DNA of 64,000 nt, from positions 13,470-77,469 of the forward strand of contig JBCDJV010000006.1 in the NCBI GenBank assembly GCA_038747425.1, read 5' to 3'. Source of the stretch: Bacteroidota bacterium (GTDB taxonomy: Bacteria > Bacteroidota > Rhodothermia > Rhodothermales > JBCDJV01). A program made the position numbers and the translations under genes. The notes beneath the pieces are model-generated. The model was not told the origin of the DNA, made no database searches, and saw nothing but the letters and a program-made list of their open reading frames with translations. This document shows, piece after piece, positions 1-64,000 of this stretch. Each line of letters begins with the position of its first letter. Within the stretch, counting starts at the first letter, position 1.

Positions 1-2
1 AA

Positions 3-146
3 CCAGATAGCGATTTCGTGCAAGTATGGAGAAGTGAGGTTGAAGAAGACTATGCGTTTCCTTGGCTGATCTCACCAGGCGACCGCTACGAAGCTCGGTA
101 CGAACACGGTGAGATCATACTCGGTGATACACATGTCCATGAGTAA
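3..146 (+). CDS. C-terminal 47 codons of an unidentified ORF entering from upstream of the window
   Basis: Frame 3 is open from the window edge to TAA at 144-146 (...PWLISPGDRYEARYEHGEIILGDTHVHE*). No family recognised. Local GC is clearly below the window average. Confidence 0.2.
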   Translation, partial: PDSDFVQVWRSEVEEDYAFPWLISPGDRYEARYEHGEIILGDTHVHE

Positions 147-410
147 ACGCCCTACAGGAAGACCCAACCTGCACAATAAAAACGAAACTCATCCCCCCGT
201 TTACGTATATTAGCTATGATCTGTGTACTAAGCGGGCGCGTTCTACGAAGTCTCTGACCAGTTCTCTTCCTCACCGAGTCGCAACAGCGATAGTCTAGGT
301 CCATCCTCCTAGTTGCCTTTGGCGAAGAGATGACCGACGAGATAAGTAGAAATCCCGCTTGTAATGCCTACTGCACACGTTCTTGTGTGTAGAGCATTGT
401 GCTCGCTCCG

Positions 411-439
411 CTTGCCGGTGAGGTACCCTCACCGGCAAG
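411..439. promoter_or_regulatory. Perfect 13-bp inverted repeat with 3-nt spacer (CTTGCCGGTGAGG-TAC-CCTCACCGGCAAG), 39 nt upstream of the first precursor gene
   Basis: Read directly from the sequence. No T-run follows on either strand, so it is not a canonical intrinsic terminator. Candidate operator or 5'-UTR stem. Confidence 0.35.
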
Positions 440-477
440 TTCACTGCTCCTCACATAATCTTAACTGAGGTTCCGCT

Positions 478-597
478 ATGAAAACGTGGAATACACCCAA
501 ACTCACTCGCTTTGGCAACGTCCAGGATATCACCGCACAGGGGAACGCAAAGCCCGTCCTCGGTGGTGACCTGATCATCGCAGTCGCCACGTCGTAG
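478..597 (+). CDS. Lasso-type RiPP precursor peptide, copy 1 (39 aa: MKTWNTPKLTRFGNVQDITAQGNAKPVLGGDLIIAVATS)
   Basis: ATG at 478, TAG at 595-597, GAGG 7 nt upstream. The leader fits the published lasso leader pattern (Y/W)xxPxLx3Gx5Tx. The peptide ends in Ser, and an HPrK-like kinase, ABC exporter and B2 protease follow on the same strand. It is below the 60-aa cut-off of the ORF track. Confidence 0.7.
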   Translation: MKTWNTPKLTRFGNVQDITAQGNAKPVLGGDLIIAVATS

Positions 598-880
598 TGG
601 TATCCTGGGCAGGGTAAATCCTGTCAAAGCAGCGAACGACAGTGGTAGGATGCCTCGGAGCCCTGACGTGGGGCCTCACCCGGGTATCATCAGGACACCA
701 CAGCGAAGCGCATGCTGAATGAGCCAAAGGTGCGACTATGAGTAGTCAGACAGCCTAGCATCTAGCATGCAATGTGGCTAAATTATCCTAGGGCTCAGAC
801 ACGCTCTGAATACGTAAGAGTCACAAGGGCTCCTATGTACACGTCCCGAACTTGTTTTTCCTAACCAAGGAGGTTCAGTC

Positions 881-1000
881 ATGAAGACGTGGTCAACGCC
901 TCAGCTGGCTCGCTTCGGCAACGTCAAGGATATCACCGCACAGGGCAACGCAAAGCCCGTCCTAGGTGGTGACCTGATCATCGCGGTCGCGACGTCCTAA
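881..1000 (+). CDS. Lasso-type RiPP precursor peptide, copy 2 (39 aa: MKTWSTPQLARFGNVKDITAQGNAKPVLGGDLIIAVATS)
   Basis: ATG at 881, TAA at 998-1000, strong AAGGAGG at 867-873. The C-terminal 19 residues are identical to copy 1 with only synonymous DNA differences. The leader motif is the same. Confidence 0.75.
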   Translation: MKTWSTPQLARFGNVKDITAQGNAKPVLGGDLIIAVATS

Positions 1001-1041
1001 GTGGCCACTGTAGACTCCACCCTGGAGTTATCAGACTGGGT

Positions 1042-1079
1042 CCCGCCATGGCTTCGGCCAGGGCGGGGCTTTTTCTTTG
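1042..1079 (+). terminator. Intrinsic terminator / attenuator directly after precursor copy 2
   Basis: CCCGCCATGGC-TTCG-GCCAGGGCGGG: an 11-bp stem with one mismatch and a TTCG loop, followed by CTTTTTCTTT. Confidence 0.6.
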
Positions 1080-1170
1080 ATGGACCTGTTCGTGCGGAGA
1101 CTTCGGTGCGAACGACGTGAGGCTCGCCGGTGTACAAGCTCTCCTCGTATCGTGCCAGCTCTTGTGATCC

Positions 1171-2100
1171 ATGCCTTCGCTTGCCACGCCGCATCGTTAC
1201 ACCTTCGCCGGATCGCTCATTGCATCGGACCGCCTTCTGCCACTCGTGACGTCTCAGGGCGCCGAGCAGGAACCGACGCTTCGCATCCATGCCGAACGCG
1301 AACTCGGTGCTCAACCACCTGTAGAGGACATCGGGTGTGTGTCTTCCGAGCCGGGGCAAGCCCTGCTGTACTACCCGTGGACCGGCTACATACGCGTCAC
1401 GGGGGGAGCACGGATTACCTACAACCCCGCCTCGGAAGACGAGGCTGCGTTGCTTGATACTTTGCTCACCGGTGCGGCCCTGGGCGTCGCCCTGCACCAG
1501 CGCGGTCACTTCACCCTTCATGCCAGTGCGGTGCAAATCGGAGACGAGGCCGTCGCGCTGGTCGGCGGGATGCGTGCAGGCAAAACCACGCTCGCTTGCG
1601 CCTTCCAGGCCGCTGGCCACACAATCCTGGCGGATGACATGATTGTATTCGGTGGTTCAGAGCAGGTATCGGTGTGGCCGGGCGTGCCGGAGGTGCGCGT
1701 TGACCCGGATGTGCTGCTGAACATTGTGCGGATAGAGCCGACCACCCTGCGCCGCATACACCCTTCGTCGGGTCGGCGCATCCTGCCTGTACCGACCCAG
1801 CAGGTTCCGGCCCCGGTCCCCCTGCGCGCCATCGTTTCGCTGACCGAGGGTGAACGCGCACCATGGGAGCGCCTTCGCCCACCACAGGCCTTCATGGAAC
1901 TGCTGCAGCATGCCTATGCACCACGCCTGTTGCGCCATGACAGTGTCACGCCGGGTCACCTGAGTCAGCTGCAGCGCTTGGCCACTCAAGTCCCAGTGTA
2001 CACCCTTCACCGTCCCATGAGCCTGAAAGACGTGCCTGATACCGTCTCGTGGGTCACCGAGCGACTGGCCCAGCGGACGACCAGCACGCCCGACCCCTGA
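1171..2100 (+). CDS. HPr-kinase-like (HprK-related) serine kinase of lasso/RiPP clusters
   Basis: 309 aa. The block LHASAVQIGDEAVALVGGMRAGKTTLACAFQAAGHTILADD parallels the HPr kinase catalytic core (HG..v...G.GvLi.G.SG.GKS..AL.L...GH.LvaDD). Its position is directly after precursors that end in Ser. Confidence 0.75.
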   Translation: MPSLATPHRYTFAGSLIASDRLLPLVTSQGAEQEPTLRIHAERELGAQPPVEDIGCVSSEPGQALLYYPWTGYIRVTGGARITYNPASEDEAALLDTLLTGAALGVALHQRGHFTLHASAVQIGDEAVALVGGMRAGKTTLACAFQAAGHTILADDMIVFGGSEQVSVWPGVPEVRVDPDVLLNIVRIEPTTLRRIHPSSGRRILPVPTQQVPAPVPLRAIVSLTEGERAPWERLRPPQAFMELLQHAYAPRLLRHDSVTPGHLSQLQRLATQVPVYTLHRPMSLKDVPDTVSWVTERLAQRTTSTPDP

Positions 2101-2308
2101 TAAAGCAACGCCGCGGAGCCAACCGCGCCATCATCTGGCATTGACGCATGTGCCATGCGTTAAAAACGCACCGTGGGCAGGAGGTAGATCTTGTATTCTG
2201 TGGGTGCGCTCTCCACTACAGCCACGCCTACCTCGACGGGGGCTTGGCCTTCACCAGGACCACCCACTAGTTGGCATCAAGGCCTCCCGCTGCGGTTCCC
2301 AGCGTATT

Positions 2309-4243
2309 ATGGATTCTGTAAAGCGCCGTCTTAAAGAGATCAATGAGTTGTTCGCGTACCTACCGCGAGCCTTGAGCCTTGTGTGGGCTGCGGCCAAGTG
2401 GTGGACGCTCTCCTGGGTTCTCTTGCTGCTGCTCCAAGGGCTGATGCCTGGGGCCGTGGTCTATCTCACCAAGCTGGTCCTGGACGGTGCCGGCGCCGCG
2501 ATTGGCCAAGGGCTCACCTGGGACAATGCCGAGCAGGTGGTGCAGCCTCTCATCTACATGGTGGTGGTCCTGGTCGTCCAACAGCTCGTGGGTAGCTTGA
2601 GCACCTGGGTCAACACAGCGCAGGCGGATGTAACCCGGGATTACATCCAAGGCTTGGTGCACGACAAGGCGATCCATGTGGACCTAGCGTTCTTTGACTC
2701 GGCCGAGAGTTACAACCGGCTGCACCAGGCTACCTCGCAGGCCAGCACACGCTCGCTGGAAATGCTCCAAAGCATGGGGTCGTTGTTCCAGAATAGCATC
2801 ACGCTAGTCACCATCGCGGCGCTGCTGATTCCGTATGGGGCCTGGATTCCACTTGTCCTCGTCCTCAGCACGTTACCCGCGCTGTGGGTGGTGGTCCAGC
2901 ATAATCGTCGGTACCATGCGTGGTGGAAGCAGGCCTCCATGGAAGAGCGGCAAGCTCGGTACTACGACATGATGATCACCATGGACCATTCGGCGTCTGA
3001 GGTGCGCATCTATGACAATGGGACCTACTTCAAGGACCTGTACCAGTCGCTCCGGGCCAAGCTGCGCGAGGAGAAGTTAGACCTCGTCAAGAAACAAGGA
3101 CTCGCGAGTTTCACCTCAAGCTTCATCGGCTTGGTGGCTGCCGGCGGCATCATGGCGCTGATGATCTGGCGGGCTCTCCAGGGGCTGGCTACCATCGGTG
3201 ACCTCGGCCTGTTCTACCAAGCCTTCAATCGCGGGCAAGCCTTGCTTCGAACCCTGCTCAGCAGTGCCGGACGCATCTTCACCAGCTCGCTCTTCCTGCA
3301 GCACCTCTTCGACTTCCTGGAGCTGTCGTCCAAGGTGACCAGTCCGGAGGAGCCTGTCCCGGTGCCCGCGCAGATGCAGGAAGGCATTCGCTTTGAGGAT
3401 GTCAGCTTTGCCTATCCAGGGACAGAGCGCAAGGCGCTGAGTAACTTCGATCTGCACATCCCCGCTGGCAAGGTCACCGCCATCGTGGGCCAAAACGGGG
3501 CCGGGAAGAGTACCTTCGTCAAGCTGCTCTGCCGTTTCTATGACCCCTCCGAGGGGACCGTCACCATTGATGGTACCGATATCCGATCCTTCGACGTGGA
3601 CGAGCTGCGCCGCCTAATCACGGTGATGTTTCAGTTCCCGATGCGCTATCAGGACACGGCCATCAATAACATTGCGATCAGCGATGTGCACCGCCCGCTG
3701 GATATGGAGCGTGTGCGGGCGGCGGGCGAGGCCGCCATGCTCACGGACATCGTCAAGAAGCTTCCATTTGGCTATGAAACGCAGCTCGGACGTTGGTTCA
3801 CGCAAGACCTGGACAAAAACATGGAGCTCAGTGGCGGTGAGTGGCAGCGCGTGAGCTTGGCGCGGGCCTTCTATCGGGAATCGCCCATCATCGTGCTGGA
3901 CGAACCCACGAGCGCCATGGATGCCTGGTCTGAATATCAATGGATGCAAGGCTTCGGGCAGCTCGTGGAGGGACGGACGGCCCTCATGATCACGCACCGA
4001 TTTACGACGGCCATGCATGCTGATGTCATCTATGTGATGATGGATGGGGCGGTTGTTGAGGTCGGCACGCATCGCGAGTTGCTGCAGCAGGACGGCTACT
4101 ATGCCCAGTCCTGGCGAGCTCAAATGGATCAAGGCTGGCGCGCTGCCCATGAAGAGGAGACCGCACAGCCCGAGGCGCCCAGGCCACCTCAGGATCTCGA
4201 TCCGACACCGATGCCGTTCGAGGACAACCCGCATTCGCTTTGA
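2309..4243 (+). CDS. ABC transporter, fused permease/ATPase (McjD-like peptide exporter)
   Basis: N-terminal six-TM-type region, then Walker A GQNGAGKST, signature LSGGEWQRVSLARA and Walker B IIVLDEPTSAMD. The start is taken at ATG 2309 (MDSVKRRL). The 2141-2308 extension of the ORF looks non-coding. Confidence 0.85.
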   Translation: MDSVKRRLKEINELFAYLPRALSLVWAAAKWWTLSWVLLLLLQGLMPGAVVYLTKLVLDGAGAAIGQGLTWDNAEQVVQPLIYMVVVLVVQQLVGSLSTWVNTAQADVTRDYIQGLVHDKAIHVDLAFFDSAESYNRLHQATSQASTRSLEMLQSMGSLFQNSITLVTIAALLIPYGAWIPLVLVLSTLPALWVVVQHNRRYHAWWKQASMEERQARYYDMMITMDHSASEVRIYDNGTYFKDLYQSLRAKLREEKLDLVKKQGLASFTSSFIGLVAAGGIMALMIWRALQGLATIGDLGLFYQAFNRGQALLRTLLSSAGRIFTSSLFLQHLFDFLELSSKVTSPEEPVPVPAQMQEGIRFEDVSFAYPGTERKALSNFDLHIPAGKVTAIVGQNGAGKSTFVKLLCRFYDPSEGTVTIDGTDIRSFDVDELRRLITVMFQFPMRYQDTAINNIAISDVHRPLDMERVRAAGEAAMLTDIVKKLPFGYETQLGRWFTQDLDKNMELSGGEWQRVSLARAFYRESPIIVLDEPTSAMDAWSEYQWMQGFGQLVEGRTALMITHRFTTAMHADVIYVMMDGAVVEVGTHRELLQQDGYYAQSWRAQMDQGWRAAHEEETAQPEAPRPPQDLDPTPMPFEDNPHSL

Positions 4244-4375
4244 GGAAGGCCTAGGCGGCTGATATACAGCAAAAGCACACCGAAGTGTGCGTACGGGGTG
4301 TGGCCAAAGAGGGAACACCGAACCAGCATCGAACGAGGTCGCTTGAGACGGGTACTATACACTGTTTAGGATTCT

Positions 4376-4858
4376 ATGCTACTGACGATGCCCCAGCAAA
4401 GACGTGCCTTGCGCTACATCCTTCAGCGCCTCCGCTCGCTGACGGGGGCGGAGTGGAAGCATCTGCTCACGGCGTTATGGCTGATCCCAGCCGTGCGGCT
4501 GGCGCTCTCGGCGTTTCCGTTCAAGTCTATGCTGCGGTTCATCGATGAGCTGGACCCCGCCAAACAGGAGGCCTCACCGGCCTACGTGGACGGCGCCAGT
4601 TGGGCGCTGGCTCTCATGGCGCGCACCCTCCTAGGCGACAAGCCGTGCCTCACTCAGGCACTGGCCCTACAGATCCTGCTACGCCGCCGAGCCATTCCGT
4701 CCACGCTCCGCATCGGAGTCAAGCGGGATGAGCAAGGCGGGCTGGCGGCCCACGCGTGGTTGGAGCGCGAAGAACGCGTGCTGATTGGGGGGGCCGACTC
4801 GCCGAAGCAGTACGCGCTGCTCCAGAGCCCCGATCAATACGGGGGCGCCCTGGTCTGA
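4376..4858 (+). CDS. Lasso peptide biosynthesis B2 protein (transglutaminase-fold leader peptidase, PF13471-like)
   Basis: 160 aa. The N-terminal helix is typical of B2 (LLTALWLIPAVRLALSAFPFKSML). Catalytic Cys context is KPCLTQALALQILLRRR and His context is LAAHAWLE. Confidence 0.8.
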   Translation: MLLTMPQQRRALRYILQRLRSLTGAEWKHLLTALWLIPAVRLALSAFPFKSMLRFIDELDPAKQEASPAYVDGASWALALMARTLLGDKPCLTQALALQILLRRRAIPSTLRIGVKRDEQGGLAAHAWLEREERVLIGGADSPKQYALLQSPDQYGGALV

Positions 4859-4983
4859 GTCCGTCGCCATACCGGGTGGCAAAACGGTGCGGTGCAACAA
4901 TAACCGGATGGACCGCGTCGTTAGCTGGGGTATCAACCGGGGTCCTGTGCCCTGAGCCTGCTTTGCTCTCAACCCACGCTTCC

Positions 4984-5586
4984 ATGCCTCACACCGACGA
5001 ACAGCTCGTGGCCGCCTACCTGGAACGGTCGGACCAGCAGGCCTTCAGAATGCTGGTCGAGCGTCATCAGGAGCGGATCTTCGGCTACCTGCTGGGCATG
5101 GTGCGGGATCGCCACCTCGCGAACGACCTGTTCCAAGAGACGTTCTACCGCGTCATCGCCGCGATGCAGAGGCAGCGCGGTACGTATGCCAGGCAGGGAC
5201 GCTGGTTGGCGTGGGTCATGCGCATTGCCCGCAACGCGACGCTCGATCATCTGCGCAGCCGAAAGAAGTGGCAAGACGTGGATGCCGGTCATGATGACGA
5301 TGATCGCTCCTACTGGGACTCCCTCCCGGATGCGGGTCCAGACCCTGAAGCGCTGCTGCACCGGATGGACCAAGGGGCCTGGCTGGCCCGGGCCATCGAG
5401 CGCCTGCCGAACGAACAGCGAGAAGTTCTCCTCCTTCGCCAAAACACAGATCTCACCTTTCGCGAGATCGCTGACCTCACCGATGTCTCGATCAATACAG
5501 CGCTGGGACGGATGCGCTATGCCCTCCTGAACTTGCGTAAGATGATGGTGGCCGAACAGCGAGCTACAGGCAGCCATGAAGTGTAG
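4984..5586 (+). CDS. ECF (sigma-70 family) RNA polymerase sigma factor
   Basis: Region 2 (FRMLVERHQERIFGYLLGMVRDRHLANDLFQETF) and region 4 HTH (REVLLLRQNTDLTFREIADLTDVSINTALGRMRYA). ATG at 4984. Confidence 0.9.
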   Translation: MPHTDEQLVAAYLERSDQQAFRMLVERHQERIFGYLLGMVRDRHLANDLFQETFYRVIAAMQRQRGTYARQGRWLAWVMRIARNATLDHLRSRKKWQDVDAGHDDDDRSYWDSLPDAGPDPEALLHRMDQGAWLARAIERLPNEQREVLLLRQNTDLTFREIADLTDVSINTALGRMRYALLNLRKMMVAEQRATGSHEV

Positions 5587-5638
5587 CCGCTAGCGCCCCC
5601 CACCAACGAGACCCTTCCGAAAGCCGCATACGCTCCAA

Positions 5639-6286
5639 ATGGACAAACAGCTACAACTCCTGCTCCACCTCTATGGAGAAGAGGGAGCCCCCACCGACCG
5701 GCGTGCGCTTCTGGACGATCCAGAGCTGGCTGACACGCACCAGATGTTCAGTGACGTCAAATTCCGCCTGGATCACCAGCGGATCGAACGTCCGGCCGCT
5801 GAGGTTCTGGATCAGGTTTTCCAGGCCGCTGAGCATGGCCTGCCCGCTTCACGCTTGGCACGGGCGGACCGGGCTCCCGTGGCCCGTACGTCGGTACGTC
5901 GCCGCCGTGCGCTCTTCGTGGGTGCGTGCATGACGGTCCTCCTGGGGCTCAGTCTAGCCGTGTGGACCGTAGTCCCGATAGGCTCACATGCGCCAGCCGC
6001 GTCCATGGCCACCATGGACGCCGCCCCCACAGCGCCGGCTCCAGCCGACGTATCGCCTCGTGTACTTGGCCCCTCGCAGGCGGCTCTCGGATCTCCGGCA
6101 CGGGCGCAGCATCTCACGCCGAGTGGATCGTGGGATGCTCGAGAGGACTTGCTGCAAGTACATGAGCGGCTGGAAACACTGGAAGCCTTCCGCCTGGGGC
6201 AGGACGCCTCCCGCTCGGCTCCTCAGGGCTGGCAGCTCGCTCGCCAACCAGGACCGCAGCCCGCCGCGCCTCCGTCCCCTCGGTGA
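5639..6286 (+). CDS. Putative anti-sigma factor (single-pass membrane protein)
   Basis: Lies directly downstream of the ECF sigma gene. One hydrophobic span (ALFVGACMTVLLGLSLAVWTVV). Call rests on position and architecture only. Confidence 0.5.
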   Translation: MDKQLQLLLHLYGEEGAPTDRRALLDDPELADTHQMFSDVKFRLDHQRIERPAAEVLDQVFQAAEHGLPASRLARADRAPVARTSVRRRRALFVGACMTVLLGLSLAVWTVVPIGSHAPAASMATMDAAPTAPAPADVSPRVLGPSQAALGSPARAQHLTPSGSWDAREDLLQVHERLETLEAFRLGQDASRSAPQGWQLARQPGPQPAAPPSPR

Positions 6287-6339
6287 TGCGTGCCCACCCG
6301 CTAGTCGTTGACTGTCTACCAGGTGTCAAGTCTCTTTAG

Positions 6340-7185
6340 ATGCTTCGCTTGATCCAACACGTGGCTGACGATCTCCTTCGTCTAGCCACCTGTGTCTTCG
6401 TACTGGCTGGGTGTCTGGGATGGCCCACAGATGGACATGCCCAAGACGTACGTACGTTGGTGATCCGGCAGGGGGTTGTCGAGATCGATGGCCAGAAGGT
6501 GCCGGCCTCACGCTGGCCGACCACGCTTCGTGTGGATAGCCTCAGTCTACACTTCGTGTTCAGTGGAGACCGGGAGCCGCTCGTAGACATCGGCCCCTAC
6601 ATCTACCGGGTAGAGGCCAACCAGCTGGTCGTCGTCGACGAAGTCTCCGCCTGGGACCGGCGGGCAGCCCACCGGGTGCCCTCGGCGCCTGATTCTTCGT
6701 TGGGGCGCCTGCTTGAGCTCCTCCGGCTTGAGGCCCAAGAAGCCGTGGAGACCGCGAAGACCGTCTCCGAACGGCCGCGCACGGCCCACTTCTACGCCAT
6801 CTCTACACGAGCAGCCCCTGAAGAGACGACCGCCCCCGTCCAAGCCTATGTTGAGAAGCTCCGAACCAAAGAGGCGGCCCTCTATGAACGGCTGACCCTA
6901 GAGTGGCGCCTAGAAGAGCAGGCGAGGCGCGAGGCCCACAGAGTTGCTGCACTGGCGGCTGGTGCCGAACGCCAAGCGGCTGAGCAGGCGCTGCGCGTGC
7001 TGCTGGAAGAGCTCTTCGTCTTGAAGCAGCAAAACCTCCAGGATGAGCTCACCGAGATGCAGGCTCGGCTGGACAGTATGCAGGCCAATCTGGACGCGCG
7101 TTCGGCCGCCCGAAACGCCATTGTGCAGCAGAGACTGGACGAATTGCTCGATTATGCCCGCACACACAGTCGTACCCACGAGTAG
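6340..7185 (+). CDS. Hypothetical exported protein with long C-terminal coiled-coil-like region
   Basis: N-terminal hydrophobic segment, then heptad-like A/E/R/L/Q-rich C-terminus. It is the third gene of the sigma/anti-sigma unit. Confidence 0.45.
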   Translation: MLRLIQHVADDLLRLATCVFVLAGCLGWPTDGHAQDVRTLVIRQGVVEIDGQKVPASRWPTTLRVDSLSLHFVFSGDREPLVDIGPYIYRVEANQLVVVDEVSAWDRRAAHRVPSAPDSSLGRLLELLRLEAQEAVETAKTVSERPRTAHFYAISTRAAPEETTAPVQAYVEKLRTKEAALYERLTLEWRLEEQARREAHRVAALAAGAERQAAEQALRVLLEELFVLKQQNLQDELTEMQARLDSMQANLDARSAARNAIVQQRLDELLDYARTHSRTHE

Positions 7186-7282
7186 CTGAGCGGAGTCTGG
7201 GCCTGCCCTCGCTTTCTCGGCGCGGCATGTCGTACCTTAGGGAGCCTACGATGAGCATCGCATCGGCTCGGTTTTTGCCTGG

Positions 7283-8572
7283 ATGGTTGTGACTCTACGG
7301 CTTCACTTCCTCCTACCTGCCGGGTACCCTCTTATGATCCGCTTGGCATACGGGCGCCGCGTCTGCCTGCTGTTGCCCCTGGTGGTTCTTGGCCTCGTTT
7401 GGACGACCGCCGTACAGGCGGCTCCCGTGGTCGAACGCATCTCCGTGGCCGCGCGGAGCGATGGCGCCGGGTATGTGGTCCGCTTTCACCTTTCTGAGCG
7501 GCTACAGGCCTACAGCGTGCCCACCGCAGACGGTGCCCATGGGATCACGTTCACGCTGTTCAACACCAGGCTGGCCCGTACCGTGCAGCAGGATCCCCCC
7601 CAAGGGCCCCTCAAGCAGCTGCGCTCGCGCATGGAAGCGGGCCACCTTCACATTTCGATGCTCCTGGACGAGACGCAGCCTATCAAGGCCGAGGCCTATC
7701 GAGACCGAGATACTCCGGACTTGCTGCTCAGCTTGACCTACACGGACCAGCCTGCTCGTCAGCAGGCTCTGCCTGTGGCGCCAGTAGCTGTGCGGCCCGA
7801 GGCGGCACCACCAGCCCAGGAAGAGACCGAGCGGTCCACCGAGCGCATCAACGCGTTCAGCGAACGTTGGCAACTGGACACCGTCGTGATCGATGCCGGT
7901 CATGGTGGCCATGACCCAGGTACCATCGGCGTGGACGGGCTCCGCGAGAAGGACATTGTGCTCCCGGTGGCGCTCAAGCTAGGCCAGTACATTGAGGAGC
8001 GGATGGGCCTTCGGGTAGTCTACACCCGAGACACCGATACCTTCGTTGAACTGCATGAACGAGGCCGCATTGCCAACCGGGAACGGGGGAAGCTCTTCAT
8101 TTCGATTCACGCCAACGGACACAGCCGCTCTGGCGCCTACGGCACCGAAACGTTTTTCCTCGGTCTCCATCGCACCGAGACGGCCCGTGAAGTGATGGAG
8201 CGAGAGAACAGCGTGATCCTGCTCGAAGATGACCAAGACTACTACGAGCAGTACGGGGGGGACGTCCAGTTCACGCTGGCCCAGAGTGCCTATCTGCGCA
8301 AAAGTGAGCAACTGGCTAGCCTCATTGAGGACCAGTTTGCCCAGCGCGTGAACCGCAAGAGCCGGGGCGTCAAGCAGGCAGGCTTTATCGTCTTGCACCA
8401 GTCCTCGATGCCCGGCGTACTGGTTGAGCTAGGTTTCCTCACCAACCCTGACGAGGCCGCCTTCCTGCGCACAGAGGAGGGGCAAACTTTTATGGCAAGC
8501 GCCATCTTCCGAGCCGTGCGCGACTTCCGCGCGCAGTATGAGCGGGATCTGCTAAACGCGACGCCCAATTGA
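7283..8572 (+). CDS. N-acetylmuramoyl-L-alanine amidase (Amidase_3 / AmiC-like)
   Basis: VVIDAGHGGHDPGTIG...ISIHANG...ETFFL...AGFIVLHQSSMPGVLVELGFLTNP. An alternative start at ATG 7334 (MIRLAYGRR...signal peptide) is possible. Confidence 0.85.
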   Translation: MVVTLRLHFLLPAGYPLMIRLAYGRRVCLLLPLVVLGLVWTTAVQAAPVVERISVAARSDGAGYVVRFHLSERLQAYSVPTADGAHGITFTLFNTRLARTVQQDPPQGPLKQLRSRMEAGHLHISMLLDETQPIKAEAYRDRDTPDLLLSLTYTDQPARQQALPVAPVAVRPEAAPPAQEETERSTERINAFSERWQLDTVVIDAGHGGHDPGTIGVDGLREKDIVLPVALKLGQYIEERMGLRVVYTRDTDTFVELHERGRIANRERGKLFISIHANGHSRSGAYGTETFFLGLHRTETAREVMERENSVILLEDDQDYYEQYGGDVQFTLAQSAYLRKSEQLASLIEDQFAQRVNRKSRGVKQAGFIVLHQSSMPGVLVELGFLTNPDEAAFLRTEEGQTFMASAIFRAVRDFRAQYERDLLNATPN

Positions 8573-8626
8573 TCGCGTGCCTCCAAGTGCCTCGCCTGCC
8601 CACCACGTTCTTGATGCGCCACCGGC

Positions 8627-9154
8627 ATGTCTGTTGATCCCTCCGCGCTCGCCCAGGCTATCCGAGTCGTGCCTGATTTTCCGCAGGCGGGTATCCAGTT
8701 TCAGGACATCACGCCACTGCTCGGAGATCCCGCCTTGCTGGCACAAGCGGTGTCGCTGCTGGCAGCCCCCTTCAGCGAGGCGGGCATCACCAAGGTGGTG
8801 GCCATTGAGTCACGCGGCTTCATCCTGGGCGCGGCCCTGGCGCATCGCCTGGGCGCAGGATTCGTGCCCATGCGTAAATCCGGCAAGCTACCCTACGAGA
8901 CGCAGGCGGCCTCGTACGACCTGGAATACGGCACCGACACCATCGAAATGCACCAGGATGCGTTGCAGTCCACGGACCGTGTTCTCATCCATGACGATGT
9001 GATCGCCACGGGCGGTACGGCGGCGGCGGCCGCCCAACTCGTACAGGATAACGCGCAACTGTTCGGCTTTGCGTTCCTCCTCGAGATCAAGGCTCTGCAA
9101 GGCCGTGGCCGACTGGATCAGGACACCCCCGTTCACAGCGTACTGACCGTTTGA
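8627..9154 (+). CDS. apt: Adenine phosphoribosyltransferase
   Basis: IRVVPDFPQAGIQFQDITPLL...VLIHDDVIATGGTAAAA (PRPP-binding motif). Confidence 0.9.
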   Translation: MSVDPSALAQAIRVVPDFPQAGIQFQDITPLLGDPALLAQAVSLLAAPFSEAGITKVVAIESRGFILGAALAHRLGAGFVPMRKSGKLPYETQAASYDLEYGTDTIEMHQDALQSTDRVLIHDDVIATGGTAAAAAQLVQDNAQLFGFAFLLEIKALQGRGRLDQDTPVHSVLTV

Positions 9155-9227
9155 CGCGCTCGCCCACCGTGTAGGCCCCGGCCGGCTCGTCGGCGCTCGT
9201 CCATCACGAGTCTCTTCCTCTCCTTCC

Positions 9228-9797
9228 ATGTCTGATCCCCTCCCTATGCGATTCTCTTTCCGCCACGTGTCCAGCAGCGCCATCCTCATGCTGTTGCTGA
9301 TGGGCTGTGACTCTGTCGGGTCTGAAACCGTCACCCTCGTGGCCGACAATCTCGAGTTCGAGTTCGAGTTCAATTCGAACGACGTGGCTACGGGCGCACT
9401 CGTGGATCTGCGCTCGCGCGATGGCATGGACGTAGACCTCGGCACTTTCCTGGCCTCCCAAGGCTTTTCAAAGGCCGACATCCTGGCCGCGCAGGTTGAG
9501 GCCGTACGTCTGGAAATTGCCTTTCCCATCAGCGCCCGGGCGACGTTCCTAGAGTCTGCCATTCTGAAGCTAGAAGCCAACGGGCTCTCGGCCACCGAGA
9601 TCGCCCAGCAAAGCACGTTTCCAAACGAGCGGGGCGCCGACTTCGAGGTGGTGGCCGGACGAGATATTGGGGACCTGGTCAACCGGAGTGGCGGCCTTCA
9701 AGCCATCCTCCAGGTCAACGCGCGCGAGTTAGCGCCCAATACGACGTACGAGCTCGGCGTGTCTCTTCGCATGCGCATCGAGCTGGACGAGGGGTAG
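9228..9797 (+). CDS. Hypothetical lipoprotein
   Basis: Signal peptide plus lipobox-like LLLMGC. No family recognised. Confidence 0.45.
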   Translation: MSDPLPMRFSFRHVSSSAILMLLLMGCDSVGSETVTLVADNLEFEFEFNSNDVATGALVDLRSRDGMDVDLGTFLASQGFSKADILAAQVEAVRLEIAFPISARATFLESAILKLEANGLSATEIAQQSTFPNERGADFEVVAGRDIGDLVNRSGGLQAILQVNARELAPNTTYELGVSLRMRIELDEG

Positions 9798-9834
9798 GTC
9801 ATCGTCTGTGCGCCCTGCTGCCCCCACGGCCGCT

Positions 9835-10233
9835 TCAGCGTACGGCGATGCAGGAGATCTCGATGCGCGCCCCGCGAGGCAGCACCGCCACCTGGACGGC
9901 TTCTCGGGTAGGGGGGCGTTCGCTGAAGTAGCGAGCGTAGATCTCGTTGACCGTGCCGTAGTCGTTCATGTCGGCCAGGAAGACCGTGCAGCGCACCACG
10001 TGTTCGTAGGACATGCTGGCGGCTTTGAGCACGGCGCCCAGGTTCTCAAGCACCTGTTCGGTTTCGGCCTCGATGCCCCCTGAAACCATCTGGCCGGAGC
10101 GTGGGTCAATGGGAATCTGCCCAGAGCAATACAGGGTATCCCCAGCCAGAATGCCTTGGTTGTAGGGACCGATAGCCGCGGGGGCCATCCGGGTCTTGAT
10201 GACGAGTCGGTCTACGACGATGTCTTGAGCCAT
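9835..10233 (-). CDS. ridA: RidA/YjgF family reactive-intermediate deaminase
   Basis: APAAIGPYNQGI...LYCSGQIPIDP...NLGAVLKAA...VRCTVFLADMNDY..VNEIY..F....PTREAVQVAVLPRGARIEI. Confidence 0.9.
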   Translation of the reverse strand: MAQDIVVDRLVIKTRMAPAAIGPYNQGILAGDTLYCSGQIPIDPRSGQMVSGGIEAETEQVLENLGAVLKAASMSYEHVVRCTVFLADMNDYGTVNEIYARYFSERPPTREAVQVAVLPRGARIEISCIAVR

Positions 10234-10397
10234 ACAGAGAGGCGAGTAATAGAGGGGCGGAACGGGACATCCGGCCCGGTACAGCGAGAGCGCTGTAGCA
10301 CCGGATCCTTTAATGTGCTTGCACGCGTGTAGAACTACAATCCTGCCGAGTGAAAGATTGTCGAAGCTCGTGCTTAATCATTTAACTTTTATACAGC

Positions 10398-11210
10398 ATG
10401 AACTTAGGTCTGACCGATCAAGTGGCGCTCATCACAGGGGCTAGCGCTGGCTTGGGGTTTGCAACGGCCGAGGCGTTGCTTCGTGAGGGCGCCCGTGTAG
10501 CACTGTGCAGCCGGGACCAAGCCCGCATCGAAGCAGCCGCCGCCAGCCTGCGTGCGTCGGTGGGCGCCCCTGATGACCATGTGCTGCCCCTGGTGTGCGA
10601 TGTCACCGACGAGGCGCAGATCCAGGCGACGTTAGCCGCTGTGGTGGACGCCTGGGGAGGGCTGCAGGTACTCATCACGAACGCTGGGGGCCCACCAGCC
10701 GGTGCGGCCCTGGCCTTCGACGCTCCGCAGTGGCGTCGGGCTCTGGAGCTCAACCTGATGAGCACGGTCAACCTGTGCCGCCATGCACTTCCACGCTTGC
10801 GCGAAAGTGCTCAGCGGGGGCAACTAGCCCGGGTGGTCATGGTGGCCTCGATTTCCGCCAAGCAACCGATTCCAGGTCTGGCTCTGTCCAACACCGCCCG
10901 CGCAGGCGTGCTGGGCTTCATGAAGAGTCTAGCTGCAGAGGTAGGGCCCGATGGGGTCACGGTCAACGCCGTCTTGCCGGGCTACACGCGCACCGAACGC
11001 CTCACGGATTTGGCCATATCGATTCGTACACGCACCGGGCAGACGGTAGAAGAAGTAGAGGCTGGGTGGGCTGCCGAGTCCGTGCTGGATCGTATTGCCG
11101 ATCCCGTGGAGTTCGCCGAAGTGGTGGCCTTCCTGGCGAGTCGACCGGCTTCGTACCTGACCGGCTTGGCGATCCCTGTGGACGGAGGGGCCTCTCAGCA
11201 TCTCCTCTGA
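10398..11210 (+). CDS. SDR family oxidoreductase
   Basis: ALITGASAGLGFA (TGxxxGxG), NAGG, and the S...Y-less classical layout with N-terminal Rossmann fold. 270 aa. Confidence 0.8.
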   Translation: MNLGLTDQVALITGASAGLGFATAEALLREGARVALCSRDQARIEAAAASLRASVGAPDDHVLPLVCDVTDEAQIQATLAAVVDAWGGLQVLITNAGGPPAGAALAFDAPQWRRALELNLMSTVNLCRHALPRLRESAQRGQLARVVMVASISAKQPIPGLALSNTARAGVLGFMKSLAAEVGPDGVTVNAVLPGYTRTERLTDLAISIRTRTGQTVEEVEAGWAAESVLDRIADPVEFAEVVAFLASRPASYLTGLAIPVDGGASQHLL

Positions 11211-11287
11211 GTCTGATCACAACGGCGTCAGGTAATGGTACGCCTTCCCTTTTTGTCGTCCATCCCCCCTTTTATCGACGTTATCGT

Positions 11288-12199
11288 ATGTCAGAGGCTG
11301 TCATTTTCGCACGGACACTGCTTCGTTTGGACGGCGTGGGGCGCGTCACGGCCGGGCGGTTGCTGCGTCACTTTGGTCGGTACAGCGAGCTGGTGCAGTA
11401 CCCGCGGGAGCAAGTGTTGACCCGGCTGAAGGGTGTGCCCCGTGCGGCGGCCCTCGTGAAGCAGCTCTTTGATCGAGACGCCATGGAGCCTCATCTCCAG
11501 GCCGCCCGGGAGGACCTGGCCCACTTGAGCGCTAAGCGGGTCGCGCTGCTGACCCAGCGCGAGGCCGCGTGGCCGCGCGGTCTCAATGATTTGCCGGCGT
11601 CGCAGCGCCCGCTCATCATGTACGCGTACGGCAATGTGGTCTGCCTCACTCAGCCTCGGGTCGCCATCTTCGGCGCTCCAGGACTTTCTGTGGAGGCTTT
11701 TGAGGGGGCTCAGCGCCTGGCACGCCGCATTCTACAGGGAGGGGGCGTGGTGATCACGGGGATGGCCCACGGGTTCGATGTGGCCCTGCAAAAACTCGCC
11801 CATGCGGGCCCGGCACGATATCCTGGGGCCGTTGTGGCGGACATGGGCATGGCTGTTCTGCCCAAGCCCATGCGCCCTCACGTAACGGCCGCCGTACGCG
11901 CGGCGGGGGTATTTCTGTCGCCCTTTGACATGGATCATGGTCCGTTTGCCTATGATGAAAAGGAGAGTGCCCTCGTGCGGGCGGCCTTGGCCGACGCGGT
12001 GGTGTTCGCCGATCCTCAGCCGGACACCCCCGCCGCTCGTGCCTTGGCGTGGGCGCAGGAAGCGGAGCGTCCGGTTTTTGTGGTGGGTCCTCCGGCGCCG
12101 CATCTGGCTGAACGCATCCACCGTGTGACGACCTCCACTGACGAAGACTGGGTGCTCGAGGCGGCGGGTCTCCGTCCCCGTAGCGGCGAGGACGGGTAG
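11288..12199 (+). CDS. dprA: DNA-processing protein DprA-like
   Basis: N-terminal LLRLDGVGRVTAGRLLRHFG helix-hairpin-like region, then VAIFGAPG...VVITGMAHGFDVALQKLAH Rossmann core. ATG at 11288. The upstream part of ORF 10595-12199 overlaps the SDR gene out of frame. Confidence 0.65.
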   Translation: MSEAVIFARTLLRLDGVGRVTAGRLLRHFGRYSELVQYPREQVLTRLKGVPRAAALVKQLFDRDAMEPHLQAAREDLAHLSAKRVALLTQREAAWPRGLNDLPASQRPLIMYAYGNVVCLTQPRVAIFGAPGLSVEAFEGAQRLARRILQGGGVVITGMAHGFDVALQKLAHAGPARYPGAVVADMGMAVLPKPMRPHVTAAVRAAGVFLSPFDMDHGPFAYDEKESALVRAALADAVVFADPQPDTPAARALAWAQEAERPVFVVGPPAPHLAERIHRVTTSTDEDWVLEAAGLRPRSGEDG

Positions 12200-12210
12200 G
12201 AGGTACGGCG

Positions 12211-13140
12211 TCAACGTGCGCGCCGCATCAACACCAGTCCGCCGATCAAAATGACACCGCCCGCCACTTGAAACGCGGTGACGGCTTCATCCAGGAACAA
12301 GACGCCCGTGATTAGTGCGATAAGCGGCACCAAGTTAGAGTACGCCGCTGTTTGGGAGGGGCCAATCCGTTGGACCGCCAGATTCCAGAGCACCACGGCC
12401 ACTCCGATGGAGAGGCCACCGGAGTATAGTAACGCCCACCATACCCAGACGCCTATGTCAGGCCACGAGACGGCCTGCACGTAGGGGATCCCCAAGGCGG
12501 TCAGGAACGGCAGCATGAAGAGCAAGCTCAGAAAGGTCAAGCTGATAGGCCGCACCTCTTTGAGGACAGGCTTGCTGAGTACCGTGTACAGCGCCCAGAA
12601 CAGTGCGGCGGTCAGCATGATCAGGTTGCCGCGAAAAACATCACTGGAGAGGCTGATCTCGCGCGTGCCGAACAGGATGACACAGGCCGTCCCCATCAGA
12701 GACAGCAGGAGTCCACACCAGCCCAGCGTGTTCAGACGGTCGGCCCCCTGTACCTGACCGATCAAGGCGGTCCACAAAGGGGCACTGGCCATGATGAGCG
12801 CTGCATTCCCGGACGTGGTGTAATCGATGCCTAGGATGAAGCAAAACTGGTAGAGGAGATAGCCCAGAAGGCCCAGCGCGATGATCTGGCGTCCATGGGT
12901 TCTCATGGGCGCAAAAAATGAGGCCCCCGTCTCTCGCTGAGCCCGGGCATGGAGCAGGCCGAGCACAAGCGCGGAGATCACAAACCGGAAGATGTTGACC
13001 ACGTGGGGATGCATCAGCTCCAACACGCCCTTCAAGAGTGGAAAGTTGATGCCCCAGATGGTGACTACACCAAGCAGCAGGGCGTCCCATCGCCACGAGC
13101 GAGCGGTGGGGGTGGAGGTTGAGGTGGAGGTGGAGCGCAT
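12211..13140 (-). CDS. EamA/DMT family transporter
   Basis: Ten hydrophobic segments in two EamA-like halves. 309 aa. Confidence 0.8.
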   Translation of the reverse strand: MRSTSTSTSTPTARSWRWDALLLGVVTIWGINFPLLKGVLELMHPHVVNIFRFVISALVLGLLHARAQRETGASFFAPMRTHGRQIIALGLLGYLLYQFCFILGIDYTTSGNAALIMASAPLWTALIGQVQGADRLNTLGWCGLLLSLMGTACVILFGTREISLSSDVFRGNLIMLTAALFWALYTVLSKPVLKEVRPISLTFLSLLFMLPFLTALGIPYVQAVSWPDIGVWVWWALLYSGGLSIGVAVVLWNLAVQRIGPSQTAAYSNLVPLIALITGVLFLDEAVTAFQVAGGVILIGGLVLMRRAR

Positions 13141-13294
13141 GCAGACTCGTGGGGAAGAAGCAGATGGAACAGAAGGGCGCGTCCGTACGATATCCGGTTC
13201 AGGTCGTACCTTGGGGCACCCTGTATAGGAGCCAGGCGGTCTGTGCAGACCCTGCGCACCGCGCCACTAAACCCTCGATCGCCCCCTTGATCCC

Positions 13295-13633
13295 ATGCAA
13301 CGTGATGGCCTCACCGATGGCATCCCTCGCCTCTACTACTCGATCCGCGAAGTGAGCGATCAGCTGGACCTTGAGCCGCACGTCCTGCGGTACTGGGAGT
13401 CTGAGTTTCCTCGCCTGGCGCCCCGAAAAAATGCGGCCGGTCGGCGCGTGTACACGGAGGAAAACATCCAGGCGCTACGTCGCATCAAGGAACTGCTCAA
13501 AGAGGACAAGTACACGTTGGAGGGCGCTCGCCAGGTCTTGGACCGCGAAGCACGCGGAGAACATACGGACGAGGCACGGCGGGACTTGCGCGCCCTGCGT
13601 GCATTTTTGGCAAACCTACGAGACCAGCTCTGA
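13295..13633 (+). CDS. MerR family transcriptional regulator
   Basis: YYSIREVSDQLDLEPHVLRYWESEF....PRKNAAGRRVYTEENIQALRRIKELL (MerR HTH). Confidence 0.8.
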   Translation: MQRDGLTDGIPRLYYSIREVSDQLDLEPHVLRYWESEFPRLAPRKNAAGRRVYTEENIQALRRIKELLKEDKYTLEGARQVLDREARGEHTDEARRDLRALRAFLANLRDQL

Positions 13634-13706
13634 TTCCTGTTGCGAAATGAAGCGACAGTTCGTTTAATAACAACCCTGTCCTCTGGTCAACAGCCACGAC
13701 GTACGT

Positions 13707-13780
13707 CGGGACGTGGCGCAGCCCGGTAGCGCACCACAATGGGGTTGTGGGGGTCGCAGGTTCAAATCCTGTCGTCCCGA
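13707..13780 (+). tRNA. tRNA-Pro (anticodon GGG)
   Basis: Hand-folded cloverleaf. Acceptor CGGGACG/CGTCCCG, D stem GCGC/GCGC, anticodon stem CCACA/TGTGG with loop AU-GGG-GU, T arm GCAGG-TTCAAAT-CCTGT, discriminator A. CCA is not encoded. Confidence 0.9.
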
Positions 13781-13785
13781 CTGAG

Positions 13786-13814
13786 CCCTCGCTCCTCAGG
13801 AGCGAGGGTTTTTT
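13786..13814 (+). terminator. Intrinsic terminator after tRNA-Pro
   Basis: CCCTCGCTCC-TCA-GGAGCGAGGG followed by TTTTTT. Confidence 0.7.
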
Positions 13815-13873
13815 GTGTCTAGGAGCCATTGGAGGGCGGAGCCTACGGCTGCTCGCTCCGCCCACCGACTTCG

Positions 13874-14623
13874 TCAGCCCGCATACAGGGTGCTGCAGGC
13901 CGTCCAGTCCACCACCTCCCAGAACGCCGAGACGTAGGCGCCTCGCTGATTCTGGTAGGCCAGGTAATAGGCATGCTCCCAGACATCTAGCCCCAAGATG
14001 GGTTGTTGGCCCTCCATGAGCGGTGTGTCTTGGTTGGCCGTGGCGGTGATGCGCAGCAGGCCGGCCTCGTCTTGAACCAGCCAAGCCCAGCCACTGCCGA
14101 ATACACCCCCAGCGGCTTCGGCAAACTCTGCTTTGAAGGCGTCGAAGGACCCGAAGGTCTGGTTAAGTCCGTCGGCCAAGGCCCCACTGGGGAGGCCTCC
14201 TCCAGAGGGGCTGAGCGTTGCCCAGAACAAGGCATGGTTCACGTAGCCGCCTCCGGTGTTCCGTATCGTCTCACGCGCCTCGGCGGGGATCTGCTCTAGG
14301 TCCGCCAGCAAGGCTCCAATGGGCTGGCTCTGGAGGTCGGGCAGATTCTCAAGCGCGGCGTTGAGGCCGTTGATGTAGCCCTGATGATGCCGACTATGGT
14401 GGATCTCCATGGTCTGGGCATCTATGGCCGGCGCGAGGGCATCGTAGGCGTACGGGAGGTCGGGGAGGGCCACCGGGAAGGTAGACTGTGAGCCCGGCAC
14501 GGCTGCGGCCGATGCGGTGGAAGGGCCCGCACCCGTGGCGCAGCCGGGCACCAGGAGAGCGCCGGCTGTGCCCGCCATCATCCATTTAAGTGCATCGCGA
14601 CGGGTGGGCACAGGACGAGACAT
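13874..14623 (-). CDS. Fe/Mn superoxide dismutase with Tat signal and lipobox-like motif
   Basis: LPDLPYAYDALAPAIDAQTMEIHHSRHHQGYI...GWAWL...DVWEHAYYL. The N-terminus MSRPVPTRRDALKWMMAGTAGALLVPGC carries a twin-arginine motif. ATG at 14623. The longer ORF reaching 14848 looks non-coding. Confidence 0.9.
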   Translation of the reverse strand: MSRPVPTRRDALKWMMAGTAGALLVPGCATGAGPSTASAAAVPGSQSTFPVALPDLPYAYDALAPAIDAQTMEIHHSRHHQGYINGLNAALENLPDLQSQPIGALLADLEQIPAEARETIRNTGGGYVNHALFWATLSPSGGGLPSGALADGLNQTFGSFDAFKAEFAEAAGGVFGSGWAWLVQDEAGLLRITATANQDTPLMEGQQPILGLDVWEHAYYLAYQNQRGAYVSAFWEVVDWTACSTLYAG

Positions 14624-14747
14624 AGCGAGACCGGGAGAAAGCGAAAGGGATGAGCGGGCCAGACACCGATGAGCAGGCAAGCGAGTTCCATAAGGCCGTA
14701 CCCAGGCCCGGGGCGAAACAGACCCGTTACAAGTGCAGGAGGCCGCG

Positions 14748-15329
14748 TCAGCGCGGCGGCCAGGGAGTTTGCTTTCGGAGATCGAGGGCTTCTTTGAGGG
14801 CGGGCAACAGCCGCTCCATCTCAGGCCACTCGGCGTCATGGAGAGCATAGGGAATCAGGCCAACCGTGACCTCGACCGTCGTGCGGGTTTTGCGTAGGTC
14901 AAAGAGCGGATCCCAGGTCAGGGGCTGACTGGGGGGCGCGGCCTCCCACGCGGACTGCACCGCCACGGCTCCACCCGCTACATAGATCCGGGCGGGGAGA
15001 CGCTGCAAACTGTACACGCTCCATCCGGCCGCTAGCCCCATCGCGGCGGGGGGGAGGGGAACGAACCACAAGGCCGGGTACCCTTCGAGGACGGCCACCA
15101 GCGCCCCAATCATAGCCGGTAGCATCAACAGACTGAACGGCTGAACTACGTGACGAGCCAGCAGCAAAGGGCGCGAGAGCTCCCGAGGATCGTGCCGACT
15201 GCTGAATCGATGGGAGGAGAGGGCGCTAGGCAAGAGGATCAGCTCTGCTTGAAGAGACAGACAGGGTCTCGGCGGGGCGAAACAAGCGCCGCGCTGGGAG
15301 AAGGCACTGAAGGCGCCGTTCCTCCCCAT
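14748..15329 (-). CDS. Hypothetical membrane protein (start uncertain)
   Basis: Two or three hydrophobic spans in the middle (MLPAMIGALVAVLEGYPALWFVPLPPAAMGLAAGWSVYSL). The N-terminal ~60 codons look non-coding. Confidence 0.3.
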   Translation of the reverse strand: MGRNGAFSAFSQRGACFAPPRPCLSLQAELILLPSALSSHRFSSRHDPRELSRPLLLARHVVQPFSLLMLPAMIGALVAVLEGYPALWFVPLPPAAMGLAAGWSVYSLQRLPARIYVAGGAVAVQSAWEAAPPSQPLTWDPLFDLRKTRTTVEVTVGLIPYALHDAEWPEMERLLPALKEALDLRKQTPWPPR

Positions 15330-15362
15330 CAGCCTGGGGGCGGAGACGAGGGGTCAGCACGG

Positions 15363-16442
15363 CTATCCCACCGTTTCACGCACCGCCAGCTGCCCGCACG
15401 CGGCATCGATGTCTTGCCCACGGCTGCGGCGGACGGTCACGGTCACCCCTTCATCCACCAAGATGCGGATAAACCGGTTGAGGGGCCTCTCGTGGGTTTG
15501 CCTGAAGCCGAGCCCCTCCACAGGGTTGTACATGATGAGGTTGACCTTGCTGGGGGCCCACTGGACCACCTCGGCCAGGTGACGTGCATCAGATGGCGTG
15601 TCGTTTACGCCGTCGAACATGCAATACTCATAGGTGATGCGTCGCCCGGTAGCGTCGGTGTAGTACTGGATGGATTCGCGGAGGGCCGTGAGGTCCGTCG
15701 CTTCTGAGCGATTGACCGGCATGATGGCGCTGCGCTTATCGTCGGTGGGGGCGTGGAGCGAAACAGCCAGGTTGACCCCCACACGGTCGTCGGCCAACTG
15801 CTTGATGCGCCGAGCCAAGCCCACGGTGGAGACGGTGATGCGCTTGGGGGCGAGCCCGAACCCGTCGGCGTGGGTGAGTGCTTCCACGCTGCGCAGGACG
15901 CGGTCGTAGTTGAGCAGCGGTTCGCCCATCCCCATGTAGACGATGTTCGTGATCCGTCGTCCGTACCGGGCCTCGGCAATCTGGTTCATATGCCAGACCT
16001 GCCCGAAGATCTCGCCGGCGGCCAGGTTTTGCTGGAAGCCCATGAGTCCGGTGGCACAGAATGAGCACTGCATGGCACACCCGACCTGGCTGGACACGCA
16101 GACCGTGAGGCGACGGGCACGCGTTCCGTCAGGGAGCAGATCAGGAATCAGGACGGCCTCCACATGGCGTCCGGTGCTGAGCGCAAACAAGCACTTGACC
16201 GTTTGGTCACTGGCGGTTTGCTGGGTAACCTTGGTCAGCGTGGCGATCTGCGTATGCTCGTGCAGGTAGCTGCGAAATCGCTTTGGAAGGTTGGTCATGG
16301 CCTCCACTTCCGTGACTCCCTGGCTATAGAGCCAGGTGAACAGCTGCCGGCCTCGGTATCGGGGCTGCCCGGCCTGGACGGCCAGCTCTTCCAAGCCGGC
16401 GCGGCTCAGGTCATTGAGCACGATGGGAGCACGGGTGGCCAT
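15363..16442 (-). CDS. rlmN: 23S rRNA/tRNA (adenine-C2)-methyltransferase RlmN (radical SAM)
   Basis: VSSQVGCAMQCSFCATG radical-SAM cluster motif, GMGEPLLNY, and C-terminal DIDAACGQL. Confidence 0.9.
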   Translation of the reverse strand: MATRAPIVLNDLSRAGLEELAVQAGQPRYRGRQLFTWLYSQGVTEVEAMTNLPKRFRSYLHEHTQIATLTKVTQQTASDQTVKCLFALSTGRHVEAVLIPDLLPDGTRARRLTVCVSSQVGCAMQCSFCATGLMGFQQNLAAGEIFGQVWHMNQIAEARYGRRITNIVYMGMGEPLLNYDRVLRSVEALTHADGFGLAPKRITVSTVGLARRIKQLADDRVGVNLAVSLHAPTDDKRSAIMPVNRSEATDLTALRESIQYYTDATGRRITYEYCMFDGVNDTPSDARHLAEVVQWAPSKVNLIMYNPVEGLGFRQTHERPLNRFIRILVDEGVTVTVRRSRGQDIDAACGQLAVRETVG

Positions 16443-16452
16443 GAGGCGATGA

Positions 16453-17229
16453 TCAGGCGGTCTCGAACAGGGGTCGGCGCAGCGTCTGCACGGTCAGCCC
16501 GACCATGGCGAGCGCGAAGACGGCGCTTATGCCTACACAAACCGCCATCGGCGCCACAGGGTCCGGGGCGTCAAAAGGCAGATACAACGCTTGCTGCAAG
16601 CCGTTGACGGCATACGTGACCGGATTGAGCCGCATGGCCCACTCCAGCCCCGAAGCCGCGCCGACCACCGGAAAAAACGCTCCAGAGAGGAGCCACAGCG
16701 GCAGCAAGACCAGGTTCATCACCGCATGGAAGCCCCGCGTGGTCTCCATGCGCCACGCCATGGTGACGCCCATGGCGGTAAACGCCAGCGCGAGCAGAAA
16801 GCAGGTGAGAATCGCCAGGATCAGGCCACCCAGCGTGGGCTGGAGGCCCATGGCGGGCAGGAGGAGGAGGAAAAGGACGGCTTGAAGCACGGCCAGGGTC
16901 GTGCCACCAAGGGTGGTGCCCAGCGCCAGCAGGGTACGCGGGATGGGCGCCACGAGCGCAGCCTGCAGGAAGCCGCTCTTGCGTTCCTCGATCACCGAGA
17001 TGGTCGAGAAGATGGCCGTGAAAAGGACCATCAGGGCGATGATGCCCGGAAACAGAAACTCGAGGTAGGTCATGCCCTCCTGGCCTTCCACCTGGAACGA
17101 GCCCTGGAACCCGAATCCAAGCATGAGCCAGAATCCAAGCGGCTGGACCAGAGCACCGATGACGCGGCTCCGTTCGCGCACGAACTTCAGCAGCTCGCGT
17201 TTCCAGAGGACGTAGAGCGAAGACCACAT
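16453..17229 (-). CDS. ABC-2 type transporter permease
   Basis: 258 aa with six hydrophobic spans. Lies immediately downstream of the ATPase gene. Confidence 0.8.
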   Translation of the reverse strand: MWSSLYVLWKRELLKFVRERSRVIGALVQPLGFWLMLGFGFQGSFQVEGQEGMTYLEFLFPGIIALMVLFTAIFSTISVIEERKSGFLQAALVAPIPRTLLALGTTLGGTTLAVLQAVLFLLLLPAMGLQPTLGGLILAILTCFLLALAFTAMGVTMAWRMETTRGFHAVMNLVLLPLWLLSGAFFPVVGAASGLEWAMRLNPVTYAVNGLQQALYLPFDAPDPVAPMAVCVGISAVFALAMVGLTVQTLRRPLFETA

Positions 17230-17249
17230 GGGCGGTGTGGGGTAAGGAG

Positions 17250-18209
17250 TCAGGAGGTGGGGCTGGGGGCTGGTTCGGCGCTGTAGGTCTGTCCGGTTTT
17301 GGCCAGAAACACGTCTTCGAGTGTTGGGGCGCGAACGGTCGCGCTCTGGATCAGGGCTCCGCAGGTGTCGTAGAGCCGGGAGAGGAGAGACGGTGCTTCA
17401 GGATGAGGCACGTGAACCAGGGTGCCTAGATTCTGGGCCGGGAGTCCGGTCAGGGTCCGGATCTGCTCGGCCAAGCGCTGGGGCGAGTCCGCGGGGGTGA
17501 GCCAGACGGCTTCCGTACCCAAGTCTTGCTTGAGGGCGTTCGGAGACCCCTGCGTGACCAGCGTGCCGGTATCGAGAATAGCCACCTCGTCACACCGCTC
17601 CGCCTCATCCATGAGGTGGGTCGCCACGATCAGCGTCAGCGCCTCCGTGGTGCGGAGCTGGTCCAGCACCTGCCAAAAGGCATAGCGAGCCGCGGGGTCC
17701 AGTCCTGTGGTGGGCTCATCGAGGAGCAAGAGGGCCGGGCGATGAAGCAGGCCCCGCACCAGGTCCACACGGCGCCGCAGGCCGCCCGAAAGCACCGGCG
17801 GTTTTTCCTGGCGCCGCTCAGCGAGCCCAAAGCGGGGAAGGAGGTCATCCAGCCGCTCCGACAGATCCCGGGCTGACAGGCCATAGAGCGTGCCATGGAT
17901 GCGCAGGTTCTCCTCCACGGTAAGCTCGTCATCCAACGCAGGCTGCTGAAACACCACCCCCAGCCGGGCGCGGACGGCCGCGGGCGCGTGAGCCGTCGAG
18001 TGCCCGAAGACCAGGGCCTCGCCCTCAGAGGGTCTCAGCAGGGTGGATAAGATGCGAAACAGGGTGGTCTTGCCGCTTCCATTGGGGCCCAGCAGTCCAA
18101 ACAGGCCACCGGCGGGGACATGCAGGTTGAGGTTCGAGAGCGCAAGCCGTGTGGCGTAACGATGCGACACGTCGCGGAGGCGTACCGCCTCGGAGGAGAG
18201 TTCGGACAT
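17250..18209 (-). CDS. ABC transporter ATP-binding protein
   Basis: Walker A GPNGSGKTT, signature LSGGLRRRV, Walker B LLLLDEPTTGLD. Confidence 0.9.
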   Translation of the reverse strand: MSELSSEAVRLRDVSHRYATRLALSNLNLHVPAGGLFGLLGPNGSGKTTLFRILSTLLRPSEGEALVFGHSTAHAPAAVRARLGVVFQQPALDDELTVEENLRIHGTLYGLSARDLSERLDDLLPRFGLAERRQEKPPVLSGGLRRRVDLVRGLLHRPALLLLDEPTTGLDPAARYAFWQVLDQLRTTEALTLIVATHLMDEAERCDEVAILDTGTLVTQGSPNALKQDLGTEAVWLTPADSPQRLAEQIRTLTGLPAQNLGTLVHVPHPEAPSLLSRLYDTCGALIQSATVRAPTLEDVFLAKTGQTYSAEPAPSPTS

Positions 18210-18247
18210 GGGGCCGCGCAGGTGGGAGGTGTGGAGGGGCGCCGGGG

Positions 18248-19213
18248 CTAGAGAAAGAGGCGATCCAAGGTGATGGCGATCACCAAGGCCGGGATGTAGA
18301 GGACGGAGGCCTTGAGGACACGGCGTGCATCCTGAACGCTGCGGGACTGGTAGAACGTCACCACACTTCGCAAAAACCAGAGGCCGAGGATGCCGGCTAC
18401 GACGGCATACCCTAGGCTACTCAACCCCAGCCACGTGGGAAGCAGGCTGGCCCCAAGCAGCAGAATCGTGAAGCCCAGCGTCTGCCGGACCGTGTTGGTG
18501 CCCTCAGGGTCTGTAACCGTAAGCATCTGGTAGCCGCCTCGGTCATAATCTTTGCGGTACATCCACGCCAGCGACAGAAAGTGCGGCATCTGCCAGCAGA
18601 CCAGGACGGCAAAGAGGGCCCAGCCGCCGGCCCCCAGAGTGCCTGTGGCGGCGGTCCAGCCCCCCAGGGCGGGCAAGGCACCCGGGATGGTGCCCACGAG
18701 GGTATTGTAGGTGGTGACCCGCTTCAGCGGCGTGTACACGTAGAGGTAGAGGACCACGGTGAGGATCGCGAGCGTGGCCGTAAGCGGGTTGGTGAGCGGA
18801 CACAGGATGCCGATGCCGACGGCCACGAGAAACACGCCGAACCGGTAGGCCGTCCGCACCGAGATCCGACCATCGGGAAGGGGGCGGCGGGCGGTGCGTT
18901 TCATGGTGCGATCGTGCTCCACCTCCAGGCAGTGGTTGAGCGCGCCCACGCCGGCTGAGGTGAGGAGCGTGCCCACGACGGCAAAGAACAGCGTCCATCC
19001 GGCGATCTCGGGCCCTGAACCCAGCATGAATCCGGCTAAGGTGGACAGCGCCACCAAGAACGAGATCTCTGGCTTCGTGAGCGTGAGGAAATCACGCCAC
19101 GTAGCCGGTGTAACCGAGGCGGACGGGGCCACCGGACGGGGCGGCGCCGCGGCGGATGGGGCCGTCGCAGGGGGGGGCGTCACAGGTTCAGCGTGGGTGA
19201 TAGGAGGGGTCAC
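18248..19213 (-). CDS. ctaB: Protoheme IX farnesyltransferase (heme O synthase)
   Basis: UbiA-family layout: LTKPEISFLV...NHCLEVEHDRTMKRTARRPLP...YTPLKR...GA.P...GW. GTG start at 19213. Confidence 0.9.
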   Translation of the reverse strand: MTPPITHAEPVTPPPATAPSAAAPPRPVAPSASVTPATWRDFLTLTKPEISFLVALSTLAGFMLGSGPEIAGWTLFFAVVGTLLTSAGVGALNHCLEVEHDRTMKRTARRPLPDGRISVRTAYRFGVFLVAVGIGILCPLTNPLTATLAILTVVLYLYVYTPLKRVTTYNTLVGTIPGALPALGGWTAATGTLGAGGWALFAVLVCWQMPHFLSLAWMYRKDYDRGGYQMLTVTDPEGTNTVRQTLGFTILLLGASLLPTWLGLSSLGYAVVAGILGLWFLRSVVTFYQSRSVQDARRVLKASVLYIPALVIAITLDRLFL

Positions 19214-19236
19214 AGAGCGTGGCCTTTAACAGATAT

Positions 19237-20199
19237 TCAAGAGATCGAAAGCGATAGCGAGGGCTCAGCCACAGGCTCCAGGCGCCGGGTGGCCAGCGCT
19301 GCGTTGCCAAAGAGCAGATAGGCGATCCAGATGCCATCGGCTACGAGCAGATGCACCAGTTGCATCCAGACCGGGGCCTTCAGCCAGATGTTTGCCATGC
19401 CCAGCAGCATCTGCCCGAAGTACAGGGCCAGTAGCGCCACGCCAAAGAGGCGGACGCGGGCATCTGGGCGTTCGGCCATCGTGCGCCGCACGCTCAGCAG
19501 CAGGATGGCGCCGAGGATCACGGCAAACACAGGATGGTAGACCCGGAGGCGCTCAAGGTGGTGCGCGGTGGGGTCGGTACTACGGTTCAGAACCTCGGCG
19601 GTCGAGGTGGCCTCGAAAAGCGTATCGCCCAGGGCGGTCACCGCGCCGGTGGCACTGAGGATCATCAAGCCCAGGCCGAGGCCCAGCAGGCTCCAGCCCA
19701 CGCGCCCTTGCTTTTTGAGCGTGAAGGGGCGGCCCCCACTCGCCCACCAGGCGGTCAGTGTGGCGAAGGCCAGGAGAATGAGCGTGTTGTTGAGATGCAG
19801 GGCGATCGAGATGGTGCGTCCCATGGATGCATTCTCGGCGGTCCACTCGAACAGCACGATGGCCGCCCCGATCAGGCCCTCGATAATGACGAAGACGAGG
19901 GTCCCCACAGCCGCAAAGCGGACCGGACTTCCTTTGGGATAGCGCCGGTAGGCCCACACGACGAGGCCGATGATCAGAAACCCGGCCAGCGCACTCGTGA
20001 TACGGTGCGATAGCTCAATGATGGTCTCCACGGCCGGGGCCCGTGGGATCACTTCACCGTTGCACAGAGGCCAGTGGCTGCCGCAGCCGGCCCCCGATCC
20101 TGTGGCCCGCACGAAGGCCCCCCACAGGATGATCAGCACGAGGTACCCAAGCAGGGCCCAAGCGTACTGTGCAAAACGGTGAAATCGAAGCGGTTGCAT
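19237..20199 (-). CDS. ctaA: Heme A synthase (COX15/CtaA family)
   Basis: Eight-TM layout, GSGAGCGSHWPLCNG Cys pair, and conserved His residues (ELSHR, LHL, VHL). Confidence 0.8.
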   Translation of the reverse strand: MQPLRFHRFAQYAWALLGYLVLIILWGAFVRATGSGAGCGSHWPLCNGEVIPRAPAVETIIELSHRITSALAGFLIIGLVVWAYRRYPKGSPVRFAAVGTLVFVIIEGLIGAAIVLFEWTAENASMGRTISIALHLNNTLILLAFATLTAWWASGGRPFTLKKQGRVGWSLLGLGLGLMILSATGAVTALGDTLFEATSTAEVLNRSTDPTAHHLERLRVYHPVFAVILGAILLLSVRRTMAERPDARVRLFGVALLALYFGQMLLGMANIWLKAPVWMQLVHLLVADGIWIAYLLFGNAALATRRLEPVAEPSLSLSIS

Positions 20200-20360
20200 A
20201 GCCTAAAATCGTGGTGATGACCAGGCCGATCTACCCTGGGCAACGCATCGCTGTTCCATTAATAACGTGTTGAAACGAAGGCACTCAGGGTCCTACCTTG
20301 CGCCCTCGTTGAGCTGGCAATCATCCGGCTGCAAATACCCTGCCTTACACGTGCGTGCTT

Positions 20361-21770
20361 ATGCCTGCCCCTGCTGCCCCCGTCCTCGTTGTATCCATCT
20401 CTGGCATCCGTGGTATCGTGGGGCATGGCCTGGATCCGCAGGTCATGGTCTCGTTCGTGGCCAGTTTCGGCACATGGTGCCGGCGGAAGGCTGAAGCCGC
20501 AGGGCGACCGCCCTTGGTGGCCATGGGTCGGGATGGCCGCGTCACAGGGCCCATGTATGCGCGTTTGGTGGAAGCCACGCTCCAGAGTGTGGGGTGCCAC
20601 GTGCTGCAAGTGGGCCTGGCCACCACCCCAACGGTCCAGATTGCCGTGGAGGAGGCCGAGGCCATAGGGGGCCTCACGCTCTCGGCTTCACACAACCCCG
20701 CCGAGTGGAACGCGCTCAAGCTCTTCAATGAGCGAGGGGAATACCTCGGTCCTGAAGAAGCGCAGACGGTCATCGACATGGTCGAGGCGGGGGAGGCCGA
20801 CTATGTAGCGTATGACCAAATTGGCGACGTACGCGAGCAGGTCTACCTGGATGCCCATCTGGATCGTATCCTGGCGGCTGGACTGTTCGACCCCGCTCGA
20901 ATCCAGGCCCGCGGCTTTCGGGTGGTGGTGGATGCGATCAACTCGGTCGGAGCCCTCGCGGTGCCGGCCCTCTTGGCACGTCTAGGTATAGAGGCCAGTC
21001 AGGTCGTCGTGCTCAACGCCACGCCCGACGGACGTTTTGCCCACACCCCCGAGCCCTTGCCCCAACATCTCACGGCCACGCTGGAGGCTGTGCGCGAGCA
21101 CGATGCAGACCTGGGCTTGGTGGTAGACCCCGATGTGGACCGGTTGGCCCTCGTTGGCCGCGGGGGGGTCTATGTGAACGAAGAACTCACCCAAGTCCTC
21201 TGCGCCGACTTTATCTGGCGCCGCCAGCCAGGTCCGTACGTAACGAACCTCTCCTCCTCTCGGGCCATTGACGACGTGGCCGCACGGTATGGCATGACCG
21301 TCCATCGATCAAAGGTGGGGGAGATCAACGTGGTCAAAAAGATGCAAGCCGTGGGGGCCGTGATGGGCGGGGAAGGCAGTGGAGGGATCATCGTGCCCGC
21401 AGTCCACTACGGCCGAGACGCCTTGGTGGGCATTGCCATGATCTTGCAGCACCTGGCCGAACAAAAGCGCGACCTCCTCGACCTGGTCAAAGACTTGCCG
21501 GCCTATGCCATCGTCAAGCAGAAAATGCCGCTGGACGCTGTGGACGCCTCGACGGCGCTGGCCGCCTTGAGCGCGCTGTACGCGGACCAAGACGACGTGC
21601 GCGTGACCACCACAGACGGCGTCAAGCTGGATTGGCCCGAGGGGTGGGTGCATGTGCGCCCCTCGAATACAGAACCGATCCTGCGCATCTACGCCGAGGG
21701 CCCTACGACCGAGCAGGCCGAGGCGCTCATCCAACGCGTTCGCACAGGCCTCGACACGAACGCCCCGTGA
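20361..21770 (+). CDS. glmM: Phosphoglucosamine mutase / phosphohexomutase family
   Basis: GIRG near the N-terminus, active-site LTLSASHNPAEWNALK, Mg site VVDPDVDRL, sugar loop GGEGSGG. ATG at 20361. Confidence 0.85.
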   Translation: MPAPAAPVLVVSISGIRGIVGHGLDPQVMVSFVASFGTWCRRKAEAAGRPPLVAMGRDGRVTGPMYARLVEATLQSVGCHVLQVGLATTPTVQIAVEEAEAIGGLTLSASHNPAEWNALKLFNERGEYLGPEEAQTVIDMVEAGEADYVAYDQIGDVREQVYLDAHLDRILAAGLFDPARIQARGFRVVVDAINSVGALAVPALLARLGIEASQVVVLNATPDGRFAHTPEPLPQHLTATLEAVREHDADLGLVVDPDVDRLALVGRGGVYVNEELTQVLCADFIWRRQPGPYVTNLSSSRAIDDVAARYGMTVHRSKVGEINVVKKMQAVGAVMGGEGSGGIIVPAVHYGRDALVGIAMILQHLAEQKRDLLDLVKDLPAYAIVKQKMPLDAVDASTALAALSALYADQDDVRVTTTDGVKLDWPEGWVHVRPSNTEPILRIYAEGPTTEQAEALIQRVRTGLDTNAP

Positions 21771-21856
21771 GGGGCCCCCAGGTAGGGGCTAGGTGGATGA
21801 GCGGAGACAAGCTGTGGTAGGAATTCCGTACAACCGTTACGATGTTGCTTGCGCCC

Positions 21857-21887
21857 TTGACGTAGAACTCTTCCGCGCTTAACTTTC
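21857..21887 (+). promoter_or_regulatory. Promoter-like element (TTGACG-N17-TAACTTTC) in an AT-rich island
   Basis: TTGACG at 21857-21862 and TAACTTTC from 21880. This fits both sigma70-like -35/-10 spacing and the Bacteroidota TTG...TAnnTTTG pattern. Confidence 0.35.
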
Positions 21888-21892
21888 AATCG

Positions 21893-22010
21893 TTACTGAA
21901 AACAGTGAACTAAATACGGCACTGCCAGTAGGTACAAACGCTAAGAGGGTAGCGGTGATTCCCTCCAGCCCGGCGGAGTCTCTTTGAGGGGAGAGGCTCC
22001 GCCTTTTTTT
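21893..22010 (+). ncRNA. Candidate small RNA (~115 nt) bounded by the promoter-like element and a strong terminator
   Basis: No ORF. Internal hairpins GGCA-C-TGCC and GAGGG-N11-CCCTC, with the terminator at the 3' end. The next gene is convergent. Identity unknown. Confidence 0.3.
21972..22010 (+). terminator. Strong plus-strand intrinsic terminator
   Basis: GGCGGAGTCTC...GAGAGGCTCCGCC (11 bp with a 2-nt bulge) followed by T7. No T-run on the minus strand. Confidence 0.7.
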
Positions 22011-22116
22011 ATGGCCTCGGTTTTCGTGGCTCGTGTGCAGGTCCTCGTGCGATCCTGGGTGGTGGCACGCGTCTGGGGTTCGTGGGCCCGAGGCTTGGCG
22101 GCGTCTGCTGGAGCGG

Positions 22117-23274
22117 TCAGGCCGACTCTGGATCGGCGGTGGGCTGTGGAGGGGGGGCGTCCGAGACCGCCGGTGAAGGCGGCGGCGGAGTGAGCGCCGT
22201 CACGAAGCCATCGCCGGGAACGGTTCCGCGCTCTAGCCGGGCACGCGCCTCGGATTCGGGACCCAGCAAGACGGCAATCCAGCGTAGCTCAGCATTGCTC
22301 TCGAAGGCAATCTTGAGCACCATGGTGAGCGGCACGGCCAGCAGCATGCCGATCGGCCCTAGAATCCACCCCCAGAACACGAGGGAGCAGAAGACGACGA
22401 GCGTCGAAAGCCCCACGCCACGGCCCATGAGACGGGGCTCGATGAAGTTGCCCATGATCAGGTTGATCGCCATGTAACCGGCTCCGACAATCAATCCTGA
22501 GCCCAGGTTGAACTGCACAATGGCCACCATCACCGGGGGTACAGCTGCGATGATAGAGCCAATGGTAGGGATGTAGTTCAGCAGAAAAGCGACCACCCCC
22601 CATAAAATCGGGAAGTCTACGCCCAGCGAGAAGAGCCACACGGTAGCCAAGACACCGGTGAGCAAACTGACAAACGTTTTGAGGGCCAGGTAGCGCAGCA
22701 CCGTCTGCGAGAAGCGCTGAAAAAAGGCAATCGATCCTTCAGGGGCATCCAGCGCAGCCCGCAGCTTGGCCGGAAACCCAGCCATTTCCAGCAGGATGAA
22801 GACGATGGTGATGATGATGAGAAACGAATTCGTGAGCACATCGCCGGCGGCAGACAACGTATTGGTCACCACCTGCATGGCCAGTTCAGGATCGAACACC
22901 TCCTGAAGGTCCGTGCTGGCGGGAAGCAGCCCAGAGGCGACCATACGTTCCAGCAGAGACTGGAATTCGTTGCGGAGCTGGCTCTGATACGTAGGCAGTT
23001 CCGCTGTAAAACTCCCCACGCTGGTGCCCAGCACCGTACCGATCAAGGCGAAGAGGCCGATCAGCCCCGTCACCACGATCAGCACCGATAAGAAGGACGG
23101 AATCCGTTTGCTTTGCAGCCAAAACAGGGGCTGCGCGCAGATGGTGGCCAAAAAGATGGCCAACAGGAAGGGCACTACGATCGGGGCGGCTGCCCGCACG
23201 CCCGCCACCACAATCACGAAGGCCGCCATCGTGCCTAGTACGCGAATGGAATACGGGACCGTGGAGGAGTGCAT
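22117..23274 (-). CDS. AI-2E family transporter (PerM-like permease)
   Basis: 385 aa, about 8 TM. Conserved C-terminal block NYIPTIGSIIAAVPP...GNFIEPRLMGRGVGLS.LVVF.SLVFWGWILGPIGMLLAVPLT. Confidence 0.85.
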   Translation of the reverse strand: MHSSTVPYSIRVLGTMAAFVIVVAGVRAAAPIVVPFLLAIFLATICAQPLFWLQSKRIPSFLSVLIVVTGLIGLFALIGTVLGTSVGSFTAELPTYQSQLRNEFQSLLERMVASGLLPASTDLQEVFDPELAMQVVTNTLSAAGDVLTNSFLIIITIVFILLEMAGFPAKLRAALDAPEGSIAFFQRFSQTVLRYLALKTFVSLLTGVLATVWLFSLGVDFPILWGVVAFLLNYIPTIGSIIAAVPPVMVAIVQFNLGSGLIVGAGYMAINLIMGNFIEPRLMGRGVGLSTLVVFCSLVFWGWILGPIGMLLAVPLTMVLKIAFESNAELRWIAVLLGPESEARARLERGTVPGDGFVTALTPPPPSPAVSDAPPPQPTADPESA

Positions 23275-23931
23275 GAACGAGGACGTGGTGGGAGGAAAGG
23301 GACTTCCGTAGGCGTGTCAACCCGTGAGGGCGCGTAGTCCTACTCAGTACACATCAGGCGGGACCAACATGGAGGTGGGGTACAACGAAAGGCATCAGGT
23401 GAGCTCAAGGCGCTCCGCACATCGATGCCATCCCGCACTCCCAGAGAGTACCCCTTGGGGCTTTAGGAGGATCCTTTGCACAGGGATCGGGGGCGGCTCA
23501 AAGACGGCTTGGCCGGTCCACACCGGGCGAAGCCTCACCTCGCCTGGTCTTCTGACCAACGAAAGTCGTACCACTCTCTCTTCTACGGACGAAGTTCAGC
23601 CGAGGTTTATTCCACCTTAGCCAAGAGGAAGAATCCACACCACGCATCGAGCGCGCGAAAAGGACGAATCGGGCCGGTGCCGTCAGGCGGTGTCGCCTCG
23701 GGGATTCATGCATGAGCCCCCTCGCGAACAGGTCCTGGACCTTGGCTTTGGGCTGACCTTGCCGACTCCCGCCAATCTTTCCTCGGACGAAGGCGCCCGC
23801 TGTTGTAGGAGAGGAGGGTCCGGGTGTGGGCATCGCCGCCTGGAGAACCCGGTTCGTTATGATTCGTTCGACACGCTTCCATCAAAATGTGCACGTTTGC
23901 AGCGCGCTTCATGCAGGTTCGTTCTCAGTCC

Positions 23932-25281
23932 ATGGATTGGTCGCCCTCCTCCTGGCAGGCCAAGGAGGCCCTCCAACAACCTGTGTACGAAGACGAAGGT
24001 CAGTTACGCGCGATCTGCGAGCATCTGTCGTCTGTACCGCCTCTGGTGACCTCGTGGGAGGCAAAGTCGTTGCAGCGCCAGCTCGCGGAAGCGGCACACG
24101 GGCGTCGTTTCCTACTGCAGGGGGGCGACTGTGCCGAGCGGTTCGACGAATGCCGGGTGGATATCATCGCCAACCGGCTGAAGGTCCTACTCCAGATGAG
24201 CTTGGCCCTCGTCTACGGCCTCAAGCTCCCCGTGGTGCGTGTGGGGCGCTTTGCGGGGCAGTACGCCAAGCCTCGATCCTCGGGTATGGAGACGCGAGGG
24301 GACGTTTCCCTGCCCAGCTACCGGGGTGACATCATCAACGGCCCCGCCTTCACCGAGGCCGATCGTACGCCGGATCCGCAGCGTCTCATCCAAGCTCACA
24401 GCTATTCAGCGCTGGTGCTGAACTATGTGCGAGCCCTGTCAGACAGTGGGTTCGCCAATTTGAAGCACCCTGAGCAGTGGAACCTAGAATTCGTGCACCA
24501 ATCGCCCTGGGCCCAGGAGTATCGGCGGATGGTCAGCGAGATTCAGGAGGCCATTCAGTTTATGGAGACCGTATCCAACGTCGATGCGGACAGCCTCGGG
24601 CGCGTCGACTTCTACACGTCCCACGAAGCCCTCCACTTGCATTACGAGGAGGCCTTCACGCGAGGCGTTCCCGGCGCTGCTCCCCACTACAACTTATCCA
24701 CTCACATGCCCTGGATTGGCATGCGCACGGCACAGCCAGGTGGTGCGCATGTAGAATATGCACGCGGCATTGCTAACCCATTGGGGCTCAAGGTCGGACC
24801 AGCCATGTCTCCGTCGATGCTGCGCACGCTGATCCAGACCCTCAACCCGGACAACACGCCGGGTCGGCTCACGCTGATCCACCGGTTTGGGGTGCATCAG
24901 ATTGAGACGCTGCTCCCGCCGCTGCTTGAGGTGGTCCGTGCCGAAGGGGCCGATGTGCTCTGGTGCTGCGATCCCATGCATGGCAACACGGAGACGACGG
25001 ACCAAGGGATCAAGACGCGTCACTTTGACAAGATCCTGGGCGAGTTGGAGCACGCATTCGACATCCACGCCGCTGAAGGCACCATCCTGGGCGGCGTGCA
25101 CCTGGAGCTGACGGGCGAGGACGTGACGGAGTGCATTGGGGGCGCTCGGGGGCTGGAAGAGGCCGATCTCCAGCGCGCCTACACCTCTCACGTGGATCCA
25201 CGCCTCAACTACGAGCAGGCATTGGAGATGACCTTCTGCATCGTGCGGAAGCGTCGCCGCTCCTTGCGTGAAGGCCAATAG
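23932..25281 (+). CDS. 3-deoxy-7-phosphoheptulonate (DAHP) synthase, class II
   Basis: MDWSPSSWQAKEALQQPVY...LLQGGDCAERF...RFAGQYAKPRS...CDPMHGNT...HLELTG. ATG at 23932. Confidence 0.9.
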   Translation: MDWSPSSWQAKEALQQPVYEDEGQLRAICEHLSSVPPLVTSWEAKSLQRQLAEAAHGRRFLLQGGDCAERFDECRVDIIANRLKVLLQMSLALVYGLKLPVVRVGRFAGQYAKPRSSGMETRGDVSLPSYRGDIINGPAFTEADRTPDPQRLIQAHSYSALVLNYVRALSDSGFANLKHPEQWNLEFVHQSPWAQEYRRMVSEIQEAIQFMETVSNVDADSLGRVDFYTSHEALHLHYEEAFTRGVPGAAPHYNLSTHMPWIGMRTAQPGGAHVEYARGIANPLGLKVGPAMSPSMLRTLIQTLNPDNTPGRLTLIHRFGVHQIETLLPPLLEVVRAEGADVLWCCDPMHGNTETTDQGIKTRHFDKILGELEHAFDIHAAEGTILGGVHLELTGEDVTECIGGARGLEEADLQRAYTSHVDPRLNYEQALEMTFCIVRKRRRSLREGQ

Positions 25282-25389
25282 TAACGGCTATGTTGCATGG
25301 CCAGGGCGTAACCCATTGCACAACGTGCGTACGATGGTGTATTATAACCCGTTCGTAGCTTCGCTCTCGCCACTCATCCATCAGTCTGC

Positions 25390-25971
25390 ATGAAGACGGA
25401 CGTGTACATTGACGTCATGGTGGCTGAGCCGGATCACCTGATGTACGCCCAGGAGATCTGTGACATCATCGAAGATGCGGCCATCAAGCGCAAAACGGGC
25501 ATTGCGAAGCGAGAGCCTAGCTACATCGAGCAGAAGATTCGTGAAGGGAAAGCCATCATCGCCCTGGGCGAGCACGGCCAGCTTGCGGGCTTCTGCTACA
25601 TCGAAACATGGGGCCATGGCCGGTATGTGGCCAACTCGGGCCTGATTGTGGCCGAGGCATTCCGCCGCACCGGCTTGGCCAAACGGATTAAGGCCGCCAT
25701 CTTCGATCTGTCTCGTACGCGGTATCCAGACGCCAAGATCTTTGGCATCACCACCAGCCTGGCGGTGATGAAGATCAACTCAGACCTGGGCTATGAACCG
25801 GTCACGTACTCCGAGCTGACAGACGACGAACAGTTCTGGAAAGGCTGCCGCAGCTGCCCCAACCACGACATCTTGATGCGGAACGAGCGTCGGATGTGCC
25901 TGTGCACGGCCATGCTCTTCGACCCAGAGGCCAAGGCCCGCAAAGCGGCTCAGCGTAAAGACGACGAGTGA
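25390..25971 (+). CDS. GNAT family N-acetyltransferase
   Basis: Acetyl-CoA-binding-like block VAEAFRRTGLAKRIKAAIFDL. 193 aa. Confidence 0.65.
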   Translation: MKTDVYIDVMVAEPDHLMYAQEICDIIEDAAIKRKTGIAKREPSYIEQKIREGKAIIALGEHGQLAGFCYIETWGHGRYVANSGLIVAEAFRRTGLAKRIKAAIFDLSRTRYPDAKIFGITTSLAVMKINSDLGYEPVTYSELTDDEQFWKGCRSCPNHDILMRNERRMCLCTAMLFDPEAKARKAAQRKDDE

Positions 25972-26013
25972 CCACGAGCACCGCGTGGCGCGTTCTGTGG
26001 GCACGCTCGTGGT

Positions 26014-27345
26014 CTAGCTGTTGCGCCCGGCGAGCTCAATTCCTTCTTGCTCGTTCACGCGCAGCAGCAGGAGCCCACCCACCAGGAAGAAGACCAGCAC
26101 GACCGATACGCCGACGCGCTGGGAATCGAAGGCCTCCGTGAGAAGGCCGAGAAAGAGAGGCCCCATGAACGCGGTAAATTTGCCCGAGAAGGCAAAGAAG
26201 CCATAAAACTCGGTCTCCTTGGCTGGAGGGACGAAACGCCCCATCAGGGACCGGCTGGCCGACTGATTGGGGCCGGCCAGCAGCCCCACCAGAATACCTG
26301 ACACCCAGAAGAGGGTCACATTGGTGGTCAGCACGGCCAGCACTGTGGCGGCGCTCAGCCCGACCAGGCTCACCAGGATGGTCCACCGTCCGCCCACGTA
26401 GTCGTCCAGGAAGCCAAACAGCAAGGCGCCCACCCCCGCGCTCACGTTCAGGGCGATGCCGAAGAAAAAGATCTCGTTCGTGGTAAACCCGAAGGTCCCC
26501 GCCGCATAGATGCCGCCAAAGGCGAAGATGGTGATGAGGCCATCGTTGTAGACGAGCCGAGCCACGAGCAGGCGGACAATCTGCCGAAACCGGCGCACCT
26601 CAGTGAACGTGGTCTTGATTTGCTGCAACGCGGCCTTGAGGCCTCCACGGGACGTGTCGGATCCCTTTGGATCTTCAACGAGAAAGAAAAACGGCAAGGC
26701 GAACACCGCATACCAGGCGGCCACGAGCAGGTTGGTGGCGCGCACATGCGTGCCATCCTTGAGCAGGCCGAACGGCGGCGCATCGGCATTGATGAAGACC
26801 AGCCAGGCCAGAATCATGCACGCGAGTCCGCCCACATACCCAGCGCCCCACCCATAGCCAGAGATCCGGCCGATGGTAGAGGGCGTGGCCAGGTCCGGTA
26901 GGTAGGCATTGTAAAAGACGTTGGCCATCTCAAACGCTACGTTGGCCACCACAAACCACACCAGCGCTTGGGTAACATCACCCGGCAGGGGAAAGAAGAG
27001 ACCAACCGTAGCGGCGATGCACACCACCGTAGAGATCAGCAAAAACACCTTCCGGCTGCCCCCACGGTCGGCTAGGGCCCCCATGATGGGCGAGAGGAGG
27101 GCGATGATGATGGCCGAGGCGGTGATCCCGCGCGACCACAACGCCGTCCCCGTGTTCGAGTCTGGGGCGATGGCCTCGGTGAAATACGTGGCGTAGACGA
27201 ACGTGACGACCAGCGTGGTGAAGGCTGAGTTGGCGAAGTCGTACACCATCCAGCTCACGATGGCACGGCGTGGCGCAGGTGAGGTCGACACAAGCAGGAG
27301 AGGCAAGGTGGTGGAGAGGTCGCAAGGTAGACGGCGCCCGCGCAA
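26014..27345 (-). CDS. MFS transporter (UMF1-like)
   Basis: WMVYDFANSAFTT N-terminal signature and 12 hydrophobic spans. The true start is probably the GTG encoding VSTSPAPRR (~27.30 kb) rather than 27345. Confidence 0.8.
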   Translation of the reverse strand: MRGRRLPCDLSTTLPLLLVSTSPAPRRAIVSWMVYDFANSAFTTLVVTFVYATYFTEAIAPDSNTGTALWSRGITASAIIIALLSPIMGALADRGGSRKVFLLISTVVCIAATVGLFFPLPGDVTQALVWFVVANVAFEMANVFYNAYLPDLATPSTIGRISGYGWGAGYVGGLACMILAWLVFINADAPPFGLLKDGTHVRATNLLVAAWYAVFALPFFFLVEDPKGSDTSRGGLKAALQQIKTTFTEVRRFRQIVRLLVARLVYNDGLITIFAFGGIYAAGTFGFTTNEIFFFGIALNVSAGVGALLFGFLDDYVGGRWTILVSLVGLSAATVLAVLTTNVTLFWVSGILVGLLAGPNQSASRSLMGRFVPPAKETEFYGFFAFSGKFTAFMGPLFLGLLTEAFDSQRVGVSVVLVFFLVGGLLLLRVNEQEGIELAGRNS

Positions 27346-27429
27346 GAGGCAAGCGGCCGGTCAGGGTGCGCGGGCTGGTGGGTGTAGGTCTCAGGAAGAG
27401 CATGTATCTTTGGCCCTTACTTGTTCTTC

Positions 27430-28815
27430 ATGCGCAGGATGGCGCGTGGAAGCGCCTCTCTGCTTTATCGACCGACGTCTATGGTTGCCCGCTTCGCTCT
27501 CTTCGGCCTGGTGCTGACTTTGCTGCCGGCGGCTACCCTCTCCGCTCAAGGCCTCAGTGAGGAGGAGGCTCGCATCGTGGCGTTCGTGGATGCCCACTTG
27601 GAGGAGGCCATCGACCTGCTGGAGGCCTCCGTCAATATCAACAGCGGGACGCTCAACCCAGAGGGCGTCTATGCGGCTGGCGAGCACATACGGCCGCATT
27701 TTGAGGCGCTAGGCCTGACCACGCGGTGGGCCACCGTACCGGATTCGTTGGAGCGGGCGGGGCACCTCGTGGCTGAGCGGACGGGGAGCCAGGGGCAGCG
27801 CCTCTTGCTCATCGGGCACCTGGATACGGTCTTCGAGCCCGACAGCCCCTTTCAGACGTACGCCCGGGACGGCGACCGCGCCACGGGGCCCGGCGTGTCC
27901 GACATGAAGGGCGGCAACATCGTGCTGCTCTACGCGCTCAAAGCGCTGCATGCCGTGGGAGCCCTGGAGGGCACGACCATCACGGCCGTGCTCACGGGCG
28001 ATGAGGAGCGCCCCGGCCGCCCCATCTCGGTGTCGCGCGCGGCCCTCATCGAGGCGGCACAGCGGAGTGATGTGGCCCTGGGCTTTGAAGGCAGCGCACG
28101 GGCCGGCGGTCAGGAATATGCCACCATCGCCCGGCGCAGCTCCAGCGGCTGGACACTTCAGGTGACGGGCCGGCAGAATCATTCATCGGGCGTGTTCAGC
28201 GCACGCGCCGGTTATGGGGCGATCTATGAACTGGCTCGCATTCTCAATGCCTTCCGCGAGGAACTGGTGGGGGAGCCGTACCTCACCTTCAACCCCGGCG
28301 TGGTGTTGGGCGGCACCACGCTCTCCTACGACGCCGCCACCAGCCAAGGCGCGGCCTACGGCAAAACCAACGTGATTGCCCCCACCGCTCTGGCCGTGGG
28401 GGACATCCGGACGATCACCAATCAGCAACTCGACGAGACGCGGGCCCGCATGGAAGCCATTGTGGAACGGCACCTACCCGGCACCTCGGCCGAAATCACG
28501 TTCACGGATGGCTATCCCTCCATGCCGCCCACCGAGGGCAACCGGGCGCTCATGGAGGTGCTCAGCGGAATCAACCGCGACCTGGGTCGCACATCGATGC
28601 AAGCCTTTGACCCCGGCCATCGCGGCGCCGCCGACAGTTCGTTTGTAGCGCCGTATGTTAAGGCAGGCCTGGCCGGTGTGGGCGTCTACGGAGCGGGCGC
28701 TCACGGCCCCCATGAATCCATTGACCTGGCCTCGCTGCCCGTGGTGATGAAACGAGCCGCCCTGCTTGTGTACCGGCTCACCCGTCCGGGCGCGGATCCG
28801 CTGTCTACGGATTAA
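27430..28815 (+). CDS. M20 family metallopeptidase (glutamate carboxypeptidase-like), secreted
   Basis: LLLIGHLDTVF, GPGVSDMKGG, TGDEE. The signal peptide MVARFALFGLVLTLLPAATLSA suggests ATG 27481 as an alternative start. Confidence 0.85.
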   Translation: MRRMARGSASLLYRPTSMVARFALFGLVLTLLPAATLSAQGLSEEEARIVAFVDAHLEEAIDLLEASVNINSGTLNPEGVYAAGEHIRPHFEALGLTTRWATVPDSLERAGHLVAERTGSQGQRLLLIGHLDTVFEPDSPFQTYARDGDRATGPGVSDMKGGNIVLLYALKALHAVGALEGTTITAVLTGDEERPGRPISVSRAALIEAAQRSDVALGFEGSARAGGQEYATIARRSSSGWTLQVTGRQNHSSGVFSARAGYGAIYELARILNAFREELVGEPYLTFNPGVVLGGTTLSYDAATSQGAAYGKTNVIAPTALAVGDIRTITNQQLDETRARMEAIVERHLPGTSAEITFTDGYPSMPPTEGNRALMEVLSGINRDLGRTSMQAFDPGHRGAADSSFVAPYVKAGLAGVGVYGAGAHGPHESIDLASLPVVMKRAALLVYRLTRPGADPLSTD

Positions 28816-28848
28816 TCCCCACCCCCATCACGACCCTGCGCGTTCTCC

Positions 28849-30606
28849 ATGTCTCACCTCGATCGCACGTCCCGCGCCGCCGTCCTTCTGCGCATCGCTG
28901 TATTGGGCACCTTCGGCGTTCTGCTGGCCGCTTGCGGAGGCCCTGAGCCCGCCGACCTTATCCTTCACAACGGCCGTATCGTCACCGTGGACTCCACCGC
29001 TCCCGAAGTGGAGGCGCTGGCCGTACAGGGCGATCGGATTCTGGCCGTAGGCACAGAAGCTGAGGTGATGGCACTCGCGGGCCCCAGCACCCAGGTCATC
29101 AACCTGGACGGCCGCTTGGCTATTCCCGGCCTCATCGAGGGGCACGGCCATTTTCTCGGCTACGGGCAGAGCCAGATGATCCTCGATCTAGCCGCCGCCA
29201 CCAGCTGGGACGAGATCGTGGCGATGGTCGAGGAGGCTGCCGCCGAGGCCGAGCCGGGCGAATGGATCACCGGGCGCGGGTGGCATCAGGAGAAGTGGGA
29301 GACGGTCCCCGAGGGCACCGTGGATGGCGTGCCGACGCACCATGGCCTCAGCGAGGTCTCGCCGGACAACCCCGTGCTGCTGACCCATGCCAGCGGGCAT
29401 GCAGGGTTCGCCAACGCCCTCGCCATGGAACTGGGCCGCGTGAGCCCAGAGACGGCCGACCCAGACGGTGGCGCCATCGTGCGCGATGCGGGGGGCAACC
29501 CCACAGGGCTCCTGCGCGAAACGGCCCAGGGGTTGGTGCGCCGCGCCTACAACTCATGGCGCAGTGAGATGTCTCCCGAGGAGTTGGAAGCCGAGCTTCG
29601 GCAGCGGGCCGCCCTGGCTGGCGCCTCCTCACTGGCGCACGGCGTGACCTCCTTCCAGGATGCGGGCACCCCGTTTGATGAGATCGACTTGCTCAAGCAG
29701 ATGGCCGAGGAGGGCACCTTGCCGGTGCGGCTGTACGTGATGGTGCGTGGGGAGAGCCTGGAAGACTTGGAAGCGCAGCTTCCCGAGTACCGTATGGTGG
29801 GACACGGCAACCACTTCCTGACGGTCCGCTCGATCAAACGTGCCGTGGACGGCGCGCTGGGGGCGCACGGCGCCTGGCTGTTGGAGCCGTACGAAGACAT
29901 GCCGGGCGAAACGGGGCACGTGGTCGAGCCCTTGGATGTCATCGAACGGACGGCGGCCCTGGCGCTCGCCAATGACTTCCAGCTGAACGTGCACGCCATC
30001 GGCGACCGCGGCAATCGAGAGGTGCTCGACCTCTTCGAGCGCACGCTGCCCCTGGAAGGCGGCCCGAGCGACAAGCGGTGGCGCATTGAGCACGCCCAGC
30101 ATCTGCACCCCGACGACATCCCGCGCTTCGGGGCGCTGGGCGTCATCCCGGCCATGCAAGCGGTCCACAGCACGTCGGACGGCCCGTGGGTGCCGGTCCG
30201 CTTGGGCGATCTGCGCGCCCGATACGGGGCTTACATGTGGCGTGAGCTGTGGGACACCGGGGCGGTGGTCACCAATGGCACCGACGTGCCGGTGGAGCGC
30301 ATCGATCCCCTGGCGAGTTACTATGCTACGGTGACGCGCATCACCAATACCGGCGAGGCCTTCTATCCCGGCCAAGCCCTCACCCGGGAAGAGGCCCTGC
30401 AGAGCTACACCATCAACAACGCCTACGCCGCCTTCGAGGAAGACCTGAAGGGCTCGCTGACCCCCGGCAAGCTGGCCGATATTGTCGTCCTCTCGGACGA
30501 CATCCTCACGATTCCGGCCGAACAGATTCTCGACACGCAAGTCGTGTACACGATCCTGGGCGGCACCGTGGCCTACGAAAACCCCGAAGCCCTGGCCCAG
30601 CGCTGA
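28849..30606 (+). CDS. Amidohydrolase family protein (YtcJ-like metal-dependent hydrolase), lipoprotein-like signal
   Basis: GLIEGHGHF, HAIGDRGN, IEHAQH, GTDVPVE. N-terminus has LLAACGG. Confidence 0.85.
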   Translation: MSHLDRTSRAAVLLRIAVLGTFGVLLAACGGPEPADLILHNGRIVTVDSTAPEVEALAVQGDRILAVGTEAEVMALAGPSTQVINLDGRLAIPGLIEGHGHFLGYGQSQMILDLAAATSWDEIVAMVEEAAAEAEPGEWITGRGWHQEKWETVPEGTVDGVPTHHGLSEVSPDNPVLLTHASGHAGFANALAMELGRVSPETADPDGGAIVRDAGGNPTGLLRETAQGLVRRAYNSWRSEMSPEELEAELRQRAALAGASSLAHGVTSFQDAGTPFDEIDLLKQMAEEGTLPVRLYVMVRGESLEDLEAQLPEYRMVGHGNHFLTVRSIKRAVDGALGAHGAWLLEPYEDMPGETGHVVEPLDVIERTAALALANDFQLNVHAIGDRGNREVLDLFERTLPLEGGPSDKRWRIEHAQHLHPDDIPRFGALGVIPAMQAVHSTSDGPWVPVRLGDLRARYGAYMWRELWDTGAVVTNGTDVPVERIDPLASYYATVTRITNTGEAFYPGQALTREEALQSYTINNAYAAFEEDLKGSLTPGKLADIVVLSDDILTIPAEQILDTQVVYTILGGTVAYENPEALAQR

Positions 30607-30636
30607 TTTTTTCCGTCTCTCACCCTGCATCGCCTC

Positions 30637-31851
30637 ATGAACGCCCCCGCCACCACCCTGAGCTTGCACGAACGCCTCTCGGACCGCGTCAAGTCCGTGC
30701 CCCCCAGTGGGATCCGACGCTTCTTTGAGATCGCCGCCACCATGGACAACGTCATCTCGCTGGGCATCGGCGAGCCGGACTTTGTCTCGCCGCGCCCGAT
30801 CATCGATGCCGCCATCCAGTCGCTGAACGCCGGCAAGACGGGCTACACCGCCAATGCCGGCTTGGCCGAGCTACGCGAGGAGATTGCCGCCGATATCAGC
30901 GGACGGTACGGGGTGCACTACGATCCAGCCCAGGAGATTCTGGTGAGCGTAGGCGTCAGCGAGGCCATGATGCTCACCATGCTGGCCCTGCTCAACCCCG
31001 GCGATGAGATCCTCATTCCCGAGCCGTGCTTCGTCTCCTACGGCCCCACGGCGGTCTTTGCAGGCGGCAAGGTGGTGTATGTACCCACCTCGGCCGAGCA
31101 CGACTTCCAGGTGACCGCCGCCGACATTGAGGCGCGCATTACCCCGCGGACCAAGGCGCTGTTCTTGGCCTATCCGAACAACCCCACCGGGGCCGTGCTG
31201 CGGCGGTCCGTGCTGGAAGAGATCGCGAAGGTGGTGATCAAGCACGACCTGCTCGTCATCTCCGATGAGATTTACGACCGCCTCGTCTACGGCAGCGCCT
31301 TCGCCGAGGGGCACACCTGCCTGCCCAGCATCGAAGCCTTGCGGGACCGTACCGTCCTCTTAGGCGGCTTCTCCAAGAACTACGCCATGACGGGGTGGCG
31401 GATCGGGTATGCCTGTGCCCCGGTGCCCATTCTACAGGCCCTGTACAAGTGCCACCAGTATGTGGTGATGAGTGCGCCAACCATGGGCCAGATCGGGGCC
31501 ACCACGGCCATCCAGGCGTGTCAGGCGGAGGTTGAGTCCATGCGCCTGGCCTACGACGCCCGGCGCCGGGTGCTGGTAGATGGCCTGCGGGAGGCTGGCC
31601 TCCCCACGTTCGAGCCGGAAGGCGCCTTTTATGCGTTTCCAGACATCCGCTCCACGGGCCTGAGTTCCGAGGAGTTCGCCCAGCGACTCTTGCAAGAGGA
31701 ACGCGTGGCCGTGGTGCCCGGTGATGCCTTTGGCCCCAGCGGGGCGGGGTACGTCCGGTGCGCCTACGCCACGTCTCTGGAGAAGGTGGAGGAAGCGGTG
31801 CAGCGCATCGGCCGGTTTGTGGAGCGCGTGAGGGGATCAGAGGCTGGCTGA
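30637..31851 (+). CDS. Pyridoxal-phosphate-dependent aminotransferase (class I/II, aspartate aminotransferase-like)
   Basis: ISLGIGEPDF, YPNNPTG, SDEIYDRL, FSKNYAMTGWRIGY (PLP Lys). Confidence 0.9.
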   Translation: MNAPATTLSLHERLSDRVKSVPPSGIRRFFEIAATMDNVISLGIGEPDFVSPRPIIDAAIQSLNAGKTGYTANAGLAELREEIAADISGRYGVHYDPAQEILVSVGVSEAMMLTMLALLNPGDEILIPEPCFVSYGPTAVFAGGKVVYVPTSAEHDFQVTAADIEARITPRTKALFLAYPNNPTGAVLRRSVLEEIAKVVIKHDLLVISDEIYDRLVYGSAFAEGHTCLPSIEALRDRTVLLGGFSKNYAMTGWRIGYACAPVPILQALYKCHQYVVMSAPTMGQIGATTAIQACQAEVESMRLAYDARRRVLVDGLREAGLPTFEPEGAFYAFPDIRSTGLSSEEFAQRLLQEERVAVVPGDAFGPSGAGYVRCAYATSLEKVEEAVQRIGRFVERVRGSEAG

Positions 31852-31893
31852 TAGGTGGGGCGGTGCATGGCGGGCCAGACCGTCTCCAACGCC

Positions 31894-32643
31894 CTACTCG
31901 GAAAAGAGGCGAGCCGCGACTTCCTGCCAAAGCGCTCGGTAGGCCGTGGCGGCTCGGCTGCGTCGGTCGTAGGTGCCCAGCGGGGCCCGTTCCACGCCCA
32001 TCCGTTCGATGGTGCTGGCGTAAGGGATGGTGGTGGTGAGGAAGCCCTCTTGGCCCCCGGCATACGTGTCCACCACCTCCCGGTGGATCCGTTTGCGGCG
32101 ATCGATCATCGTCAGGAAGGGCAGTACCTGGGTGCGCGTGCGTGCATGCTCCTTCAGGTAGTGCTTCATCTGCGTCCAGGTGCGCAGAGACAGGGGCGTG
32201 GGGATGAGCGGCACCAGCAGAGCATCCGCGGCCCGCACAATACTGTCCGAGAGGAGCGAAAACGTGGCTGGACAGTCCAGGATGAGCACATCGTAGGCTT
32301 TGGTGGCGGGCTTGAGAGCCTTCGCTAGGCGTTTTTCGGGCCTCTTGAGCGCGCTGAGATCCAGGTCGAGATGGCGGTAGGACCAGTCGGCAGGGAGGAG
32401 GTCCAGGTGGGGAACGTCGCTTTCCTTGACGGAGCGCTCCCACGAACCGGCTTGGGTGAGGAGCCGCTGAGCGCCTCCCTTGACCTTGGGTTTGACGCGC
32501 AGGTAAAACGTGCTCGCTCCTTGCGGATCCAGGTCCCACAGGAGCGTCTGGTACCCGGCGCGGGCCGCATGGTAGCCCATGTTGACGGCCGTGGTGGTCT
32601 TACCCACGCCCCCCTTGGGGTTGAAGACGGCGAGCACAGCCAT
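31894..32643 (-). CDS. ParA/MinD-family P-loop ATPase (orphan)
   Basis: MAVLAVFNPKGGVGKTTTAVN deviant Walker A, and LLWDLDPQG. Confidence 0.8.
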   Translation of the reverse strand: MAVLAVFNPKGGVGKTTTAVNMGYHAARAGYQTLLWDLDPQGASTFYLRVKPKVKGGAQRLLTQAGSWERSVKESDVPHLDLLPADWSYRHLDLDLSALKRPEKRLAKALKPATKAYDVLILDCPATFSLLSDSIVRAADALLVPLIPTPLSLRTWTQMKHYLKEHARTRTQVLPFLTMIDRRKRIHREVVDTYAGGQEGFLTTTIPYASTIERMGVERAPLGTYDRRSRAATAYRALWQEVAARLFSE

Positions 32644-32710
32644 GAGGAAACGAAAGGGGAGAGGGGGAATAGCAGCCAGGCACCACCAAGGTAGTTCACA
32701 GAGGAAGGGG

Positions 32711-33202
32711 ATGAAAACGGTCCTGTTGTTTCGCCACGGGAAGTCGGATTGGGAGGCCGATTACGGCAACGATCACGAGCGGCCGTTGGCCAAGCGAGGC
32801 CGCAAGGCGGCCAACAAGATGGGCCGCTGGCTGGCCCAGGTTGGGCCGATGCCTGACCGTGTACTCACGTCTACAGCCCTCCGCGCCCAAGACACCGTGG
32901 CTCGGGCCGCCCAGGCTGGAGGCTGGACGGTGCCCATCGAACCCGATCCGGCGCTGTACCTGGCCGCGCCGGCCTATCTGATCCGGGTTATGCGGTCCAT
33001 GCCGGATGAGGTTGAGACCCTGATGCTGGTGGGTCATGAGCCTGGGTGGTCAGAGACCGTGGAGGCCCTCATGGGCGGCGGTTCGGTACGATTCCCGACG
33101 GCGGCGCTGGCGCACCTCGTCTGCCACGTGGATCGGTGGGAGGCGGTCACGCCTGGGTGCGCTACACTTCACGCCTTGGTGATTCCGCGGGCCCTGCCTT
33201 GA
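32711..33202 (+). CDS. Histidine phosphatase family protein (SixA-like)
   Basis: LLFRHGKS...ERPL..RG...LVGHEP. ATG at 32711 preceded by GAGGAAGGGG. Confidence 0.8.
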   Translation: MKTVLLFRHGKSDWEADYGNDHERPLAKRGRKAANKMGRWLAQVGPMPDRVLTSTALRAQDTVARAAQAGGWTVPIEPDPALYLAAPAYLIRVMRSMPDEVETLMLVGHEPGWSETVEALMGGGSVRFPTAALAHLVCHVDRWEAVTPGCATLHALVIPRALP

Positions 33203-33363
33203 AGTCACCGTTGCGTGAATAACGAGCCAAGGTTGGAAACGAAGACGGGTGGCTCCTATATTACCGAGCTCCCTGCTCACCCTTATTGGTCTACATGCGG
33301 ACCGATGGTGGCGTGGGCATGATGCTTCACCTGAGTCCGAACATCGTTCCAGAGGGAACTACT

Positions 33364-33744
33364 ATGTCTGACGCATACCAGTACGAGATGTTGTACGTGG
33401 TGAACGCGACGTTGAGTGACGACCAAACGCAATCCGTCATTGACCGCGTCCACAAGTACATCGAATCCAACGGTGGTTCGATCACCGACACGGATCGTAT
33501 CGGGAATCGCCGCTTGGCCTACCCGATCAACAAGAAGCGCAACGGCTTTTACGTGAACGTCTACTTCACGGCGCCGGGCGACATGATTCCGAAGCTGGAG
33601 CGCTCGCTCCAGATCAGCGACGAGATCCTCCGGTACCTCACGCTGCGGATGGACACCAAGATGGTGCGGCACTACGAGCGCACCAAGAAGCGCCGCGCCG
33701 AAGAGGCCGCCGCTACCGCCACCGCCACCGCCGAGAGTGAGTAA
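33364..33744 (+). CDS. rpsF: 30S ribosomal protein S6
   Basis: YEMLYVVNATL......RIGNRRLAYPINKKRNGFYV. Confidence 0.9.
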   Translation: MSDAYQYEMLYVVNATLSDDQTQSVIDRVHKYIESNGGSITDTDRIGNRRLAYPINKKRNGFYVNVYFTAPGDMIPKLERSLQISDEILRYLTLRMDTKMVRHYERTKKRRAEEAAATATATAESE

Positions 33745-33813
33745 GTAGAACCCGGTGGTCTCGGAGGGATGCGTCCACGCTCGCCTCTGGCCCCGCAGAC
33801 TTTTCCGACCGTT

Positions 33814-34029
33814 ATGGCCAAGCAAGAAGACCGTTACGATACGTCGAACGTCGACTACATCGATTACAAAGACACCGAACTGCTAGAGCGGTTCATCAAC
33901 GAGCAGGGGAAGCTGCTGCCGCGCCGCATCACCGGCGTCTCGGCCAAGTTTCAGCGCCAGCTTACCCGCGCCATCAAGCGCGCCCGCCACGTGGCGCTGC
34001 TGCCCTTCGTGGCTGACGCCGTCAAGTAG
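33814..34029 (+). CDS. rpsR: 30S ribosomal protein S18
   Basis: [50 protein letters not shown]. Confidence 0.9.
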
Positions 34030-34100
34030 GTCCCAGGCGCTCTCGCTTGTCTGTTGAACCGTGCGGGCCCCGAGCTGGCGCCCGCCCAACGCTTTATCTG

Positions 34101-34565
34101 ATGAAAATCATTCTACTCAAAGAGGTCGAGAACCTCGGCGACGAAGGGGAAATCGTTGATGTGAAAGACGGCTACGGCCGCAATTACCTGATCCCCCAGG
34201 GCTTCGCCCGCATCGCCACGAAGGGTACCGTCAAGGCACGGCAAGAAGAGCTGCGCCAGCGAGCCCGCAAACTCGAGAAAGCTCGCGAAGACGCCGAGGC
34301 TCTGGCCAAAGAGCTGGCGGCCGTCGAAGTCGTCGTGCACGCCAAAGTCGGGGAAGAGAATCGCATCTTCGGAACCGTCACGCCCACGCAGGTGGCCGAT
34401 CAGCTCGTCCAGAAAGGCTACATGATCGACCGTCGCAACGTGACGATCGACGAAGACATCCGCATGATTGGAGTCTACACCGCCAGCGTGAAGCTGCACT
34501 CCAAGGTGCGGGGCCAGGTTAAGGTGCGCGTTGAGCCCGAAGTTGAGGAAGACGTGGACCTCTAG
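34101..34565 (+). CDS. rplI: 50S ribosomal protein L9
   Basis: MKIILLKEVENLGDEGEIVDVKDGYGRNYLIPQGFA. Confidence 0.9.
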   Translation: MKIILLKEVENLGDEGEIVDVKDGYGRNYLIPQGFARIATKGTVKARQEELRQRARKLEKAREDAEALAKELAAVEVVVHAKVGEENRIFGTVTPTQVADQLVQKGYMIDRRNVTIDEDIRMIGVYTASVKLHSKVRGQVKVRVEPEVEEDVDL

Positions 34566-34591
34566 GACCCCGGTCCGTCCTCTTGTTCTCG

Positions 34592-34624
34592 AACGGCTCC
34601 TTTCCGATGGGAAGGAGCCGTTTT
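34592..34624 (+). terminator. Intrinsic terminator of the rpsF-rpsR-rplI operon
   Basis: AACGGCTCCTT-TCCGATGGG-AAGGAGCCGTT followed by a T-run. Confidence 0.7.
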
Positions 34625-34677
34625 GCATTCAGGTACGACGAGTGTGGCGGGGATGCTGTACCTTACCTGGGTCCGCT

Positions 34678-35268
34678 ATGTACCAGCGCGAGCAGCGGCC
34701 CAGCCTCACCAGAACTGCGACCTCCATGCCTATCTACGCTCGTGTCCTCCCCGTACTGGTGTTCCTGCTGCTGGTTGGAAGCTCCGTGGCGCACGCCCAG
34801 GAGGGCCCCTTCGGGGCGATGGATCGGAGCGAAGACCTGGTCACGTGGACCGCCGTGGGCCCAGCCGTTCCTGTCCAGGCTGGCGAGGCCTACACGGTGG
34901 CCTTGCACGCCCGCATTGACGCGCCGTGGAAGCTCTATGCGACAACAGCGCCCGCGCCGGTGATTGCCTTGAGTGTGCAGGTGGGGGACCCGGAGATGGC
35001 CGCTGAACCTGACCAATTAATCGAGACGACGCCTCAGGTCGCCTTCGACCGCGTCTTTGAGCAAGAGATCGCCTATCACACCGGGCGGGTGCTCCTCACG
35101 TGGAGACAGGCGGTAAGCGGGGACGCGGAGACGGGCCGTCGGACGCACCTGGGGCGGGTGCGCTACCAGATCTGCAACGATGAGCGAGGTCTATGCTTGC
35201 CGCCCACCAACCAGGCGTTCAGCGTGGTGGTGGAGGTCGTGCCAGCAGAGCCTGAGGGCTCGCGCTAG
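34678..35268 (+). CDS. Secreted protein with DsbD N-terminal-domain-like fold (thiol:disulfide interchange domain)
   Basis: Signal peptide, WKLYATT, and the C-terminal VRYQICNDERGLCLPP Cys pair typical of the DsbD-alpha-like domain family. Start ambiguous (34678 or 34726). Confidence 0.5.
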   Translation: MYQREQRPSLTRTATSMPIYARVLPVLVFLLLVGSSVAHAQEGPFGAMDRSEDLVTWTAVGPAVPVQAGEAYTVALHARIDAPWKLYATTAPAPVIALSVQVGDPEMAAEPDQLIETTPQVAFDRVFEQEIAYHTGRVLLTWRQAVSGDAETGRRTHLGRVRYQICNDERGLCLPPTNQAFSVVVEVVPAEPEGSR

Positions 35269-35331
35269 AAAGCTGGGGTCAGCGCGTGGACCGTAGAGGG
35301 GTGGGGCGTGCTTGTGAGGGCGGTGCCCCAC

Positions 35332-35556
35332 TCAGCGGTTCAAGGCATTGAGGGTCAGCCCAACGCCCATGAAAGCGCCACAGACGGCAAACCAGAGCCA
35401 CGATTCCTGGATGCCGACCCACATGTCCGGGCCATTGTAAAAGACGGAGGCGAAGGCGCCAAAGAAGACGCCAAAGCTGGCTCCGCCGGCGAAGCCAAGG
35501 CCCACGTTGCGGAGAGCAAGACGGAAGACAGAAACTGGAGCGGCGTCAGAAGACAT
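35332..35556 (-). CDS. Small (74 aa) two-TM membrane protein, hypothetical
   Basis: Gly/Phe-rich hydrophobic helices. It lies just downstream of the rhodopsin terminator on the same strand. Confidence 0.4.
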   Translation of the reverse strand: MSSDAAPVSVFRLALRNVGLGFAGGASFGVFFGAFASVFYNGPDMWVGIQESWLWFAVCGAFMGVGLTLNALNR

Positions 35557-35612
35557 AGCAGCAGCAGGCGGCGGTTGAAGGGGCTGGGTATAAGATGAGG
35601 CGCACAGGCCAC

Positions 35613-35646
35613 AAAAAAAAGGAGGGGAGCCTTTCAGCCCCCCTCC
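35613..35646 (-). terminator. Intrinsic terminator of the rhodopsin gene
   Basis: Minus-strand reading is GGAGGGGGGCTGAAAGGCTCCCCTCC followed by T8. Confidence 0.75.
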
Positions 35647-35685
35647 GTGGGTATCCGCTAGAGAGCAGATCCGCAGATCTCGCGC

Positions 35686-36480
35686 TTAGCTAGCAGCGGC
35701 GACCGTCTTGGTGGAGCCAATCTCCCAACCTTCGGCCTCGCTCTTGGCGCGGGCGATGGCGTAGATCATGACACCGTATCCGGCCTTGGCCGCCACGTCG
35801 GCGATGGTGTATCCGACCTGGATGATCACCTCAGCACCGGCACCACTCACGCCCAGGAACGGACCCATGTAAGCGATCGGGTAGAAGCCCCAGGTGAAGA
35901 GCAGCAGCAGGCGGATGTTCTTGAGAAGCACGCGCGGACGCTCAGGCTGTGTCTCGATGGCCTTGCCCAGCTCGCCCCAGAGGACGACGAGGATGTAGGC
36001 GAACGGAATCGAGCTCAGCGTGCCCCAGATGGCGCGCGTCGTGTTGTCATCGCTGACCTCACCCGGGTACCCGAGCGCAATCATGAGAGCCGAGGCGATG
36101 ATGAGCTTCGTGAGCAGGCCAGCCTGCTTCGACTTCTCGAGGTTCATGACCAGCACCAGCTCCACCACAAGGAGCGGCACCGTCAGCAGCCAGTCCACGT
36201 AGCGGTAGGCGTCGTTGAACGGCTGGCCAGAGGCCATGTACATGCCGTTCGTCAGCGTGTAAGCGCCTTCCCAGCTACCCAGGATGCGCCAGTAGTGGTA
36301 TCCAGCGATGCCAACCACCAGGGCCGACACCATCATGGAGATCCGATACTTGGGCGCTAGCCGTGACTGAGCCATGATGAAGAACACGAACGCCGCCAGC
36401 ATGGAGGCAATCGTGAACGAGAACATGTTGAAGGCCAGGGAATACTGGCCCATAGTTAGATCGGGCAAGTTGTCGACCAT
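35686..36480 (-). CDS. Xanthorhodopsin-type light-driven proton pump (microbial rhodopsin, DTE motif)
   Basis: RYVDWLLTVPLLVVE gives Asp96/Thr100/Glu107. His62 lies in AGYHYW. The Schiff-base Lys lies in YTIADVAAKAGYG. Leu occupies the PR-105 tuning position. Trp-Gly (AIWGTLSSIPF) is at the position of the xanthorhodopsin antenna-permissive Gly156. The protein is colinear with S. ruber xanthorhodopsin as I recall it. Confidence 0.95.
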   Translation of the reverse strand: MVDNLPDLTMGQYSLAFNMFSFTIASMLAAFVFFIMAQSRLAPKYRISMMVSALVVGIAGYHYWRILGSWEGAYTLTNGMYMASGQPFNDAYRYVDWLLTVPLLVVELVLVMNLEKSKQAGLLTKLIIASALMIALGYPGEVSDDNTTRAIWGTLSSIPFAYILVVLWGELGKAIETQPERPRVLLKNIRLLLLFTWGFYPIAYMGPFLGVSGAGAEVIIQVGYTIADVAAKAGYGVMIYAIARAKSEAEGWEIGSTKTVAAAS

Positions 36481-36961
36481 ACGGAGTTCCTCCCGGGAGT
36501 GAGTCCCTTAGTTCTTGTAGGTATAGGATGAGTACTGCGCTCTCTTGGTGTTCGCGCAGCGTGGGTGGTGAGTCTGTACGCACGAAAGGTCGTACATGCG
36601 AAAACGATGAAAAGAAACAAACATGTGAACGGGTATGACGGTCACGTAACAAAGACCACTCACTACCACAAATTGGACGATTATCAGGCGTCAGCTCCCA
36701 TCCTGACCCCGGTGGCAGCTCCTTCAAACCGCCCGGTGACGCCCGGGCTGTATCGAAGACACCACCCCTGCCCATCGCCTGTTACGTCGCCTCGTTTTCC
36801 GAGCCCTTTTCTCCGCCTTCCACCTCCCCTGCCTGTGCCGCGACCGGTTGACCTAGGCGTCTGGGTGCGCCCGAACGTGTTGGCCTGTTGACATCTCTTG
36901 ACAACCCGTCCGCACGATGGGTCGTACCTTAAGCCATTCACTACGCCGGTTGCACTGCAGT

Positions 36962-38563
36962 ATGACTACCCGTCACAAAATTCTGGGCCTGCTCATCGGG
37001 CTCGTCGCGCTGCCCATCCTCATCTCCGTAGGGCTTGAAATGCAGTCCGCAGGGAGTCAGGAGGCCCTCATTGAGGCGATCTACGACCAGCAGCTCGACG
37101 GCCTGCTCTATGCCGCTGATCAGCATGCGTATAACGTGACGGACAGTTGGAGCACGTCCATACGCCGTACCCTGGCGGAGCCGCTGCCGCCCACGGCTAA
37201 CGAGGCTATGCGGCAAGAGATGCGCACCAGCACGCTGCGCGCTTTCTTGACGTCCTCGCAATCGGTAGAAGCCCTGCTCCTCTACAGCCGTTCCAGGCGT
37301 TCCCTCCGTTACCTGGGCGTGGACGCGGAGACGGAGCGCCCCGTAGACGTGCTGGATCAAGCTAGGTTGGACGAGCTGACCAAGTTTGCCACCCTCGGCT
37401 ACTGGCCCATCGAGCCTATCCGCTGGACGGAAGACACCGAGGCGCATCCTGCGCTCTTTTTTGCCACCCCTCGAACACCCGATGGCATCGACTTCGTAGG
37501 TCTGGTCGTAGACCCAGAGGCCTTTATTGGATCTGTATTCGTACCTAAAATTGAAGAGGTTTCTAGGGATCAGTTTCACATAGGTATCTTTGCTGACGGG
37601 CAAGAAGACCCGTTGTATGCCACGAGCCCGTTGGTCTTCGACGATGTCAAACAGCTACGTGATATCTGGTTCTTGGAAGGGTACACCCTGGGCATCCGCT
37701 TGGCCGCCGGTACCGTTGAGGCGCTGGTGGAAGACCGCCTTACACAACGCTTGACCGTGATCGGTGTCATCGCCTTGGCCTTGCTGGCCGTAGCGGGTGT
37801 GCTCTACGGCACGGTGCGCCGCGAGATGGAGCTCTCCCGCATGAAGTCTGACTTTGTGTCCAACGTTTCGCATGAGCTGCGGACGCCGCTGGCGCTCATC
37901 CGCATGTTTGCTGAAACGTTGGAGCTAGGTCGGGTGCCTACCGAAGAGCGGCGGCAAGACTACTATCGCATCATCGGCCAAGAGACGGATCGCTTGACGC
38001 GCCTGGTGAACACCATCCTGGACTTCTCGCGCATGGAAGCTGGCGAGAAGACCTACCAGCAGGCCCCGATACAGCTCAATGAGGTGGTCACGGAGGTCCT
38101 GGACGTCTATGCCTACCATCTGGACTCCAAGGGCTTCTCGGTACACGTGGAGCTCACACCCGGCCTGGCGCCCATCCAGGGCGATACCGAAGCCTTGGCC
38201 GAAGCACTGATCAACCTCATTGACAATGCCGTCAAGTACAGTCCGAAGGCTCAGTACCTGGGCGTCCGGACCGGCCAGGAAGAGCACGAAGTGTACGTGG
38301 AAGTGGAGGATCACGGCCTGGGCATCGCTGAAGCCGACCAGAAGCGCATCTTCGACAAATTTGTGCGCGTCTCCTCCGCCCTCGTGCACGACACCAAAGG
38401 CACGGGTTTGGGTTTGGCACTCCTCCGCCACATCATGCACGCTCACCGTGGCCGTGTCACCCTGGACAGTACAGAAGGCGTAGGGAGCCGCTTTCGGTTG
38501 TGGTTTCCCGTGGTCGATCAACCGGCTCTCCATTCCCCTCACCCATCATCCGCTGCCCCATGA
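36962..38563 (+). CDS. Sensor histidine kinase (HisKA + HATPase_c)
   Basis: Two TM segments flank a periplasmic region. H-box FVSNVSHELRTPL, N-box LINLIDNAVKYS, G-boxes DHGLGI and GTGLGLAL. An alternative start is at 36917. Confidence 0.85.
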   Translation: MTTRHKILGLLIGLVALPILISVGLEMQSAGSQEALIEAIYDQQLDGLLYAADQHAYNVTDSWSTSIRRTLAEPLPPTANEAMRQEMRTSTLRAFLTSSQSVEALLLYSRSRRSLRYLGVDAETERPVDVLDQARLDELTKFATLGYWPIEPIRWTEDTEAHPALFFATPRTPDGIDFVGLVVDPEAFIGSVFVPKIEEVSRDQFHIGIFADGQEDPLYATSPLVFDDVKQLRDIWFLEGYTLGIRLAAGTVEALVEDRLTQRLTVIGVIALALLAVAGVLYGTVRREMELSRMKSDFVSNVSHELRTPLALIRMFAETLELGRVPTEERRQDYYRIIGQETDRLTRLVNTILDFSRMEAGEKTYQQAPIQLNEVVTEVLDVYAYHLDSKGFSVHVELTPGLAPIQGDTEALAEALINLIDNAVKYSPKAQYLGVRTGQEEHEVYVEVEDHGLGIAEADQKRIFDKFVRVSSALVHDTKGTGLGLALLRHIMHAHRGRVTLDSTEGVGSRFRLWFPVVDQPALHSPHPSSAAP

Positions 38564-39243
38564 ACCCGCGTATCCTGGTCGTAGAAGATGAGCCCCACAT
38601 GCAACAAGGGCTCCGGGACAACCTGATGTTCGAGGGCTACGACGTAGACGTAGCTGGCGATGGACGGGATGGGCTCGAGCGGCTACGCGCCAACGCCTAC
38701 GATCTCGTTCTGCTCGATGTCATGCTGCCGCACCTATCGGGCTTTGACGTGTGCCGCACCATGAGAGCTGAGGGTATGCACGTGCCGGTCATCATGCTGA
38801 CCGCCAAAGGGCAAGAGATGGACAAGGTGCTGGGGCTCGAACTGGGCGCCGACGATTATGTCACGAAGCCGTTCAGTCTCCGCGAGCTGCTGGCCCGGGT
38901 CAAGGCGGCGCTGCGACGCCGTGGCCCTGAGGGGGTCAAAGACGACTTTGTCCGCATCGGCCGGCTGCGCATCGACTTTGAAGCCCACGAGGCCTACGAC
39001 GGCGAGGCGTTGGTCTCGCTGACGCATCTCGAGCTGGAAGTGCTGCGGTACATGAACGCGCGTGCCCGGCATCCCGTAAGCCGTGAAGAGCTGCTCCAGC
39101 ACGTGTGGGGGTATGAGACAAACCCCACAACGCGCACCGTGGATAACTTCATCCTGAAGCTGCGTCAAAAGATCGAGACGGATCCCCGCCAGCCTCGCCA
39201 CCTGCTCACCGCCCACGGCATCGGCTACAAGCTGGTGGTGTGA
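38560..39243 (+). CDS. OmpR-family response regulator
   Basis: ILVVEDE...LVLLDVMLP...LTAKG...DDYVTKPF, plus a winged-helix C-terminus (LT.LE.EVLRYM...TRTVDNFILKLRQKIE). ATGA overlap with the kinase stop. Confidence 0.9.
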   Translation: MNPRILVVEDEPHMQQGLRDNLMFEGYDVDVAGDGRDGLERLRANAYDLVLLDVMLPHLSGFDVCRTMRAEGMHVPVIMLTAKGQEMDKVLGLELGADDYVTKPFSLRELLARVKAALRRRGPEGVKDDFVRIGRLRIDFEAHEAYDGEALVSLTHLELEVLRYMNARARHPVSREELLQHVWGYETNPTTRTVDNFILKLRQKIETDPRQPRHLLTAHGIGYKLVV

Positions 39244-39280
39244 TCCACGCTGGCCCCGGCCGCGTATTTCGCCGAACGCT

Positions 39281-40408
39281 ATGATTCGCACGCTCTTTCT
39301 GATCAGCTTGACGCTCGGAGGCGCCGCCACGCTGTGGTCTGCCCAGGCGCCGTCGGCTGAGCGATCGTCTGCGAAAGATCGGTGGGTGGAGTGGGTGAAT
39401 CTGCGGGGCAAGTGGCGCATTGCCCTGGGCGATGATCCCGCCTGGGCCTCGGTGGAGCACGATGACAGCCAGTGGGAGACCATCAAGGTGCCGGCCCGCT
39501 GGGAAGATGAAGGGTTCTATGGCTACGACGGCTATGCGTGGTATCGCCGGACCTTCTTCGTGGATGCCATGGCAGAGACGGTCTCCTTGGCGCTCCACCT
39601 GGGCCGGATCGACGACGTCGATGAGGTCTATGTGAACGGCATCCTCATCGGTCAGTGTGGGCAAGCAACGCCCACGCACAAGACGGCCTACCACATCTTT
39701 CGCGAATACCCTGTCCCGGCCCACGTGCTGCGATTTGGTGAACGCAACGTGGTGGCCGTGCGAGTGTATGATGACCACCTGGAGGGAGGAATCGTGGAAG
39801 GGCCTCGCATCGGACTGTACGAAGACACGTGGGCTCCGTCCATGCTGCTCAACTTGGCGGGTGTCTGGAAAGCCAAGCAAGGCGATGACGGCGCCTGGGC
39901 TCTCCCCGAGATCGTGGACGAAGCCTGGACGTCGCTCCAGGTCCCCATGCCGTGGGAAGGCCAGCAGCAGTGGGAGGGCTATGACGGCTATGCCTGGTAC
40001 CGAATTCGCTTTCCCACGCCCTCGGTTCCGAAAGAGGACTCCCTCCTTTTCGTCATGGGCAAAGTGGACGACCTCGACGAAACCTTCCTGAATGGGATCC
40101 GGATTGGGGCCACGGGCGATATCAAGGAGGCTCGCGTGCAAGGAGACGAGTGGCAGATGACGCGGGCCTATGCGGTTCCCACATCCATGCTGCGGCCCCC
40201 CGGCCAAGGCGACAATGTAATCGCCGTGCGGGTGTATGACGGACTCATCGACGGCGGGATCTTCGAAGGGCCGGTGGGCCTGATGACGCGGCCTCAATAT
40301 GAGGACTGGCTCCAGTTCGACAGCGAGAACCCGGAGGTGTACTGGGAGCGCCGGGGCCAGGAGGAGGGCTTCTGGGAATGGCTCCGCTTTCGGCTCTTCG
40401 GCGGCTGA
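39281..40408 (+). CDS. Secreted protein with two galactose-binding/GH2-sugar-binding-like jelly-roll domains
   Basis: Signal peptide. Internal duplication: W..IKVPARWEDEGFYGYDGYAWYRRTFFV... versus W.SLQVPMPWEGQQQWEGYDGYAWYRIRFP.... Both halves end in NV(V/I)AVRVYD....GGI.EGP. No catalytic domain seen. Confidence 0.6.
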   Translation: MIRTLFLISLTLGGAATLWSAQAPSAERSSAKDRWVEWVNLRGKWRIALGDDPAWASVEHDDSQWETIKVPARWEDEGFYGYDGYAWYRRTFFVDAMAETVSLALHLGRIDDVDEVYVNGILIGQCGQATPTHKTAYHIFREYPVPAHVLRFGERNVVAVRVYDDHLEGGIVEGPRIGLYEDTWAPSMLLNLAGVWKAKQGDDGAWALPEIVDEAWTSLQVPMPWEGQQQWEGYDGYAWYRIRFPTPSVPKEDSLLFVMGKVDDLDETFLNGIRIGATGDIKEARVQGDEWQMTRAYAVPTSMLRPPGQGDNVIAVRVYDGLIDGGIFEGPVGLMTRPQYEDWLQFDSENPEVYWERRGQEEGFWEWLRFRLFGG

Positions 40409-40427
40409 GGCCGCGCTTGCAGGCCGC

Positions 40428-42068
40428 CTACCGCACCAGAACTAACGTTTGGGTTTCATCCAGCGTGATCCCAGCGAAGCCCTCCACCGTCAGCCGCGCA
40501 AAGTAGACGCCAGGTGCGAGGCCCTCGGCGTTGAAGGCATGAGCGTACCACCGCCGCCCCTCCACGAACCCGTCGGCCAAGGTCGTAATTTCACGGCCCG
40601 TGGTATCGTAGAGCCGAAGGAGCACGAACCCGTCGTCGTCCAGGTAATACCGGATCGTGGTCTGGTCCTGAAACGGGTTCGGGAAGGTCTCGGTGAGGAC
40701 GCTCTGGGTGGGAAACTCGATCTCCACAACGGTGGTGGCCAGCAGCTGCTCGCGACCGGTGCTGCTGATCCCAAACAGCCGGTAGGTCACCTCGCCAGGG
40801 CCTACGGTGTTGGCATCCGCGATGCTCAGGGACTCGACGGTGGTGCCTTCGAAGATCACCTTCTCTTGGGGGCCAAAGACGCGCACCACCCGGTACGAGA
40901 CGATATCGCTCACCTCCACGAAGTCCCACGAAATGGCTACCACCCCGTCGGGGTCTACCTCCGCGATGACGGTGGCCTGTCCAATCGGCTGGTTGCCCAC
41001 GAGGAGCAGCTCTGTCATCGCCTCCTGAAATTCGTCGAGGAGTTCGTAGTTGTTATCGCCGGGGCAGGCGGTGCTTCCGAAGTCCCGGTGGCCTCGAAGC
41101 TGCCTCGGCGCTACGCCATACGTCTCCGAGAGGAACGCGAGCAGCACCTCAAGGGAAGCCCGCGCCTCGGGGGTGATTTCGTCGCGGCAGGAGCCGCCCT
41201 CCGGGGGGTGGAAGCAGCCGAGCAAGCAGATGCCAATATTACCGGTGTTGGCGCCCCCGGCATGGGCCCCTTGAACCAAGACCGGGCCGCTCTCCAGCGT
41301 CACATTCCCATTCAGGAAGGGGCGGCCCTGAAAGACGTTGCCGCCCTTGTCGATCACGAAGTGGTACCCGATGTCGCTCCAGCCGCGTCCATTCTGGTGG
41401 AAGTCCTGAATGCGTTTCACCTGTTCCTTGCCGTCCTCCAGGGTGGTGGCACTGAAGCCCGCTGCGTGATGCACGGTCAGGAAGTCGTAGGAGGGCCGGG
41501 CCAGGCGGATAGGCGATCCGCGGAAGGACGAGGCGCCCCAGGCTGATCGGGTAACGAGGGGCGGGGGCACGATCAGGTCATTGTCCTCGAAGAACCGTTG
41601 GTCCTCCTCACCCCGGGGCGGCAACAGGGCGGCCTCGGGCCACCAGCGAAAAACGCCTGCGCGGAGGCCCTCTAGCGGCGCGCCATCCGGGACGACAATA
41701 CGCACCTCGAACGGCTGCCCTTTGTAGAGATCGGCCCCCCGGTAGGCCGCCATGAAGAAGCCATCGGTAAAGGAGGGCACGATGTAGAGGGGATGCCAAG
41801 CCCCCCAGCCGTCATCCGTCGCGAAGCGCACCTCGCCTGTCACGTCCTCGGCGGAGCCTCGCACGATGCCATGCAGGGCCACCCCGTTGTAGGTGCGCTG
41901 CGCCCCCTGGGCACGCAAGGTCACGGTACGTGCCGCTCCCTGAAAGCTAGATCCCGTGATCTCCAGGGCCACAGCCTCGTCCACGACATCATCCACAGAC
42001 TGCCCCCAGGCGGTCGCAGCGCTAGCGAAGAGCAGGAGGCAGAGAACAGAGCAGAGGCGGCGGGCCAT
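40428..42068 (-). CDS. N-acetylmuramoyl-L-alanine amidase (Amidase_2/PGRP-like) with T9SS C-terminal sorting domain
   Basis: TVHHAAG...IQDFHQNGRGWSDIGYHFVIDKGGNVFQGRP...GAHAGGANTGNIGICLLG. The C-terminus FPNPF...LRLYDTTGREI...GVYFARL...LVLVR is a T9SS type-A CTD. ATG at 42068 gives a signal peptide. Confidence 0.8.
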   Translation of the reverse strand: MARRLCSVLCLLLFASAATAWGQSVDDVVDEAVALEITGSSFQGAARTVTLRAQGAQRTYNGVALHGIVRGSAEDVTGEVRFATDDGWGAWHPLYIVPSFTDGFFMAAYRGADLYKGQPFEVRIVVPDGAPLEGLRAGVFRWWPEAALLPPRGEEDQRFFEDNDLIVPPPLVTRSAWGASSFRGSPIRLARPSYDFLTVHHAAGFSATTLEDGKEQVKRIQDFHQNGRGWSDIGYHFVIDKGGNVFQGRPFLNGNVTLESGPVLVQGAHAGGANTGNIGICLLGCFHPPEGGSCRDEITPEARASLEVLLAFLSETYGVAPRQLRGHRDFGSTACPGDNNYELLDEFQEAMTELLLVGNQPIGQATVIAEVDPDGVVAISWDFVEVSDIVSYRVVRVFGPQEKVIFEGTTVESLSIADANTVGPGEVTYRLFGISSTGREQLLATTVVEIEFPTQSVLTETFPNPFQDQTTIRYYLDDDGFVLLRLYDTTGREITTLADGFVEGRRWYAHAFNAEGLAPGVYFARLTVEGFAGITLDETQTLVLVR

Positions 42069-42154
42069 AGAAGAGGGTGTGAGCGAGGTGAGATAGGACG
42101 AGCATTGTCGGCTATGGACGCTCGAACACGTAGGTTCCCAGACCCACAGGCCAT

Positions 42155-43207
42155 CTAGAAGCCGAGGTCCAGGGTGAACCAATGGGTTTGCTCCAGGCGG
42201 CCAAACTCGGCGTAGGCATAGTCCACGCGAGCCCGCAGGCTGCGGTCGATGCGCACGTTGAGGCCGGCGCCCAGGGTGAGCCCTTGTTCGCCGTCTTGCT
42301 CGTACAGGTTTCGGTAGCCCGCGCGGAAGGAGATGAGGTCGCGGAAGGTGTATTCGGCACCGAGGTTGACATACTGCGTGTTGTCATTGGGGTTCGTCGC
42401 GTCCGTCATGGCTACGAAGCGGTGCTCGGCCGTGCTGATGGCATCCCAAGCGAGGCCTACGCGGAACATGAGCGGCAAGGCATGGCGCTCCGTCTGGTAC
42501 TGGGCATTGACGATCTCCACATTGCCCTGCTCGTCCCGAGAGGGGTCCTGGCTGAAGAGGTTGTCTCGCCCGCCCATCTGCATCTTGGAGCCGAAGTTGG
42601 AGATGCTGGCGCCCAGGCGCAGCCGTTCCACCGGGGTTCTGAACAGCGTGCCGATATCCACGGCCACGGCCGTGGCTGCGCTGTGCCAGATCGACTCGCG
42701 GATGAACTTAGCCGACCCCCCGATGGAGAACCGGTCTGTCAGCATGCGGCCATAAGTCACCTGCATGGCCAGGTTCTGCACCGAGAACCGCTCGCCGGTG
42801 CCGTCGGGCTGCCGGGTCGTCCGGACGTCCATCTCGCCCGAGTCAAGCAGCGTCAGGGAGAAGCCCAAGGTGCCGAGTGCCCCGAGATTGATCCCAAAGG
42901 CCGCATAGTTGTAGGTGATGTCGGCCAGGTATTGTGTGTAGTTGAACTGGACCGCGGTGCCGCGCAGGAGGCCCAGGCCCGCTGGGTTCCAGTACATGGC
43001 CGAGAGGTCATTGGCCTCGGCCACAAAGGCGCCGCCCAGGGCCACAGGCCGAGCGCCCACGCCCAGCTTCAAGAACTGAGCGGCGGTGGTCCCGGTCTTG
43101 GTGATGGTGCCTTGGTCCGGGTTGACCGATTGGGCCTGGGCCGTGGAGATGGGCCATGCGGCGAGCCCGATCGAAACGGCACAGAGGAGGAAGAAGCGCT
43201 GTAGCAT
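42155..43207 (-). CDS. PorV/PorQ-family outer-membrane beta-barrel protein
   Basis: Signal peptide. GARPVALGGAFVAEANDLSAMYWNPAGLG signature. Alternating beta-strand pattern ending in ...WFTLDLGF. Confidence 0.7.
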   Translation of the reverse strand: MLQRFFLLCAVSIGLAAWPISTAQAQSVNPDQGTITKTGTTAAQFLKLGVGARPVALGGAFVAEANDLSAMYWNPAGLGLLRGTAVQFNYTQYLADITYNYAAFGINLGALGTLGFSLTLLDSGEMDVRTTRQPDGTGERFSVQNLAMQVTYGRMLTDRFSIGGSAKFIRESIWHSAATAVAVDIGTLFRTPVERLRLGASISNFGSKMQMGGRDNLFSQDPSRDEQGNVEIVNAQYQTERHALPLMFRVGLAWDAISTAEHRFVAMTDATNPNDNTQYVNLGAEYTFRDLISFRAGYRNLYEQDGEQGLTLGAGLNVRIDRSLRARVDYAYAEFGRLEQTHWFTLDLGF

Positions 43208-43236
43208 GATGGCGTCGGTTCGTCTGTGTTCGATCG

Positions 43237-46200
43237 CTACTTGATGACGGCAAATTTGCCGATGTGGGTGCCTTCGGGCGAATCCACATGGTAGATGTAG
43301 AGGCCGTACGCGATGTTCATGTTGTCCTTGGTGCGAAGGTCCCAGAAGGCGCGTCCATTTTCGATCCCCTCATTGTGCTCGATGGTATCGACCAGCTCAC
43401 CGGCCAGGCTGTAGATGCGGATGGTGCACTGCGGCGGCAAGTTGGCGAAGTAGAGGCGTCGGTCGCCGCGTTCGGTGTTCGAGAACGGGTTGCGCGGCTC
43501 AATCTCGTTGGTGGCCACATAAGGGTTGGGCACCACGTAGATCTCATCCAGGTTCTCCGCCACCTGCTCGGGGTCGCTGCGGGCCCCTTGCGTGCGGAAG
43601 AGCAGCTGATCGCTCTCGCCGAAGGGCTTGCGGGTGGCCACGTAGAAGATGTCACCGTCTTGGGGCGTCGCTTCAGAGAAGCGCACTTCCCACGTGGCGG
43701 TCTGAGACCGGGTCGGTAGATCCTCAATGAAGATGATCTGCTCATTCACATCCCACGAGCCGTTCCGGTTGACATCCGGGACGAAGGCTTGGATGGGTTG
43801 GTTGGCCTGGGTCAGATTGTAGATGGTGAACGGAAGCTCGAGGTTGGTGCTCACGCTCGTGGAGGGCTCACCGAAGCGAATTTCGTAATCGCTAGGCTGG
43901 GGGAGGCGTCCGGGGCCTGCCGTAGCCGGTAGGACCTCGAAGAGCGTGCTACGGCCACCGGTGGTCCACCCCGTCTGCCCCTGGTCCACTTCGAGGGGTT
44001 CATCCGTCACGAAGAGGTCCAGGCCATCGAACACCAGGTTGCCCTCTTCGCCCGCCAGCCGCGGGCTGGACGCCACTGGCCGGTACTTAAAGACCGCCGT
44101 GAGCGGGTCGTCTTCATTGGCCCCCGTTGTGACGATCACGGTGCCGAGCTCAGGATTGAGGGTGTAGTTCGTCCCTTCAGCCAGGGTGGTGCCGTTGCTT
44201 GTGCGGAGCTCGAACGAACCGGGAAGGATATTACGGAACCCAAGCTGAGCGGACTTCCCGAGGCTGGCCGCCACGATTACCTCCTGAGGCACATCGTTGA
44301 TGACGTCGTAGACCAGCTGACCGTCCTCCTCACGGAAGTCGATGACGAACTGGCCTTCGTCAGGAACGGCTAGCTCATCGACGATGCGGATGTCGATCGG
44401 TCCCGTTCCATTCCCGGAGACGCGCTGCACGCCACCGGCGGCTTCCACGCTGGGCGGCACATAGCCCGCCGTGCGAGGACCAGGGATGACGCGGACCGTG
44501 TTCACGTCAAAGATATACGAGTCCGTGGTGGGGTCGTAGGTGATGGTCTTCGAGGTTTCGCTGGGGGGGATGCCTCCTGCGCCCAACTCGCTGGCCTCGG
44601 TGAAGCCACGGTCGTAGGCGACCACCGTGTAGAAGTAGGTCTGCCCATTGACCACGTTGTTGGAGTCCACGTAGCTATGGAACAGGCCGGTGTCATCGCC
44701 CAGGTCATATGCGACGCCGCGCCGTGGGAAGGGCACTGACGAGGGGCCGGTGATTCCGTTCTTGAGGTCGAACTTAGCCTCGACGCCCACGCTATTGGTA
44801 TGCGGGGCGAAGAGGAAGCTAGACCCGTTGATGTCCGTGATCGTTTGCTGATCACTGAACAAGGGGTCTGTGGAGCGGTAGATGACGTAGCCCTCGAAGT
44901 CACGCTCATTGGAGAGCGGATCCACGGATGCTTCGGCGCGGTCATCCCAATACAGTGTTACCTGGCCGTCGCCAGGCACGGCGCGGACGATGGGCTTCTC
45001 AGGCGGCTTCGCAAACCGGTAGCCTACGTCGTAGATCTGCTGCACTGTCTCGGCGTTGAGCACCAGATCCTCAAAGTTTTCCCCCAAGATCAAGGCGATA
45101 GAGAAGCGCTTGGTCTCGCCCGCGCGCAGCGAGATGGGGCCGGAGCCATACAGGAAGACATAATCTCCGGGCTCAGACGGAATATCGTCGAAGCGACCGG
45201 GCTGTACGAAGTCCCACACGCGCTCATCGTTGGATACGCGGTTGCCTGCGAAGGGCGGCGACGCAAAGGAGGTCAGCCCGATCTGGTCGGACTCGTCGAT
45301 GTCCGTGAACTCGAAGTTCGGCTCCCCGGGCTTGGTGATATCGAACGGGTCGCCCGCGGTGGGCAGGCCGTCGTCTTCGCCCTCATCGCCGGTGCCGGGG
45401 ATACCGTCGATCCCCACGTCGTCGCGCTCCGGATTCCAGTCGCCATCATTGTCGATGCCGTCAGTCCACGATTCGTCGACCAACCCATCGCCGTCATTGT
45501 CGATGCCATCGCCGGGGAAGGCCTGGCCATTGATGACTTCGTTGCCAATGCCGGGGCTCTCCAGGAAGATGTACCCAAAATAGCCTGGCTCTCGGCCGGC
45601 GATGTCCGAGATGCCATCGGAGTCGAACGCAAAGACCATGTTGAGGTCGCGATCGAAGAAGGCGAGGTCATCGAACCAGTTGCGCGGACCGCCCACGTGC
45701 GGGTCGCCCCACATCCCGAAGATGACGTTTTCGAGATCGCGGTCACTCTTGTTGGTGATCTTGTAGATGAGGAAGATCGCATCCTCAGCCAGGGGGTTGG
45801 CCCACTGGTAGAGGCGCGTCTCGATCTCCAACCCTAGGCCCTTGCGGGTGGTGTCTGGCCAGAAGGGGAAGTAGCCGAATTCCTGGTTGGCGTAGTCGTT
45901 CATGAAGTAGAGCGCCTCTTTGTCGGCATTGGACGCCCCCTGTTGGAGGGCACCGGGCCACACAAAGCGCTCCAAGTTGTCGTTGTACCAGGACTCCGGC
46001 CAGGAGTCGGGCTTGCCATCCAGGTTGGCGTCGGGCGCGTCGCTGGTGGGGATGCGGCTGGAGGTGGGCTCGACCACCTGGAGACCGTCGAAGAGGCCGC
46101 CTACCGGCAGGGTACAGGGGATGGGCTGCCAGCCCCAGAACGTCGACCCATCCGGCGAGACCTCGCCGCCGTTGGAGACCAGGCCATCAGACACGATGCG

Positions 46201-46650
46201 CATGACCCAGGTGGTGTCGCCTTGGGCATTCAGCACCACGTTGCCGTTTTCGTCGACGCGCGGCACGCTCTGCGGGTCACGCAGGCGGCCTTCCTCGCGG
46301 TAGGTATCCACCACCTCGGCGGCCACAAACGGCCCAAACTCATAGCCGTACCCGAGGCCATTCCAGACCACATTCGTGATCGTGTTGCCGGGCGCCGACA
46401 CGGAGCCAAAGTTGAAAATCTGGGTCGTGATGCGGTTGCCATTCAGGATGGCATCGCGGCGGTTGGTGAAGTCCGGGCACTCATCGTCGAGCACACCCCC
46501 GCTCAGGCGCTGGCGGCTTTGCGCGTCGAGCCAGCGCTGGACCTCGGCCTCGGACCAATCACGCTGCCGCCCGTCCTGAATGGACTGGGCCTGGGTGGGA
46601 AGGCCAGCGAGGGCGGTTACCAGAAGGAGAAGAAAAACGCGTTGAAGCAT
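43237..46650 (-). CDS. Large (1137 aa) secreted hypothetical protein with thrombospondin-type-3-like Ca-binding Asp repeats and T9SS-like C-terminal domain
   Basis: Signal peptide MLQRVFLLLLVTALAGLPTQAQS. DGIDNDGDGLVDESWTDGIDNDGDWNPERDDVGIDGIPG repeats. C-terminus TIRIYSLAGELVDTI....FWDLRTKDN..IAYGLYIYHV....THIGKFAVIK. Confidence 0.7.
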   Translation of the reverse strand: MLQRVFLLLLVTALAGLPTQAQSIQDGRQRDWSEAEVQRWLDAQSRQRLSGGVLDDECPDFTNRRDAILNGNRITTQIFNFGSVSAPGNTITNVVWNGLGYGYEFGPFVAAEVVDTYREEGRLRDPQSVPRVDENGNVVLNAQGDTTWVMRIVSDGLVSNGGEVSPDGSTFWGWQPIPCTLPVGGLFDGLQVVEPTSSRIPTSDAPDANLDGKPDSWPESWYNDNLERFVWPGALQQGASNADKEALYFMNDYANQEFGYFPFWPDTTRKGLGLEIETRLYQWANPLAEDAIFLIYKITNKSDRDLENVIFGMWGDPHVGGPRNWFDDLAFFDRDLNMVFAFDSDGISDIAGREPGYFGYIFLESPGIGNEVINGQAFPGDGIDNDGDGLVDESWTDGIDNDGDWNPERDDVGIDGIPGTGDEGEDDGLPTAGDPFDITKPGEPNFEFTDIDESDQIGLTSFASPPFAGNRVSNDERVWDFVQPGRFDDIPSEPGDYVFLYGSGPISLRAGETKRFSIALILGENFEDLVLNAETVQQIYDVGYRFAKPPEKPIVRAVPGDGQVTLYWDDRAEASVDPLSNERDFEGYVIYRSTDPLFSDQQTITDINGSSFLFAPHTNSVGVEAKFDLKNGITGPSSVPFPRRGVAYDLGDDTGLFHSYVDSNNVVNGQTYFYTVVAYDRGFTEASELGAGGIPPSETSKTITYDPTTDSYIFDVNTVRVIPGPRTAGYVPPSVEAAGGVQRVSGNGTGPIDIRIVDELAVPDEGQFVIDFREEDGQLVYDVINDVPQEVIVAASLGKSAQLGFRNILPGSFELRTSNGTTLAEGTNYTLNPELGTVIVTTGANEDDPLTAVFKYRPVASSPRLAGEEGNLVFDGLDLFVTDEPLEVDQGQTGWTTGGRSTLFEVLPATAGPGRLPQPSDYEIRFGEPSTSVSTNLELPFTIYNLTQANQPIQAFVPDVNRNGSWDVNEQIIFIEDLPTRSQTATWEVRFSEATPQDGDIFYVATRKPFGESDQLLFRTQGARSDPEQVAENLDEIYVVPNPYVATNEIEPRNPFSNTERGDRRLYFANLPPQCTIRIYSLAGELVDTIEHNEGIENGRAFWDLRTKDNMNIAYGLYIYHVDSPEGTHIGKFAVIK

Positions 46651-46706
46651 CTTCAATAAAGTTAGGCTCACCTTGCTAAAGAGTCTTGAGAGGCATCGTG
46701 GTCAAG

Positions 46707-47216
46707 ATGCCAGTACCTATGCGACGCACACAGCGCCTGCCCCAGTACGATTATCGGGCGTCCGGGGCGTACTTCGTGACCTGCTGCCTGCGCCCCAGGC
46801 GCCCGGTGTTCGGCCGGGTAACGCGGGTCGGGGTGCACCTCAGCCCCACCGGCTACCTCGCCGACGGTTGCTGGGAGGCCATCCCGGTGCATCACCCGCA
46901 CGTCCGCCTGGACGCCTTTGTCGTGATGCCGGATCACATCCATGGCCTGCTGTGGATCGAGCCGAGTCCGGTTACGTCGCGCGGTGCCTTCCGGCCGCGC
47001 ACCTTCGGGACGTCGCACGCGGGGTCGTTGTCGGTCGTCATCGGCACGTACAAGGCCGCCGTCACGCGGAGCGCCCGGCGCCAAGGCCTCGACCTCCCGA
47101 ACTGGCAGCCTCGTTTCTACGAGCACATCGTCCGCAACGAACGCGCGCTGCATGCCATCCGGCGCTACATCCGCGCCAACCCCCAGCGGTGGTTCGACCG
47201 GTACGGCGCAGGATAA
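46707..47216 (+). CDS. REP-associated tyrosine transposase (RAYT; IS200/Y1_Tnp-like HUH enzyme)
   Basis: RLPQYDYRASGAYFVTCC. HUH motif in VVMPDHIHGLLW. Catalytic-Tyr context QPRFYEHIVRNE. An alternative TTG start is at 46686. Confidence 0.8.
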   Translation: MPVPMRRTQRLPQYDYRASGAYFVTCCLRPRRPVFGRVTRVGVHLSPTGYLADGCWEAIPVHHPHVRLDAFVVMPDHIHGLLWIEPSPVTSRGAFRPRTFGTSHAGSLSVVIGTYKAAVTRSARRQGLDLPNWQPRFYEHIVRNERALHAIRRYIRANPQRWFDRYGAG

Positions 47217-47253
47217 CGCGCCCGCCGAACCGCCCCGCCCGTTGCCGCCGAAG

Positions 47254-47281
47254 GTAGGGACACGATATATCGTGTCCCTAC
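47254..47281. repeat. REP-like perfect 28-bp palindrome with GTAG head (GTAGGGACACGATAT|ATCGTGTCCCTAC)
   Basis: Read directly. It lies 38 nt after the RAYT stop codon. Confidence 0.8.
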
Positions 47282-47284
47282 TAC

Positions 47285-47374
47285 GGCGGTACCGAATGCC
47301 GTTGGCGTGGGGCCGATCGCCGTCGGGGCGGTACCGAATGCCGCGGGCGTCTGGCCGGGCGCCATCGGGGCGGG
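47285..47374. repeat. Two 42-bp tandem direct repeats plus a 6-nt start of a third (GGCGGTACCGAATGCCG...)
   Basis: Units 47285-47326 and 47327-47368 match at 35/42 positions. The third unit is truncated (GGCGGG at 47369-47374). Confidence 0.7.
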
Positions 47375-47398
47375 TCTGTATGTATCTGCGGGCGGTCA

Positions 47399-50173
47399 TT
47401 AGAATGACAACGTGGCGCCGACGCGGATCTCGCGGGGGGCGCTGTACCAATGGGGGCGGACGTTGTATTCGTCGAGGGTAGAGATCCCGGGGAAGCCATA
47501 GTAGGGCTCCCAGGTCGCATGCAGGTTGCGCTGCTCGGCGAGCGAGTAGGTTGCGCGCCCGGTGTCGTCGAAGACAAAGCGCTCGTTCAGGCGGTCCAGG
47601 ATGTTGAAGATACGGGCGAAGACCCGCACCCCCGTGCCTCCGAAGTCAAAGTCTTTGTAGAGGTTGGCATCCAGACGGATCTGCGCAGGCTTCCGCTCTG
47701 AGTTGGGCAGCAGATCCAGCACCTGGTCAAAGATCAGCGGCGAGTAGGGGTACCCGGTGGCGTACTGCCCAATGAACGAGGCGCCCCAGTTGCCCACATC
47801 CGTAATGGTGACCGTGCCGGAGAGGACATGCCGCTGATCGAAGTCGAGCGGAACCACTTCCAGTTCGTTCTCCCGTCCGGAGAGCGAGTTGAAGAAGAAG
47901 GCGTTCGAGTCCGTGTTGTTGCCCTCGGCGATCTGGAACGTGTAGTCCACCGTGGCGCTGACGAGCCCGTTCTGCGAGCGGCGCTTCGTCATGGACACCG
48001 TCACGCCCTTCACATTGGCGTAGTCGCGGTTGAGGAAGATGGAGTACTGGTCTTCGCCAGCGATGGTGCTGTAGCGAATCGTCTGCTGGGCCAGGTAGTC
48101 TCGGATGTCTTTGAAGAAGCCGGTGACGTCGAACGCAAACACATCGGTCAGCTGCTGCTGCAAGCCCATCTCGTACTGCACCGTCCGCTCTGGGCGCATG
48201 TTGCTGTTGCCGAAGAGAGGAACAGACCCGCGTGGGAATTCGAACTCCGGATTGATGTACAGATTGCGCAGCCGTGGCATCTGGGCGAAGTGTCCGTACG
48301 AGAAGTGGATAATGCCACGCTCGGTGATCGGGAAAGAGACGCCCAGGCGTGGGAGGAGCAGGGTGCTCGTCTCGGCCGCTTGGCGCTCGCCGAAGGGGTC
48401 CAGCAGGTCGGGGAAGAAGACGCCGTTTGGCTGGAAGTACTCGAAGCGAAGGCCGGCGTTGATGATGAAGTCATCGAATTCCAGCTTGTCCTGCAGGTAG
48501 GCGCTCAGCTCCGTGACGTTCTGGTTGGTGTAGACGTCGCGCGAAGGCGAGTCGATGGGCGGCAGGGTGGGCTCACGGAAGCGGTTGCCGTCGAAGAGCA
48601 CGGCGAAGTTCTCACGGTCCAGGCTGTGCAGGTTGAGCTCAATCCCCGCCTTGGCCTCGTGGATCACCCCAAACTGGCGGGTGGCATCGAGCTTGGCCCG
48701 GAACGAGCGCGCATCCTCGTAGATGTGCGTCTTCTGGTTGCCGCCCATCAAGAAGTTGGTGCCGGGGAAGCCGTTCAGGTTGCCGTTGCCGATGCCCGCG
48801 CGGTCCACCACGTACCGAGGGTCCGTAGGGTCCCGGTACAGAAACTCCCGATAGGCGTTGTTGGCGTAGGAGAGGCGCAGCGTGTAGAACGAGCGGTCGT
48901 CCAGCGTGTGGGTCCAGTGGACGCTATGGTTGTAGCTCCGGTCTCGGACGGTGCGCACTCCGTCTGGATTGAGGCGGTAGGAGAAGCTGAACGGCGTGCG
49001 CTCAGCGCCGTCGCGCAGGTGCGAGTACTCGATCTTGGCTCCGGGGAAGGGCCGCCACGTCAGCTTGCCCAGAATGTTGTAGCTGTTGCGTGGGTTCATG
49101 GCCACGCTCTCGGTGGGGAGAGGGAGGCCAGGGATGACCGTCGTGGTGCCGTCCTCGTTGACTACCGTCTGGTCTTGGTAGTCCTGGTACGGCCGGCCCT
49201 GGATCTCGTAGTACCACGGGTCTGCGTTGAAGTTGGCCGAATCCGAGGGGGCGAAGAGGCGGGTGCCGAAGATGTGTCCATCGTCCTCGTCGTAGCGGCC
49301 CGACAGGAAAAACTTGACGTTCCGAAACACCGGCACCGGGCCACTCAGCGAGCCTTCCAGCGTGAATACATTCAGGCTCCGGCTGCTGGGTGTGCCAAAG
49401 ATATCGCTGTGGGCCGTGAACGTGTCGCCGCCATAGGCGCTCAGCGAGCCCTCCATCCGGTCGCCCCCTTCCTTGGTGACGAGGTTCACGATACCGGACA
49501 TCGCTTTGCCATACTCGGCGTTGAAGGCGCCTGAGATGACGGTCAGTTCCTGGATGGCATCGCGGGCTACCTCGGTGGCGAGGCCGTTGGTGTTGAACGG
49601 GTTGCCCACGGACATGCCGTCCACCAGGTAGGCGATCTCGTTGTTGCGTCCGCCCCGGATGTGGATAGACCCGTCAGCGCCCGTTGTGACGCCCGCCTGG
49701 GCCGTGAGTATGTCCGTGAAGCTTTCCACCGGCAGTGACTCGATCTCCTCCGCGATCACGGTTTGCTTGGAGGCGGTCAGGTCTTTCTGCACCAGCGGGC
49801 GCTCGGCCTGGACCACCACCTCCTGGCCTTCGATCACGGCCTCGCGCAGGTCCACGTCGTACCGCGTGGTTTGCCCGGTGATCACCTGGATCCCCTCGAT
49901 GCGCTGCGGCTGGAACCCGATGTAGGAGAATTGAAGCGTGTACGTACCCGGCCGCACGTTGACCAGGATGTAGTTGCCATCCAGATCGGTCACGGTCCCT
50001 TGCTCGGTCTCCGTGAGGATCACGTTGACCCCGATCAAGGGGTCGCCGTTGCCGGCATCGGTCACGCGGCCTGCAATCTTGCCTTGGGCGAACAGGGCGT
50101 CGGGCAGCAGAAAAAAGCACGCGAAGAGCCCTATGAGGGCCCCGGTCATTGGTCTCGACATGGGACGGATCAT
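47399..50173 (-). CDS. TonB-dependent receptor with N-terminal carboxypeptidase-regulatory-like domain
   Basis: GKIAGRVTDAGNGDPLIGVNVIL...DLDGNY.L.NV.PGTYTL.FSYIGF. Plug domain (IHIRGGRNNEIAYLVDGMSV). C-terminal ...RVGATLSF. Start ambiguous (ATG 50173, 50161 or 50149). Confidence 0.85.
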   Translation of the reverse strand: MIRPMSRPMTGALIGLFACFFLLPDALFAQGKIAGRVTDAGNGDPLIGVNVILTETEQGTVTDLDGNYILVNVRPGTYTLQFSYIGFQPQRIEGIQVITGQTTRYDVDLREAVIEGQEVVVQAERPLVQKDLTASKQTVIAEEIESLPVESFTDILTAQAGVTTGADGSIHIRGGRNNEIAYLVDGMSVGNPFNTNGLATEVARDAIQELTVISGAFNAEYGKAMSGIVNLVTKEGGDRMEGSLSAYGGDTFTAHSDIFGTPSSRSLNVFTLEGSLSGPVPVFRNVKFFLSGRYDEDDGHIFGTRLFAPSDSANFNADPWYYEIQGRPYQDYQDQTVVNEDGTTTVIPGLPLPTESVAMNPRNSYNILGKLTWRPFPGAKIEYSHLRDGAERTPFSFSYRLNPDGVRTVRDRSYNHSVHWTHTLDDRSFYTLRLSYANNAYREFLYRDPTDPRYVVDRAGIGNGNLNGFPGTNFLMGGNQKTHIYEDARSFRAKLDATRQFGVIHEAKAGIELNLHSLDRENFAVLFDGNRFREPTLPPIDSPSRDVYTNQNVTELSAYLQDKLEFDDFIINAGLRFEYFQPNGVFFPDLLDPFGERQAAETSTLLLPRLGVSFPITERGIIHFSYGHFAQMPRLRNLYINPEFEFPRGSVPLFGNSNMRPERTVQYEMGLQQQLTDVFAFDVTGFFKDIRDYLAQQTIRYSTIAGEDQYSIFLNRDYANVKGVTVSMTKRRSQNGLVSATVDYTFQIAEGNNTDSNAFFFNSLSGRENELEVVPLDFDQRHVLSGTVTITDVGNWGASFIGQYATGYPYSPLIFDQVLDLLPNSERKPAQIRLDANLYKDFDFGGTGVRVFARIFNILDRLNERFVFDDTGRATYSLAEQRNLHATWEPYYGFPGISTLDEYNVRPHWYSAPREIRVGATLSF

Positions 50174-50345
50174 GGTGGAGGGAGCGGATCCACGGCGGAA
50201 GCCTTCAAGAAGCCTCAGGATACGCAAAACGAGATTGGGAAAGGGTCCCAATAGAGATGCCCAGTGGCTGGTAGCGAAAGAAAAGGGGGGCGTCTGAGCG
50301 CGAGGGCAGGCGGCCTGTCGGCTCACGCTCAGACACCCACGTCCG

Positions 50346-52016
50346 CTATTTGAGGAGGGTCATGCGGCGCGTCTGCCGCTGCTGTGACGTCTCCAGCGCA
50401 TACAGGTAGACGCCGCTGCTCACGAGCTGCCCGGCGTCGTTGCGACCGTTCCACTGGACCTCGTAGCTGCCTGGCGACGAAGCCTGGCCGTCAACCAACG
50501 TGCGCACGAGCTGGCCCATCACGTTGTAGACCCGCACCGAGACCACGTCGGCCTGGGGCAACACGTAGGAGATGGACGTGCTGGGGTTGAACGGGTTGGG
50601 ATAGTTCTGGCGCAAGATATAGGCGCCCGGGAGCTCGGCTACATCGTCTGTGGACGTCGCCTCAGCTTGGGCCTCGACCACGATGATCATCGGTTGCCCG
50701 GGAGACGAGGCGAACAAGTTGGTCAGCACGACTTCGTTGAGGCCATCCCCATCGAGGTCATCGGTGACGGTCATCGGGTAGTAGCGGTCCAACGGCTCGC
50801 CCACGCTCTCGAGCAGGGAGCTCCAGGTGTAGCTCGTCGAATCGGCGTAGCTGCCGGTGCCATTGTACTCGATGCGGGAGACGATTTCGGCGGTGCCGTG
50901 CGAGGCCACGATGTCCACGTTGCCGTCGCCATCGATGTCGCCCATGGCGCCTCCGCGCGCACTGCCGGTGGCATCGAACATGCCGATGGTGGTGAAGCTC
51001 TCGAACGTCAGGGTGGACACGTCGTCCAGGCTGTCCAAGAAATACAGGTTGCCATCGGTCATCGGATAAAACAGCTCCAGGCTGCCGTCGCCGTCCACGT
51101 CGTCGAACAGCATATCATGCGAGTTGAACCCGCCGGGGTCGTCCACGGGGTTGACGCCGTTAAGCTCAGCCTGTAGCTCGTAGGTGTCGGCCCCGGTGGC
51201 TTCCCAGACTGCCATGCTGAAGTTGTCCCACGTGTTGACCCAGATCTCGTTGAGGCCGTCGCCGTCGAAGTCAGCCACGTCCACGTCGTAGACGCCGCCG
51301 CCGCCCAAGATGGCTTCCCCGGCTTCGAACTCGATGCTGAAGGTGGCGAAGGCGTTGAGGTCGCCGTTGACGGTGGCCACCACGAGCTCGCGAGCCCCGC
51401 TCCGGCGAGACACCGTCAGGAGCTCCTGCGTGCCGTCGTTGTCCACGTCCACGATTTGGAAGCCAGCCGGCCGGAAATCGGCGCTGCCCTCCCGGTCATA
51501 GCCCCAGACGGCCGTCGGCTCATCCGGGAAGACGCCGGAGTCGTCTTGCTCAAACACAAAGAGGTCTTCGGCATCGTCATTGATGGTGGGCACGCCGAAG
51601 TAGATCTCGTTGAGGCCATCCCCATCGATGTCGCCATGGCCGAGTGCGGGGAGGGAGTTGGAGGGGATGTGCGAGTAGTGCCACACGTACTCATACGTGT
51701 TGTCGGCGGTGGCTTCGTAGAGGTAGACATCCAGGACGCCGGGGTCAGGGCCTTCAGGCGCTAGGGTTTCGTCGGTGGTGAAGAGAATTTCCTTGAGACC
51801 GTCCCCGTCCAGGTCCATCCCGGCTTGGACGCTGCGGGCGCCGAAGGCGGGGCCTCGGGGGAAGAGGTCCGGGAAATCACGTGGATCGAGGGTCCAGGAG
51901 ACGGTCAGGTCCGAGCCCGGCACATACTGGGCCACGGCGGGGGCGGCTGAGAGGCCCGTCATCAGACCAACGAGAAGGGTGCAAACGAAAAGTCGACCTG
52001 GTAGCGTACGACGCAT
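50346..52016 (-). CDS. FG-GAP/VCBS-repeat protein with T9SS C-terminal sorting domain
   Basis: Repeated D.DGDG..E(I/L) Ca-binding turns. CTD is NYPNPFNPSTSISYVLP...VRVYNVMGQLV...SGVYLYAL...MTLLK. Confidence 0.8.
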   Translation of the reverse strand: MRRTLPGRLFVCTLLVGLMTGLSAAPAVAQYVPGSDLTVSWTLDPRDFPDLFPRGPAFGARSVQAGMDLDGDGLKEILFTTDETLAPEGPDPGVLDVYLYEATADNTYEYVWHYSHIPSNSLPALGHGDIDGDGLNEIYFGVPTINDDAEDLFVFEQDDSGVFPDEPTAVWGYDREGSADFRPAGFQIVDVDNDGTQELLTVSRRSGARELVVATVNGDLNAFATFSIEFEAGEAILGGGGVYDVDVADFDGDGLNEIWVNTWDNFSMAVWEATGADTYELQAELNGVNPVDDPGGFNSHDMLFDDVDGDGSLELFYPMTDGNLYFLDSLDDVSTLTFESFTTIGMFDATGSARGGAMGDIDGDGNVDIVASHGTAEIVSRIEYNGTGSYADSTSYTWSSLLESVGEPLDRYYPMTVTDDLDGDGLNEVVLTNLFASSPGQPMIIVVEAQAEATSTDDVAELPGAYILRQNYPNPFNPSTSISYVLPQADVVSVRVYNVMGQLVRTLVDGQASSPGSYEVQWNGRNDAGQLVSSGVYLYALETSQQRQTRRMTLLK

Positions 52017-52157
52017 GCAGAAGCTCCTGTCTCAGTGAGACATGCTAAGGAGGGGAACGAGCGGAGAAGTAACAGAGAGGTGAAGTTGTAAAAACAGCAG
52101 AGGGAGGGACTAATGCAAGTCCCTCCCTCTGCGGTAGGCCGTTGAATGGAGGTGCCG

Positions 52158-54017
52158 TTACTTGATGAGCACCATGGAGCGGCTTTGGCGGAAGCTGCCC
52201 CATTCCAAGCTGTACAGGTAGGTGCCACTGGCCACGGTGGCGCCTGCATTGTTGGTGCCGTCCCACGTGACCTGGTGCGTGCCGGCAGCGTAGCGCTGAC
52301 CGTCGATCAGGGTTTTCACGAGGCGCCCGGTCACGTCGTAGACCCGCACGCTGACCGCCTTGTCGATGGGCAGCGTGAAGTCAAACGAGGTGGTCGGGTT
52401 GAACGGGTTCGGGTAGTTGCCGGACAGTTTGTAGTCAGACGGCAAGATGATGCGCTCGTCCTGCACAGACACCGAAGTGCCATCTCCCGAGATGACCCGC
52501 AGGTAGACACGGTTCTCGTTCACACGGGATTCCACGGTCTCGCGCACGAAGGCGGAGTCGGACGGGCTGTAGGTGGACTGGATCACAAACGTAGAGTCAT
52601 CCACGCCCTGGAACGCCAGGGCCACCTCGTTTTGGCCGTCGTTGTCCGGATCCCCGAGATAGGCCAACTTGGACACGAAGACGGGCCCCTGTGTGGGGTT
52701 CTCGAGGAACTCCGTCATGACGCCGGCGGAGTCCTGCCGGATCAGGTTGAAGGTGGTGGCCGTGGTGTCGTACGGCTGGGTGATGTCCAGCGACTCCACC
52801 TCCGAGTAGTTGGCCGGGTCTTCGGGGTCACCGCCCAAGAACTCGGTCACCCGCACGTACTGCGTGGGCGCTCCCTGGCTGCCGGCCGAGTAGGAGGGAC
52901 CACTCCCGATGAGCTCGATCTGGCCATCGCCATCAATGTCGCCTGCGGTCAGGCCCAGGCTGGTGAGTGTCGGGGCCAGGCCCAGAACAACGTTGTCCGG
53001 CGTGATCTGCAGCGGATCCTCGCCCTCCTCGTAGTTGAGCAGGGTCACGCTATTGGTCTGGAACGTCGGGAAGAAGACCTCGTCATCGCCGTTGCCATCG
53101 ATGTCCACCACAACCCCACCGAAGAGCGAGACATGGTCCGCATCGGACGCATTCAAGAACCCGTTGGCGTCCGTCTCGCCGGGAAAGACGTACGTGTCAG
53201 CGCCGGTGATGTCGCCGGTGGTGAGGTTGAAGTTATTCCACGAGTGCAAGGCGAGCTCAACCGTGCCGTCGCCATCGAGGTCAGCGGGATGGATGGCATA
53301 GGGGCTGCCACCCCCACGCGCTACCGGATCATAGTCCGTGACGCGGCTGGACAGACGGGCTTCGACGTTGAAGAATTCGAACCCACTGCCAATGTCGCCG
53401 CCGACAGAGAGGACGTACCAGCTGTCGAAGTCATTGTTGGCGCCGTTGTTACCGAACATGAGCTCTTCGGTGCCATCGCCATCGACGTCTTGGATGATCA
53501 TCTGCTCGGCGCGCCAGCGGTCCGGTAGGTCCACATCGAACGTGTAGATGGTAGTGGGCTCGGTGCCAAAGTCGGTGCCGTTGAATTCGAAGACGAAGAG
53601 GCCCGGCTCGTAGGGGCCGGTCTCGGAGTAGTTGCGTCCAGACAGGAAGACGATTTCGCCGTTACCGTCGCCGTCCAGGTCACCCCCGGCGATGGTGCGG
53701 ATGTTGTTGGTGGTAGCCGTGGAGTCTAGCCAAGGCGTCATGTAGGCCAGCTCCCAGGTATCGACGCCCACGTTCTCGATCACGTGCACGCGGCCGCCGC
53801 CGGTGTAGTCGGCGAGGAGGATTTCGAGTTGCCCATCACCGTCCAGATCGTGCGGGCCGCTCACGTCACGAGCACCGGAGCTCAGTCCGCTGGTGTAGGG
53901 GGCCATGAAGTCCTCGGAGGTCGGCACGTTGAGCTCGAGCTCCGTGGACTGAGACCATGCCGGGGCCACAAGCAGGCACAGTCCAAGTAAAGAGAAGAGA
54001 ATGGTAGCGTTACGCAT
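52158..54017 (-). CDS. FG-GAP/VCBS-repeat protein with T9SS C-terminal sorting domain (paralog of 50346-52016)
   Basis: Same repeat type (DLDGDGQLEIL, DVDGDGTEEL, DIDGNGDDEV, DIDGDGQIEL). CTD is NYPNPFNPTTSFDFTLP...VRVYDVTGRLV...SGTYLYSL...MVLIK. Confidence 0.8.
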   Translation of the reverse strand: MRNATILFSLLGLCLLVAPAWSQSTELELNVPTSEDFMAPYTSGLSSGARDVSGPHDLDGDGQLEILLADYTGGGRVHVIENVGVDTWELAYMTPWLDSTATTNNIRTIAGGDLDGDGNGEIVFLSGRNYSETGPYEPGLFVFEFNGTDFGTEPTTIYTFDVDLPDRWRAEQMIIQDVDGDGTEELMFGNNGANNDFDSWYVLSVGGDIGSGFEFFNVEARLSSRVTDYDPVARGGGSPYAIHPADLDGDGTVELALHSWNNFNLTTGDITGADTYVFPGETDANGFLNASDADHVSLFGGVVVDIDGNGDDEVFFPTFQTNSVTLLNYEEGEDPLQITPDNVVLGLAPTLTSLGLTAGDIDGDGQIELIGSGPSYSAGSQGAPTQYVRVTEFLGGDPEDPANYSEVESLDITQPYDTTATTFNLIRQDSAGVMTEFLENPTQGPVFVSKLAYLGDPDNDGQNEVALAFQGVDDSTFVIQSTYSPSDSAFVRETVESRVNENRVYLRVISGDGTSVSVQDERIILPSDYKLSGNYPNPFNPTTSFDFTLPIDKAVSVRVYDVTGRLVKTLIDGQRYAAGTHQVTWDGTNNAGATVASGTYLYSLEWGSFRQSRSMVLIK

Positions 54018-54189
54018 ACGAACAGCATCGCGGGTTGAGGGAACGAACGGGCCACAGTATAGCCTAGCCCCCCAGACGGTGTCAATGCTAAGGCGAACGC
54101 CTGCGACTACGGCGGGTCTTGGAGGCCACGACCACGCGTCCAGCTGAGGGTCCGGTGTGGGCTCGGTGTACCGTCCAGCGCCCCGGTGC

Positions 54190-55035
54190 TCACAGCATCA
54201 GCCGATCCCGTAGCAGCTTGGAGCGATCCCGGCTCGCGATGACCTCATGGTCTCCCGCAAGCATCACCTTGAACCGGCCGCTGAACCAGGGTATCAGCTC
54301 TCGGATATGCTCCAGGCCAATCAAGGCCGAGCGGTGGACCCGCATGAAATCGCTGGGATCCAGGTTGCTCTCCAGCTGATCCAGGGTGTAGCTCACCACG
54401 TGCTTCCGGAGGCGAGGCGCGCCGGTGCGGGTCTCTTCGAGCACGAAGAGCCGCGTGATGCCCTCGTTGATTTCGGCGCTCACCAACTGACCGACGGGCA
54501 CCACCAGGATCCGGTCTGGGTAGGGGATGGAGAGCTGGCGTAGCGTCTCCGTGGGCAGCGCAACGGGACCCTGTGCCGCCGGTGGGGGGGCGGCCTGCGC
54601 CCGGGCCTCGACCCAGTCCAGCAGCGCCCCCAGCCGCTCGTCCACCGCCGTGCGATCGGCGGGGGCTCGAAGCAGGCGGTCGGCTTTGGAGAGGGCATCT
54701 TCCAGGCGCCCCCGCCCTATGGGCTTGAGCAGATAATCCACGGCACTGGCCTCGAAGGCGCGGACGGCATACGTGTCGTAGGCCGTGGTAAACACCACCA
54801 CCGGCCGACTCTCAGGCGAGAGACGCTCTAAGACCTCGAAGCCGTCCAGGCCGGGCATGCGGATATCCAGGAGCAGGACGTCTACCTCTTGATCGGCCAA
54901 CGCGTGCAGGGTGCTGGGGCCGTCGCCCGCCTCGCCCACCACCTGGACCGGGGTCCCGGGGTCGATGTCATCGAGCAGGCTGCGAAGCCGGTTTCGGGCG
55001 GGAGGCTCGTCGTCGGCGATGAAGACGCGAATCAT
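54190..55035 (-). CDS. LytR/AlgR-family response regulator (REC + LytTR)
   Basis: IRVFIADDEPPARNRL...VLLLDIRMPGLDGFE...DYLLKP. The C-terminal LytTR domain reads FMRVHRSALIGLEHIRELIPWFSGRFKVML. ATG at 55035. Confidence 0.9.
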   Translation of the reverse strand: MIRVFIADDEPPARNRLRSLLDDIDPGTPVQVVGEAGDGPSTLHALADQEVDVLLLDIRMPGLDGFEVLERLSPESRPVVVFTTAYDTYAVRAFEASAVDYLLKPIGRGRLEDALSKADRLLRAPADRTAVDERLGALLDWVEARAQAAPPPAAQGPVALPTETLRQLSIPYPDRILVVPVGQLVSAEINEGITRLFVLEETRTGAPRLRKHVVSYTLDQLESNLDPSDFMRVHRSALIGLEHIRELIPWFSGRFKVMLAGDHEVIASRDRSKLLRDRLML

Positions 55036-55063
55036 AACAAAGGAGGGTGGAGGAACGCGCAGG

Positions 55064-57727
55064 TTAGGGAGAGCCCAAGGAGGAGGGGACATCGCCGGGC
55101 CGCGGCGTGGGCACACGCGGGTGGGCGCTGTCTGGGCGGTGCGGGGGGCCGTCGCCGCTGGGGGCGCGGGGGGGAAGCCGGAGGGCGGCGGTGGTGCCTG
55201 AGTCGGGGGCGCTATGCAGGTGAAGCAGGTCGGGCTCGCCAAATAGGTGCTCCAGGCGAGAGGCCACGTTACGAAGGCCGATCCCGAAGAACGGGGCCAG
55301 CCCCACGTGCCCGTCAGGCCGATCAAACAAGGCTGGGATGCCGACGCCGGTGTCGTGGATGCGCACGCACACCGATCCATCCGGCTCGCGCGTGGCCTGG
55401 AGATGAAGCGTACCCGGCCCTGGCGCGGGTTCCAGGCCATGCTTGATGCTGTTCTCGACCAGCGTCTGAACCGAAAAGGCCGGGACGGGATGGGTGCGCA
55501 GCGATGGAGGCATGTCCAGCTGCACGGTGAGCCGGTCCCCGAAGCGCGCCTCTTCGATGTGGAGGTAGTGCCGCACCAGGTTCAGCTCTTCGTGGAGCGT
55601 GACGAAGGTGCGATCGCCGGTGTGGAGCGTGTGGCGGAAGATGGCCGCCAAGTCCTCCACCACCTCTTCAGCCTCCTCAGGCTGTTCGTGGATGAAGGCC
55701 AGCAGGGTGTTCAGAGCGTTGAAGAGAAAGTGCGGGTTGATCTGCGCCCGCAGCGCCACCAGGTTGGCCTCGGCCGTCTGGCGGACCAGCGCTTTTTCGC
55801 GCTCGACGAGCACAAGGCGCTCGATGGCCAGCGCGAGCTGGCTGCTGAGTGCCCGCAGCATGTCGAGGTCCGTCAGGTTGTAGACGCCAAAGCGGGTCCG
55901 CTTCGGCCCGAGGATCAGCAGGCCCATCGGGGAGCCCTCGCCCATGATGGGGACGGCCAACGCGGCCCCGTGCGCGGTGAGCAGGGCCGCCGGTGCCGGG
56001 GGCAACCGGCTGTCGTTGACCTCGGCGATACGGGACCAGATGCGCCCATCCTGCTGGATGTAGGGCCACACCTGACGCACGATGCGCTCGGTCAGGTACG
56101 GAGACTCCGGCTGGTAGCGGCTGGACACCCACCGGACGGGCTCGTCTTCGATTTGCACATACAGAACCCCGGAGCGCACGTCGAACGCTTGCCCCACCAC
56201 CTCCATGGTGCGCTGGATCAGCGTCTCGGGGTCGATGATGGTGCGCATCTGCTCCTGGAACTGGCGAAGCATACGCCGGGTGCGCGGCCCTTCGGTGCCA
56301 AAGAACTCCTGCGAGGTGGTTCGCAGCCGCCGCAGCACCCGCTCAAAAAGAAGCAAGACGACGGTGGCAAAGGCGCCGCCCACCACGTAGAGCGACGTCT
56401 CCAGCCGGTCTCGGTAGAAGTCGATGAGAGAAAGGCCCCCCACCACCAAGATGAACAGCAGCCCTGAGACCAAGGCGTACACCACGCCCCGGCTGATCAC
56501 CTGGTTGACCTTGCCGTAGCGGAGGGTGCTGAGCGAGACCAAGCTGATCGGGCCGATCGAGAGCAGCTGCGCGCTCACGATGAGCCAGCCGACCGTCTGG
56601 TCCGTCACCGCTTCAAGCAGCGGGACCACACCAGGCACCGTGAGCACGGCAAATAGGGCGATGAGCAGGGTCAGCCCGCTACCCGTGCGGCCCCAGCCGC
56701 CTACGAGATGCGCCGCTTCGTCGCTGCGGAACCGGTACAGGCCCAGCACCAACACGGAGGCGATGGCCACGTACCAACTCACGTAGAACAGCACCGGACC
56801 GATCAGCCGCGCCAGGGTGAACGGTCCCAAGGGCCCCGCCACGGTGGTGAACACCGCGAGGCCACAAAGGAGCAACGGCGGGGCATACACCAGCCCGATG
56901 ATCCAGGCCATCTGCGGCCCTCGTGGCAGGGACGTGTCGTGCACGATCTTATGAACCAGCAGAACAGGGAAGAGAATCCATCCCATGAGGCCCAGCAGCG
57001 TCAGCGCTTCGAAGAGCGGGGCAAAGGAGCTGCCTGGCATGATAGGCCCCAGCACCTGGATCAACAGGAGGCGGAACAGGGTGCCGAAGATCCACAGGGA
57101 GGACGCCGCAATGAGCAGGAGCGAGAAGCGCGCCCGGCGGCTGCGTAGGGCCAGGGGGGCCGCCAGAATCAAACCCAGCAGGTGGAGAAAGCCCCCGACG
57201 GTGAAGCTCCACAGAGAGAACTGCCACAGCGAGGGCGAGAGGGGATACAAAAACGTGGGATAAGGGCCGATGCGCACCTGTACGTCGAGCGGCTGGCCCG
57301 CCCGCGTGAGCGAGTAGGCGCGCTGTGATCCCGGTGGGATCCCTTCGATGGAGCGCTTGAGGTCCTGCGCCGTGAAGAACTGCGCCCCATCCAGCGTGAA
57401 GAAAAGGTCTCCGGCTTCGATCCCCGCGAGGTCGCCCGGGCCTCCGGGGAAGACGTAGGAGGCGGTGATGACGCCTTCCTCATCGGACCACACCACCCAG
57501 TCAAATCCAGGCGTGGCGGAGCTCGAGGGTGCATCCGGGACAAACGCCTGCATGTCCAGCCAGTCCAGCAGCAAGGTCCCTAGGGGCACCACAGCCACCA
57601 GGGGCGCAATCAGCAGGAGCGCACGGGCGATCAGGAAATAACGCTTCACAGAGAGGCGGTAGCGTGGTGACGTGACGTGGTGTCGTCCAGTGGGGGAGGC
57701 CCTGGGCGAACGAAAAGCGGGCCTCAT
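55064..57727 (-). CDS. Sensor histidine kinase, LytS/His_kinase (PF06580) type, with N-terminal PDZ-like domain, polytopic membrane region and GAF-like domain
   Basis: PDZ-like VFPGGPGDLAGIEAGDLFFTLDG. More than 8 hydrophobic spans. RAQINPHFLFNALNTL H-box. ENSIKHG...HDTGVGI...GIGLRNV ATPase motifs. Confidence 0.85.
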   Translation of the reverse strand: MRPAFRSPRASPTGRHHVTSPRYRLSVKRYFLIARALLLIAPLVAVVPLGTLLLDWLDMQAFVPDAPSSSATPGFDWVVWSDEEGVITASYVFPGGPGDLAGIEAGDLFFTLDGAQFFTAQDLKRSIEGIPPGSQRAYSLTRAGQPLDVQVRIGPYPTFLYPLSPSLWQFSLWSFTVGGFLHLLGLILAAPLALRSRRARFSLLLIAASSLWIFGTLFRLLLIQVLGPIMPGSSFAPLFEALTLLGLMGWILFPVLLVHKIVHDTSLPRGPQMAWIIGLVYAPPLLLCGLAVFTTVAGPLGPFTLARLIGPVLFYVSWYVAIASVLVLGLYRFRSDEAAHLVGGWGRTGSGLTLLIALFAVLTVPGVVPLLEAVTDQTVGWLIVSAQLLSIGPISLVSLSTLRYGKVNQVISRGVVYALVSGLLFILVVGGLSLIDFYRDRLETSLYVVGGAFATVVLLLFERVLRRLRTTSQEFFGTEGPRTRRMLRQFQEQMRTIIDPETLIQRTMEVVGQAFDVRSGVLYVQIEDEPVRWVSSRYQPESPYLTERIVRQVWPYIQQDGRIWSRIAEVNDSRLPPAPAALLTAHGAALAVPIMGEGSPMGLLILGPKRTRFGVYNLTDLDMLRALSSQLALAIERLVLVEREKALVRQTAEANLVALRAQINPHFLFNALNTLLAFIHEQPEEAEEVVEDLAAIFRHTLHTGDRTFVTLHEELNLVRHYLHIEEARFGDRLTVQLDMPPSLRTHPVPAFSVQTLVENSIKHGLEPAPGPGTLHLQATREPDGSVCVRIHDTGVGIPALFDRPDGHVGLAPFFGIGLRNVASRLEHLFGEPDLLHLHSAPDSGTTAALRLPPRAPSGDGPPHRPDSAHPRVPTPRPGDVPSSLGSP

Positions 57728-57831
57728 TGATTCCCCGGTCTGCACGGGGGCTTCTGGCGGTGGGTCTCCGGGGACCCTGGATCGGGGAGGGCACGTACTC
57801 TGCGGCCGCTTCCACCTGACCCCGCTCGCCC

Positions 57832-58635
57832 ATGCCCTTCATCGACACCCACATCCACCTGTACGCCAAGGCTTTTGAGGCGGACCGCGCGGCGGCCGTC
57901 GAGCGCGCCCGCGCGGCCGGTGTCGGGCCCATGGTGCTGCCGGCCATCGATGTGGCCTCCATCGAGCAGGCGCTGGCGCTGTGTGAGATGTACCCTGATC
58001 TCTACGCCATGGCGGCCCTCCATCCATCCGCCACGAAGGAGGCCACCGAGGCTGACTTCCAGGCCGTGGCCGAGGCCATGGCGGACCCACGGGTCGTTGC
58101 CGTCGGAGAAAGCGGCCTGGACTACTACTGGGACCGGAGCTTCGACGAGGCTCAGCATCGCGCGTTTCGGTGGCACATCCGGCTGGCGTTGGACACAAAC
58201 CGGCCCCTCATCCTCCACAGCCGCGACAAAAAGGGGCGGGAGGAGGTCTACGAGGATCTGGTGCGCCTCTTGGAGGAGGAACAGGCCCAGCACCCTCATG
58301 GTGAGCGGCTCCGAGGCATCTTCCATTGCTTCGGGGGGCCGGGTTGGCTGGCTGAGGCGGCTCAGCGTCTCGGGTTTCTGCTGGGCCTGGGCGGGACGCT
58401 CACGTTCAAGAACAGCGGCGTGGCTGAGCTCGTGGCCACGGTGCCCCTGGATCGCTTCGTCCTGGAAACCGACGCGCCCTACCTGGCCCCGGTGCCGTAT
58501 CGCGGCAAGCGCAACGAGCCGGCGTATGTCCCCCTGGTGGCCGCCCGGCTGGCCGAGGTGCACGGGGTCTCGGTGGAAGAAGTGGAACGCGTGACCTCGC
58601 AGAATGCCCGCGCTTTGTTCGACCTGCCGGCTTGA
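57832..58635 (+). CDS. tatD: TatD family metal-dependent hydrolase
   Basis: FIDTHIHL...GESGLDYYW...ILHSRD...GIFHCFGG...LLGLGGTLTFKN...ETDAPYLAP.PYRGKRNEPAYV. Confidence 0.9.
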   Translation: MPFIDTHIHLYAKAFEADRAAAVERARAAGVGPMVLPAIDVASIEQALALCEMYPDLYAMAALHPSATKEATEADFQAVAEAMADPRVVAVGESGLDYYWDRSFDEAQHRAFRWHIRLALDTNRPLILHSRDKKGREEVYEDLVRLLEEEQAQHPHGERLRGIFHCFGGPGWLAEAAQRLGFLLGLGGTLTFKNSGVAELVATVPLDRFVLETDAPYLAPVPYRGKRNEPAYVPLVAARLAEVHGVSVEEVERVTSQNARALFDLPA

Positions 58636-58871
58636 CCTCGACGACGAGCATCCAGGTGGCGGTCCAGCCGGTGTTTATTCGCCATAGAGCATGTGGAGAA
58701 ACCGGGTCTGAGCGTCAAGACGTGATCCGTAGCGCCGTCAGGGTTCGGCAGACAGGTCGACGGACCGTCGTGGATGTTTCTTCCTCATATTGCGTACCAT
58801 AGGAGAGCTCCTTCTTCTCCCGTGCGGGCCTCGGCCTGCTCGGCATCCTTTGTTTACGTCTGGCGTCTGGC

Positions 58872-59477
58872 ATGCCTGAAATCCCCGAGTACTACAAACA
58901 CCTCGCTAGCCAGAAAAAAGAGGCGCCCCCTCCGCGCCCAAGCCGCGAGCAGCCGGCGCGGCCGACGCCGACCGGCCCTGCACCCATGGGGGCTGCCTAT
59001 CGGGCTCAGACGTTTGATCTGCGCCTGGCGGAGGGCTGGGACGATCAGACGGTCTACACCCTGCTGGGGCCTGTAGAAGACGATGTACAGCACAACGTCA
59101 CGGTTGTCGTGGGGTCCGATATCAACGAAGAGATGACCCTGATCGAGTTCGCTCAGACGCACATTCAAACCGTGGAGCAGCAGCTCAAAGGGTGCCGGGT
59201 TCTTCTCAAAGAACGCGTGGCGTTGGCGAGCGGCCGCCCGGCGGTGCGCGCCATCTACGTCTGGTATCCCACGGAAGAGGTGCGCCTGTACCAGGAGCAG
59301 CTGTACATCCTCGACACGCCCCGCAGCTACATTCTCACGGCTTCGTTTTCAAAAAAGACACGCAAAACGCTGGGCCCAGCCGTCGAGCGCATGATGCTGA
59401 GCTTTGAGCCACACGATCCGGCCCGGCATCAACCTCCCCCTGCACGCTCGGATGGGGCCTACGCCTACCGTCGCTGA
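58872..59477 (+). CDS. Cytoplasmic DUF1795 (DcrB/Eag-like) domain protein with Pro-rich N-terminal extension
   Basis: No signal peptide. The core F.L.LAEGWDDQTVYTLLGP.....HNVTVVVGSDINEEMTLIEFAQTHIQTVEQQLKGCRVLLKERVALASGRPAVRAIYVWYP.EEVRLYQEQLYIL....SYILTASF follows the DUF1795 pattern (f.lP.gW.D.sv....p......l.i.r......tl.e....q...l...l.g.......................q.q......). Confidence 0.6.
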   Translation: MPEIPEYYKHLASQKKEAPPPRPSREQPARPTPTGPAPMGAAYRAQTFDLRLAEGWDDQTVYTLLGPVEDDVQHNVTVVVGSDINEEMTLIEFAQTHIQTVEQQLKGCRVLLKERVALASGRPAVRAIYVWYPTEEVRLYQEQLYILDTPRSYILTASFSKKTRKTLGPAVERMMLSFEPHDPARHQPPPARSDGAYAYRR

Positions 59478-59519
59478 GCAGGATGCCTTCTCCCTTTGCC
59501 ACCACGCTGTTGTAGTCAC

Positions 59520-61406
59520 ATGGACGCCCCCTCCAAACGCGGTCAGTTCACCATTACCTCCACCCCAGACGAGACTCGTGTCGTGCGGGAGGCCCCCGCC
59601 GAGGCCCGCGAAGAGGTGGCCTTGCCGCTGCGCCTGCTGTTCGTGAGCGACCTCCTCCCTCACCGATCGGCGCCCAACTGGGAGGAGGGCACCCACCGTG
59701 TGCGGGTGGACCCGTACCGGTACACGGATCTGATGCAGTCGTATGCCCCTCGGTTGGACATCACCGTGCCCAACCGGCTGAGTGAGACGCCCAGCCACCT
59801 GGAGCTGGAATTGACCGTGACCAGCCTCAAAGGACTGCGGCCGGATCGCCTCCTGAGCCAGATCCCTGAGCTGACCCGGCTCACGGCCATCCGAGGCCTT
59901 GTGGGGCAAGTCCAGGAGAAGCAGCTCGGGTTGGATCGATTCAAGGCCGAGTTGAAGGCCATCGGCGTCGAGGCTGCCTGGGCCGCTCAGCTGTACGATG
60001 CTCTCGCCCAGCCGCCCGCCGCCCCTCCACCATCCCGTAGCACCTCCTCGGCCGCGCCCTCCTCAGACGATGCAGCCTTGGACCGCTTGTTTTCGATGGT
60101 CGATGTAGAGGGGGACAGCGAGGACGAGGCGCCGCCGGCGCCAGAGGCAGAATCGGGGACGGGCGGTATGCTCATGGATGCCCTCATGGGCGCCGTCACC
60201 GGTTCGAGTGCACCGTCCGCGCGCGTCAAACAGGACGCCGCCACCCTGATGCTGGACGATCTGGACACCACGATCCAAGCGCAGCTTAACGAGGTGATGA
60301 GCCACCCGGCTGTCCGAGCGCTGGAACGTTCGTGGCGCAGCCTCAAGCTGCTCGTGGACCGGCTGGACATGCGGCGTGGGATCCAACTGGAGGTGCTGGC
60401 TGCCGCGAAAGACGACCTCAGCGAGGCGCTGTACCATCAGGTCCTGATGCCAGAGCACGCGGCCACGGACCCGTCGCATGTACCGCTGGCCGCCATCGTC
60501 CTCGACACGGACTTCTCCCATACCAACGCTGACCTCGAATTGCTAGCCGACCTGGCGGAGACCTGTGCGAGCTTGCAGGTGCCGTTGCTGGCGGGCGTGG
60601 AGGCCTCCTTCTTTGGTGTTGAGACGCCGACCGGCCTCAACAAGCTGCCGCTGCTGTGGCAGCATCTCCAAGGCTATGCCTATGCGGAGTGGAATGCGCT
60701 CCGGAAGAAGCCTGAGGCCTCCTACGTGTCCCTGTTTGTGCCTCCCCTCCTGCTCCGCGCGCCCTACGGACCGGACCACAGCGCCGGGCTGCCGTTCGAG
60801 GAAGACGGATACGTGTGGGGATCAGGAGCCTTGGCGGCGGCCATCATGATGGGGCAGAGCTTTGCCCAGACCGGATGGCCAACGCATCTGGGTAGCACGA
60901 AGCACCATCGCCTCCAAGACATGCCGACCTGGCCCAGCCAGCAGGGGGCCATCTCGGTGGCTGCGCTCATCAACGAAGACAAGCAGGTCGAGCTGGCGCA
61001 ATCTGGCTTCGGGGTGCTGAGCGGCCGACCGAACCAAGACGTGGTCTACCTGGCGCAAAGCCCCACCCTCGCCGACCTCGAAGCCGGGGCCGAGGCCGAG
61101 ATGACCACCGCGTCCCTGGCGGGCCAGCTGTTCGCCTCACGAATGGCTCAACTCTTGCTGCGCTACCAGCAAGCACTGCCCGCTGGTACCTCCACGGCCT
61201 CAGCCCAAGCCGATCTGCAACATCGGCTGGCTCACCTGTTCGGGGTTGGGGAGGAGCAAGAAGAGGTCTTCCGCGTGCAACCCGTACCCGAGCTGGCGAC
61301 GGCGGCCTACGAGGTCCTGGCGGTGGTGCTGCACCCCCCAGAGACCGTGGTGCCCCGGTCGGTCCGGCTCACGTTGGCCGTTCAGGTGACCAAGGCCAGC
61401 GGCTGA
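59520..61406 (+). CDS. T6SS contractile-sheath-like protein: single-polypeptide TssB(VipA)-TssC(VipB) fusion
   Basis: The N-terminal part resembles TssB: EEVALPLRLLFVSDL......VPNRL....LELELTVTSLKGLRPDRLLSQIPELTRLTAIRGL. This compares with VipA ELPLKLLAIGDY...VPNRL...L.F.SLKDF.P..V..QVPEL..LL.LR. A ~75-aa P/S/A/D/E-rich linker follows. The C-terminal part resembles TssC: LDDLDTTIQAQLNEVMSHPAVRALERSWRSLKLLV..., ...AEWNALRKKPEASYVSLFVPPLLLRAPYG, ...YVWGSGALAAAIMMGQSFAQTGW, ...LFASRMAQLLL. ATG at 59520. Confidence 0.75.
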   Translation: MDAPSKRGQFTITSTPDETRVVREAPAEAREEVALPLRLLFVSDLLPHRSAPNWEEGTHRVRVDPYRYTDLMQSYAPRLDITVPNRLSETPSHLELELTVTSLKGLRPDRLLSQIPELTRLTAIRGLVGQVQEKQLGLDRFKAELKAIGVEAAWAAQLYDALAQPPAAPPPSRSTSSAAPSSDDAALDRLFSMVDVEGDSEDEAPPAPEAESGTGGMLMDALMGAVTGSSAPSARVKQDAATLMLDDLDTTIQAQLNEVMSHPAVRALERSWRSLKLLVDRLDMRRGIQLEVLAAAKDDLSEALYHQVLMPEHAATDPSHVPLAAIVLDTDFSHTNADLELLADLAETCASLQVPLLAGVEASFFGVETPTGLNKLPLLWQHLQGYAYAEWNALRKKPEASYVSLFVPPLLLRAPYGPDHSAGLPFEEDGYVWGSGALAAAIMMGQSFAQTGWPTHLGSTKHHRLQDMPTWPSQQGAISVAALINEDKQVELAQSGFGVLSGRPNQDVVYLAQSPTLADLEAGAEAEMTTASLAGQLFASRMAQLLLRYQQALPAGTSTASAQADLQHRLAHLFGVGEEQEEVFRVQPVPELATAAYEVLAVVLHPPETVVPRSVRLTLAVQVTKASG

Positions 61407-61485
61407 CCTGTGTCTTTTCAGGGCACCGCCGGTGGCGGAGCGCCTCTGTTCCACCTGCATGTTGCCGCCCACGTCGACCTTGCCG

Positions 61486-63174
61486 ATGCCACCTCGCCTC
61501 GCGATTCAGGAACAGGACGGCTCCGGGCCGATCCGGACCTTCGATGCCTCCTTCACGATGGGTCGCAGTGAAGACTGCGAATACCCCGTGCCGTTGCCCA
61601 TCGTCAGCCGCCGGCATACCACGGTAGAGCTTGATAGCCAGGGCTGGCTGGTTCGAGACCTGGGCAGCGCCAATGGCACGTACCTGGACGGCAAGCGGGT
61701 GCGTGACGCGCGCCTTGAGGGCGAACACGTCCTCAAGTTGGGCAACCGCGGGCCCGCCTTCACCGTGTCGCTGGTGGACACAGCGGCGGCTTCTTCTGGG
61801 CGTGACGCCCCGGCCAGCCGGCCCGCCCCGTCCCGGCGTGCCGACCGCCTCGCCTCGCCGACCTCGATCACCGAAGCCTCGGCGGCAACCTCTGTGGAGA
61901 CGCCAGGTCCCGCCGAGCGGAGCACAGCGGCCCGGGGCCCAGAGCCCCCGGCGGGACGCCGTGGGGCCAACGAGGGCCGGTCCCTGAGCGAGTACATGGA
62001 ACACTACTTCGGCGAGTCCGGGCAGCCCGCTGGGGAGCACACGCAGATGATCCGGCAGGCCTACCAGGTCGTCGAACAGAAGAAGCGGGTCCGGTTCATC
62101 TATATCTTGGCGGCCTTGGGCGTGGTGGTGGTGCTCGTCGGGGGGTATGCCATCTACCAGCGCATGGAGCGGGCCGAGCTGGAGACGTTAGCGCTGGAGG
62201 CGTTCGAAGACGTGCGCCGCCAGAATGCCAGCATCCTCCAGGCACAAAATGCCATCGCGTTGAAAGCCGGGGAGCCGGATGCGACGCTCCAGGACATCAT
62301 CCGTGACCTGCAGCAGACCCGCGAGCGGCAGCTGGATCGCTACGACAACTTCGTGGAAGAACTGGGCTACCGACGGGCGCCCACGGCTGAGGAGCGGGCC
62401 ATCTACCGGGTGGCCCGCATCTTCAACGAAAGCGAGATACAAAGCGCCATCCCCGCCGATTTCATCCGGTCTGTGCGAGATACCATCGCCATCTGGCAAT
62501 CGAGCAACCGGTTTCAGCGGGCGGTGGAGCGGGCCAACCGCCTCGGCTACACGCCGATGATCGTGGAGACCTTCCGCAAGTATGGACTCCCCCCGGAGTT
62601 TTTCTACCTGTCCATGCAGGAGAGCAACTTCAACGAGCGGGCGATTGGGCCTCGCACCCGGTGGGGGATTGCCAAGGGCATGTGGCAGTTCATCCCGAGT
62701 ACAGGGGAAGCCTACGGCCTCGCCATTGGACCTCGGGATGACCTCCGCTCGTTCGACCCGCAGGACGACCGGTTCGACCCCGCGAAGGCCACAGACGCCG
62801 CCGCACGCTACCTGCTGGAAATCCACAGCCAGCTCTCGGGAGCTTCTAGCCTGTTGGCGATGGCCTCGTACAACTGGGGCGAGCGCCGCGTCGTACCCCG
62901 TCTGCAAGATATGCTGGCCGAAAACGGCATCACCGACGAGACCGATGAGGTCTCCGACCGTTCGTACTGGGCGTTCTACAAGAAGTACGGCCGCATCATG
63001 CCTGACGAGACCAAAGGGTACGTGGCGCGCATCTTTGCCGCGGCGGTGATCGGGCAAGATCCCCAGCTCTGGGGCTACGACATGGAGAACCCCTTGCTGC
63101 CGTATCTGGAAGGGGGCGCTTCGGTGGATACCACTCCCCGTGCGGCCGAGGCCGAGGCGGACGGGGACCTGTGA
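61486..63174 (+). CDS. FHA domain - transmembrane - lytic transglycosylase (SLT) domain protein
   Basis: FHA: FTMGRSEDCEYPVPLPIVSRRHTTVELDSQGWLVRDLGSANGTYLDGKRV. Then a S/P/A-rich spacer and a TM segment FIYILAALGVVVVLVGGYAIY. SLT motifs: YLSMQESNFN, GIAKGMWQFIPSTG, MASYNWGE. The start lies between GTG 61432 and ATG 61486. Confidence 0.8.
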   Translation: MPPRLAIQEQDGSGPIRTFDASFTMGRSEDCEYPVPLPIVSRRHTTVELDSQGWLVRDLGSANGTYLDGKRVRDARLEGEHVLKLGNRGPAFTVSLVDTAAASSGRDAPASRPAPSRRADRLASPTSITEASAATSVETPGPAERSTAARGPEPPAGRRGANEGRSLSEYMEHYFGESGQPAGEHTQMIRQAYQVVEQKKRVRFIYILAALGVVVVLVGGYAIYQRMERAELETLALEAFEDVRRQNASILQAQNAIALKAGEPDATLQDIIRDLQQTRERQLDRYDNFVEELGYRRAPTAEERAIYRVARIFNESEIQSAIPADFIRSVRDTIAIWQSSNRFQRAVERANRLGYTPMIVETFRKYGLPPEFFYLSMQESNFNERAIGPRTRWGIAKGMWQFIPSTGEAYGLAIGPRDDLRSFDPQDDRFDPAKATDAAARYLLEIHSQLSGASSLLAMASYNWGERRVVPRLQDMLAENGITDETDEVSDRSYWAFYKKYGRIMPDETKGYVARIFAAAVIGQDPQLWGYDMENPLLPYLEGGASVDTTPRAAEAEADGDL

Positions 63175-63260
63175 ACAACTCTTGACGCCGGGGTGGAAGG
63201 CCTAACCTGACCCCCAAGGTCCCGTAGAGCGAGCTCTACGTTTTCCTATGGGGCCTTCCT

Positions 63261-64000
63261 GTGTATCTATCTCCCGAGATCGCCTGGCGGCGTGTGGCCG
63301 TGGGCGGCGGCCTCCTGCTCGCCTGGTCAGTGCCGGCGCTGGTGGCACTCAGCTACTACTACCTGAACCAGACGGTTACGGCCCAGCCGTTGGACTGGCG
63401 GTTTGGTCTGATCAGCACGCTGCCCAACTGGTACCTCTGGGCGCTCTTCTCGCCACTGGTCATGGTCCTGGCCCGTCGGGTGCGGCCGCGTGGGTCGGGG
63501 CTAAGCGCGTGGGGGCCTGTGCTGGCGGCACATCTGGGCCTGCTGAGCGTGCTGCTTCTGGTGCATGCGGGGGCCAACCTGGCGTTGTTTACCGGGACCG
63601 GGCTGCACGAGGAAGCGACCGCCAGCCTGTACCGGGTTCATCTCGGCGTGCGCTTGCACAGCAACGTCTTGGCCTACATCGCGCTCGCTGGGGCCGTGTA
63701 TGCGGTCGATTACTATCGGCAGAATCAGGAGCGGCAGCGACGGGCGGCGCAGCTAGAGGCGCAGCTGGCACAAGCCCACCTCCGGGCCCTGCGCATGCAG
63801 CTCAACCCGCACTTTCTCTTCAACGCCTTGCATGCGGTGGGGAGCCTGGTCCGGACCGGGAATGCTGAGGCGTCGGTCCAGATGATCGGACGGCTCGGGG
63901 CGTTCATGCGGGTCGCCTTGGAGAGCAACGGACAGCAGGAACAGCCCCTCGAGCACGAACTGGCCTTTGTACGGCGCTACCTGGAAATCGAGGAAATCCG
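63261..64000 (+). CDS. Sensor histidine kinase, LytS/His_kinase (PF06580) type, 5' part (runs off the window)
   Basis: This frame is not in the ORF track because no stop is reached. GTG at 63261, then 4-5 hydrophobic spans, then QLAQAHLRALRMQLNPHFLFNALHAVGSLV...PLEHELAFVRRYLEIEEI. Confidence 0.75.
   Translation, partial: MYLSPEIAWRRVAVGGGLLLAWSVPALVALSYYYLNQTVTAQPLDWRFGLISTLPNWYLWALFSPLVMVLARRVRPRGSGLSAWGPVLAAHLGLLSVLLLVHAGANLALFTGTGLHEEATASLYRVHLGVRLHSNVLAYIALAGAVYAVDYYRQNQERQRRAAQLEAQLAQAHLRALRMQLNPHFLFNALHAVGSLVRTGNAEASVQMIGRLGAFMRVALESNGQQEQPLEHELAFVRRYLEIEEI

Follow-up and report, generated by a model that had tools for sequence, protein, structure and literature searches.

The question raised by positions 478 to 4858 of the window (the whole 64-kb stretch of DNA analysed here) is what a lasso-type locus can make when no ring-closing enzyme is encoded beside it, given that lasso peptides are defined by a threaded ring made by a cyclase (C). 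ORF calls confirmed the positions of five forward-strand genes that an earlier reading from the sequence alone (the sequence-only reading) had proposed, in the order A-A-K-D-B2: precursors A1 (478 to 597) and A2 (881 to 1000), a putative peptide kinase (K; 1171 to 2100; 309 aa), an ABC exporter with fused transmembrane and nucleotide-binding domains (D; 2309 to 4243; 644 aa from ATG, in an ORF open from a TTG at 2141) and, 133 bp 3' of D, a lasso B2 leader peptidase (B2; 4376 to 4858; 160 aa). The left boundary was formed by the 3' end (1 to 146, forward strand) of the gene for a 361-aa protein that belongs to no known family, closing a ClpV-VgrG-PAAR-effector module, and by a non-coding stretch of lower GC (147 to 477), in agreement with the earlier description of the first 477 bp as low-GC, mostly non-coding and ending an unrelated-looking ORF. 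To the right lay an ECF sigma factor (4981 to 5586, forward strand), an assignment already made from the sequence and now backed by family profile matches. About 40 nt 5' of A1 stands an inverted repeat (CTTGCCGGTGAGG/CCTCACCGGCAAG; 411 to 439), with perfect 13-bp arms and a spacer of 3 nt, that may serve as an operator or fold into an RNA hairpin; positions 1 to 1300 matched no Rfam family. An AGGAGG ribosome-binding site preceded A2, and a terminator-like hairpin with a T-run (1050 to 1078, forward strand; a consensus match only) was situated 3' of the precursor genes, where it may govern how much precursor transcript is made relative to enzyme transcript.

Both precursors were 39 aa long. 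A1, a gene also called in a Logan assembly, comprised the leader MKTWNTPKLTRFGNVQDITA and the core QGNAKPVLGGDLIIAVATS; A2 carried the same core behind a leader with four differences. With cleavage predicted after Ala20, both leaders held Trp4 at -17, Pro7 at -14, Leu9 at -12 and Thr19 at -2. An aromatic residue at -17, Pro at -14 and Leu at -12 is the register by which leaders are bound by B1 (PMC10368454), the protein carrying the leader-recognition element (RRE), and by this register A1 and A2 appear to have lasso-type leaders, which the NCBIfam lasso-leader models matched weakly (lasso_cyano, E = 2e-6, below cut-off). The four leader differences missed the motif positions, for which the chance expectation is about one in four (1001/3876 = 0.26). 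Between the two cores there were five synonymous and no non-synonymous changes, leaving the peptide identical. Asp11 was the only acidic residue of the core, with no Asp or Glu at positions 7 to 9 to act as acceptor for a lasso ring, and Thr18 and Ser19 were its only hydroxyl residues. Both translations ended in AVATS and thus, as the sequence-only reading had said, in Ser, which was also the C-terminal residue of 11 of about 26 related precursors. A word-indexed search for further precursors returned two candidates, A1 and A2 themselves, and an exhaustive HMMER search covering 1.84 billion representatives brought up nothing but long, repetitive false positives.

K possessed a P-loop (GGMRAGKTT) and an ADD motif. 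The kinase family named in the sequence-only reading was not carried by profile matches, which fell below the cut-offs (HprK_rel_A, E = 7e-7; Hpr_kinase_C, E = 0.01), and was upheld by the predicted fold: the AlphaFold model (pLDDT 88.8) matched PEPCK (E = 6e-8) and HprK/P (E = 8e-6) in Foldseek, and homologues of K are located in lasso clusters. K kept the invariant His117, Gly137, Lys138 and Asp156, and the model points to an HPr-kinase-like enzyme of HPrK/PEPCK fold encoded together with its precursors. A search with the kinase against a genome collection gave no match. B2 scored well above the cut-offs of NCBIfam lasso_biosyn_B2 NF033537 (87.8 bits; cut-off 33) and Pfam Transglut_core3 PF13471 (79.2 bits; cut-off 26) and kept Cys91, His126 and Glu130, which were invariant across 28 homologues; it is the protease half only of a lasso leader protease, as previously read. 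Relative to a related locus (L005), dN/dS was 0.27 for B2 and 0.07 for D, and the retained genes are intact and under purifying selection. Identities of B2 and D were 66% and 81.5% between the window and L005, compared with 74% and 89% between two complete clusters (L006 and L010); B2 has evolved at a pace relative to D like that in complete clusters. If B1 and C were lost recently, intact ORFs and long-term dN/dS would be uninformative about present function.

The missing C and B1 were sought beyond the window as well. From position 8831 of a Logan contig (L001), the window aligned at 99.96% identity, adding 8.8 kb of upstream sequence. Profile HMMs built from six cyclases and six B1 proteins were run against all six frames of the window, this upstream locus and L005, with best E-values of 0.75 for C and 0.057 (10 bits) for B1. 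Neither C nor B1 of relatives gave a tblastn match in the window and the 8.8 kb upstream, while B2, the positive control, was recovered. The motif SGGxDS was found in no frame searched, a Pfam scan of the large ORFs of the window returned unrelated families only, and the 332-bp left junction held no remnant of C or B1. C and B1 are absent across 72.8 kb (the 64-kb window plus 8.8 kb upstream), and the sequence-only reading's claim that the window lacks a cyclase and an RRE was borne out by tblastn and HMMs alike. Nor did K or B2 contain an RRE, B2 being the protease half only; an RRE hidden in the N-terminal domain of K was ruled out, as residues 1 to 86 are all-beta, of PEPCK type, in the AlphaFold model. 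Because no ring-closing enzyme or leader-binding protein is encoded nearby, the locus could not make a lasso peptide unaided.

Six-gene relatives from Rhodothermales and other metagenome-assembled genomes (MAGs) nearly all had the order B1-B2-C-A-K-D (B1-B2-C-(A)-K-D in L006, L008, L009, L010, L011, L013, L020, L024, L025, L034 and L039); L036 had C-A-K-B1-B2-D. Identity between the window and complete relatives was 46 to 53% for D, 28 to 47% for B2 and 21 to 38% for K; to its counterparts in complete clusters of the B1-B2-C-A-K-D order, D was 50 to 53% identical. In relatives with both genes B1 was always directly 5' of B2, with at most one small ORF between them (L002), whereas in the window B2 followed D. 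Synteny comparison found one second lineage alike, L005, where B2, D and the sigma factor were 66%, 81 to 86% and 85% identical to those of the window, the D-B2-sigma arrangement was shared and the gap between D and B2 ranged from 76 to 133 bp across the two. The rearrangement would therefore be older than the split between the window and L005, and the locus appears to be rearranged rather than simply truncated, a point that the sequence-only reading had missed. A metagenome scan with the exporter-specific peptide LFYQAFNRGQ yielded 26 loci, all canonical relatives (45 to 52% identical) and none a second A-K-D-B2 locus, and a scan of viral contigs found nothing. One further locus, L016, encodes a methyltransferase-like protein, D, K, a nucleotidyltransferase and a methyltransferase, and its 7 kb of downstream sequence lacks B2, C and B1; weighed as a second partial cluster, it was set aside as uninformative, its upstream sequence being 1.4 kb only.

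Several known systems resemble the locus in part. Uncharacterised B1-B2-C-A-K-D clusters from Rhodothermales, Rubricoccaceae and Terriglobia MAGs and from metagenomes (L019 among them) share homologous K, D and B2, the leader register and, in many cases, a precursor ending in Ser, but unlike the window they have C, and B1 directly 5' of B2. The peptide of the pseudomycoidin cluster of Bacillus pseudomycoides (Zyubko et al. 2019, cited in PMC8498205 and PMC10368454) is modified by a kinase and has a C-terminal Ser, as predicted here. Going by its title, that study reportedly achieved synthesis of pseudomycoidin in vivo without leader and leader peptidase, so that some 'core' parts of a lasso pathway can be dispensed with. 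The pseudomycoidin cluster has its cyclase and can do without its peptidase, whereas the window has kept a peptidase and lacks a cyclase. To our knowledge, no split lasso clusters have been described so far. In paeninodin-type clusters (PadeK and ThcoK, of Paenibacillus and Thermobacillus) and the proteobacterial SyanK type, an HPr-kinase-like enzyme is encoded next to a precursor whose last residue is Ser, as in A1 and A2 (PMC8498205), and the kinases target the C-terminal Ser of the linear precursor before the leader is removed (PMC8498205). The ABC exporter and split B2 of paeninodin-type clusters are likewise shared, but those clusters have B1, C and a core Asp or Glu at positions 7 to 9, which the window lacks. 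The bsf cluster of Bradymonas sediminis (bsfA, B1, B2, C, D, K and N) is a Gram-negative, kinase-bearing lasso cluster whose leader motif, YxxPxL at -17 to -12, resembles that of the window (PMC10368454). There, cleavage by B2 required B1, which also boosted the kinase (PMC10368454); the bsf system differs from the window in having B1, C and N, a BsfK target at Ser3, Ile at -2 and a Gly1-Asp8 ring (PMC10368454).

One account, that of an ordinary phospho-lasso cluster with C and B1 immediately 5' of the window, would fit the nearest kinase relative, L004, where C is directly 5' of two precursors and K. The 8.8 kb upstream nevertheless encoded ClpV, VgrG, a PAAR protein, a 940-aa OmpA/peptidoglycan-binding protein and the 361-aa protein, a type VI secretion effector region of lower GC with no match to C or B1, and the sequence-only reading's suggestion that these genes lie just past the left edge is refuted for that distance, making this account extremely improbable. 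Were a cyclase to lie farther upstream, past the type VI secretion genes, the cluster would have to be called split rather than ordinary. Nor do we give much weight to a chimeric contig in which type VI secretion genes have been fused to mid-cluster lasso sequence. The window does come from a metagenome-assembled genome and GC falls at the junction, but the same junction was present in the 88.9-kb NCBI contig that is the probable source of the window (B2 and kinase identical) and again in a Logan contig of 42.3 kb that was assembled separately (5 of 12,100 bases different), it held no repeat able to mislead an assembler, and the unusual adjacency of D and B2 is independently confirmed in L005. 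An artefact of this kind is very unlikely.

We consider it probable, judging from leader, core and gene order, that the locus is a displaced fragment of a canonical phospho-lasso pathway, with B1 and C elsewhere or the module recently stranded. Within this reading, a split cluster with B1 and C elsewhere in the genome, where we purely infer such trans-encoded genes, is quite possible while short of probable; recent loss of B1 and C from the left flank, now occupied by the type VI secretion effector cassette, would leave an intact, stranded module and is rather less so. In the pathway to which the fragment would belong, K would phosphorylate the C-terminal Ser of the linear precursor, B1 would bind leader Trp-17, Pro-14 and Leu-12, B2 would cleave after Ala20 with Thr at -2, C would close a ring on Asp11, and D would export the finished product. 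The peptides look built for B1 and C, and the fragment would still be fitted to this pathway, not to an autonomous new one. Alternatively, and somewhat doubtfully, the locus might be an autonomous pathway without a cyclase, in which the C-terminal Ser is phosphorylated by K, the leader of 20 residues is cut off by B2 acting alone, and a linear 19-mer leaves through D; pyroglutamate could form from the N-terminal Gln of this peptide, and there would be no macrolactam. Lasso rings are usually plugged by aromatic or charged residues of the tail, and the predicted tail after Asp11, LIIAVATS, has none. The absence of C and B1 in cis, the strictly conserved cores of A1 and A2, the lack of an acceptor at positions 7 to 9, and a B2 that purifying selection has maintained, with no B1 next to it, since before the split from L005 also speak for such a pathway. 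The leader nevertheless retains an RRE-binding motif, though K and B2 have no RRE; characterised split B2 enzymes require B1 (PMC10368454); and a single lineage with one partial relative is known, no further A-K-D-B2 locus having been found in any collection searched. The 'new RiPP logic' that the sequence-only reading had proposed keeps the absence of C and RRE in its favour and is disfavoured by the leader motif, the rate of B2 and a core shared with precursors beside a cyclase in four other loci.

That shared core, x4-K5-x5-D11 followed by a hydrophobic stretch, was also found beside cyclases in L019, L034 and L036, and the Lys...Asp heptad recurred beside a cyclase in L020 with longer N-terminal overhangs; this core class was found in L018, L019, L020, L034 and L036. 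Because Lys5...Asp11 recurs in cyclase-bearing relatives, Asp at position 11 is a trait of the class and no sign or adaptation of cyclase loss, and we dropped the missing Asp/Glu at 7 to 9 as support for such a loss, an Asp11-14 pattern also occurring beside cyclases. Characterised lasso rings have 7 to 9 residues (PMC8498205, PMC10368454), and since Asp11 fits none of them, the product is unpredictable even with a cyclase. In this class an invariant Lys precedes the only usable Asp by exactly six residues, with 4 to 7 extra residues ahead of the Lys, after the Thr-x cleavage site, and this fixed spacing and variable overhang would fit an isopeptide between the Lys side chain and Asp. By our own count its ring would have 26 atoms, as many as when an 8-residue ring closes on Glu, and would carry tails on both sides; the lasso linkages reviewed in PMC8498205 and PMC10368454 do not include such a bond.

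That the locus produces any new product is unproven. A module under selection that lacks a cyclase and an RRE, yet has kept precursor, kinase, exporter and protease, leaves two alternatives. If the cluster is split, lasso clusters can be dispersed across a genome, and cluster-based mining (RODEO, antiSMASH) would probably miss them; if not, the enzymes of lasso biosynthesis have been turned to making a peptide that is not a lasso. We tentatively entertain a self-sufficient derivative without RRE and cyclase (a linear phospho-19-mer), a non-classical class of lasso substrate, or both together. The Lys-x5-Asp class, here and beside cyclases in several metagenomic loci, departs from the rule of an acceptor at 7 to 9. 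The two precursor classes were not cleanly separated when C and D were placed in crude neighbour-joining trees, in which the exporter of the window fell nearest to Rhodothermales clusters with a core Asp at position 9.

The lasso-type locus at window 478-4858 comprised five ORFs, all on the forward strand: two precursors, A1 (478-597) and A2 (881-1000), each of 39 aa, a kinase (K; 1171-2100, 309 aa), an ABC exporter (D; 2309-4243, 644 aa) and a B2 protein (4376-4858, 160 aa). The last of these scored 87.8 bits against NCBIfam NF033537 (cut-off 33) and 79.2 bits against Pfam Transglut_core3, retained Cys91, His126 and Glu130, which were invariant among 28 homologues, and is identified by homology as a lasso B2 leader peptidase. 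The 309-aa protein matched HPr-kinase-related models only below their cut-offs. Its confident AlphaFold model (pLDDT 88.8) structurally matched PEP carboxykinase and HPr kinase/phosphorylase, the family-invariant His117, Gly137, Lys138 and Asp156 were kept, and its homologues (at most 38% identity) sat within lasso clusters. A terminator-like hairpin (1050-1078) was located 3' of A2, and about 40 nt 5' of A1 there was a perfect 13-bp palindrome (an inverted repeat with a 3-nt spacer; 411-439), without a T-run or an Rfam match, that could serve as an operator site.

Lasso cyclases (C) and RRE proteins (B1) of related loci, used as tblastn queries, had no match in the window or upstream of it; the B2 control was recovered. 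Unfiltered searches of every stop-to-stop frame of the window and upstream sequence with profile HMMs for C and B1, each derived from six related proteins, likewise gave no hit (best E-values 0.75 for the cyclase and 0.057, at 10 bits, for B1). The SGGxDS pyrophosphatase motif was absent from all frames, and the large ORFs of the window belonged to unrelated families. The N-terminal domain of the kinase was considered as a hidden RRE and rejected, being all-beta in the model with no winged helix. The gene set and the absence of C and RRE described in the sequence-only reading were thus confirmed by the ORFs, the family matches and the searches of the window and 8.8 kb upstream. Those 8.8 kb, recovered from a Logan contig (L001) 99.96% identical to the window, encoded ClpV, VgrG, a PAAR protein, a 940-aa OmpA/peptidoglycan-binding protein and a 361-aa protein without a family match, with somewhat lower GC in the last two genes. 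Judged by its gene content this flank carries type VI secretion cargo, so a cyclase and RRE immediately upstream, which that reading said would make this an ordinary phospho-lasso cluster, were not what adjoined it. No remnant of C or B1 was detected within the 332-bp left junction. Two NCBI MAGs, both under the name Bacteroidota bacterium, contained the same proteins (MEM1125516.1 and MEM1125518.1; MEM9665682.1), and the junction is no artefact of a single assembly. Type VI secretion genes flanked both sides (L001 1-8976 upstream; window 59496-63174), with a fused VipA/VipB sheath protein and an FHA/SLT protein near the right end of the window, about 60 kb off. The 940-aa protein also had a weak metalloprotease match.

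About 20 related clusters, gathered via B2 homologues (35-50% identity) and loci matching an exporter-specific peptide, were found in Rhodothermales, Rubricoccaceae, Terriglobia and metagenomes. Six-gene relatives were almost always ordered B1-B2-C-A-K-D (C-A-K-B1-B2-D in L036), and B1 was directly 5' of B2 throughout, with at most one small ORF between them (L002). Their exporters were 46-53% identical to that of the window. Since B2 has shifted to the far side of D, the window locus is not a simple truncation. A closer relative was found on a 3.8-kb Logan contig (L005; B2 66%, D 81-86% and sigma factor 85% identical), where the right part gave the same order as the window, D-B2-sigma-anti-sigma-like, and the left part was unassembled. 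As D-B2-sigma is common to both, the rearrangement predates their split. No further A-K-D-B2 locus was found in the collections searched, including metagenome and viral contigs. In L005 a frameshift near residue 510 broke the exporter in two (1198-1584), which in a short Logan assembly could be an error or a real pseudogene; codons on either side of it had a dN/dS of about 0.07.

Between the window and L005, dN/dS was 0.27 for B2 and 0.07 for D, with dS saturated. The divergence of B2 relative to D was close to that in a pair of complete clusters: identity was 66% for B2 versus 81.5% for D between the window and L005, and 74% versus 89% between L006 and L010. A1 and A2 differed by five synonymous and no non-synonymous changes in the core, and by a dN/dS of 0.15 in the leader. 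These substitution patterns indicate genes that were functional over a long period, which does not imply present function if C was lost recently.

Both precursors had the form MKTW(N/S)TP(K/Q)L(T/A)RFGNV(Q/K)DITA (leader) followed by QGNAKPVLGGDLIIAVATS (core), with Trp -17, Pro -14, Leu -12 and Thr -2, which matches the published lasso-leader register (PMC10368454). Known lasso rings are of 7-9 residues, rings of 11-14 are not known (PMC8498205, PMC10368454), and a one-residue change in ring size usually cripples production (PMC13352647). When all fetched loci were scanned for lasso-type leaders, 16 related precursors carried Asp in the canonical register at 7, 8 or 9 (nearly all at 8 or 9), and in seven distinct precursors the first usable Asp was at 11, 13 or 14. 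This late-Asp class of kinase-associated precursors, which breaks the rule placing the ring acceptor at core 7-9, consisted of A1 and A2, one precursor each in L018 (363), L019 (2633), L034 (3533) and L036 (9282), and two in L020 (2972, 3370), one of them repeated in L030 (3457). All had Lys exactly six residues ahead of Asp (K-x-x-G-x-G-D; KPVLGGD, KAPGTGD, KTFGTSD, KTFGFGD, KNFGSGD, KNGGSGD and KQPGLGD), a hydrophobic stretch after Asp, and four to seven extra residues between the Thr-x cleavage site and Lys. The constant Lys-to-Asp spacing and variable N-terminal overhang suggest a Lys side-chain-Asp link or extra trimming to Lys1. Missing Asp/Glu at 7-9 was dropped as a sign of a cyclase-less pathway: a cyclase adjoined late-Asp precursors in four loci (L019, L020, L034, L036), so Asp11 is a class trait and not a scar of cyclase loss.

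We favour, with some reserve, a module that works, or did until recently, by canonical lasso logic, because the precursors retain the RRE-binding leader motif and share their class with cyclase-bearing loci, and because characterized split B2 enzymes and BsfK, the kinase of the Bradymonas sediminis bsf cluster, depend on B1 (PMC10368454). In the manner of paeninodin-type kinases (PMC8498205), K would phosphorylate the linear precursor at its C-terminal Ser; the core has no hydroxyl residue besides Thr18 and Ser19. B1 would bind the leader, B2 cleave after Ala20, C close the ring at Asp11 and D export the product. With neither C nor B1 at the locus, canonical logic implies that both are encoded elsewhere in the genome, a tentative proposal, or were lost not long ago through a deletion at the type VI secretion flank, which we think rather doubtful. 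The autonomous cyclase-less pathway put forward in the sequence-only reading would account for the retention of B2 in two lineages where no B1 adjoins it, but not for the fact that the leader motif has persisted along with the Lys...Asp heptad, and we consider it unlikely. The locus is a candidate for a lasso system that is either split or cyclase-less, and the strong interpretation has the status of a hypothesis.

In L003 (9541-12518) a related kinase gene was accompanied by genes for a PqqD protein and a nucleotidyltransferase (NTP_transf_5), with a short B2-like stretch just 5' of the latter (11161-11292), sulfotransferase, MurJ and Wzz genes in the neighbourhood, and no cyclase within 10 kb upstream. 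L016 (468-7072) carried a module encoding a methyltransferase-like protein, an ABC exporter, a kinase, an NTP_transf_5 protein and a PrmA-like methyltransferase; B2, C and B1 were all absent from the 7 kb that follow it, and the sequence covered only 1.4 kb on its upstream side. Two Rhodothermales MAGs encoded a second asparagine-synthetase-like protein of about 597 aa, located upstream of the lasso cluster at a distance of about 7 kb (L006 1617-3410 and L010 1486-3282, both reverse strand); it matches the cyclases over no more than their N-terminal ~390 residues, at about 30% identity, and is probably a true AsnB-type enzyme. In the window itself, two large proteins encoded on the reverse strand (40428-42182 and 50346-52016), one an amidase and the other with FG-GAP repeats, bore type IX secretion C-terminal sorting domains, which fits a Bacteroidota/Rhodothermota host.

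Follow-up and report, generated by a model that had tools for sequence, protein, structure and literature searches.

The locus considered here raises the question of what becomes of a lasso-type precursor peptide when no lasso cyclase is encoded anywhere near its gene. In the window, i.e., the whole stretch of 64 kb of DNA that was analyzed, twin precursor genes (A1 and A2) are followed by genes for a kinase (K), an ABC exporter (D) and a lasso leader peptidase (B2), whereas the cyclase (C) and the RRE protein (B1) that accompany such genes in related clusters are missing. The features of the locus are as follows.

410..440, + strand: perfect 14-bp inverted repeat (hairpin) upstream of A1, GCTTGCCGGTGAGG/CCTCACCGGCAAGT region
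467..473, + strand: RBS of A1, GAGGTTC; the identical heptamer is found before A2 at 870-876
478..597, + strand: precursor gene A1, 39 aa, leader MKTWNTPKLTRFGNVQDITA, core QGNAKPVLGGDLIIAVATS
881..1000, + strand: precursor gene A2, 39 aa, leader MKTWSTPQLARFGNVKDITA, core same as that of A1
1039..1079, + strand: intrinsic-terminator-like GC-rich hairpin, then TTTTTCTTT, between A2 and the K gene
1171..2100, + strand: K, P-loop kinase of the HprK/PEPCK fold, 309 aa, with conserved His117, Lys138 and Asp155/156
2309..4243, + strand: D, ABC exporter with fused permease and ATPase, 644 aa
4376..4858, + strand: B2, lasso leader peptidase with a transglutaminase-like core, 160 aa, with conserved Cys91, His126 and AHAW motif
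4984..5586, + strand: ECF sigma factor, a flanking gene; the order D-B2-sigma is also found in the related contig L005

A codon-by-codon comparison of the twins over codons 21-39 confirmed the observation of an earlier note on this DNA that both copies encode the identical 19-aa core QGNAKPVLGGDLIIAVATS, with 5 synonymous differences (G22 ggg/ggc, L28 ctc/cta, A35 gca/gcg, A37 gcc/gcg and S39 tcg/tcc) and 0 non-synonymous ones; the stop codons differ as well (TAG vs. TAA). The 20 leader codons carry the replacements N5S, K8Q, T10A and Q16K in addition to 5 synonymous changes (K2, T6, P7, L9 and F12), exactly as had been counted before. According to the Nei-Gojobori method, the core exhibits a dN of 0 at a dS of 0.40, and the values of dN/dS amount to 0.15 for the leader and 0.11 for the whole gene. 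If the five core changes were placed at random, they would all hit synonymous sites with a probability of (16.2/57)^5 = 0.0019, and the claim that A1 and A2 are functional peptide genes under purifying selection is therefore upheld by the lack of any amino acid change in the core at this dS (p about 0.002). The motif positions W4, P7, L9, G13 and T19 of the leader are located where they had been placed and are the same in both copies, and 0 of the 4 leader replacements fall on them. The core itself is polar in its N-terminal half and has a hydrophobic LIIAVA tail, with Thr38 and Ser39 as its sole hydroxyl residues, both copies ending in ATS.

The proposal that the duplication includes the RBS region stood for the approximately 10 nt before the ATG that are shared between the copies, including the GAGGTTC heptamer, but not for the remaining flanks, which are unalignable. 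Because similarity outside the coding sequences is restricted to these few nucleotides, the pattern fits an old duplication in which the coding sequence alone, and above all the core, has been retained by selection. Recent gene conversion was ruled out as the source of the identical cores, since five synonymous differences between them persist.

A search with the 39-aa peptide against 5.8 billion proteins recovered the two copies themselves and no other match, and a profile made from the alignment of the twins did not match any sequence in JGI metagenome DNA. A1 and A2 score 27.7 and 23.1 bits, respectively, against the NCBIfam model NF033528 (lasso_cyano), below its curated cut-off of 33 bits, and the matches cover the leader only (model positions 3-21). 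Relatives were instead gathered via the similarity of B2, a B2 pattern in GTDB genomes and a leader DNA pattern in metagenomes, which yielded 19 homologous precursors from 14 loci (L003, L006-L008, L010-L018 and L020), mostly from Rhodothermales MAGs and environmental metagenome contigs. The leaders of A1 and A2 align unambiguously with those of the 19 relatives, with P7, G13 and T19 being invariant, and their previous assignment as lasso-type precursors is thus substantiated. The leader motif of the family, including the window, reads (Y/W)xxPxLxx(F/Y)Gx(V/I)xx(L/I)Tx. A spacing rule of Tyr(-17)/Pro(-14)/Leu(-12) has been described for lasso leaders (PMC10368454), and A1 and A2 satisfy the leader rule of Y/W(-17), P(-14), L(-12) and Thr(-2) by W4, P7, L9 and T19 of their 20 residues. 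Cleavage is predicted to occur before Gln21, the site to which both Thr(-2) and the spacing of W(-17), P(-14) and L(-12) point.

Counted from this site, the only acidic residue of the core is Asp31, which takes core position 11. Lasso peptides generally employ an Asp or Glu at core position 7-9 as acceptor, and natural rings consist of 7-9 residues (PMC12480086). In all 19 relatives, core position 8 or 9 is occupied by Asp or Glu, while no acidic residue is found at positions 7-9 of the window peptides. The earlier observation that the core, if cut at the canonical site, does not fit the ring rule thus holds true. The accompanying suggestion that Gln1 represents an unprecedented first residue had to be abandoned: the precursors of relatives in complete clusters start with I, T, F, V, K, D, N, Q, A or S, and that of L006 begins with QGN and ends in Ser, as the window peptides do. 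The rule that residue 1 must be G, A, S or C is not absolute either, as fusilassin starts with Trp1 and citrulassin with Leu1. Since residue 1 is variable among relatives from complete clusters and is Q in L006, Gln1 is not the anomaly of this locus. The true anomaly is the acceptor position Asp11, which coincides with the absence of C as well as B1; of the 15 loci that were compared, the window alone combines a misplaced acceptor with an absent cyclase. One register had been missed by the earlier note, namely Ala4-Asp11, which would correspond to a canonical 8-residue ring if the precursor were cut 3 residues further downstream; likewise, Asn3-Asp11 would give a 9-residue ring of canonical size if cleavage were shifted by 2 residues. 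As to the Rhodothermales-type family in general, the residue following Thr(-2)-x is mostly not G, A, S or C, and a Gly, Ala or Ser is located exactly 6 residues before the Asp in 14 of the 19 relatives. Judging from these sequences, either residue 1 would be unusually free in this family, or the leaders would be cut 1-2 residues later, giving a 7-residue ring.

That no cyclase is encoded nearby, as the earlier note had stated, was found to apply from -8.8 to +63 kb, i.e., to the 64-kb window and to another 8.8 kb upstream of it, which were taken from the independent Logan assembly L001. Within the window and these 8.8 kb, a scan for the SGGxDS PP-loop motif gave no occurrence, tblastn with the C and B1 proteins of the family gave no match, and neither a PqqD/RRE gene nor a fused B was found. 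Family HMMs (from 10 cyclases and 9 B1 proteins), which were run with filters off against the six-frame translation, detected no C or B1 and no remnants of them. Two further ORFs of 87 aa (4285-4548) and 40 aa (2148-2270) were inspected as potential hidden B1 or C genes with negative results. K, D and B2 match their family homologues over the full length and carry no additional domain, so none of them conceals an RRE domain; in the model of K, the N-terminal domain is made up of beta structure throughout and does not form a winged helix. Upstream of A1, the locus is abutted by a T6SS effector island (L001:1-8976, with window positions 1-146 representing the tail of its last gene), which contains ClpV, VgrG, a PAAR protein, a 940-aa OmpA/peptidoglycan-binding protein and a 361-aa protein without a family match. 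The latter three were considered as candidates for an unconventional cyclase and were rejected on the basis of these assignments. The 940-aa protein shows a weak metalloprotease-like C-terminus.

The window and L001 are two independent assemblies that agree but for 5 SNPs in 12.1 kb, and the arrangement A-A-K-D-B2 is therefore not an artefact of a single assembly. The source genome is an incomplete MAG of an uncultured organism, so that C and B1 could be located on another contig. In total, the evidence comes from one uncultured lineage, with two near-identical assemblies and one relative of 3.8 kb (L005).

The open reading frames of K, D, B2, A1 and A2 are all intact, and the conserved residues taken as catalytic are present. 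B2 reaches 87.8 bits against NF033537 (cut-off 33) and 79 bits against PF13471, and no aligned sequence deviates from it at Cys91 and His126, presumably the catalytic pair of B2 peptidases. D shares 45-53% identity with the D proteins of complete family clusters and 81-86% with that of L005. K shows no sequence match in Pfam and only sub-threshold matches in NCBIfam, while its homologues bear PF27840 (ScmC) and PF07475, the nearest kinase being 32-35% identical. PDB sequence searches with K and with B2 returned nothing significant, and the relationship of K emerged from a fold search, in which its AlphaFold model (pLDDT 88) matched structures of PEPCK (PEP carboxykinase) and HprK/P. In an alignment of 20 sequences, His117, Lys138 and Asp156 of K are invariant and Asp155 is nearly so (90% or more); these residues correspond to the His-Lys-Asp-Asp motif that is essential in the lasso kinases PadeK and ThcoK (PMC9266682). 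A single-sequence search for relatives of K in GTDB genomes found none, indicating that the lineage is absent from the GTDB species representatives.

A view on the gene order of the related loci reveals a common family architecture of B1-B2-C-A(-A)-K-D, often together with an NTP_transf_5 gene, which is complete in L006, L007, L008, L010, L011, L012, L013, L016, L018 and L020 and partial in L003 and L015. The cyclase is present at every relative locus whose contig reaches far enough, usually along with B1 and B2. The A-A-K-D segment of the window follows the gene order of the right half of the family architecture, with T6SS genes replacing the left half: unlike in the family order, A-K-D is not preceded by B1-B2-C, and B2 lies after D and not between B1 and C. 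Gene order within the Rhodothermales-type family is plastic, as L015 exhibits the order A-A-K-C and L009 contains a lone B2. In the latter case, a Rubricoccaceae MAG (CAVSJM010000005.1, L009:9980-10426), the B2 homologue stands amid housekeeping genes (DUF480, HhH-domain protein and transporters), and no gene for C, B1, K or a family precursor occurs within 10 kb of it. Twin precursors are also encoded in L003, L007, L015, L016 and L017, where the two copies differ from each other in core and tail, whereas the core of the window twins is frozen and their variation is confined to non-motif positions of the leader. An HprK-like kinase is encoded at every one of the 14 precursor loci, but most of the relatives' precursors terminate in P, C, G, I, L or V and not in Ser, suggesting that the kinase target in the Rhodothermales-type family is probably not a C-terminal Ser of the paeninodin type.

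The placement of B2 after D recurs in L005, a 3.8-kb Logan contig that ends inside D and shows the same D-B2-ECF-sigma order as the window. Identities between the two amount to 66% for B2, 81-86% for D and 85% for the sigma factor, and the next relatives of B2, mostly from Rhodothermales MAGs and metagenome contigs, follow at 40-48%. As judged from its recurrence in this second, diverged genome, the D-B2-sigma arrangement is not recent. The values of dN/dS between window and L005 are 0.27 for B2, 0.065-0.07 for D and 0.045 for the sigma factor. Since the B2-after-D placement is shared with L005 and these values are well below 1, it is old and under purifying selection, although B2 is the most relaxed of the three genes. 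In L005, a frameshift within a stretch of G residues (L005:1190-1210) interrupts the gene for D. It is probably an assembly error and not the sign of a pseudogene, because the part downstream of it retains a dN/dS of 0.07. A 101-aa ORF of L005 was rejected as a hidden B1 or C, as it turned out to be the frameshifted C-terminus of D.

Taken as a whole, the sequence comparisons lead to the verdict that the locus should be viewed as derived from a kinase-associated lasso cluster, with cyclase and RRE missing. The family relationship, the purifying selection, the intact genes and the absence of C, B1 and an acceptor at position 8 or 9 are direct observations. The reading preferred for its product, tentatively and at somewhat less than an even chance, is that A-A-K-D-B2 constitutes a cyclase-less offshoot yielding a leader-cleaved linear peptide, which is phosphorylated on its C-terminal Ser and exported. 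The cluster of the window would then descend from the Rhodothermales-type B1-B2-C-A(-A)-K-D phospho-lasso family by loss of C and B1. The HprK-like kinase K would phosphorylate Ser39 of the linear precursor, B2 would subsequently cut off the 20-residue leader after Ala20, acting without B1, and the ABC exporter D would secrete the product. No macrolactam would be formed, and the predicted product is the linear 19-mer QGNAKPVLGGDLIIAVAT-pS. Its N-terminal Gln may additionally cyclize to pyroglutamate, toward which a free N-terminal Gln tends. A more elaborate version, in which a lasso pathway shed its cyclase and RRE and had its leader, B2, kinase and exporter repurposed for a linear peptide capped by both pyroglutamate and phospho-Ser, is possible but has to be viewed with more doubt. 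The kinase step has precedent, since the characterized lasso kinases act on linear precursors and, for recognition, need little more than a Ser at the C-terminus (PMC9266682, PMC8498205). The weak point of the linear reading is the role assigned to B2, because the B2 enzymes of the split-B systems studied require B1 for leader cleavage (PMC10368454, PMC5067487). The conserved W/P/L motif for B1 binding in A1 and A2 hints that an RRE protein may still read the leader, and since it is conserved in both copies, a B1 acting in trans, and hence also a C acting in trans, may be involved.

Such a split cluster, with C and B1 encoded elsewhere in the genome, perhaps as parts of a second, complete lasso cluster, is considered somewhat unlikely. 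Its product would be a lasso peptide with a ring of a size unprecedented in nature, from Gln1 to Asp11 (11 residues) or from Gly2 to Asp11 (10 residues), or with an Asn3-Asp11 (9) or Ala4-Asp11 (8) ring after shifted cleavage. The incompleteness of the MAG and the plastic gene order of the family, as seen with the A-A-K-C order of L015 and the B2 gene standing alone among housekeeping genes in L009, are in line with it, and the positions W(-17)/P(-14)/L(-12)/T(-2) were kept in the twins despite 4 other changes in the leader, as if they were bound by an RRE. A ten-residue ring has indeed been obtained in vitro with the fusilassin enzymes, and only there so far (PMC8498205), but natural rings contain 7-9 residues (PMC12480086) and each of the 19 relatives keeps its acceptor at position 8 or 9. 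Moreover, no C or B1 is encoded within 72 kb, and cleavage 2-3 residues past the Thr(-2) site is without experimental precedent. Lasso peptides also require a steric plug (PMC8498205), for which the 8-residue aliphatic tail LIIAVATS offers no residue large enough to hold a big ring. Quite unlikely, too, is a relic cluster, in which C and B1 were lost and the leftover genes give no defined product, the peptides being unprocessed or unexpressed. It would be consistent with the loss of both the pathway-defining enzyme and the RRE, with the divergence of K from the family kinases (24-34% identity), which is much larger than that of D from the family D proteins (45-53%), with the dN/dS of B2 of 0.27 as compared to 0.05-0.07 for its neighbors, and with the frameshifted D gene of L005. 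However, the twin cores have not changed by a single amino acid across a dS of 0.4, the five open reading frames are intact with their presumed catalytic residues present, and a strong RBS and a terminator have been retained. In addition, the D-B2 arrangement has persisted over a dS of at least 1 while dN/dS stayed clearly below 1, and the frameshift of L005, which lies in a run of G and is followed by sequence with a dN/dS of 0.07, is most likely an assembly error.

The earlier note had also speculated that B2, because of its transglutaminase-like fold, might cross-link the side chain of Gln1 to Lys5, a small isopeptide ring thus replacing the macrolactam. Both residues are present in the core, and the Cys-His active site of B2 is that of the transglutaminase-like superfamily, but the idea found no support and appears extremely improbable: B2 is an ordinary lasso B2 by its score (87.8 bits against NF033537) and by its identity of 40-48% to the B2 proteins of complete clusters, and Lys5 is not conserved in the sole relative starting with Q1 (L006), which has Gln at position 5. 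To our knowledge, no B2 is known to transamidate.

Among the known systems, the locus most closely parallels the Rhodothermales-type clusters, such as those of L006 (GCA_041391505.1, JAWKNW010000011) and L007 (GCA_039944855.1, JBDUXZ010000030), with which it shares the homologous leader, the A-(A)-K-D order, the tandem twin precursors that are common there, and homologous K (30-35% identity), D (45-53%) and B2 (40-48%) proteins. It differs from them in lacking B1, C and the nucleotidyltransferase, in the position of B2 after D, in a short core (19 aa) that has no Cys pair and whose Asp is found at position 11 and not at 8 or 9, and in the identity of its twin cores, which are diversified in the other clusters. 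A further group for comparison consists of paeninodin and the systems of ThcoK, SyanK and PsmK, whose phosphorylated lasso peptides were reportedly described by Zhu et al. in 2016. As in these systems, an HprK-like kinase with His-Lys-Asp-Asp adjoins a precursor ending in Ser, and a split B2 and an ABC exporter are present; their kinase acts on the linear precursor (PMC9266682, PMC8498205). In contrast to the window, all of them possess C and B1 and form threaded lassos with rings of 7-9 residues, and the kinase of the window stands apart by its lack of a Pfam match and its merely sub-threshold NCBIfam matches. The bsf cluster from Bradymonas also contains a kinase and bends the canonical rules, with Ile at position -2 and phosphorylation on Ser3, and its B2 cleaved the linear phosphorylated precursor in vitro with no cyclase in the assay; unlike the window, however, it encodes C and B1 and a core with Gly1-Asp8, and B1 is required there for efficient phosphorylation and cleavage (PMC10368454).

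If the version with a linear peptide capped at both ends proves true, the locus would represent the first cyclase-independent descendant of a lasso system, with B2 and K being able to work without B1. A cyclase-less pathway, if confirmed, would provide a natural test of RRE-independent function for a B2 peptidase and a lasso kinase, and it would add a small linear phosphopeptide to the biology of the Bacteroidota and Rhodothermales. The combination of lost C and B1, lost acceptor position and a peptide frozen by selection is the signature expected if RiPP modules outlive their class-defining enzyme, and the leader, peptidase and tailoring modules would then go on to a different product. Genome mining defines lasso peptides by the enzyme pair of B and C, and therefore a cluster without C is either invisible to mining or dismissed as incomplete. 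If C and B1 were found elsewhere in the genome, the peptides would become candidates for a natural ring exceeding 9 residues or for cleavage at a shifted site, so that the locus is informative in both cases, whether it is cyclase-less or complemented in trans.

In the public record, the cluster is betrayed by B2 only: the 39-aa ORFs at 478-597 and 881-1000 are not called in the annotation of the MAG (MEM1125516-18), and the NCBI annotation names B2 and D but labels K (1171-2100) as a hypothetical protein. No RNA family of Rfam was matched in positions 1-6000 of the window. The terminator-like hairpin at 1039-1079 has a T-run after its stem and a z of -3.2, while the hairpin at 410-440 is predicted with an MFE of -32.4 kcal/mol (z = -5.1 vs. 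shuffles) and has no T-run downstream; it may serve as a terminator for the preceding gene or as an operator for the promoter of the precursors. Past the ECF sigma factor gene, the ORFs 5639-6286 and 6340-7185 show no family match, and the product of the former contains a single hydrophobic segment, which makes it a candidate anti-sigma factor.

What the first reader, a model, noticed from the sequence alone, without database searches (positions are those of the whole stretch)
58872..63174. Orphan three-gene T6SS-sheath-like module (DUF1795/Eag-like + TssB-TssC fusion + FHA-TM-SLT) with no tube, spike, baseplate or membrane-complex genes
Seen: three co-oriented, closely spaced genes with gaps of about 43 and 26-80 nt. 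They are set off from the neighbours by 237 and 87 nt. Gene 1 is a cytoplasmic DUF1795-type protein. Gene 2 joins recognisable TssB/VipA and TssC/VipB sequence signatures in one 628-aa polypeptide. Gene 3 has an N-terminal FHA domain, one TM helix and a periplasmic family-1 lytic transglycosylase domain. Established: TssB and TssC are separate proteins that co-polymerise into the T6SS contractile sheath. FHA proteins (Fha/TagH) gate T6SS assembly via Thr phosphorylation. Lytic transglycosylases are recruited to let T6SS span the wall. DUF1795/Eag proteins chaperone T6SS effectors. No hcp, vgrG/PAAR, tssE/F/G/K, tssA, clpV, tssJLM or Bacteroidota tssN-R homolog is recognisable anywhere in the 64 kb. 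The flanks are tatD and two-component sensors. Inference: this is either a minimal, previously undescribed sheath-derived machine, or a displaced fragment of a T6SS encoded elsewhere. A sheath-derived machine could be, for example, a phospho-regulated cytoplasmic polymer tethered to a wall-remodelling enzyme.
Basis: partly seen in the sequence, partly recalled or inferred. Interest (0 to 1): 0.85.

Follow-up and report, generated by a model that had tools for sequence, protein, structure and literature searches.

The report
Detached T6SS accessory module, not orphan
The three genes are real, but they are not a stand-alone machine: they are the split-off tail of an ordinary type VI secretion gene cluster, and they include an extra, naturally fused copy of the two sheath proteins whose role nobody has worked out.

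Summary
Three co-oriented genes encode a DUF1795/Eag-like protein, a 628-aa TssB–TssC fusion, and an FHA–TM–SLT protein. No other T6SS gene lies in the 64 kb.

The "orphan machine" reading does not hold.
- In 24 related loci the fusion is followed directly by the FHA–SLT gene (20/20 where visible), usually then by PP2C and a Ser/Thr kinase.
- The pair sits at the 3' end of canonical T6SS clusters that already carry separate tssB, tssC, hcp, tssE/F/G, clpV, vgrG and PAAR.
- So the fusion is an additional sheath paralogue, not the sheath.
- In the closest relative, Roseithermus, the orthologous trio ends the T6SS cluster, and the syntenic tatD site is empty.
- The window's own organism has a T6SS ClpV. 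By NCBI accession order it lies 52 protein genes upstream on the same 88.9-kb contig, just beyond the window's left edge.

Best reading: a relocated T6SS accessory module. The single-chain sheath paralogue keeps the inter-subunit strands and a ClpV-helix-like motif. It probably acts as a specialised sheath subunit working with a membrane-anchored FHA/lytic-transglycosylase. Its role is uncharacterised. The closest known analogue is Agrobacterium TssC40/ImpD.

The parts
58872..59477 (+). g1: cytoplasmic DUF1795/DcrB-family (Eag-type chaperone-like) protein, 201 aa, with a Pro-rich N-terminal 45 aa
   Evidence: Pfam DcrB E 7e-10. The best solved relatives are EagT6/PA0094, weakly (E 0.006). No hydrophobic segment. 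57% identical to the Roseithermus DcrB gene in the T6SS cluster tail. NCBI MEM1125566.1, 'DcrB-related protein'.
59520..61406 (+). g2: single-chain TssB-TssC sheath paralogue, 628 aa (an alternative TTG start lies at 59496)
   Evidence: Pfam VipA + VipB. Below the NCBIfam equivalog cut-offs for TssB and TssC. AF2 model pLDDT 84, pTM 0.81. Foldseek TM-scores normalised to the target are 0.74-0.78 to VipB/TssC chains and about 0.7 to VipA chains. Colinear with TssB+TssC concatenates. NCBI MEM1125567.1.
59547..60020 (+). g2 TssB-like part (aa 10-167), including the N-terminal strand region and the LPLRLL motif
   Evidence: Alignment with canonical TssB. Pfam T6SS_VipA aa 35-167.
60021..60227 (+). 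g2 linker (aa 168-236): Pro/Ser/Ala-rich and predicted disordered. It replaces the TssB stop and the TssC start.
   Evidence: pLDDT below 50 for aa 174-185 and 190-236. 15 Ser/Thr in 69 aa.
60075..60104 (+). Conserved short motif ALDRLFSMVD (aa 186-195) inside the linker. It aligns with the N-terminal ClpV-binding helix region of canonical TssC (SLLDSIL...).
   Evidence: D188, L190 and V194 are at least 90% conserved in 32 family members. Column alignment with canonical TssC N-termini. [quoted passage not shown] ClpV binding by this motif is an inference.
60228..61403 (+). g2 TssC-like part (aa 237-628), including the WRSLKLLVDR motif and a C-terminal strand region
   Evidence: Pfam VipB aa 253-522. 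About 411 aligned columns against the 432-residue VipB chain 3j9g_2. The C-terminus aligns with canonical TssC C-termini.
61432..63174 (+). g3: bitopic inner-membrane protein with a cytoplasmic FHA domain, one TM helix and a periplasmic family-1 lytic transglycosylase domain, 580 aa
   Evidence: Pfam FHA + SLT. TM segment found. Directly downstream of the fusion in 20/20 related loci. NCBI MEM1125568.1.
61555..61743 (+). g3 FHA domain (aa 42-104). The GR...SRRH...NG phosphothreonine-binding signature is present.
   Evidence: Pfam. Sequence read directly. PDB FHA matches: Rv0020c/TB39.8, Rv1747, GarA.
62095..62157 (+). g3 transmembrane helix (aa 222-242), preceded by KKRVR (positive-inside, so the FHA domain is cytoplasmic)
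   Evidence: Kyte-Doolittle 19-residue maximum of 2.50 at aa 223.
62578..62892 (+). g3 SLT domain (aa 383-487). It has the catalytic Glu397 in the ES motif (62620-62622), a GMWQF motif and an SYNWG motif.
   Evidence: Pfam SLT E 1.7e-17. Motifs read in the sequence.
63223..63250 (+). Terminator-like hairpin plus T-run after g3, marking the likely end of the three-gene unit
   Evidence: 7-bp stem, 4 GC pairs, tail TTTTCCTATG.

Best explanation
The three genes are the detached 3' tail of a canonical, proteobacterial-type T6SS gene cluster in a Rhodothermales-like bacterium related to Roseithermus. g2 is an additional single-chain TssB-TssC paralogue. It co-exists with ordinary separate TssB and TssC and does not replace them. 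g3 is the cluster's membrane-anchored FHA protein fused to a periplasmic lytic transglycosylase. g1 is an Eag-type (DUF1795) chaperone carried over from the effector region.

Proposed mechanism, all inferred:
- g3 sits in the inner membrane at the T6SS assembly site and opens peptidoglycan with its SLT domain.
- g3 reads a phosphothreonine signal with its cytoplasmic FHA domain. In most relatives the PpkA-like kinase and PppA-like PP2C are encoded next to it.
- g2 keeps the elements a sheath protomer needs: the N-terminal TssB strand, the TssC core, the C-terminal strand and a ClpV-helix-like motif.
- g2 is incorporated in small numbers as a position-specific sheath subunit, either a baseplate-proximal collar or a distal cap/anchor. 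It may couple the sheath to g3, and ClpV recycles it.

In this genome a rearrangement has put about 50 housekeeping genes between the module and the T6SS core.
For: SHOWN.
(1) The fusion is followed directly by the FHA-SLT gene in 20/20 related loci. PP2C comes next in 15/17.
(2) VgrG, PAAR, Rhs, DUF2169 or ClpV lie upstream in every locus with enough flank.
(3) Walking upstream from ClpV in two Rhodothermales MAGs and in Roseithermus RA shows TssM-TagF-TssA-TssB-TssC(VipB+VipB_2)-Hcp-TssE-TssF-TssG-ClpV-VgrG-PAAR ahead of the fusion. In Azospirillum the fusion lies between tssC and tssE.
(4) In Roseithermus the cluster tail is ...997aa-DcrB-203-PGbinding-1414-382-fusion-FHA/SLT. It is joined to the T6SS core by a 98%-identical overlap of two fetched loci.
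(5) The syntenic HK-tatD site in Roseithermus has dnaK after tatD and no module.
(6) The window's organism is represented by two MAGs. On an 88,900-bp contig the NCBI protein accessions run TssH/ClpV MEM1125512 ... HK MEM1125564, DcrB ..566, fusion ..567, FHA-SLT ..568. That ClpV is 78% identical over its full length to the Roseithermus T6SS ClpV.
(7) g2 is colinear with TssB+TssC and folds like them.
(8) g2 falls below the NCBIfam equivalog cut-offs. It evolves faster (48-50% identity) than TssC (about 70%) between the same genomes, and at the pace of FHA-SLT (50-55%).
(9) The FHA pThr-binding residues and the SLT catalytic Glu are intact.

FROM THE LITERATURE. Fha/PpkA/PppA gate T6SS assembly, and lytic enzymes (MltE, TagX) are needed for the membrane complex (PMC13584744). 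The TssC N-terminal helix recruits ClpV (PMC5048182). A. tumefaciens has a second, non-redundant TssC homologue, TssC40/ImpD, which is essential for Hcp secretion (PMC3702570).
Against: - The T6SS core of the window's own organism was not seen directly.
- In the window and in Roseithermus no PP2C or kinase is adjacent, so the FHA ligand there is unknown.
- No experiment or multimer model shows that g2 enters the sheath or binds g3 or ClpV. Its position-specific role is an analogy with the multiple sheath paralogues of extracellular contractile injection systems.
- The fast evolution of g2 would also fit a regulatory or decoy role.
- g1 has no client effector nearby.
Confidence: 0.72

Rival explanations
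1. Autonomous minimal machine. The fused sheath protein polymerises on its own as a phospho-regulated cytoplasmic filament, tethered through the FHA domain to a wall-remodelling enzyme, and works independently of any T6SS.
For: In this window the trio is isolated. It has its own upstream gap and a terminator-like hairpin, and no T6SS gene lies within 59 kb. g2 is a complete single-chain protomer. The pair has been kept intact after separation from the core.
Against: The pair is embedded in canonical T6SS clusters in all informative related loci. The same organism has a T6SS ClpV on the same contig. g2 retains a ClpV-helix-like motif. No locus was found in a demonstrably T6SS-free context.
Confidence: 0.05
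2. Relocated main sheath. g2 is the only sheath protein of this organism's T6SS, and the core cluster has lost separate tssB/tssC.
For: g2 has every structural element of TssB+TssC. The core cluster of this particular organism was not seen.
Against: All three Rhodothermales relatives with a visible core, and Azospirillum, keep canonical tssB and tssC alongside the fusion. g2 scores far below the TssB/TssC equivalog cut-offs. It is only 26-30% identical to the Roseithermus TssB and TssC.
Confidence: 0.07
3. Functionless remnant. A rearrangement cut the tail off the T6SS cluster, and the three genes are drifting towards loss.
For: The module is separated from the core. The PP2C/kinase partners and any effector client for g1 are missing locally.
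Against: All three ORFs are intact and full length with gene-like GC3 of 0.74-0.83. The family-invariant residues of g2, the FHA signature and the SLT catalytic Glu are all present. Identity to the Roseithermus orthologues (50-57%) is in the range of a neighbouring orthologous kinase (58%).
Confidence: 0.08
4. Effector-chaperone reading. g3 is a secreted peptidoglycan-degrading T6SS effector whose TM helix is shielded by the Eag-type chaperone g1. g2 is an unrelated neighbour.
For: Eag/DUF1795 chaperones bind effector TM helices. g1's best solved relative is EagT6. g3 has one TM helix and a PG-lytic domain. The module lies in or next to the effector region in relatives.
Against: DcrB is adjacent in only 3 of 25 loci, whereas g2-g3 adjacency is 20/20. 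g3 has no PAAR, Rhs or MIX-type delivery domain and no immunity gene follows it. An N-terminal FHA domain next to PP2C and a kinase marks a resident signalling protein.
Confidence: 0.05

Closest known systems
TssB/TssC (VipA/VipB) contractile sheath of T6SS
   Same: Same two Pfam families and the same fold (TM-scores normalised to the target of 0.74-0.78 for TssC chains and about 0.7 for TssB chains). Colinear from the TssB N-terminus to the TssC C-terminus. The WRGLKxLVDR motif and the N-terminal-helix region are conserved.
   Different: One polypeptide joined by a disordered linker of about 65 aa. Four short loops are deleted. The Pfam VipB_2 C-terminal model is not hit. Scores are below the NCBIfam equivalog cut-offs. 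It is encoded in addition to canonical tssB/tssC, at the far end of the cluster, and evolves faster.
TssC40/ImpD (Atu4340) of Agrobacterium tumefaciens
   Same: A second TssC-like gene in a T6SS cluster that already has TssB and TssC41. It is essential for Hcp secretion, not redundant with TssC41, and does not stabilise TssB (PMC3702570). It is enriched in detergent-resistant membranes with TagH, TagF and TssM (PMC8656257). An Azospirillum fused VipA+VipB protein (P0059) occupies the impD position. In an NJ tree it groups with the Rhodothermales fusions apart from canonical TssBC.
   Different: The Atu4340 sequence could not be obtained here, so direct homology and a fused architecture are not shown. 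It sits next to tssC rather than at the cluster end, and no FHA-SLT partner is adjacent.
TagH/Fha with PpkA-PppA (threonine phosphorylation pathway of T6SS)
   Same: An FHA protein encoded beside a PP2C phosphatase and a Hanks-type kinase in T6SS clusters (15/17 relatives). TagF is also present in those clusters.
   Different: g3 lacks the T6SS_FHA_C domain and scores below the TIGR03354 cut-off. It is membrane-anchored and carries a periplasmic SLT domain. In the window no kinase or phosphatase is adjacent.
MltE (EAEC) and TagX (Acinetobacter): peptidoglycan-remodelling enzymes needed for T6SS assembly
   Same: A wall-cleaving enzyme associated with T6SS assembly. g3 has a family-1 lytic transglycosylase domain, as MltE does (PMC13584744).
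   Different: MltE is a housekeeping lipoprotein recruited by TssM. TagX is an L,D-endopeptidase. Neither carries an FHA domain or is paired with a sheath paralogue.
Multiple sheath paralogues of extracellular contractile injection systems (Afp2/3/4, Pvc2/3/4)
   Same: Several sheath-fold proteins in one machine, each a single chain like g2, with minor paralogues at defined positions. This rests on my own knowledge. PDB hits to PVC, AFP and CIS sheaths were found at a lower score.
   Different: g2 is clearly of the T6SS TssB/TssC lineage (21-24% identity to most TssC/VipB chains, 18% to 3j9o), not the eCIS lineage (about 10% identity). A positional role is conjecture.
Eag chaperones (EagT6, EagR1; DUF1795)
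   Same: Pfam DcrB/DUF1795 above cut-off. Cytoplasmic. Best solved match is EagT6/PA0094.
   Different: No PAAR- or TM-containing effector is encoded next to g1 in the window. The match to EagT6 is weak (E 0.006).

Membership tests
T6SS sheath TssB/TssC (VipA/VipB) | Pfam PF05591 (VipA) and PF05943 (VipB) above gathering score | tested here: met
   64.6 bits against a cut-off of 24, and 157.3 bits against a cut-off of 27
T6SS sheath TssB/TssC (VipA/VipB) | NCBIfam equivalog models TIGR03358 (TssB) and TIGR03355 (TssC) above curated cut-off | tested here: not met
   61.8 bits against 97.25, and 146.9 bits against 271.5
T6SS sheath TssB/TssC (VipA/VipB) | Sheath-protomer fold covering both subunits | tested here: met
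   AF2 pLDDT 84. Foldseek 3j9g_2 E 2e-23, TMt 0.74. 5urw_1B TMt 0.78. VipA chains TMt about 0.7.
T6SS sheath TssB/TssC (VipA/VipB) | Two separate polypeptides encoded by adjacent tssB and tssC near tssA/hcp/tssE | tested here: not met
   Single ORF. Located after the effector region in relatives.
T6SS sheath TssB/TssC (VipA/VipB) | It is the sheath gene of its cluster, with no other tssB/tssC present | tested here: not met
   Canonical tssB and tssC(VipB+VipB_2) co-occur in L020, L021, L022 and L003
T6SS sheath TssB/TssC (VipA/VipB) | Polymerises around Hcp, contracts, and is disassembled by ClpV | not testable with these tools
   Only a conserved motif aligned with the ClpV-binding helix region is available
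TssC40/ImpD-type second TssC | Extra TssC-like gene in a cluster that has a TssB/TssC pair | tested here: met
   in relatives. In the window's own genome only ClpV was seen.
TssC40/ImpD-type second TssC | Sequence homology to Atu4340 closer than to canonical TssC | not tested
The Azospirillum protein at the impD position groups with the fused family.
TagH/Fha of the T6SS threonine phosphorylation pathway | FHA domain with pThr-binding residues | tested here: met
   Pfam FHA 54.6 bits. GR/SRRH/NG residues present.
TagH/Fha of the T6SS threonine phosphorylation pathway | TIGR03354 above cut-off, or the T6SS_FHA_C domain | tested here: not met
   31.8 bits against 120.25. No T6SS_FHA_C hit.
TagH/Fha of the T6SS threonine phosphorylation pathway | Encoded with PpkA-type kinase and PppA-type PP2C | tested here: inconclusive
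   Met in 15/17 relatives. Not met in the window, Roseithermus or the KSB1 locus.
Family-1 lytic transglycosylase (SLT, PF01464) | SLT domain above cut-off with the catalytic Glu in the ES motif | tested here: met
   63.5 bits against 21.3. E397-S398, GMWQF and SYNWG motifs.
Eag/DUF1795 effector chaperone | DUF1795/DcrB domain, cytoplasmic | tested here: met
   39.6 bits against 27.2. No hydrophobic segment. EagT6 is the best PDB hit.
Eag/DUF1795 effector chaperone | Encoded next to a PAAR/prePAAR effector with N-terminal TM helices | tested here: not met
   No such gene in the window. PAAR-related ORFs lie upstream in L010.
Autonomous or orphan contractile system | No T6SS core genes elsewhere in the genome | tested here: not met
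   TssH/ClpV MEM1125512 is on the same 88.9-kb contig and MEM9666293 in the second MAG. It is 78% identical to the Roseithermus T6SS ClpV.

The most novel reading that the evidence does not exclude
The fused TssB-TssC paralogue and the FHA-TM-SLT protein together form a structural element of T6SS that has not been described. This would be a dedicated single-chain sheath collar or cap, physically tethered through an FHA-phosphothreonine contact to an inner-membrane wall-cutting enzyme. Sheath assembly, envelope anchoring and peptidoglycan opening would then be coupled in one phospho-switched unit. The same principle could explain why Agrobacterium needs TssC40. The more extreme version, in which the pair works with no T6SS at all, is not strictly excluded for this genome, but I rate it at about 0.05.
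Probability: 0.3. Interest if true: 0.7.

Novelty: new variant of a known kind. Interest (0 to 1): 0.5.

Why it matters
T6SS sheaths are thought to be built from one TssB/TssC pair. Here a conserved second, naturally fused sheath protomer is always paired with a membrane FHA/lytic-transglycosylase. It occurs in Rhodothermales, with fused relatives in KSB1, Azospirillum and other Pseudomonadota, and 211 representatives (50%-identity clusters) score E ≤ 1e-30, the best of them mostly full-length fusions of about 570-690 aa. This points to an unrecognised accessory layer of T6SS assembly or anchoring. It offers a handle on the unexplained essential TssC40/ImpD of Agrobacterium. It also shows that TssB and TssC tolerate covalent fusion in nature, which is useful for engineering. 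For the scan itself, it is a caution: 'orphan' calls made from a 64-kb window can be edge artefacts, since the T6SS core lies just outside this window.

Tried and rejected
- **Literature.** Searches for natural TssB-TssC fusions, sheath paralogues or T6SS in Rhodothermales found nothing relevant. The 2026 review of T6SS accessory genes lists no sheath paralogue and no FHA-SLT protein.
- **Alignment A1.** The 32-sequence alignment was too diverse for the locus scan. The closer set A2 was used instead.
- **Homologue search.** It did not return the window's own proteins (best hit 49%), although they are in the collection. The organism was identified through the neighbouring kinase.
- **AFDB fold library.** It was unavailable, so Atu4340 (A9CGG4) could not be compared.
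- **PLSDB.** tblastn of the Azospirillum fusion returned 'No match', although the tool works. The window g2 hit only adjacent tssB+tssC pairs, with no fused gene in 72,556 plasmids. The Rhizobium jaguaris and Bradyrhizobium plasmid T6SS clusters have no second TssC.
- **Promoter scan.** The sigma-70 scan found nothing. It does not cover Bacteroidota-type promoters, so this is uninformative.
- **T6SS core of the window's organism.** I could not fetch the 88.9-kb contig because look-ups were exhausted, so the core of this organism is inferred from ClpV alone.
- **Rejected readings.** g2 as the only sheath, an autonomous machine, a pseudogene remnant, and g3 as an effector. See the rival explanations.


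Full report
**1. The observation**

- Three + strand ORFs lie at 58872-59477 (g1, 201 aa), 59520-61406 (g2, 628 aa; an alternative TTG start is at 59496) and 61432-63174 (g3, 580 aa; an alternative ATG start is at 61486).
- Pfam confirms every domain call:
  - g1 is DcrB/DUF1795.
  - g2 has T6SS_VipA (aa 35-167) plus VipB (aa 253-522).
  - g3 has FHA (aa 42-104) plus SLT (aa 383-487), with one strong hydrophobic helix at aa 222-242.
- The KKRVR stretch before that helix places the FHA domain in the cytoplasm and the SLT domain in the periplasm (inference from the positive-inside rule).
- The FHA phosphothreonine-binding signature (GR...SRRH...NG) is intact. So are the SLT catalytic Glu397 (ES motif) and the GMWQF and SYNWG motifs.
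- A terminator-like hairpin follows g3 at 63223-63240.
- I scanned about 42 further genes of the window with Pfam. I also searched the window with T6SS proteins from related loci. No other T6SS or contractile-injection gene is present.
- The flanks are tatD, a PDZ/GAF/LytS-type kinase, and a second LytS-type kinase that runs off the window end.

**2. What g2 is**

- An AlphaFold2 model built on 32 family members is confident (pLDDT 84, pTM 0.81). The exceptions are the first residues and a linker at aa 174-236.
- Foldseek against the PDB gives T6SS sheath chains as the top hits. VipB of 3j9g scores E 2e-23 with a TM-score of 0.74 normalised to the target. M. xanthus TssC scores 0.76-0.78. VipA and TssB chains score about 0.7. 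Phage and eCIS sheaths are much weaker.
- Aligned against concatenated TssB+TssC from T6SS clusters of the same bacterial order, g2 is colinear from end to end. The shared elements are:
  - the N-terminal TssB strand region and the LPLRLL motif;
  - the TssB helical part;
  - a Pro/Ser-rich linker where the TssB stop and TssC start would be;
  - a short conserved motif, ALDRLFSMVD (D188, L190 and V194 at least 90% conserved), in the columns of the canonical TssC N-terminal helix (SLLDSIL...);
  - the WRSLKLLVDR motif, the TssC core, and a C-terminal strand region.
- That N-terminal helix is what recruits ClpV to contracted sheaths (PMC5048182).
- Four short loops of canonical TssC are missing.
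- g2 is thus a complete single-chain sheath protomer.
- It is not an equivalog of TssB or TssC. It scores 61.8 and 146.9 bits against NCBIfam cut-offs of 97.25 and 271.5. It is only 26-30% identical to the canonical TssB and TssC of its closest relative.

**3. The family and its neighbourhood**

- A search of 5.8 billion proteins found 77 relatives. All but three carry both the VipA and VipB Pfam domains. They come mostly from Rhodothermales, Rhodothermia and Bacteroidota MAGs, plus Roseithermus, Rubrivirga, a KSB1 bacterium and Azospirillum.
- An exhaustive HMMER search of 1.84 billion representatives found 211 at E ≤ 1e-30. Most of the 150 best listed are 570-690 aa and match along the full length.
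- I fetched 24 non-redundant related loci and mapped marker proteins onto them.
  - The FHA-SLT gene directly follows the fusion in 20 of 20 loci where the downstream side is visible.
  - A PP2C phosphatase follows in 15 of 17. After it usually come a Hanks-type kinase with PEGA domains and two TPR/CsgG-like proteins.
  - Upstream lie VgrG, PAAR, an Rhs effector, a 342-aa protein and DUF2169 (or a HEAT-like protein).
- I then walked further upstream using ClpV as a handle. This was done in a Rhodothermaceae MAG, a 469-kb MAG contig and Roseithermus RA.
- All three show the full canonical set: TssM-TagF-TssA-TssB-TssC(VipB+VipB_2)-Hcp-TssE-TssF-TssG-ClpV-VgrG-PAAR.
- In Azospirillum the fused gene lies between tssC and tssE, again in addition to tssB and tssC.
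- A shorter, 493-aa fused form in a proteobacterial-type contig lies at the end of a T6SS cluster, next to TagH and PP2C.
- The fused gene is therefore an extra paralogue in T6SS clusters, tightly linked to the FHA-SLT gene. It is not the sheath gene.

**4. The window's own genome**

- The kinase next to tatD is 100% identical to a protein of MAG GCA_039197235.1 ("Bacteroidota bacterium"). There the contig ends inside g3.
- The next best hit, at 58%, is Roseithermus RA.
- Exact look-ups give NCBI accessions on a second assembly's 88,900-bp contig:

| Protein | Accession |
|---|---|
| TssH/ClpV | MEM1125512 |
| Kinase (HK) | MEM1125564 |
| DcrB (g1) | MEM1125566 |
| Fusion (g2) | MEM1125567 |
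| FHA-SLT (g3) | MEM1125568 |

- In the other MAG, ClpV is MEM9666293 and the module is MEM9663515-17.
- The numbering rises with window coordinates. ClpV therefore lies 52 protein genes upstream of the kinase.
- I count roughly 45-47 genes between the window start and the kinase. This puts ClpV a few genes beyond the left edge of the window, about 60 kb from the module.
- That ClpV is 78% identical over all 881 residues to the Roseithermus T6SS ClpV.

**5. The Roseithermus comparison**

- In Roseithermus the trio's orthologues (57%, 50% and 52% identity) close the T6SS cluster. The order is ...ClpV-VgrG-PAAR-953-495-311-997-DcrB-203-PGbinding-1414-382-fusion-FHA/SLT-cydAB.
- A 98%-identical overlap between two fetched loci joins this tail to the core.
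- The kinase-tatD site is otherwise syntenic with the window: LytTR regulator, FG-GAP proteins, TonB-like receptor, a 1139-aa protein and PorV. In Roseithermus it has dnaK after tatD and no module.
- The module has therefore been separated from its cluster by a rearrangement whose breakpoint lies just upstream of the DcrB gene.
- The window's arrangement has no PP2C or kinase and no T6SS gene nearby. It is unique among the 25 loci.

**6. How it most likely works**

*Shown*
- The pair is a conserved T6SS-linked unit.
- g2 has all the sheath-protomer elements.
- g3 has intact FHA and lytic-transglycosylase sites and a bitopic topology.
- Between the same genomes the pair evolves at similar rates: 48-50% identity for the fusion and 50-55% for FHA-SLT. 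This is faster than TssC (about 70%), TssB (about 60%) and TssF (about 57%).

*Established elsewhere*
- Fha/PpkA/PppA gate T6SS assembly by Thr phosphorylation.
- Wall-cleaving enzymes (MltE, TagX) are needed to install the membrane complex (PMC13584744).

*Inferred*
- g3 merges these two accessory functions in one membrane protein at the assembly site.
- g2 is a minor, position-specific sheath subunit, either a baseplate-proximal collar or a distal cap/anchor. It co-assembles with TssB/TssC, may be held or released by g3's FHA domain, and is recycled by ClpV through its retained helix motif.
- The Ser/Thr-rich linker (15 of 69 residues) is a candidate phospho-site region, but no Thr there is conserved.
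- g1 is an Eag-type chaperone. It is adjacent in only 3 of 25 loci and belongs to the variable effector region. Its client here is unknown.

I put 0.72 on "T6SS accessory module detached from its cluster". I put roughly 0.3 on the specific collar/cap-plus-tether mechanism.

**7. Comparison with what is known**

- The closest experimentally studied analogue is TssC40/ImpD of A. tumefaciens. It is a second TssC homologue beside TssB/TssC41. It is essential for Hcp secretion, not redundant with TssC41, and not needed to stabilise TssB (PMC3702570). It is enriched in detergent-resistant membranes with TagH, TagF and TssM (PMC8656257).
- The Azospirillum fused protein occupies the impD position. 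In an NJ tree it groups with the Rhodothermales fusions, apart from canonical TssBC.
- I could not obtain the Atu4340 sequence, so this link is a lead and not a test.
- No paper in the searchable library describes a natural TssB-TssC fusion or an FHA-SLT T6SS protein.
- No fused gene occurs among 72,556 plasmids.

**8. Verdict**

- The sequence features are real and the domain calls are right.
- The headline claim, an orphan sheath-derived machine, is an artefact of the window boundary.
- One correction applies to that alternative: relatives' T6SS clusters keep their own tssB and tssC.
- What remains of interest is the accessory pair itself. It is a new variant within a known kind of system, it is uncharacterised, and it may bear on the TssC40 puzzle.
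- Interest: 0.5.

Noticed in passing
window 478-597 and 881-1000 (+), with 1171-2100, 2141-4243, 4376-4858: Two tandem, near-identical 39-aa ORFs (MKTW[NS]TP[KQ]L[TA]RFGNV[QK]DITAQGNAKPVLGGDLIIAVATS) lie upstream of a 309-aa protein, an ABC exporter (ABC_membrane+ABC_tran) and a transglutaminase-like protein (PF13471, the lasso-peptide B-protease family). This looks like a RiPP or lasso-peptide-type cluster. No cyclase was seen.
   Followed up: partly
window 35689-36480 (-): Microbial rhodopsin gene (Bac_rhodopsin, E 5e-42), next to a HisKA kinase at 36917-38563.
   Followed up: no
window 40428-54017 (-): A block of envelope and T9SS-related genes. It holds an amidase with a Por_Secre_tail, a PorV-like protein, a 1144-aa protein with no Pfam hit, a CarboxypepD_reg/Plug receptor, and two FG-GAP/FlgD_ig proteins with T9SS C-terminal domains. 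It is syntenic with Roseithermus RA.
   Followed up: partly
window 46686-47216 (+): A 176-aa ORF with a weak IS200-like Y1 transposase hit (E 7e-4), between the receptor gene and the 1144-aa gene. Possibly a REP-associated tyrosine transposase.
   Followed up: no
L017/L018 16.6-21.9 kb; also L002, L012, L014, L015, L034, L037: Downstream of the kinase, relatives carry two TPR/CsgG(LpoB)-like proteins, a 550-600-aa FlgD_ig or Ig-repeat protein, and a 362-aa protein with no Pfam hit. This may be an envelope-sensing module feeding the kinase, by analogy with TagQRST.
   Followed up: no
L018 7686-8714, L017 7870-8919, L001 8766-9914, L001 4479-8723: Conserved proteins with no Pfam hit lie just upstream of the fusion. 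One is a 342-349-aa protein between Rhs and DUF2169. Roseithermus instead has 1414-aa and 382-aa proteins with no Pfam hit.
   Followed up: no
L020 5515-5967 versus L021 6186-6659 and L022 5972-6442: Hcp of the BPHM Rhodothermaceae MAG is only 23-29% identical to Hcp of the other two genomes. TssB, TssC and TssF are 56-71% identical, so this Hcp has been replaced or is strongly divergent.
   Followed up: no
L024 10001-11482; P0060-P0077: A shorter class (about 490-516 aa) of proteins with both VipA and VipB Pfam hits occurs in Pseudomonadota-type contigs. One lies at the end of a T6SS cluster after TagH-PP2C-DUF4280. They form a separate branch in the NJ tree.
   Followed up: partly
L020-L022 (Rhodothermales T6SS cores): These Bacteroidota-affiliated genomes carry the proteobacterial-type gene set (TssM/IcmF, TagF, ImpA-type TssA, ClpV).
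   Followed up: no
window 4756-5586 (+) and 6340-7185 (+): An ECF-sigma-like ORF (FQETFYRV..., region-4-like C-terminus) is followed by a coiled-coil protein with a signal-peptide-like N-terminus. Neither was scanned against Pfam.
   Followed up: no
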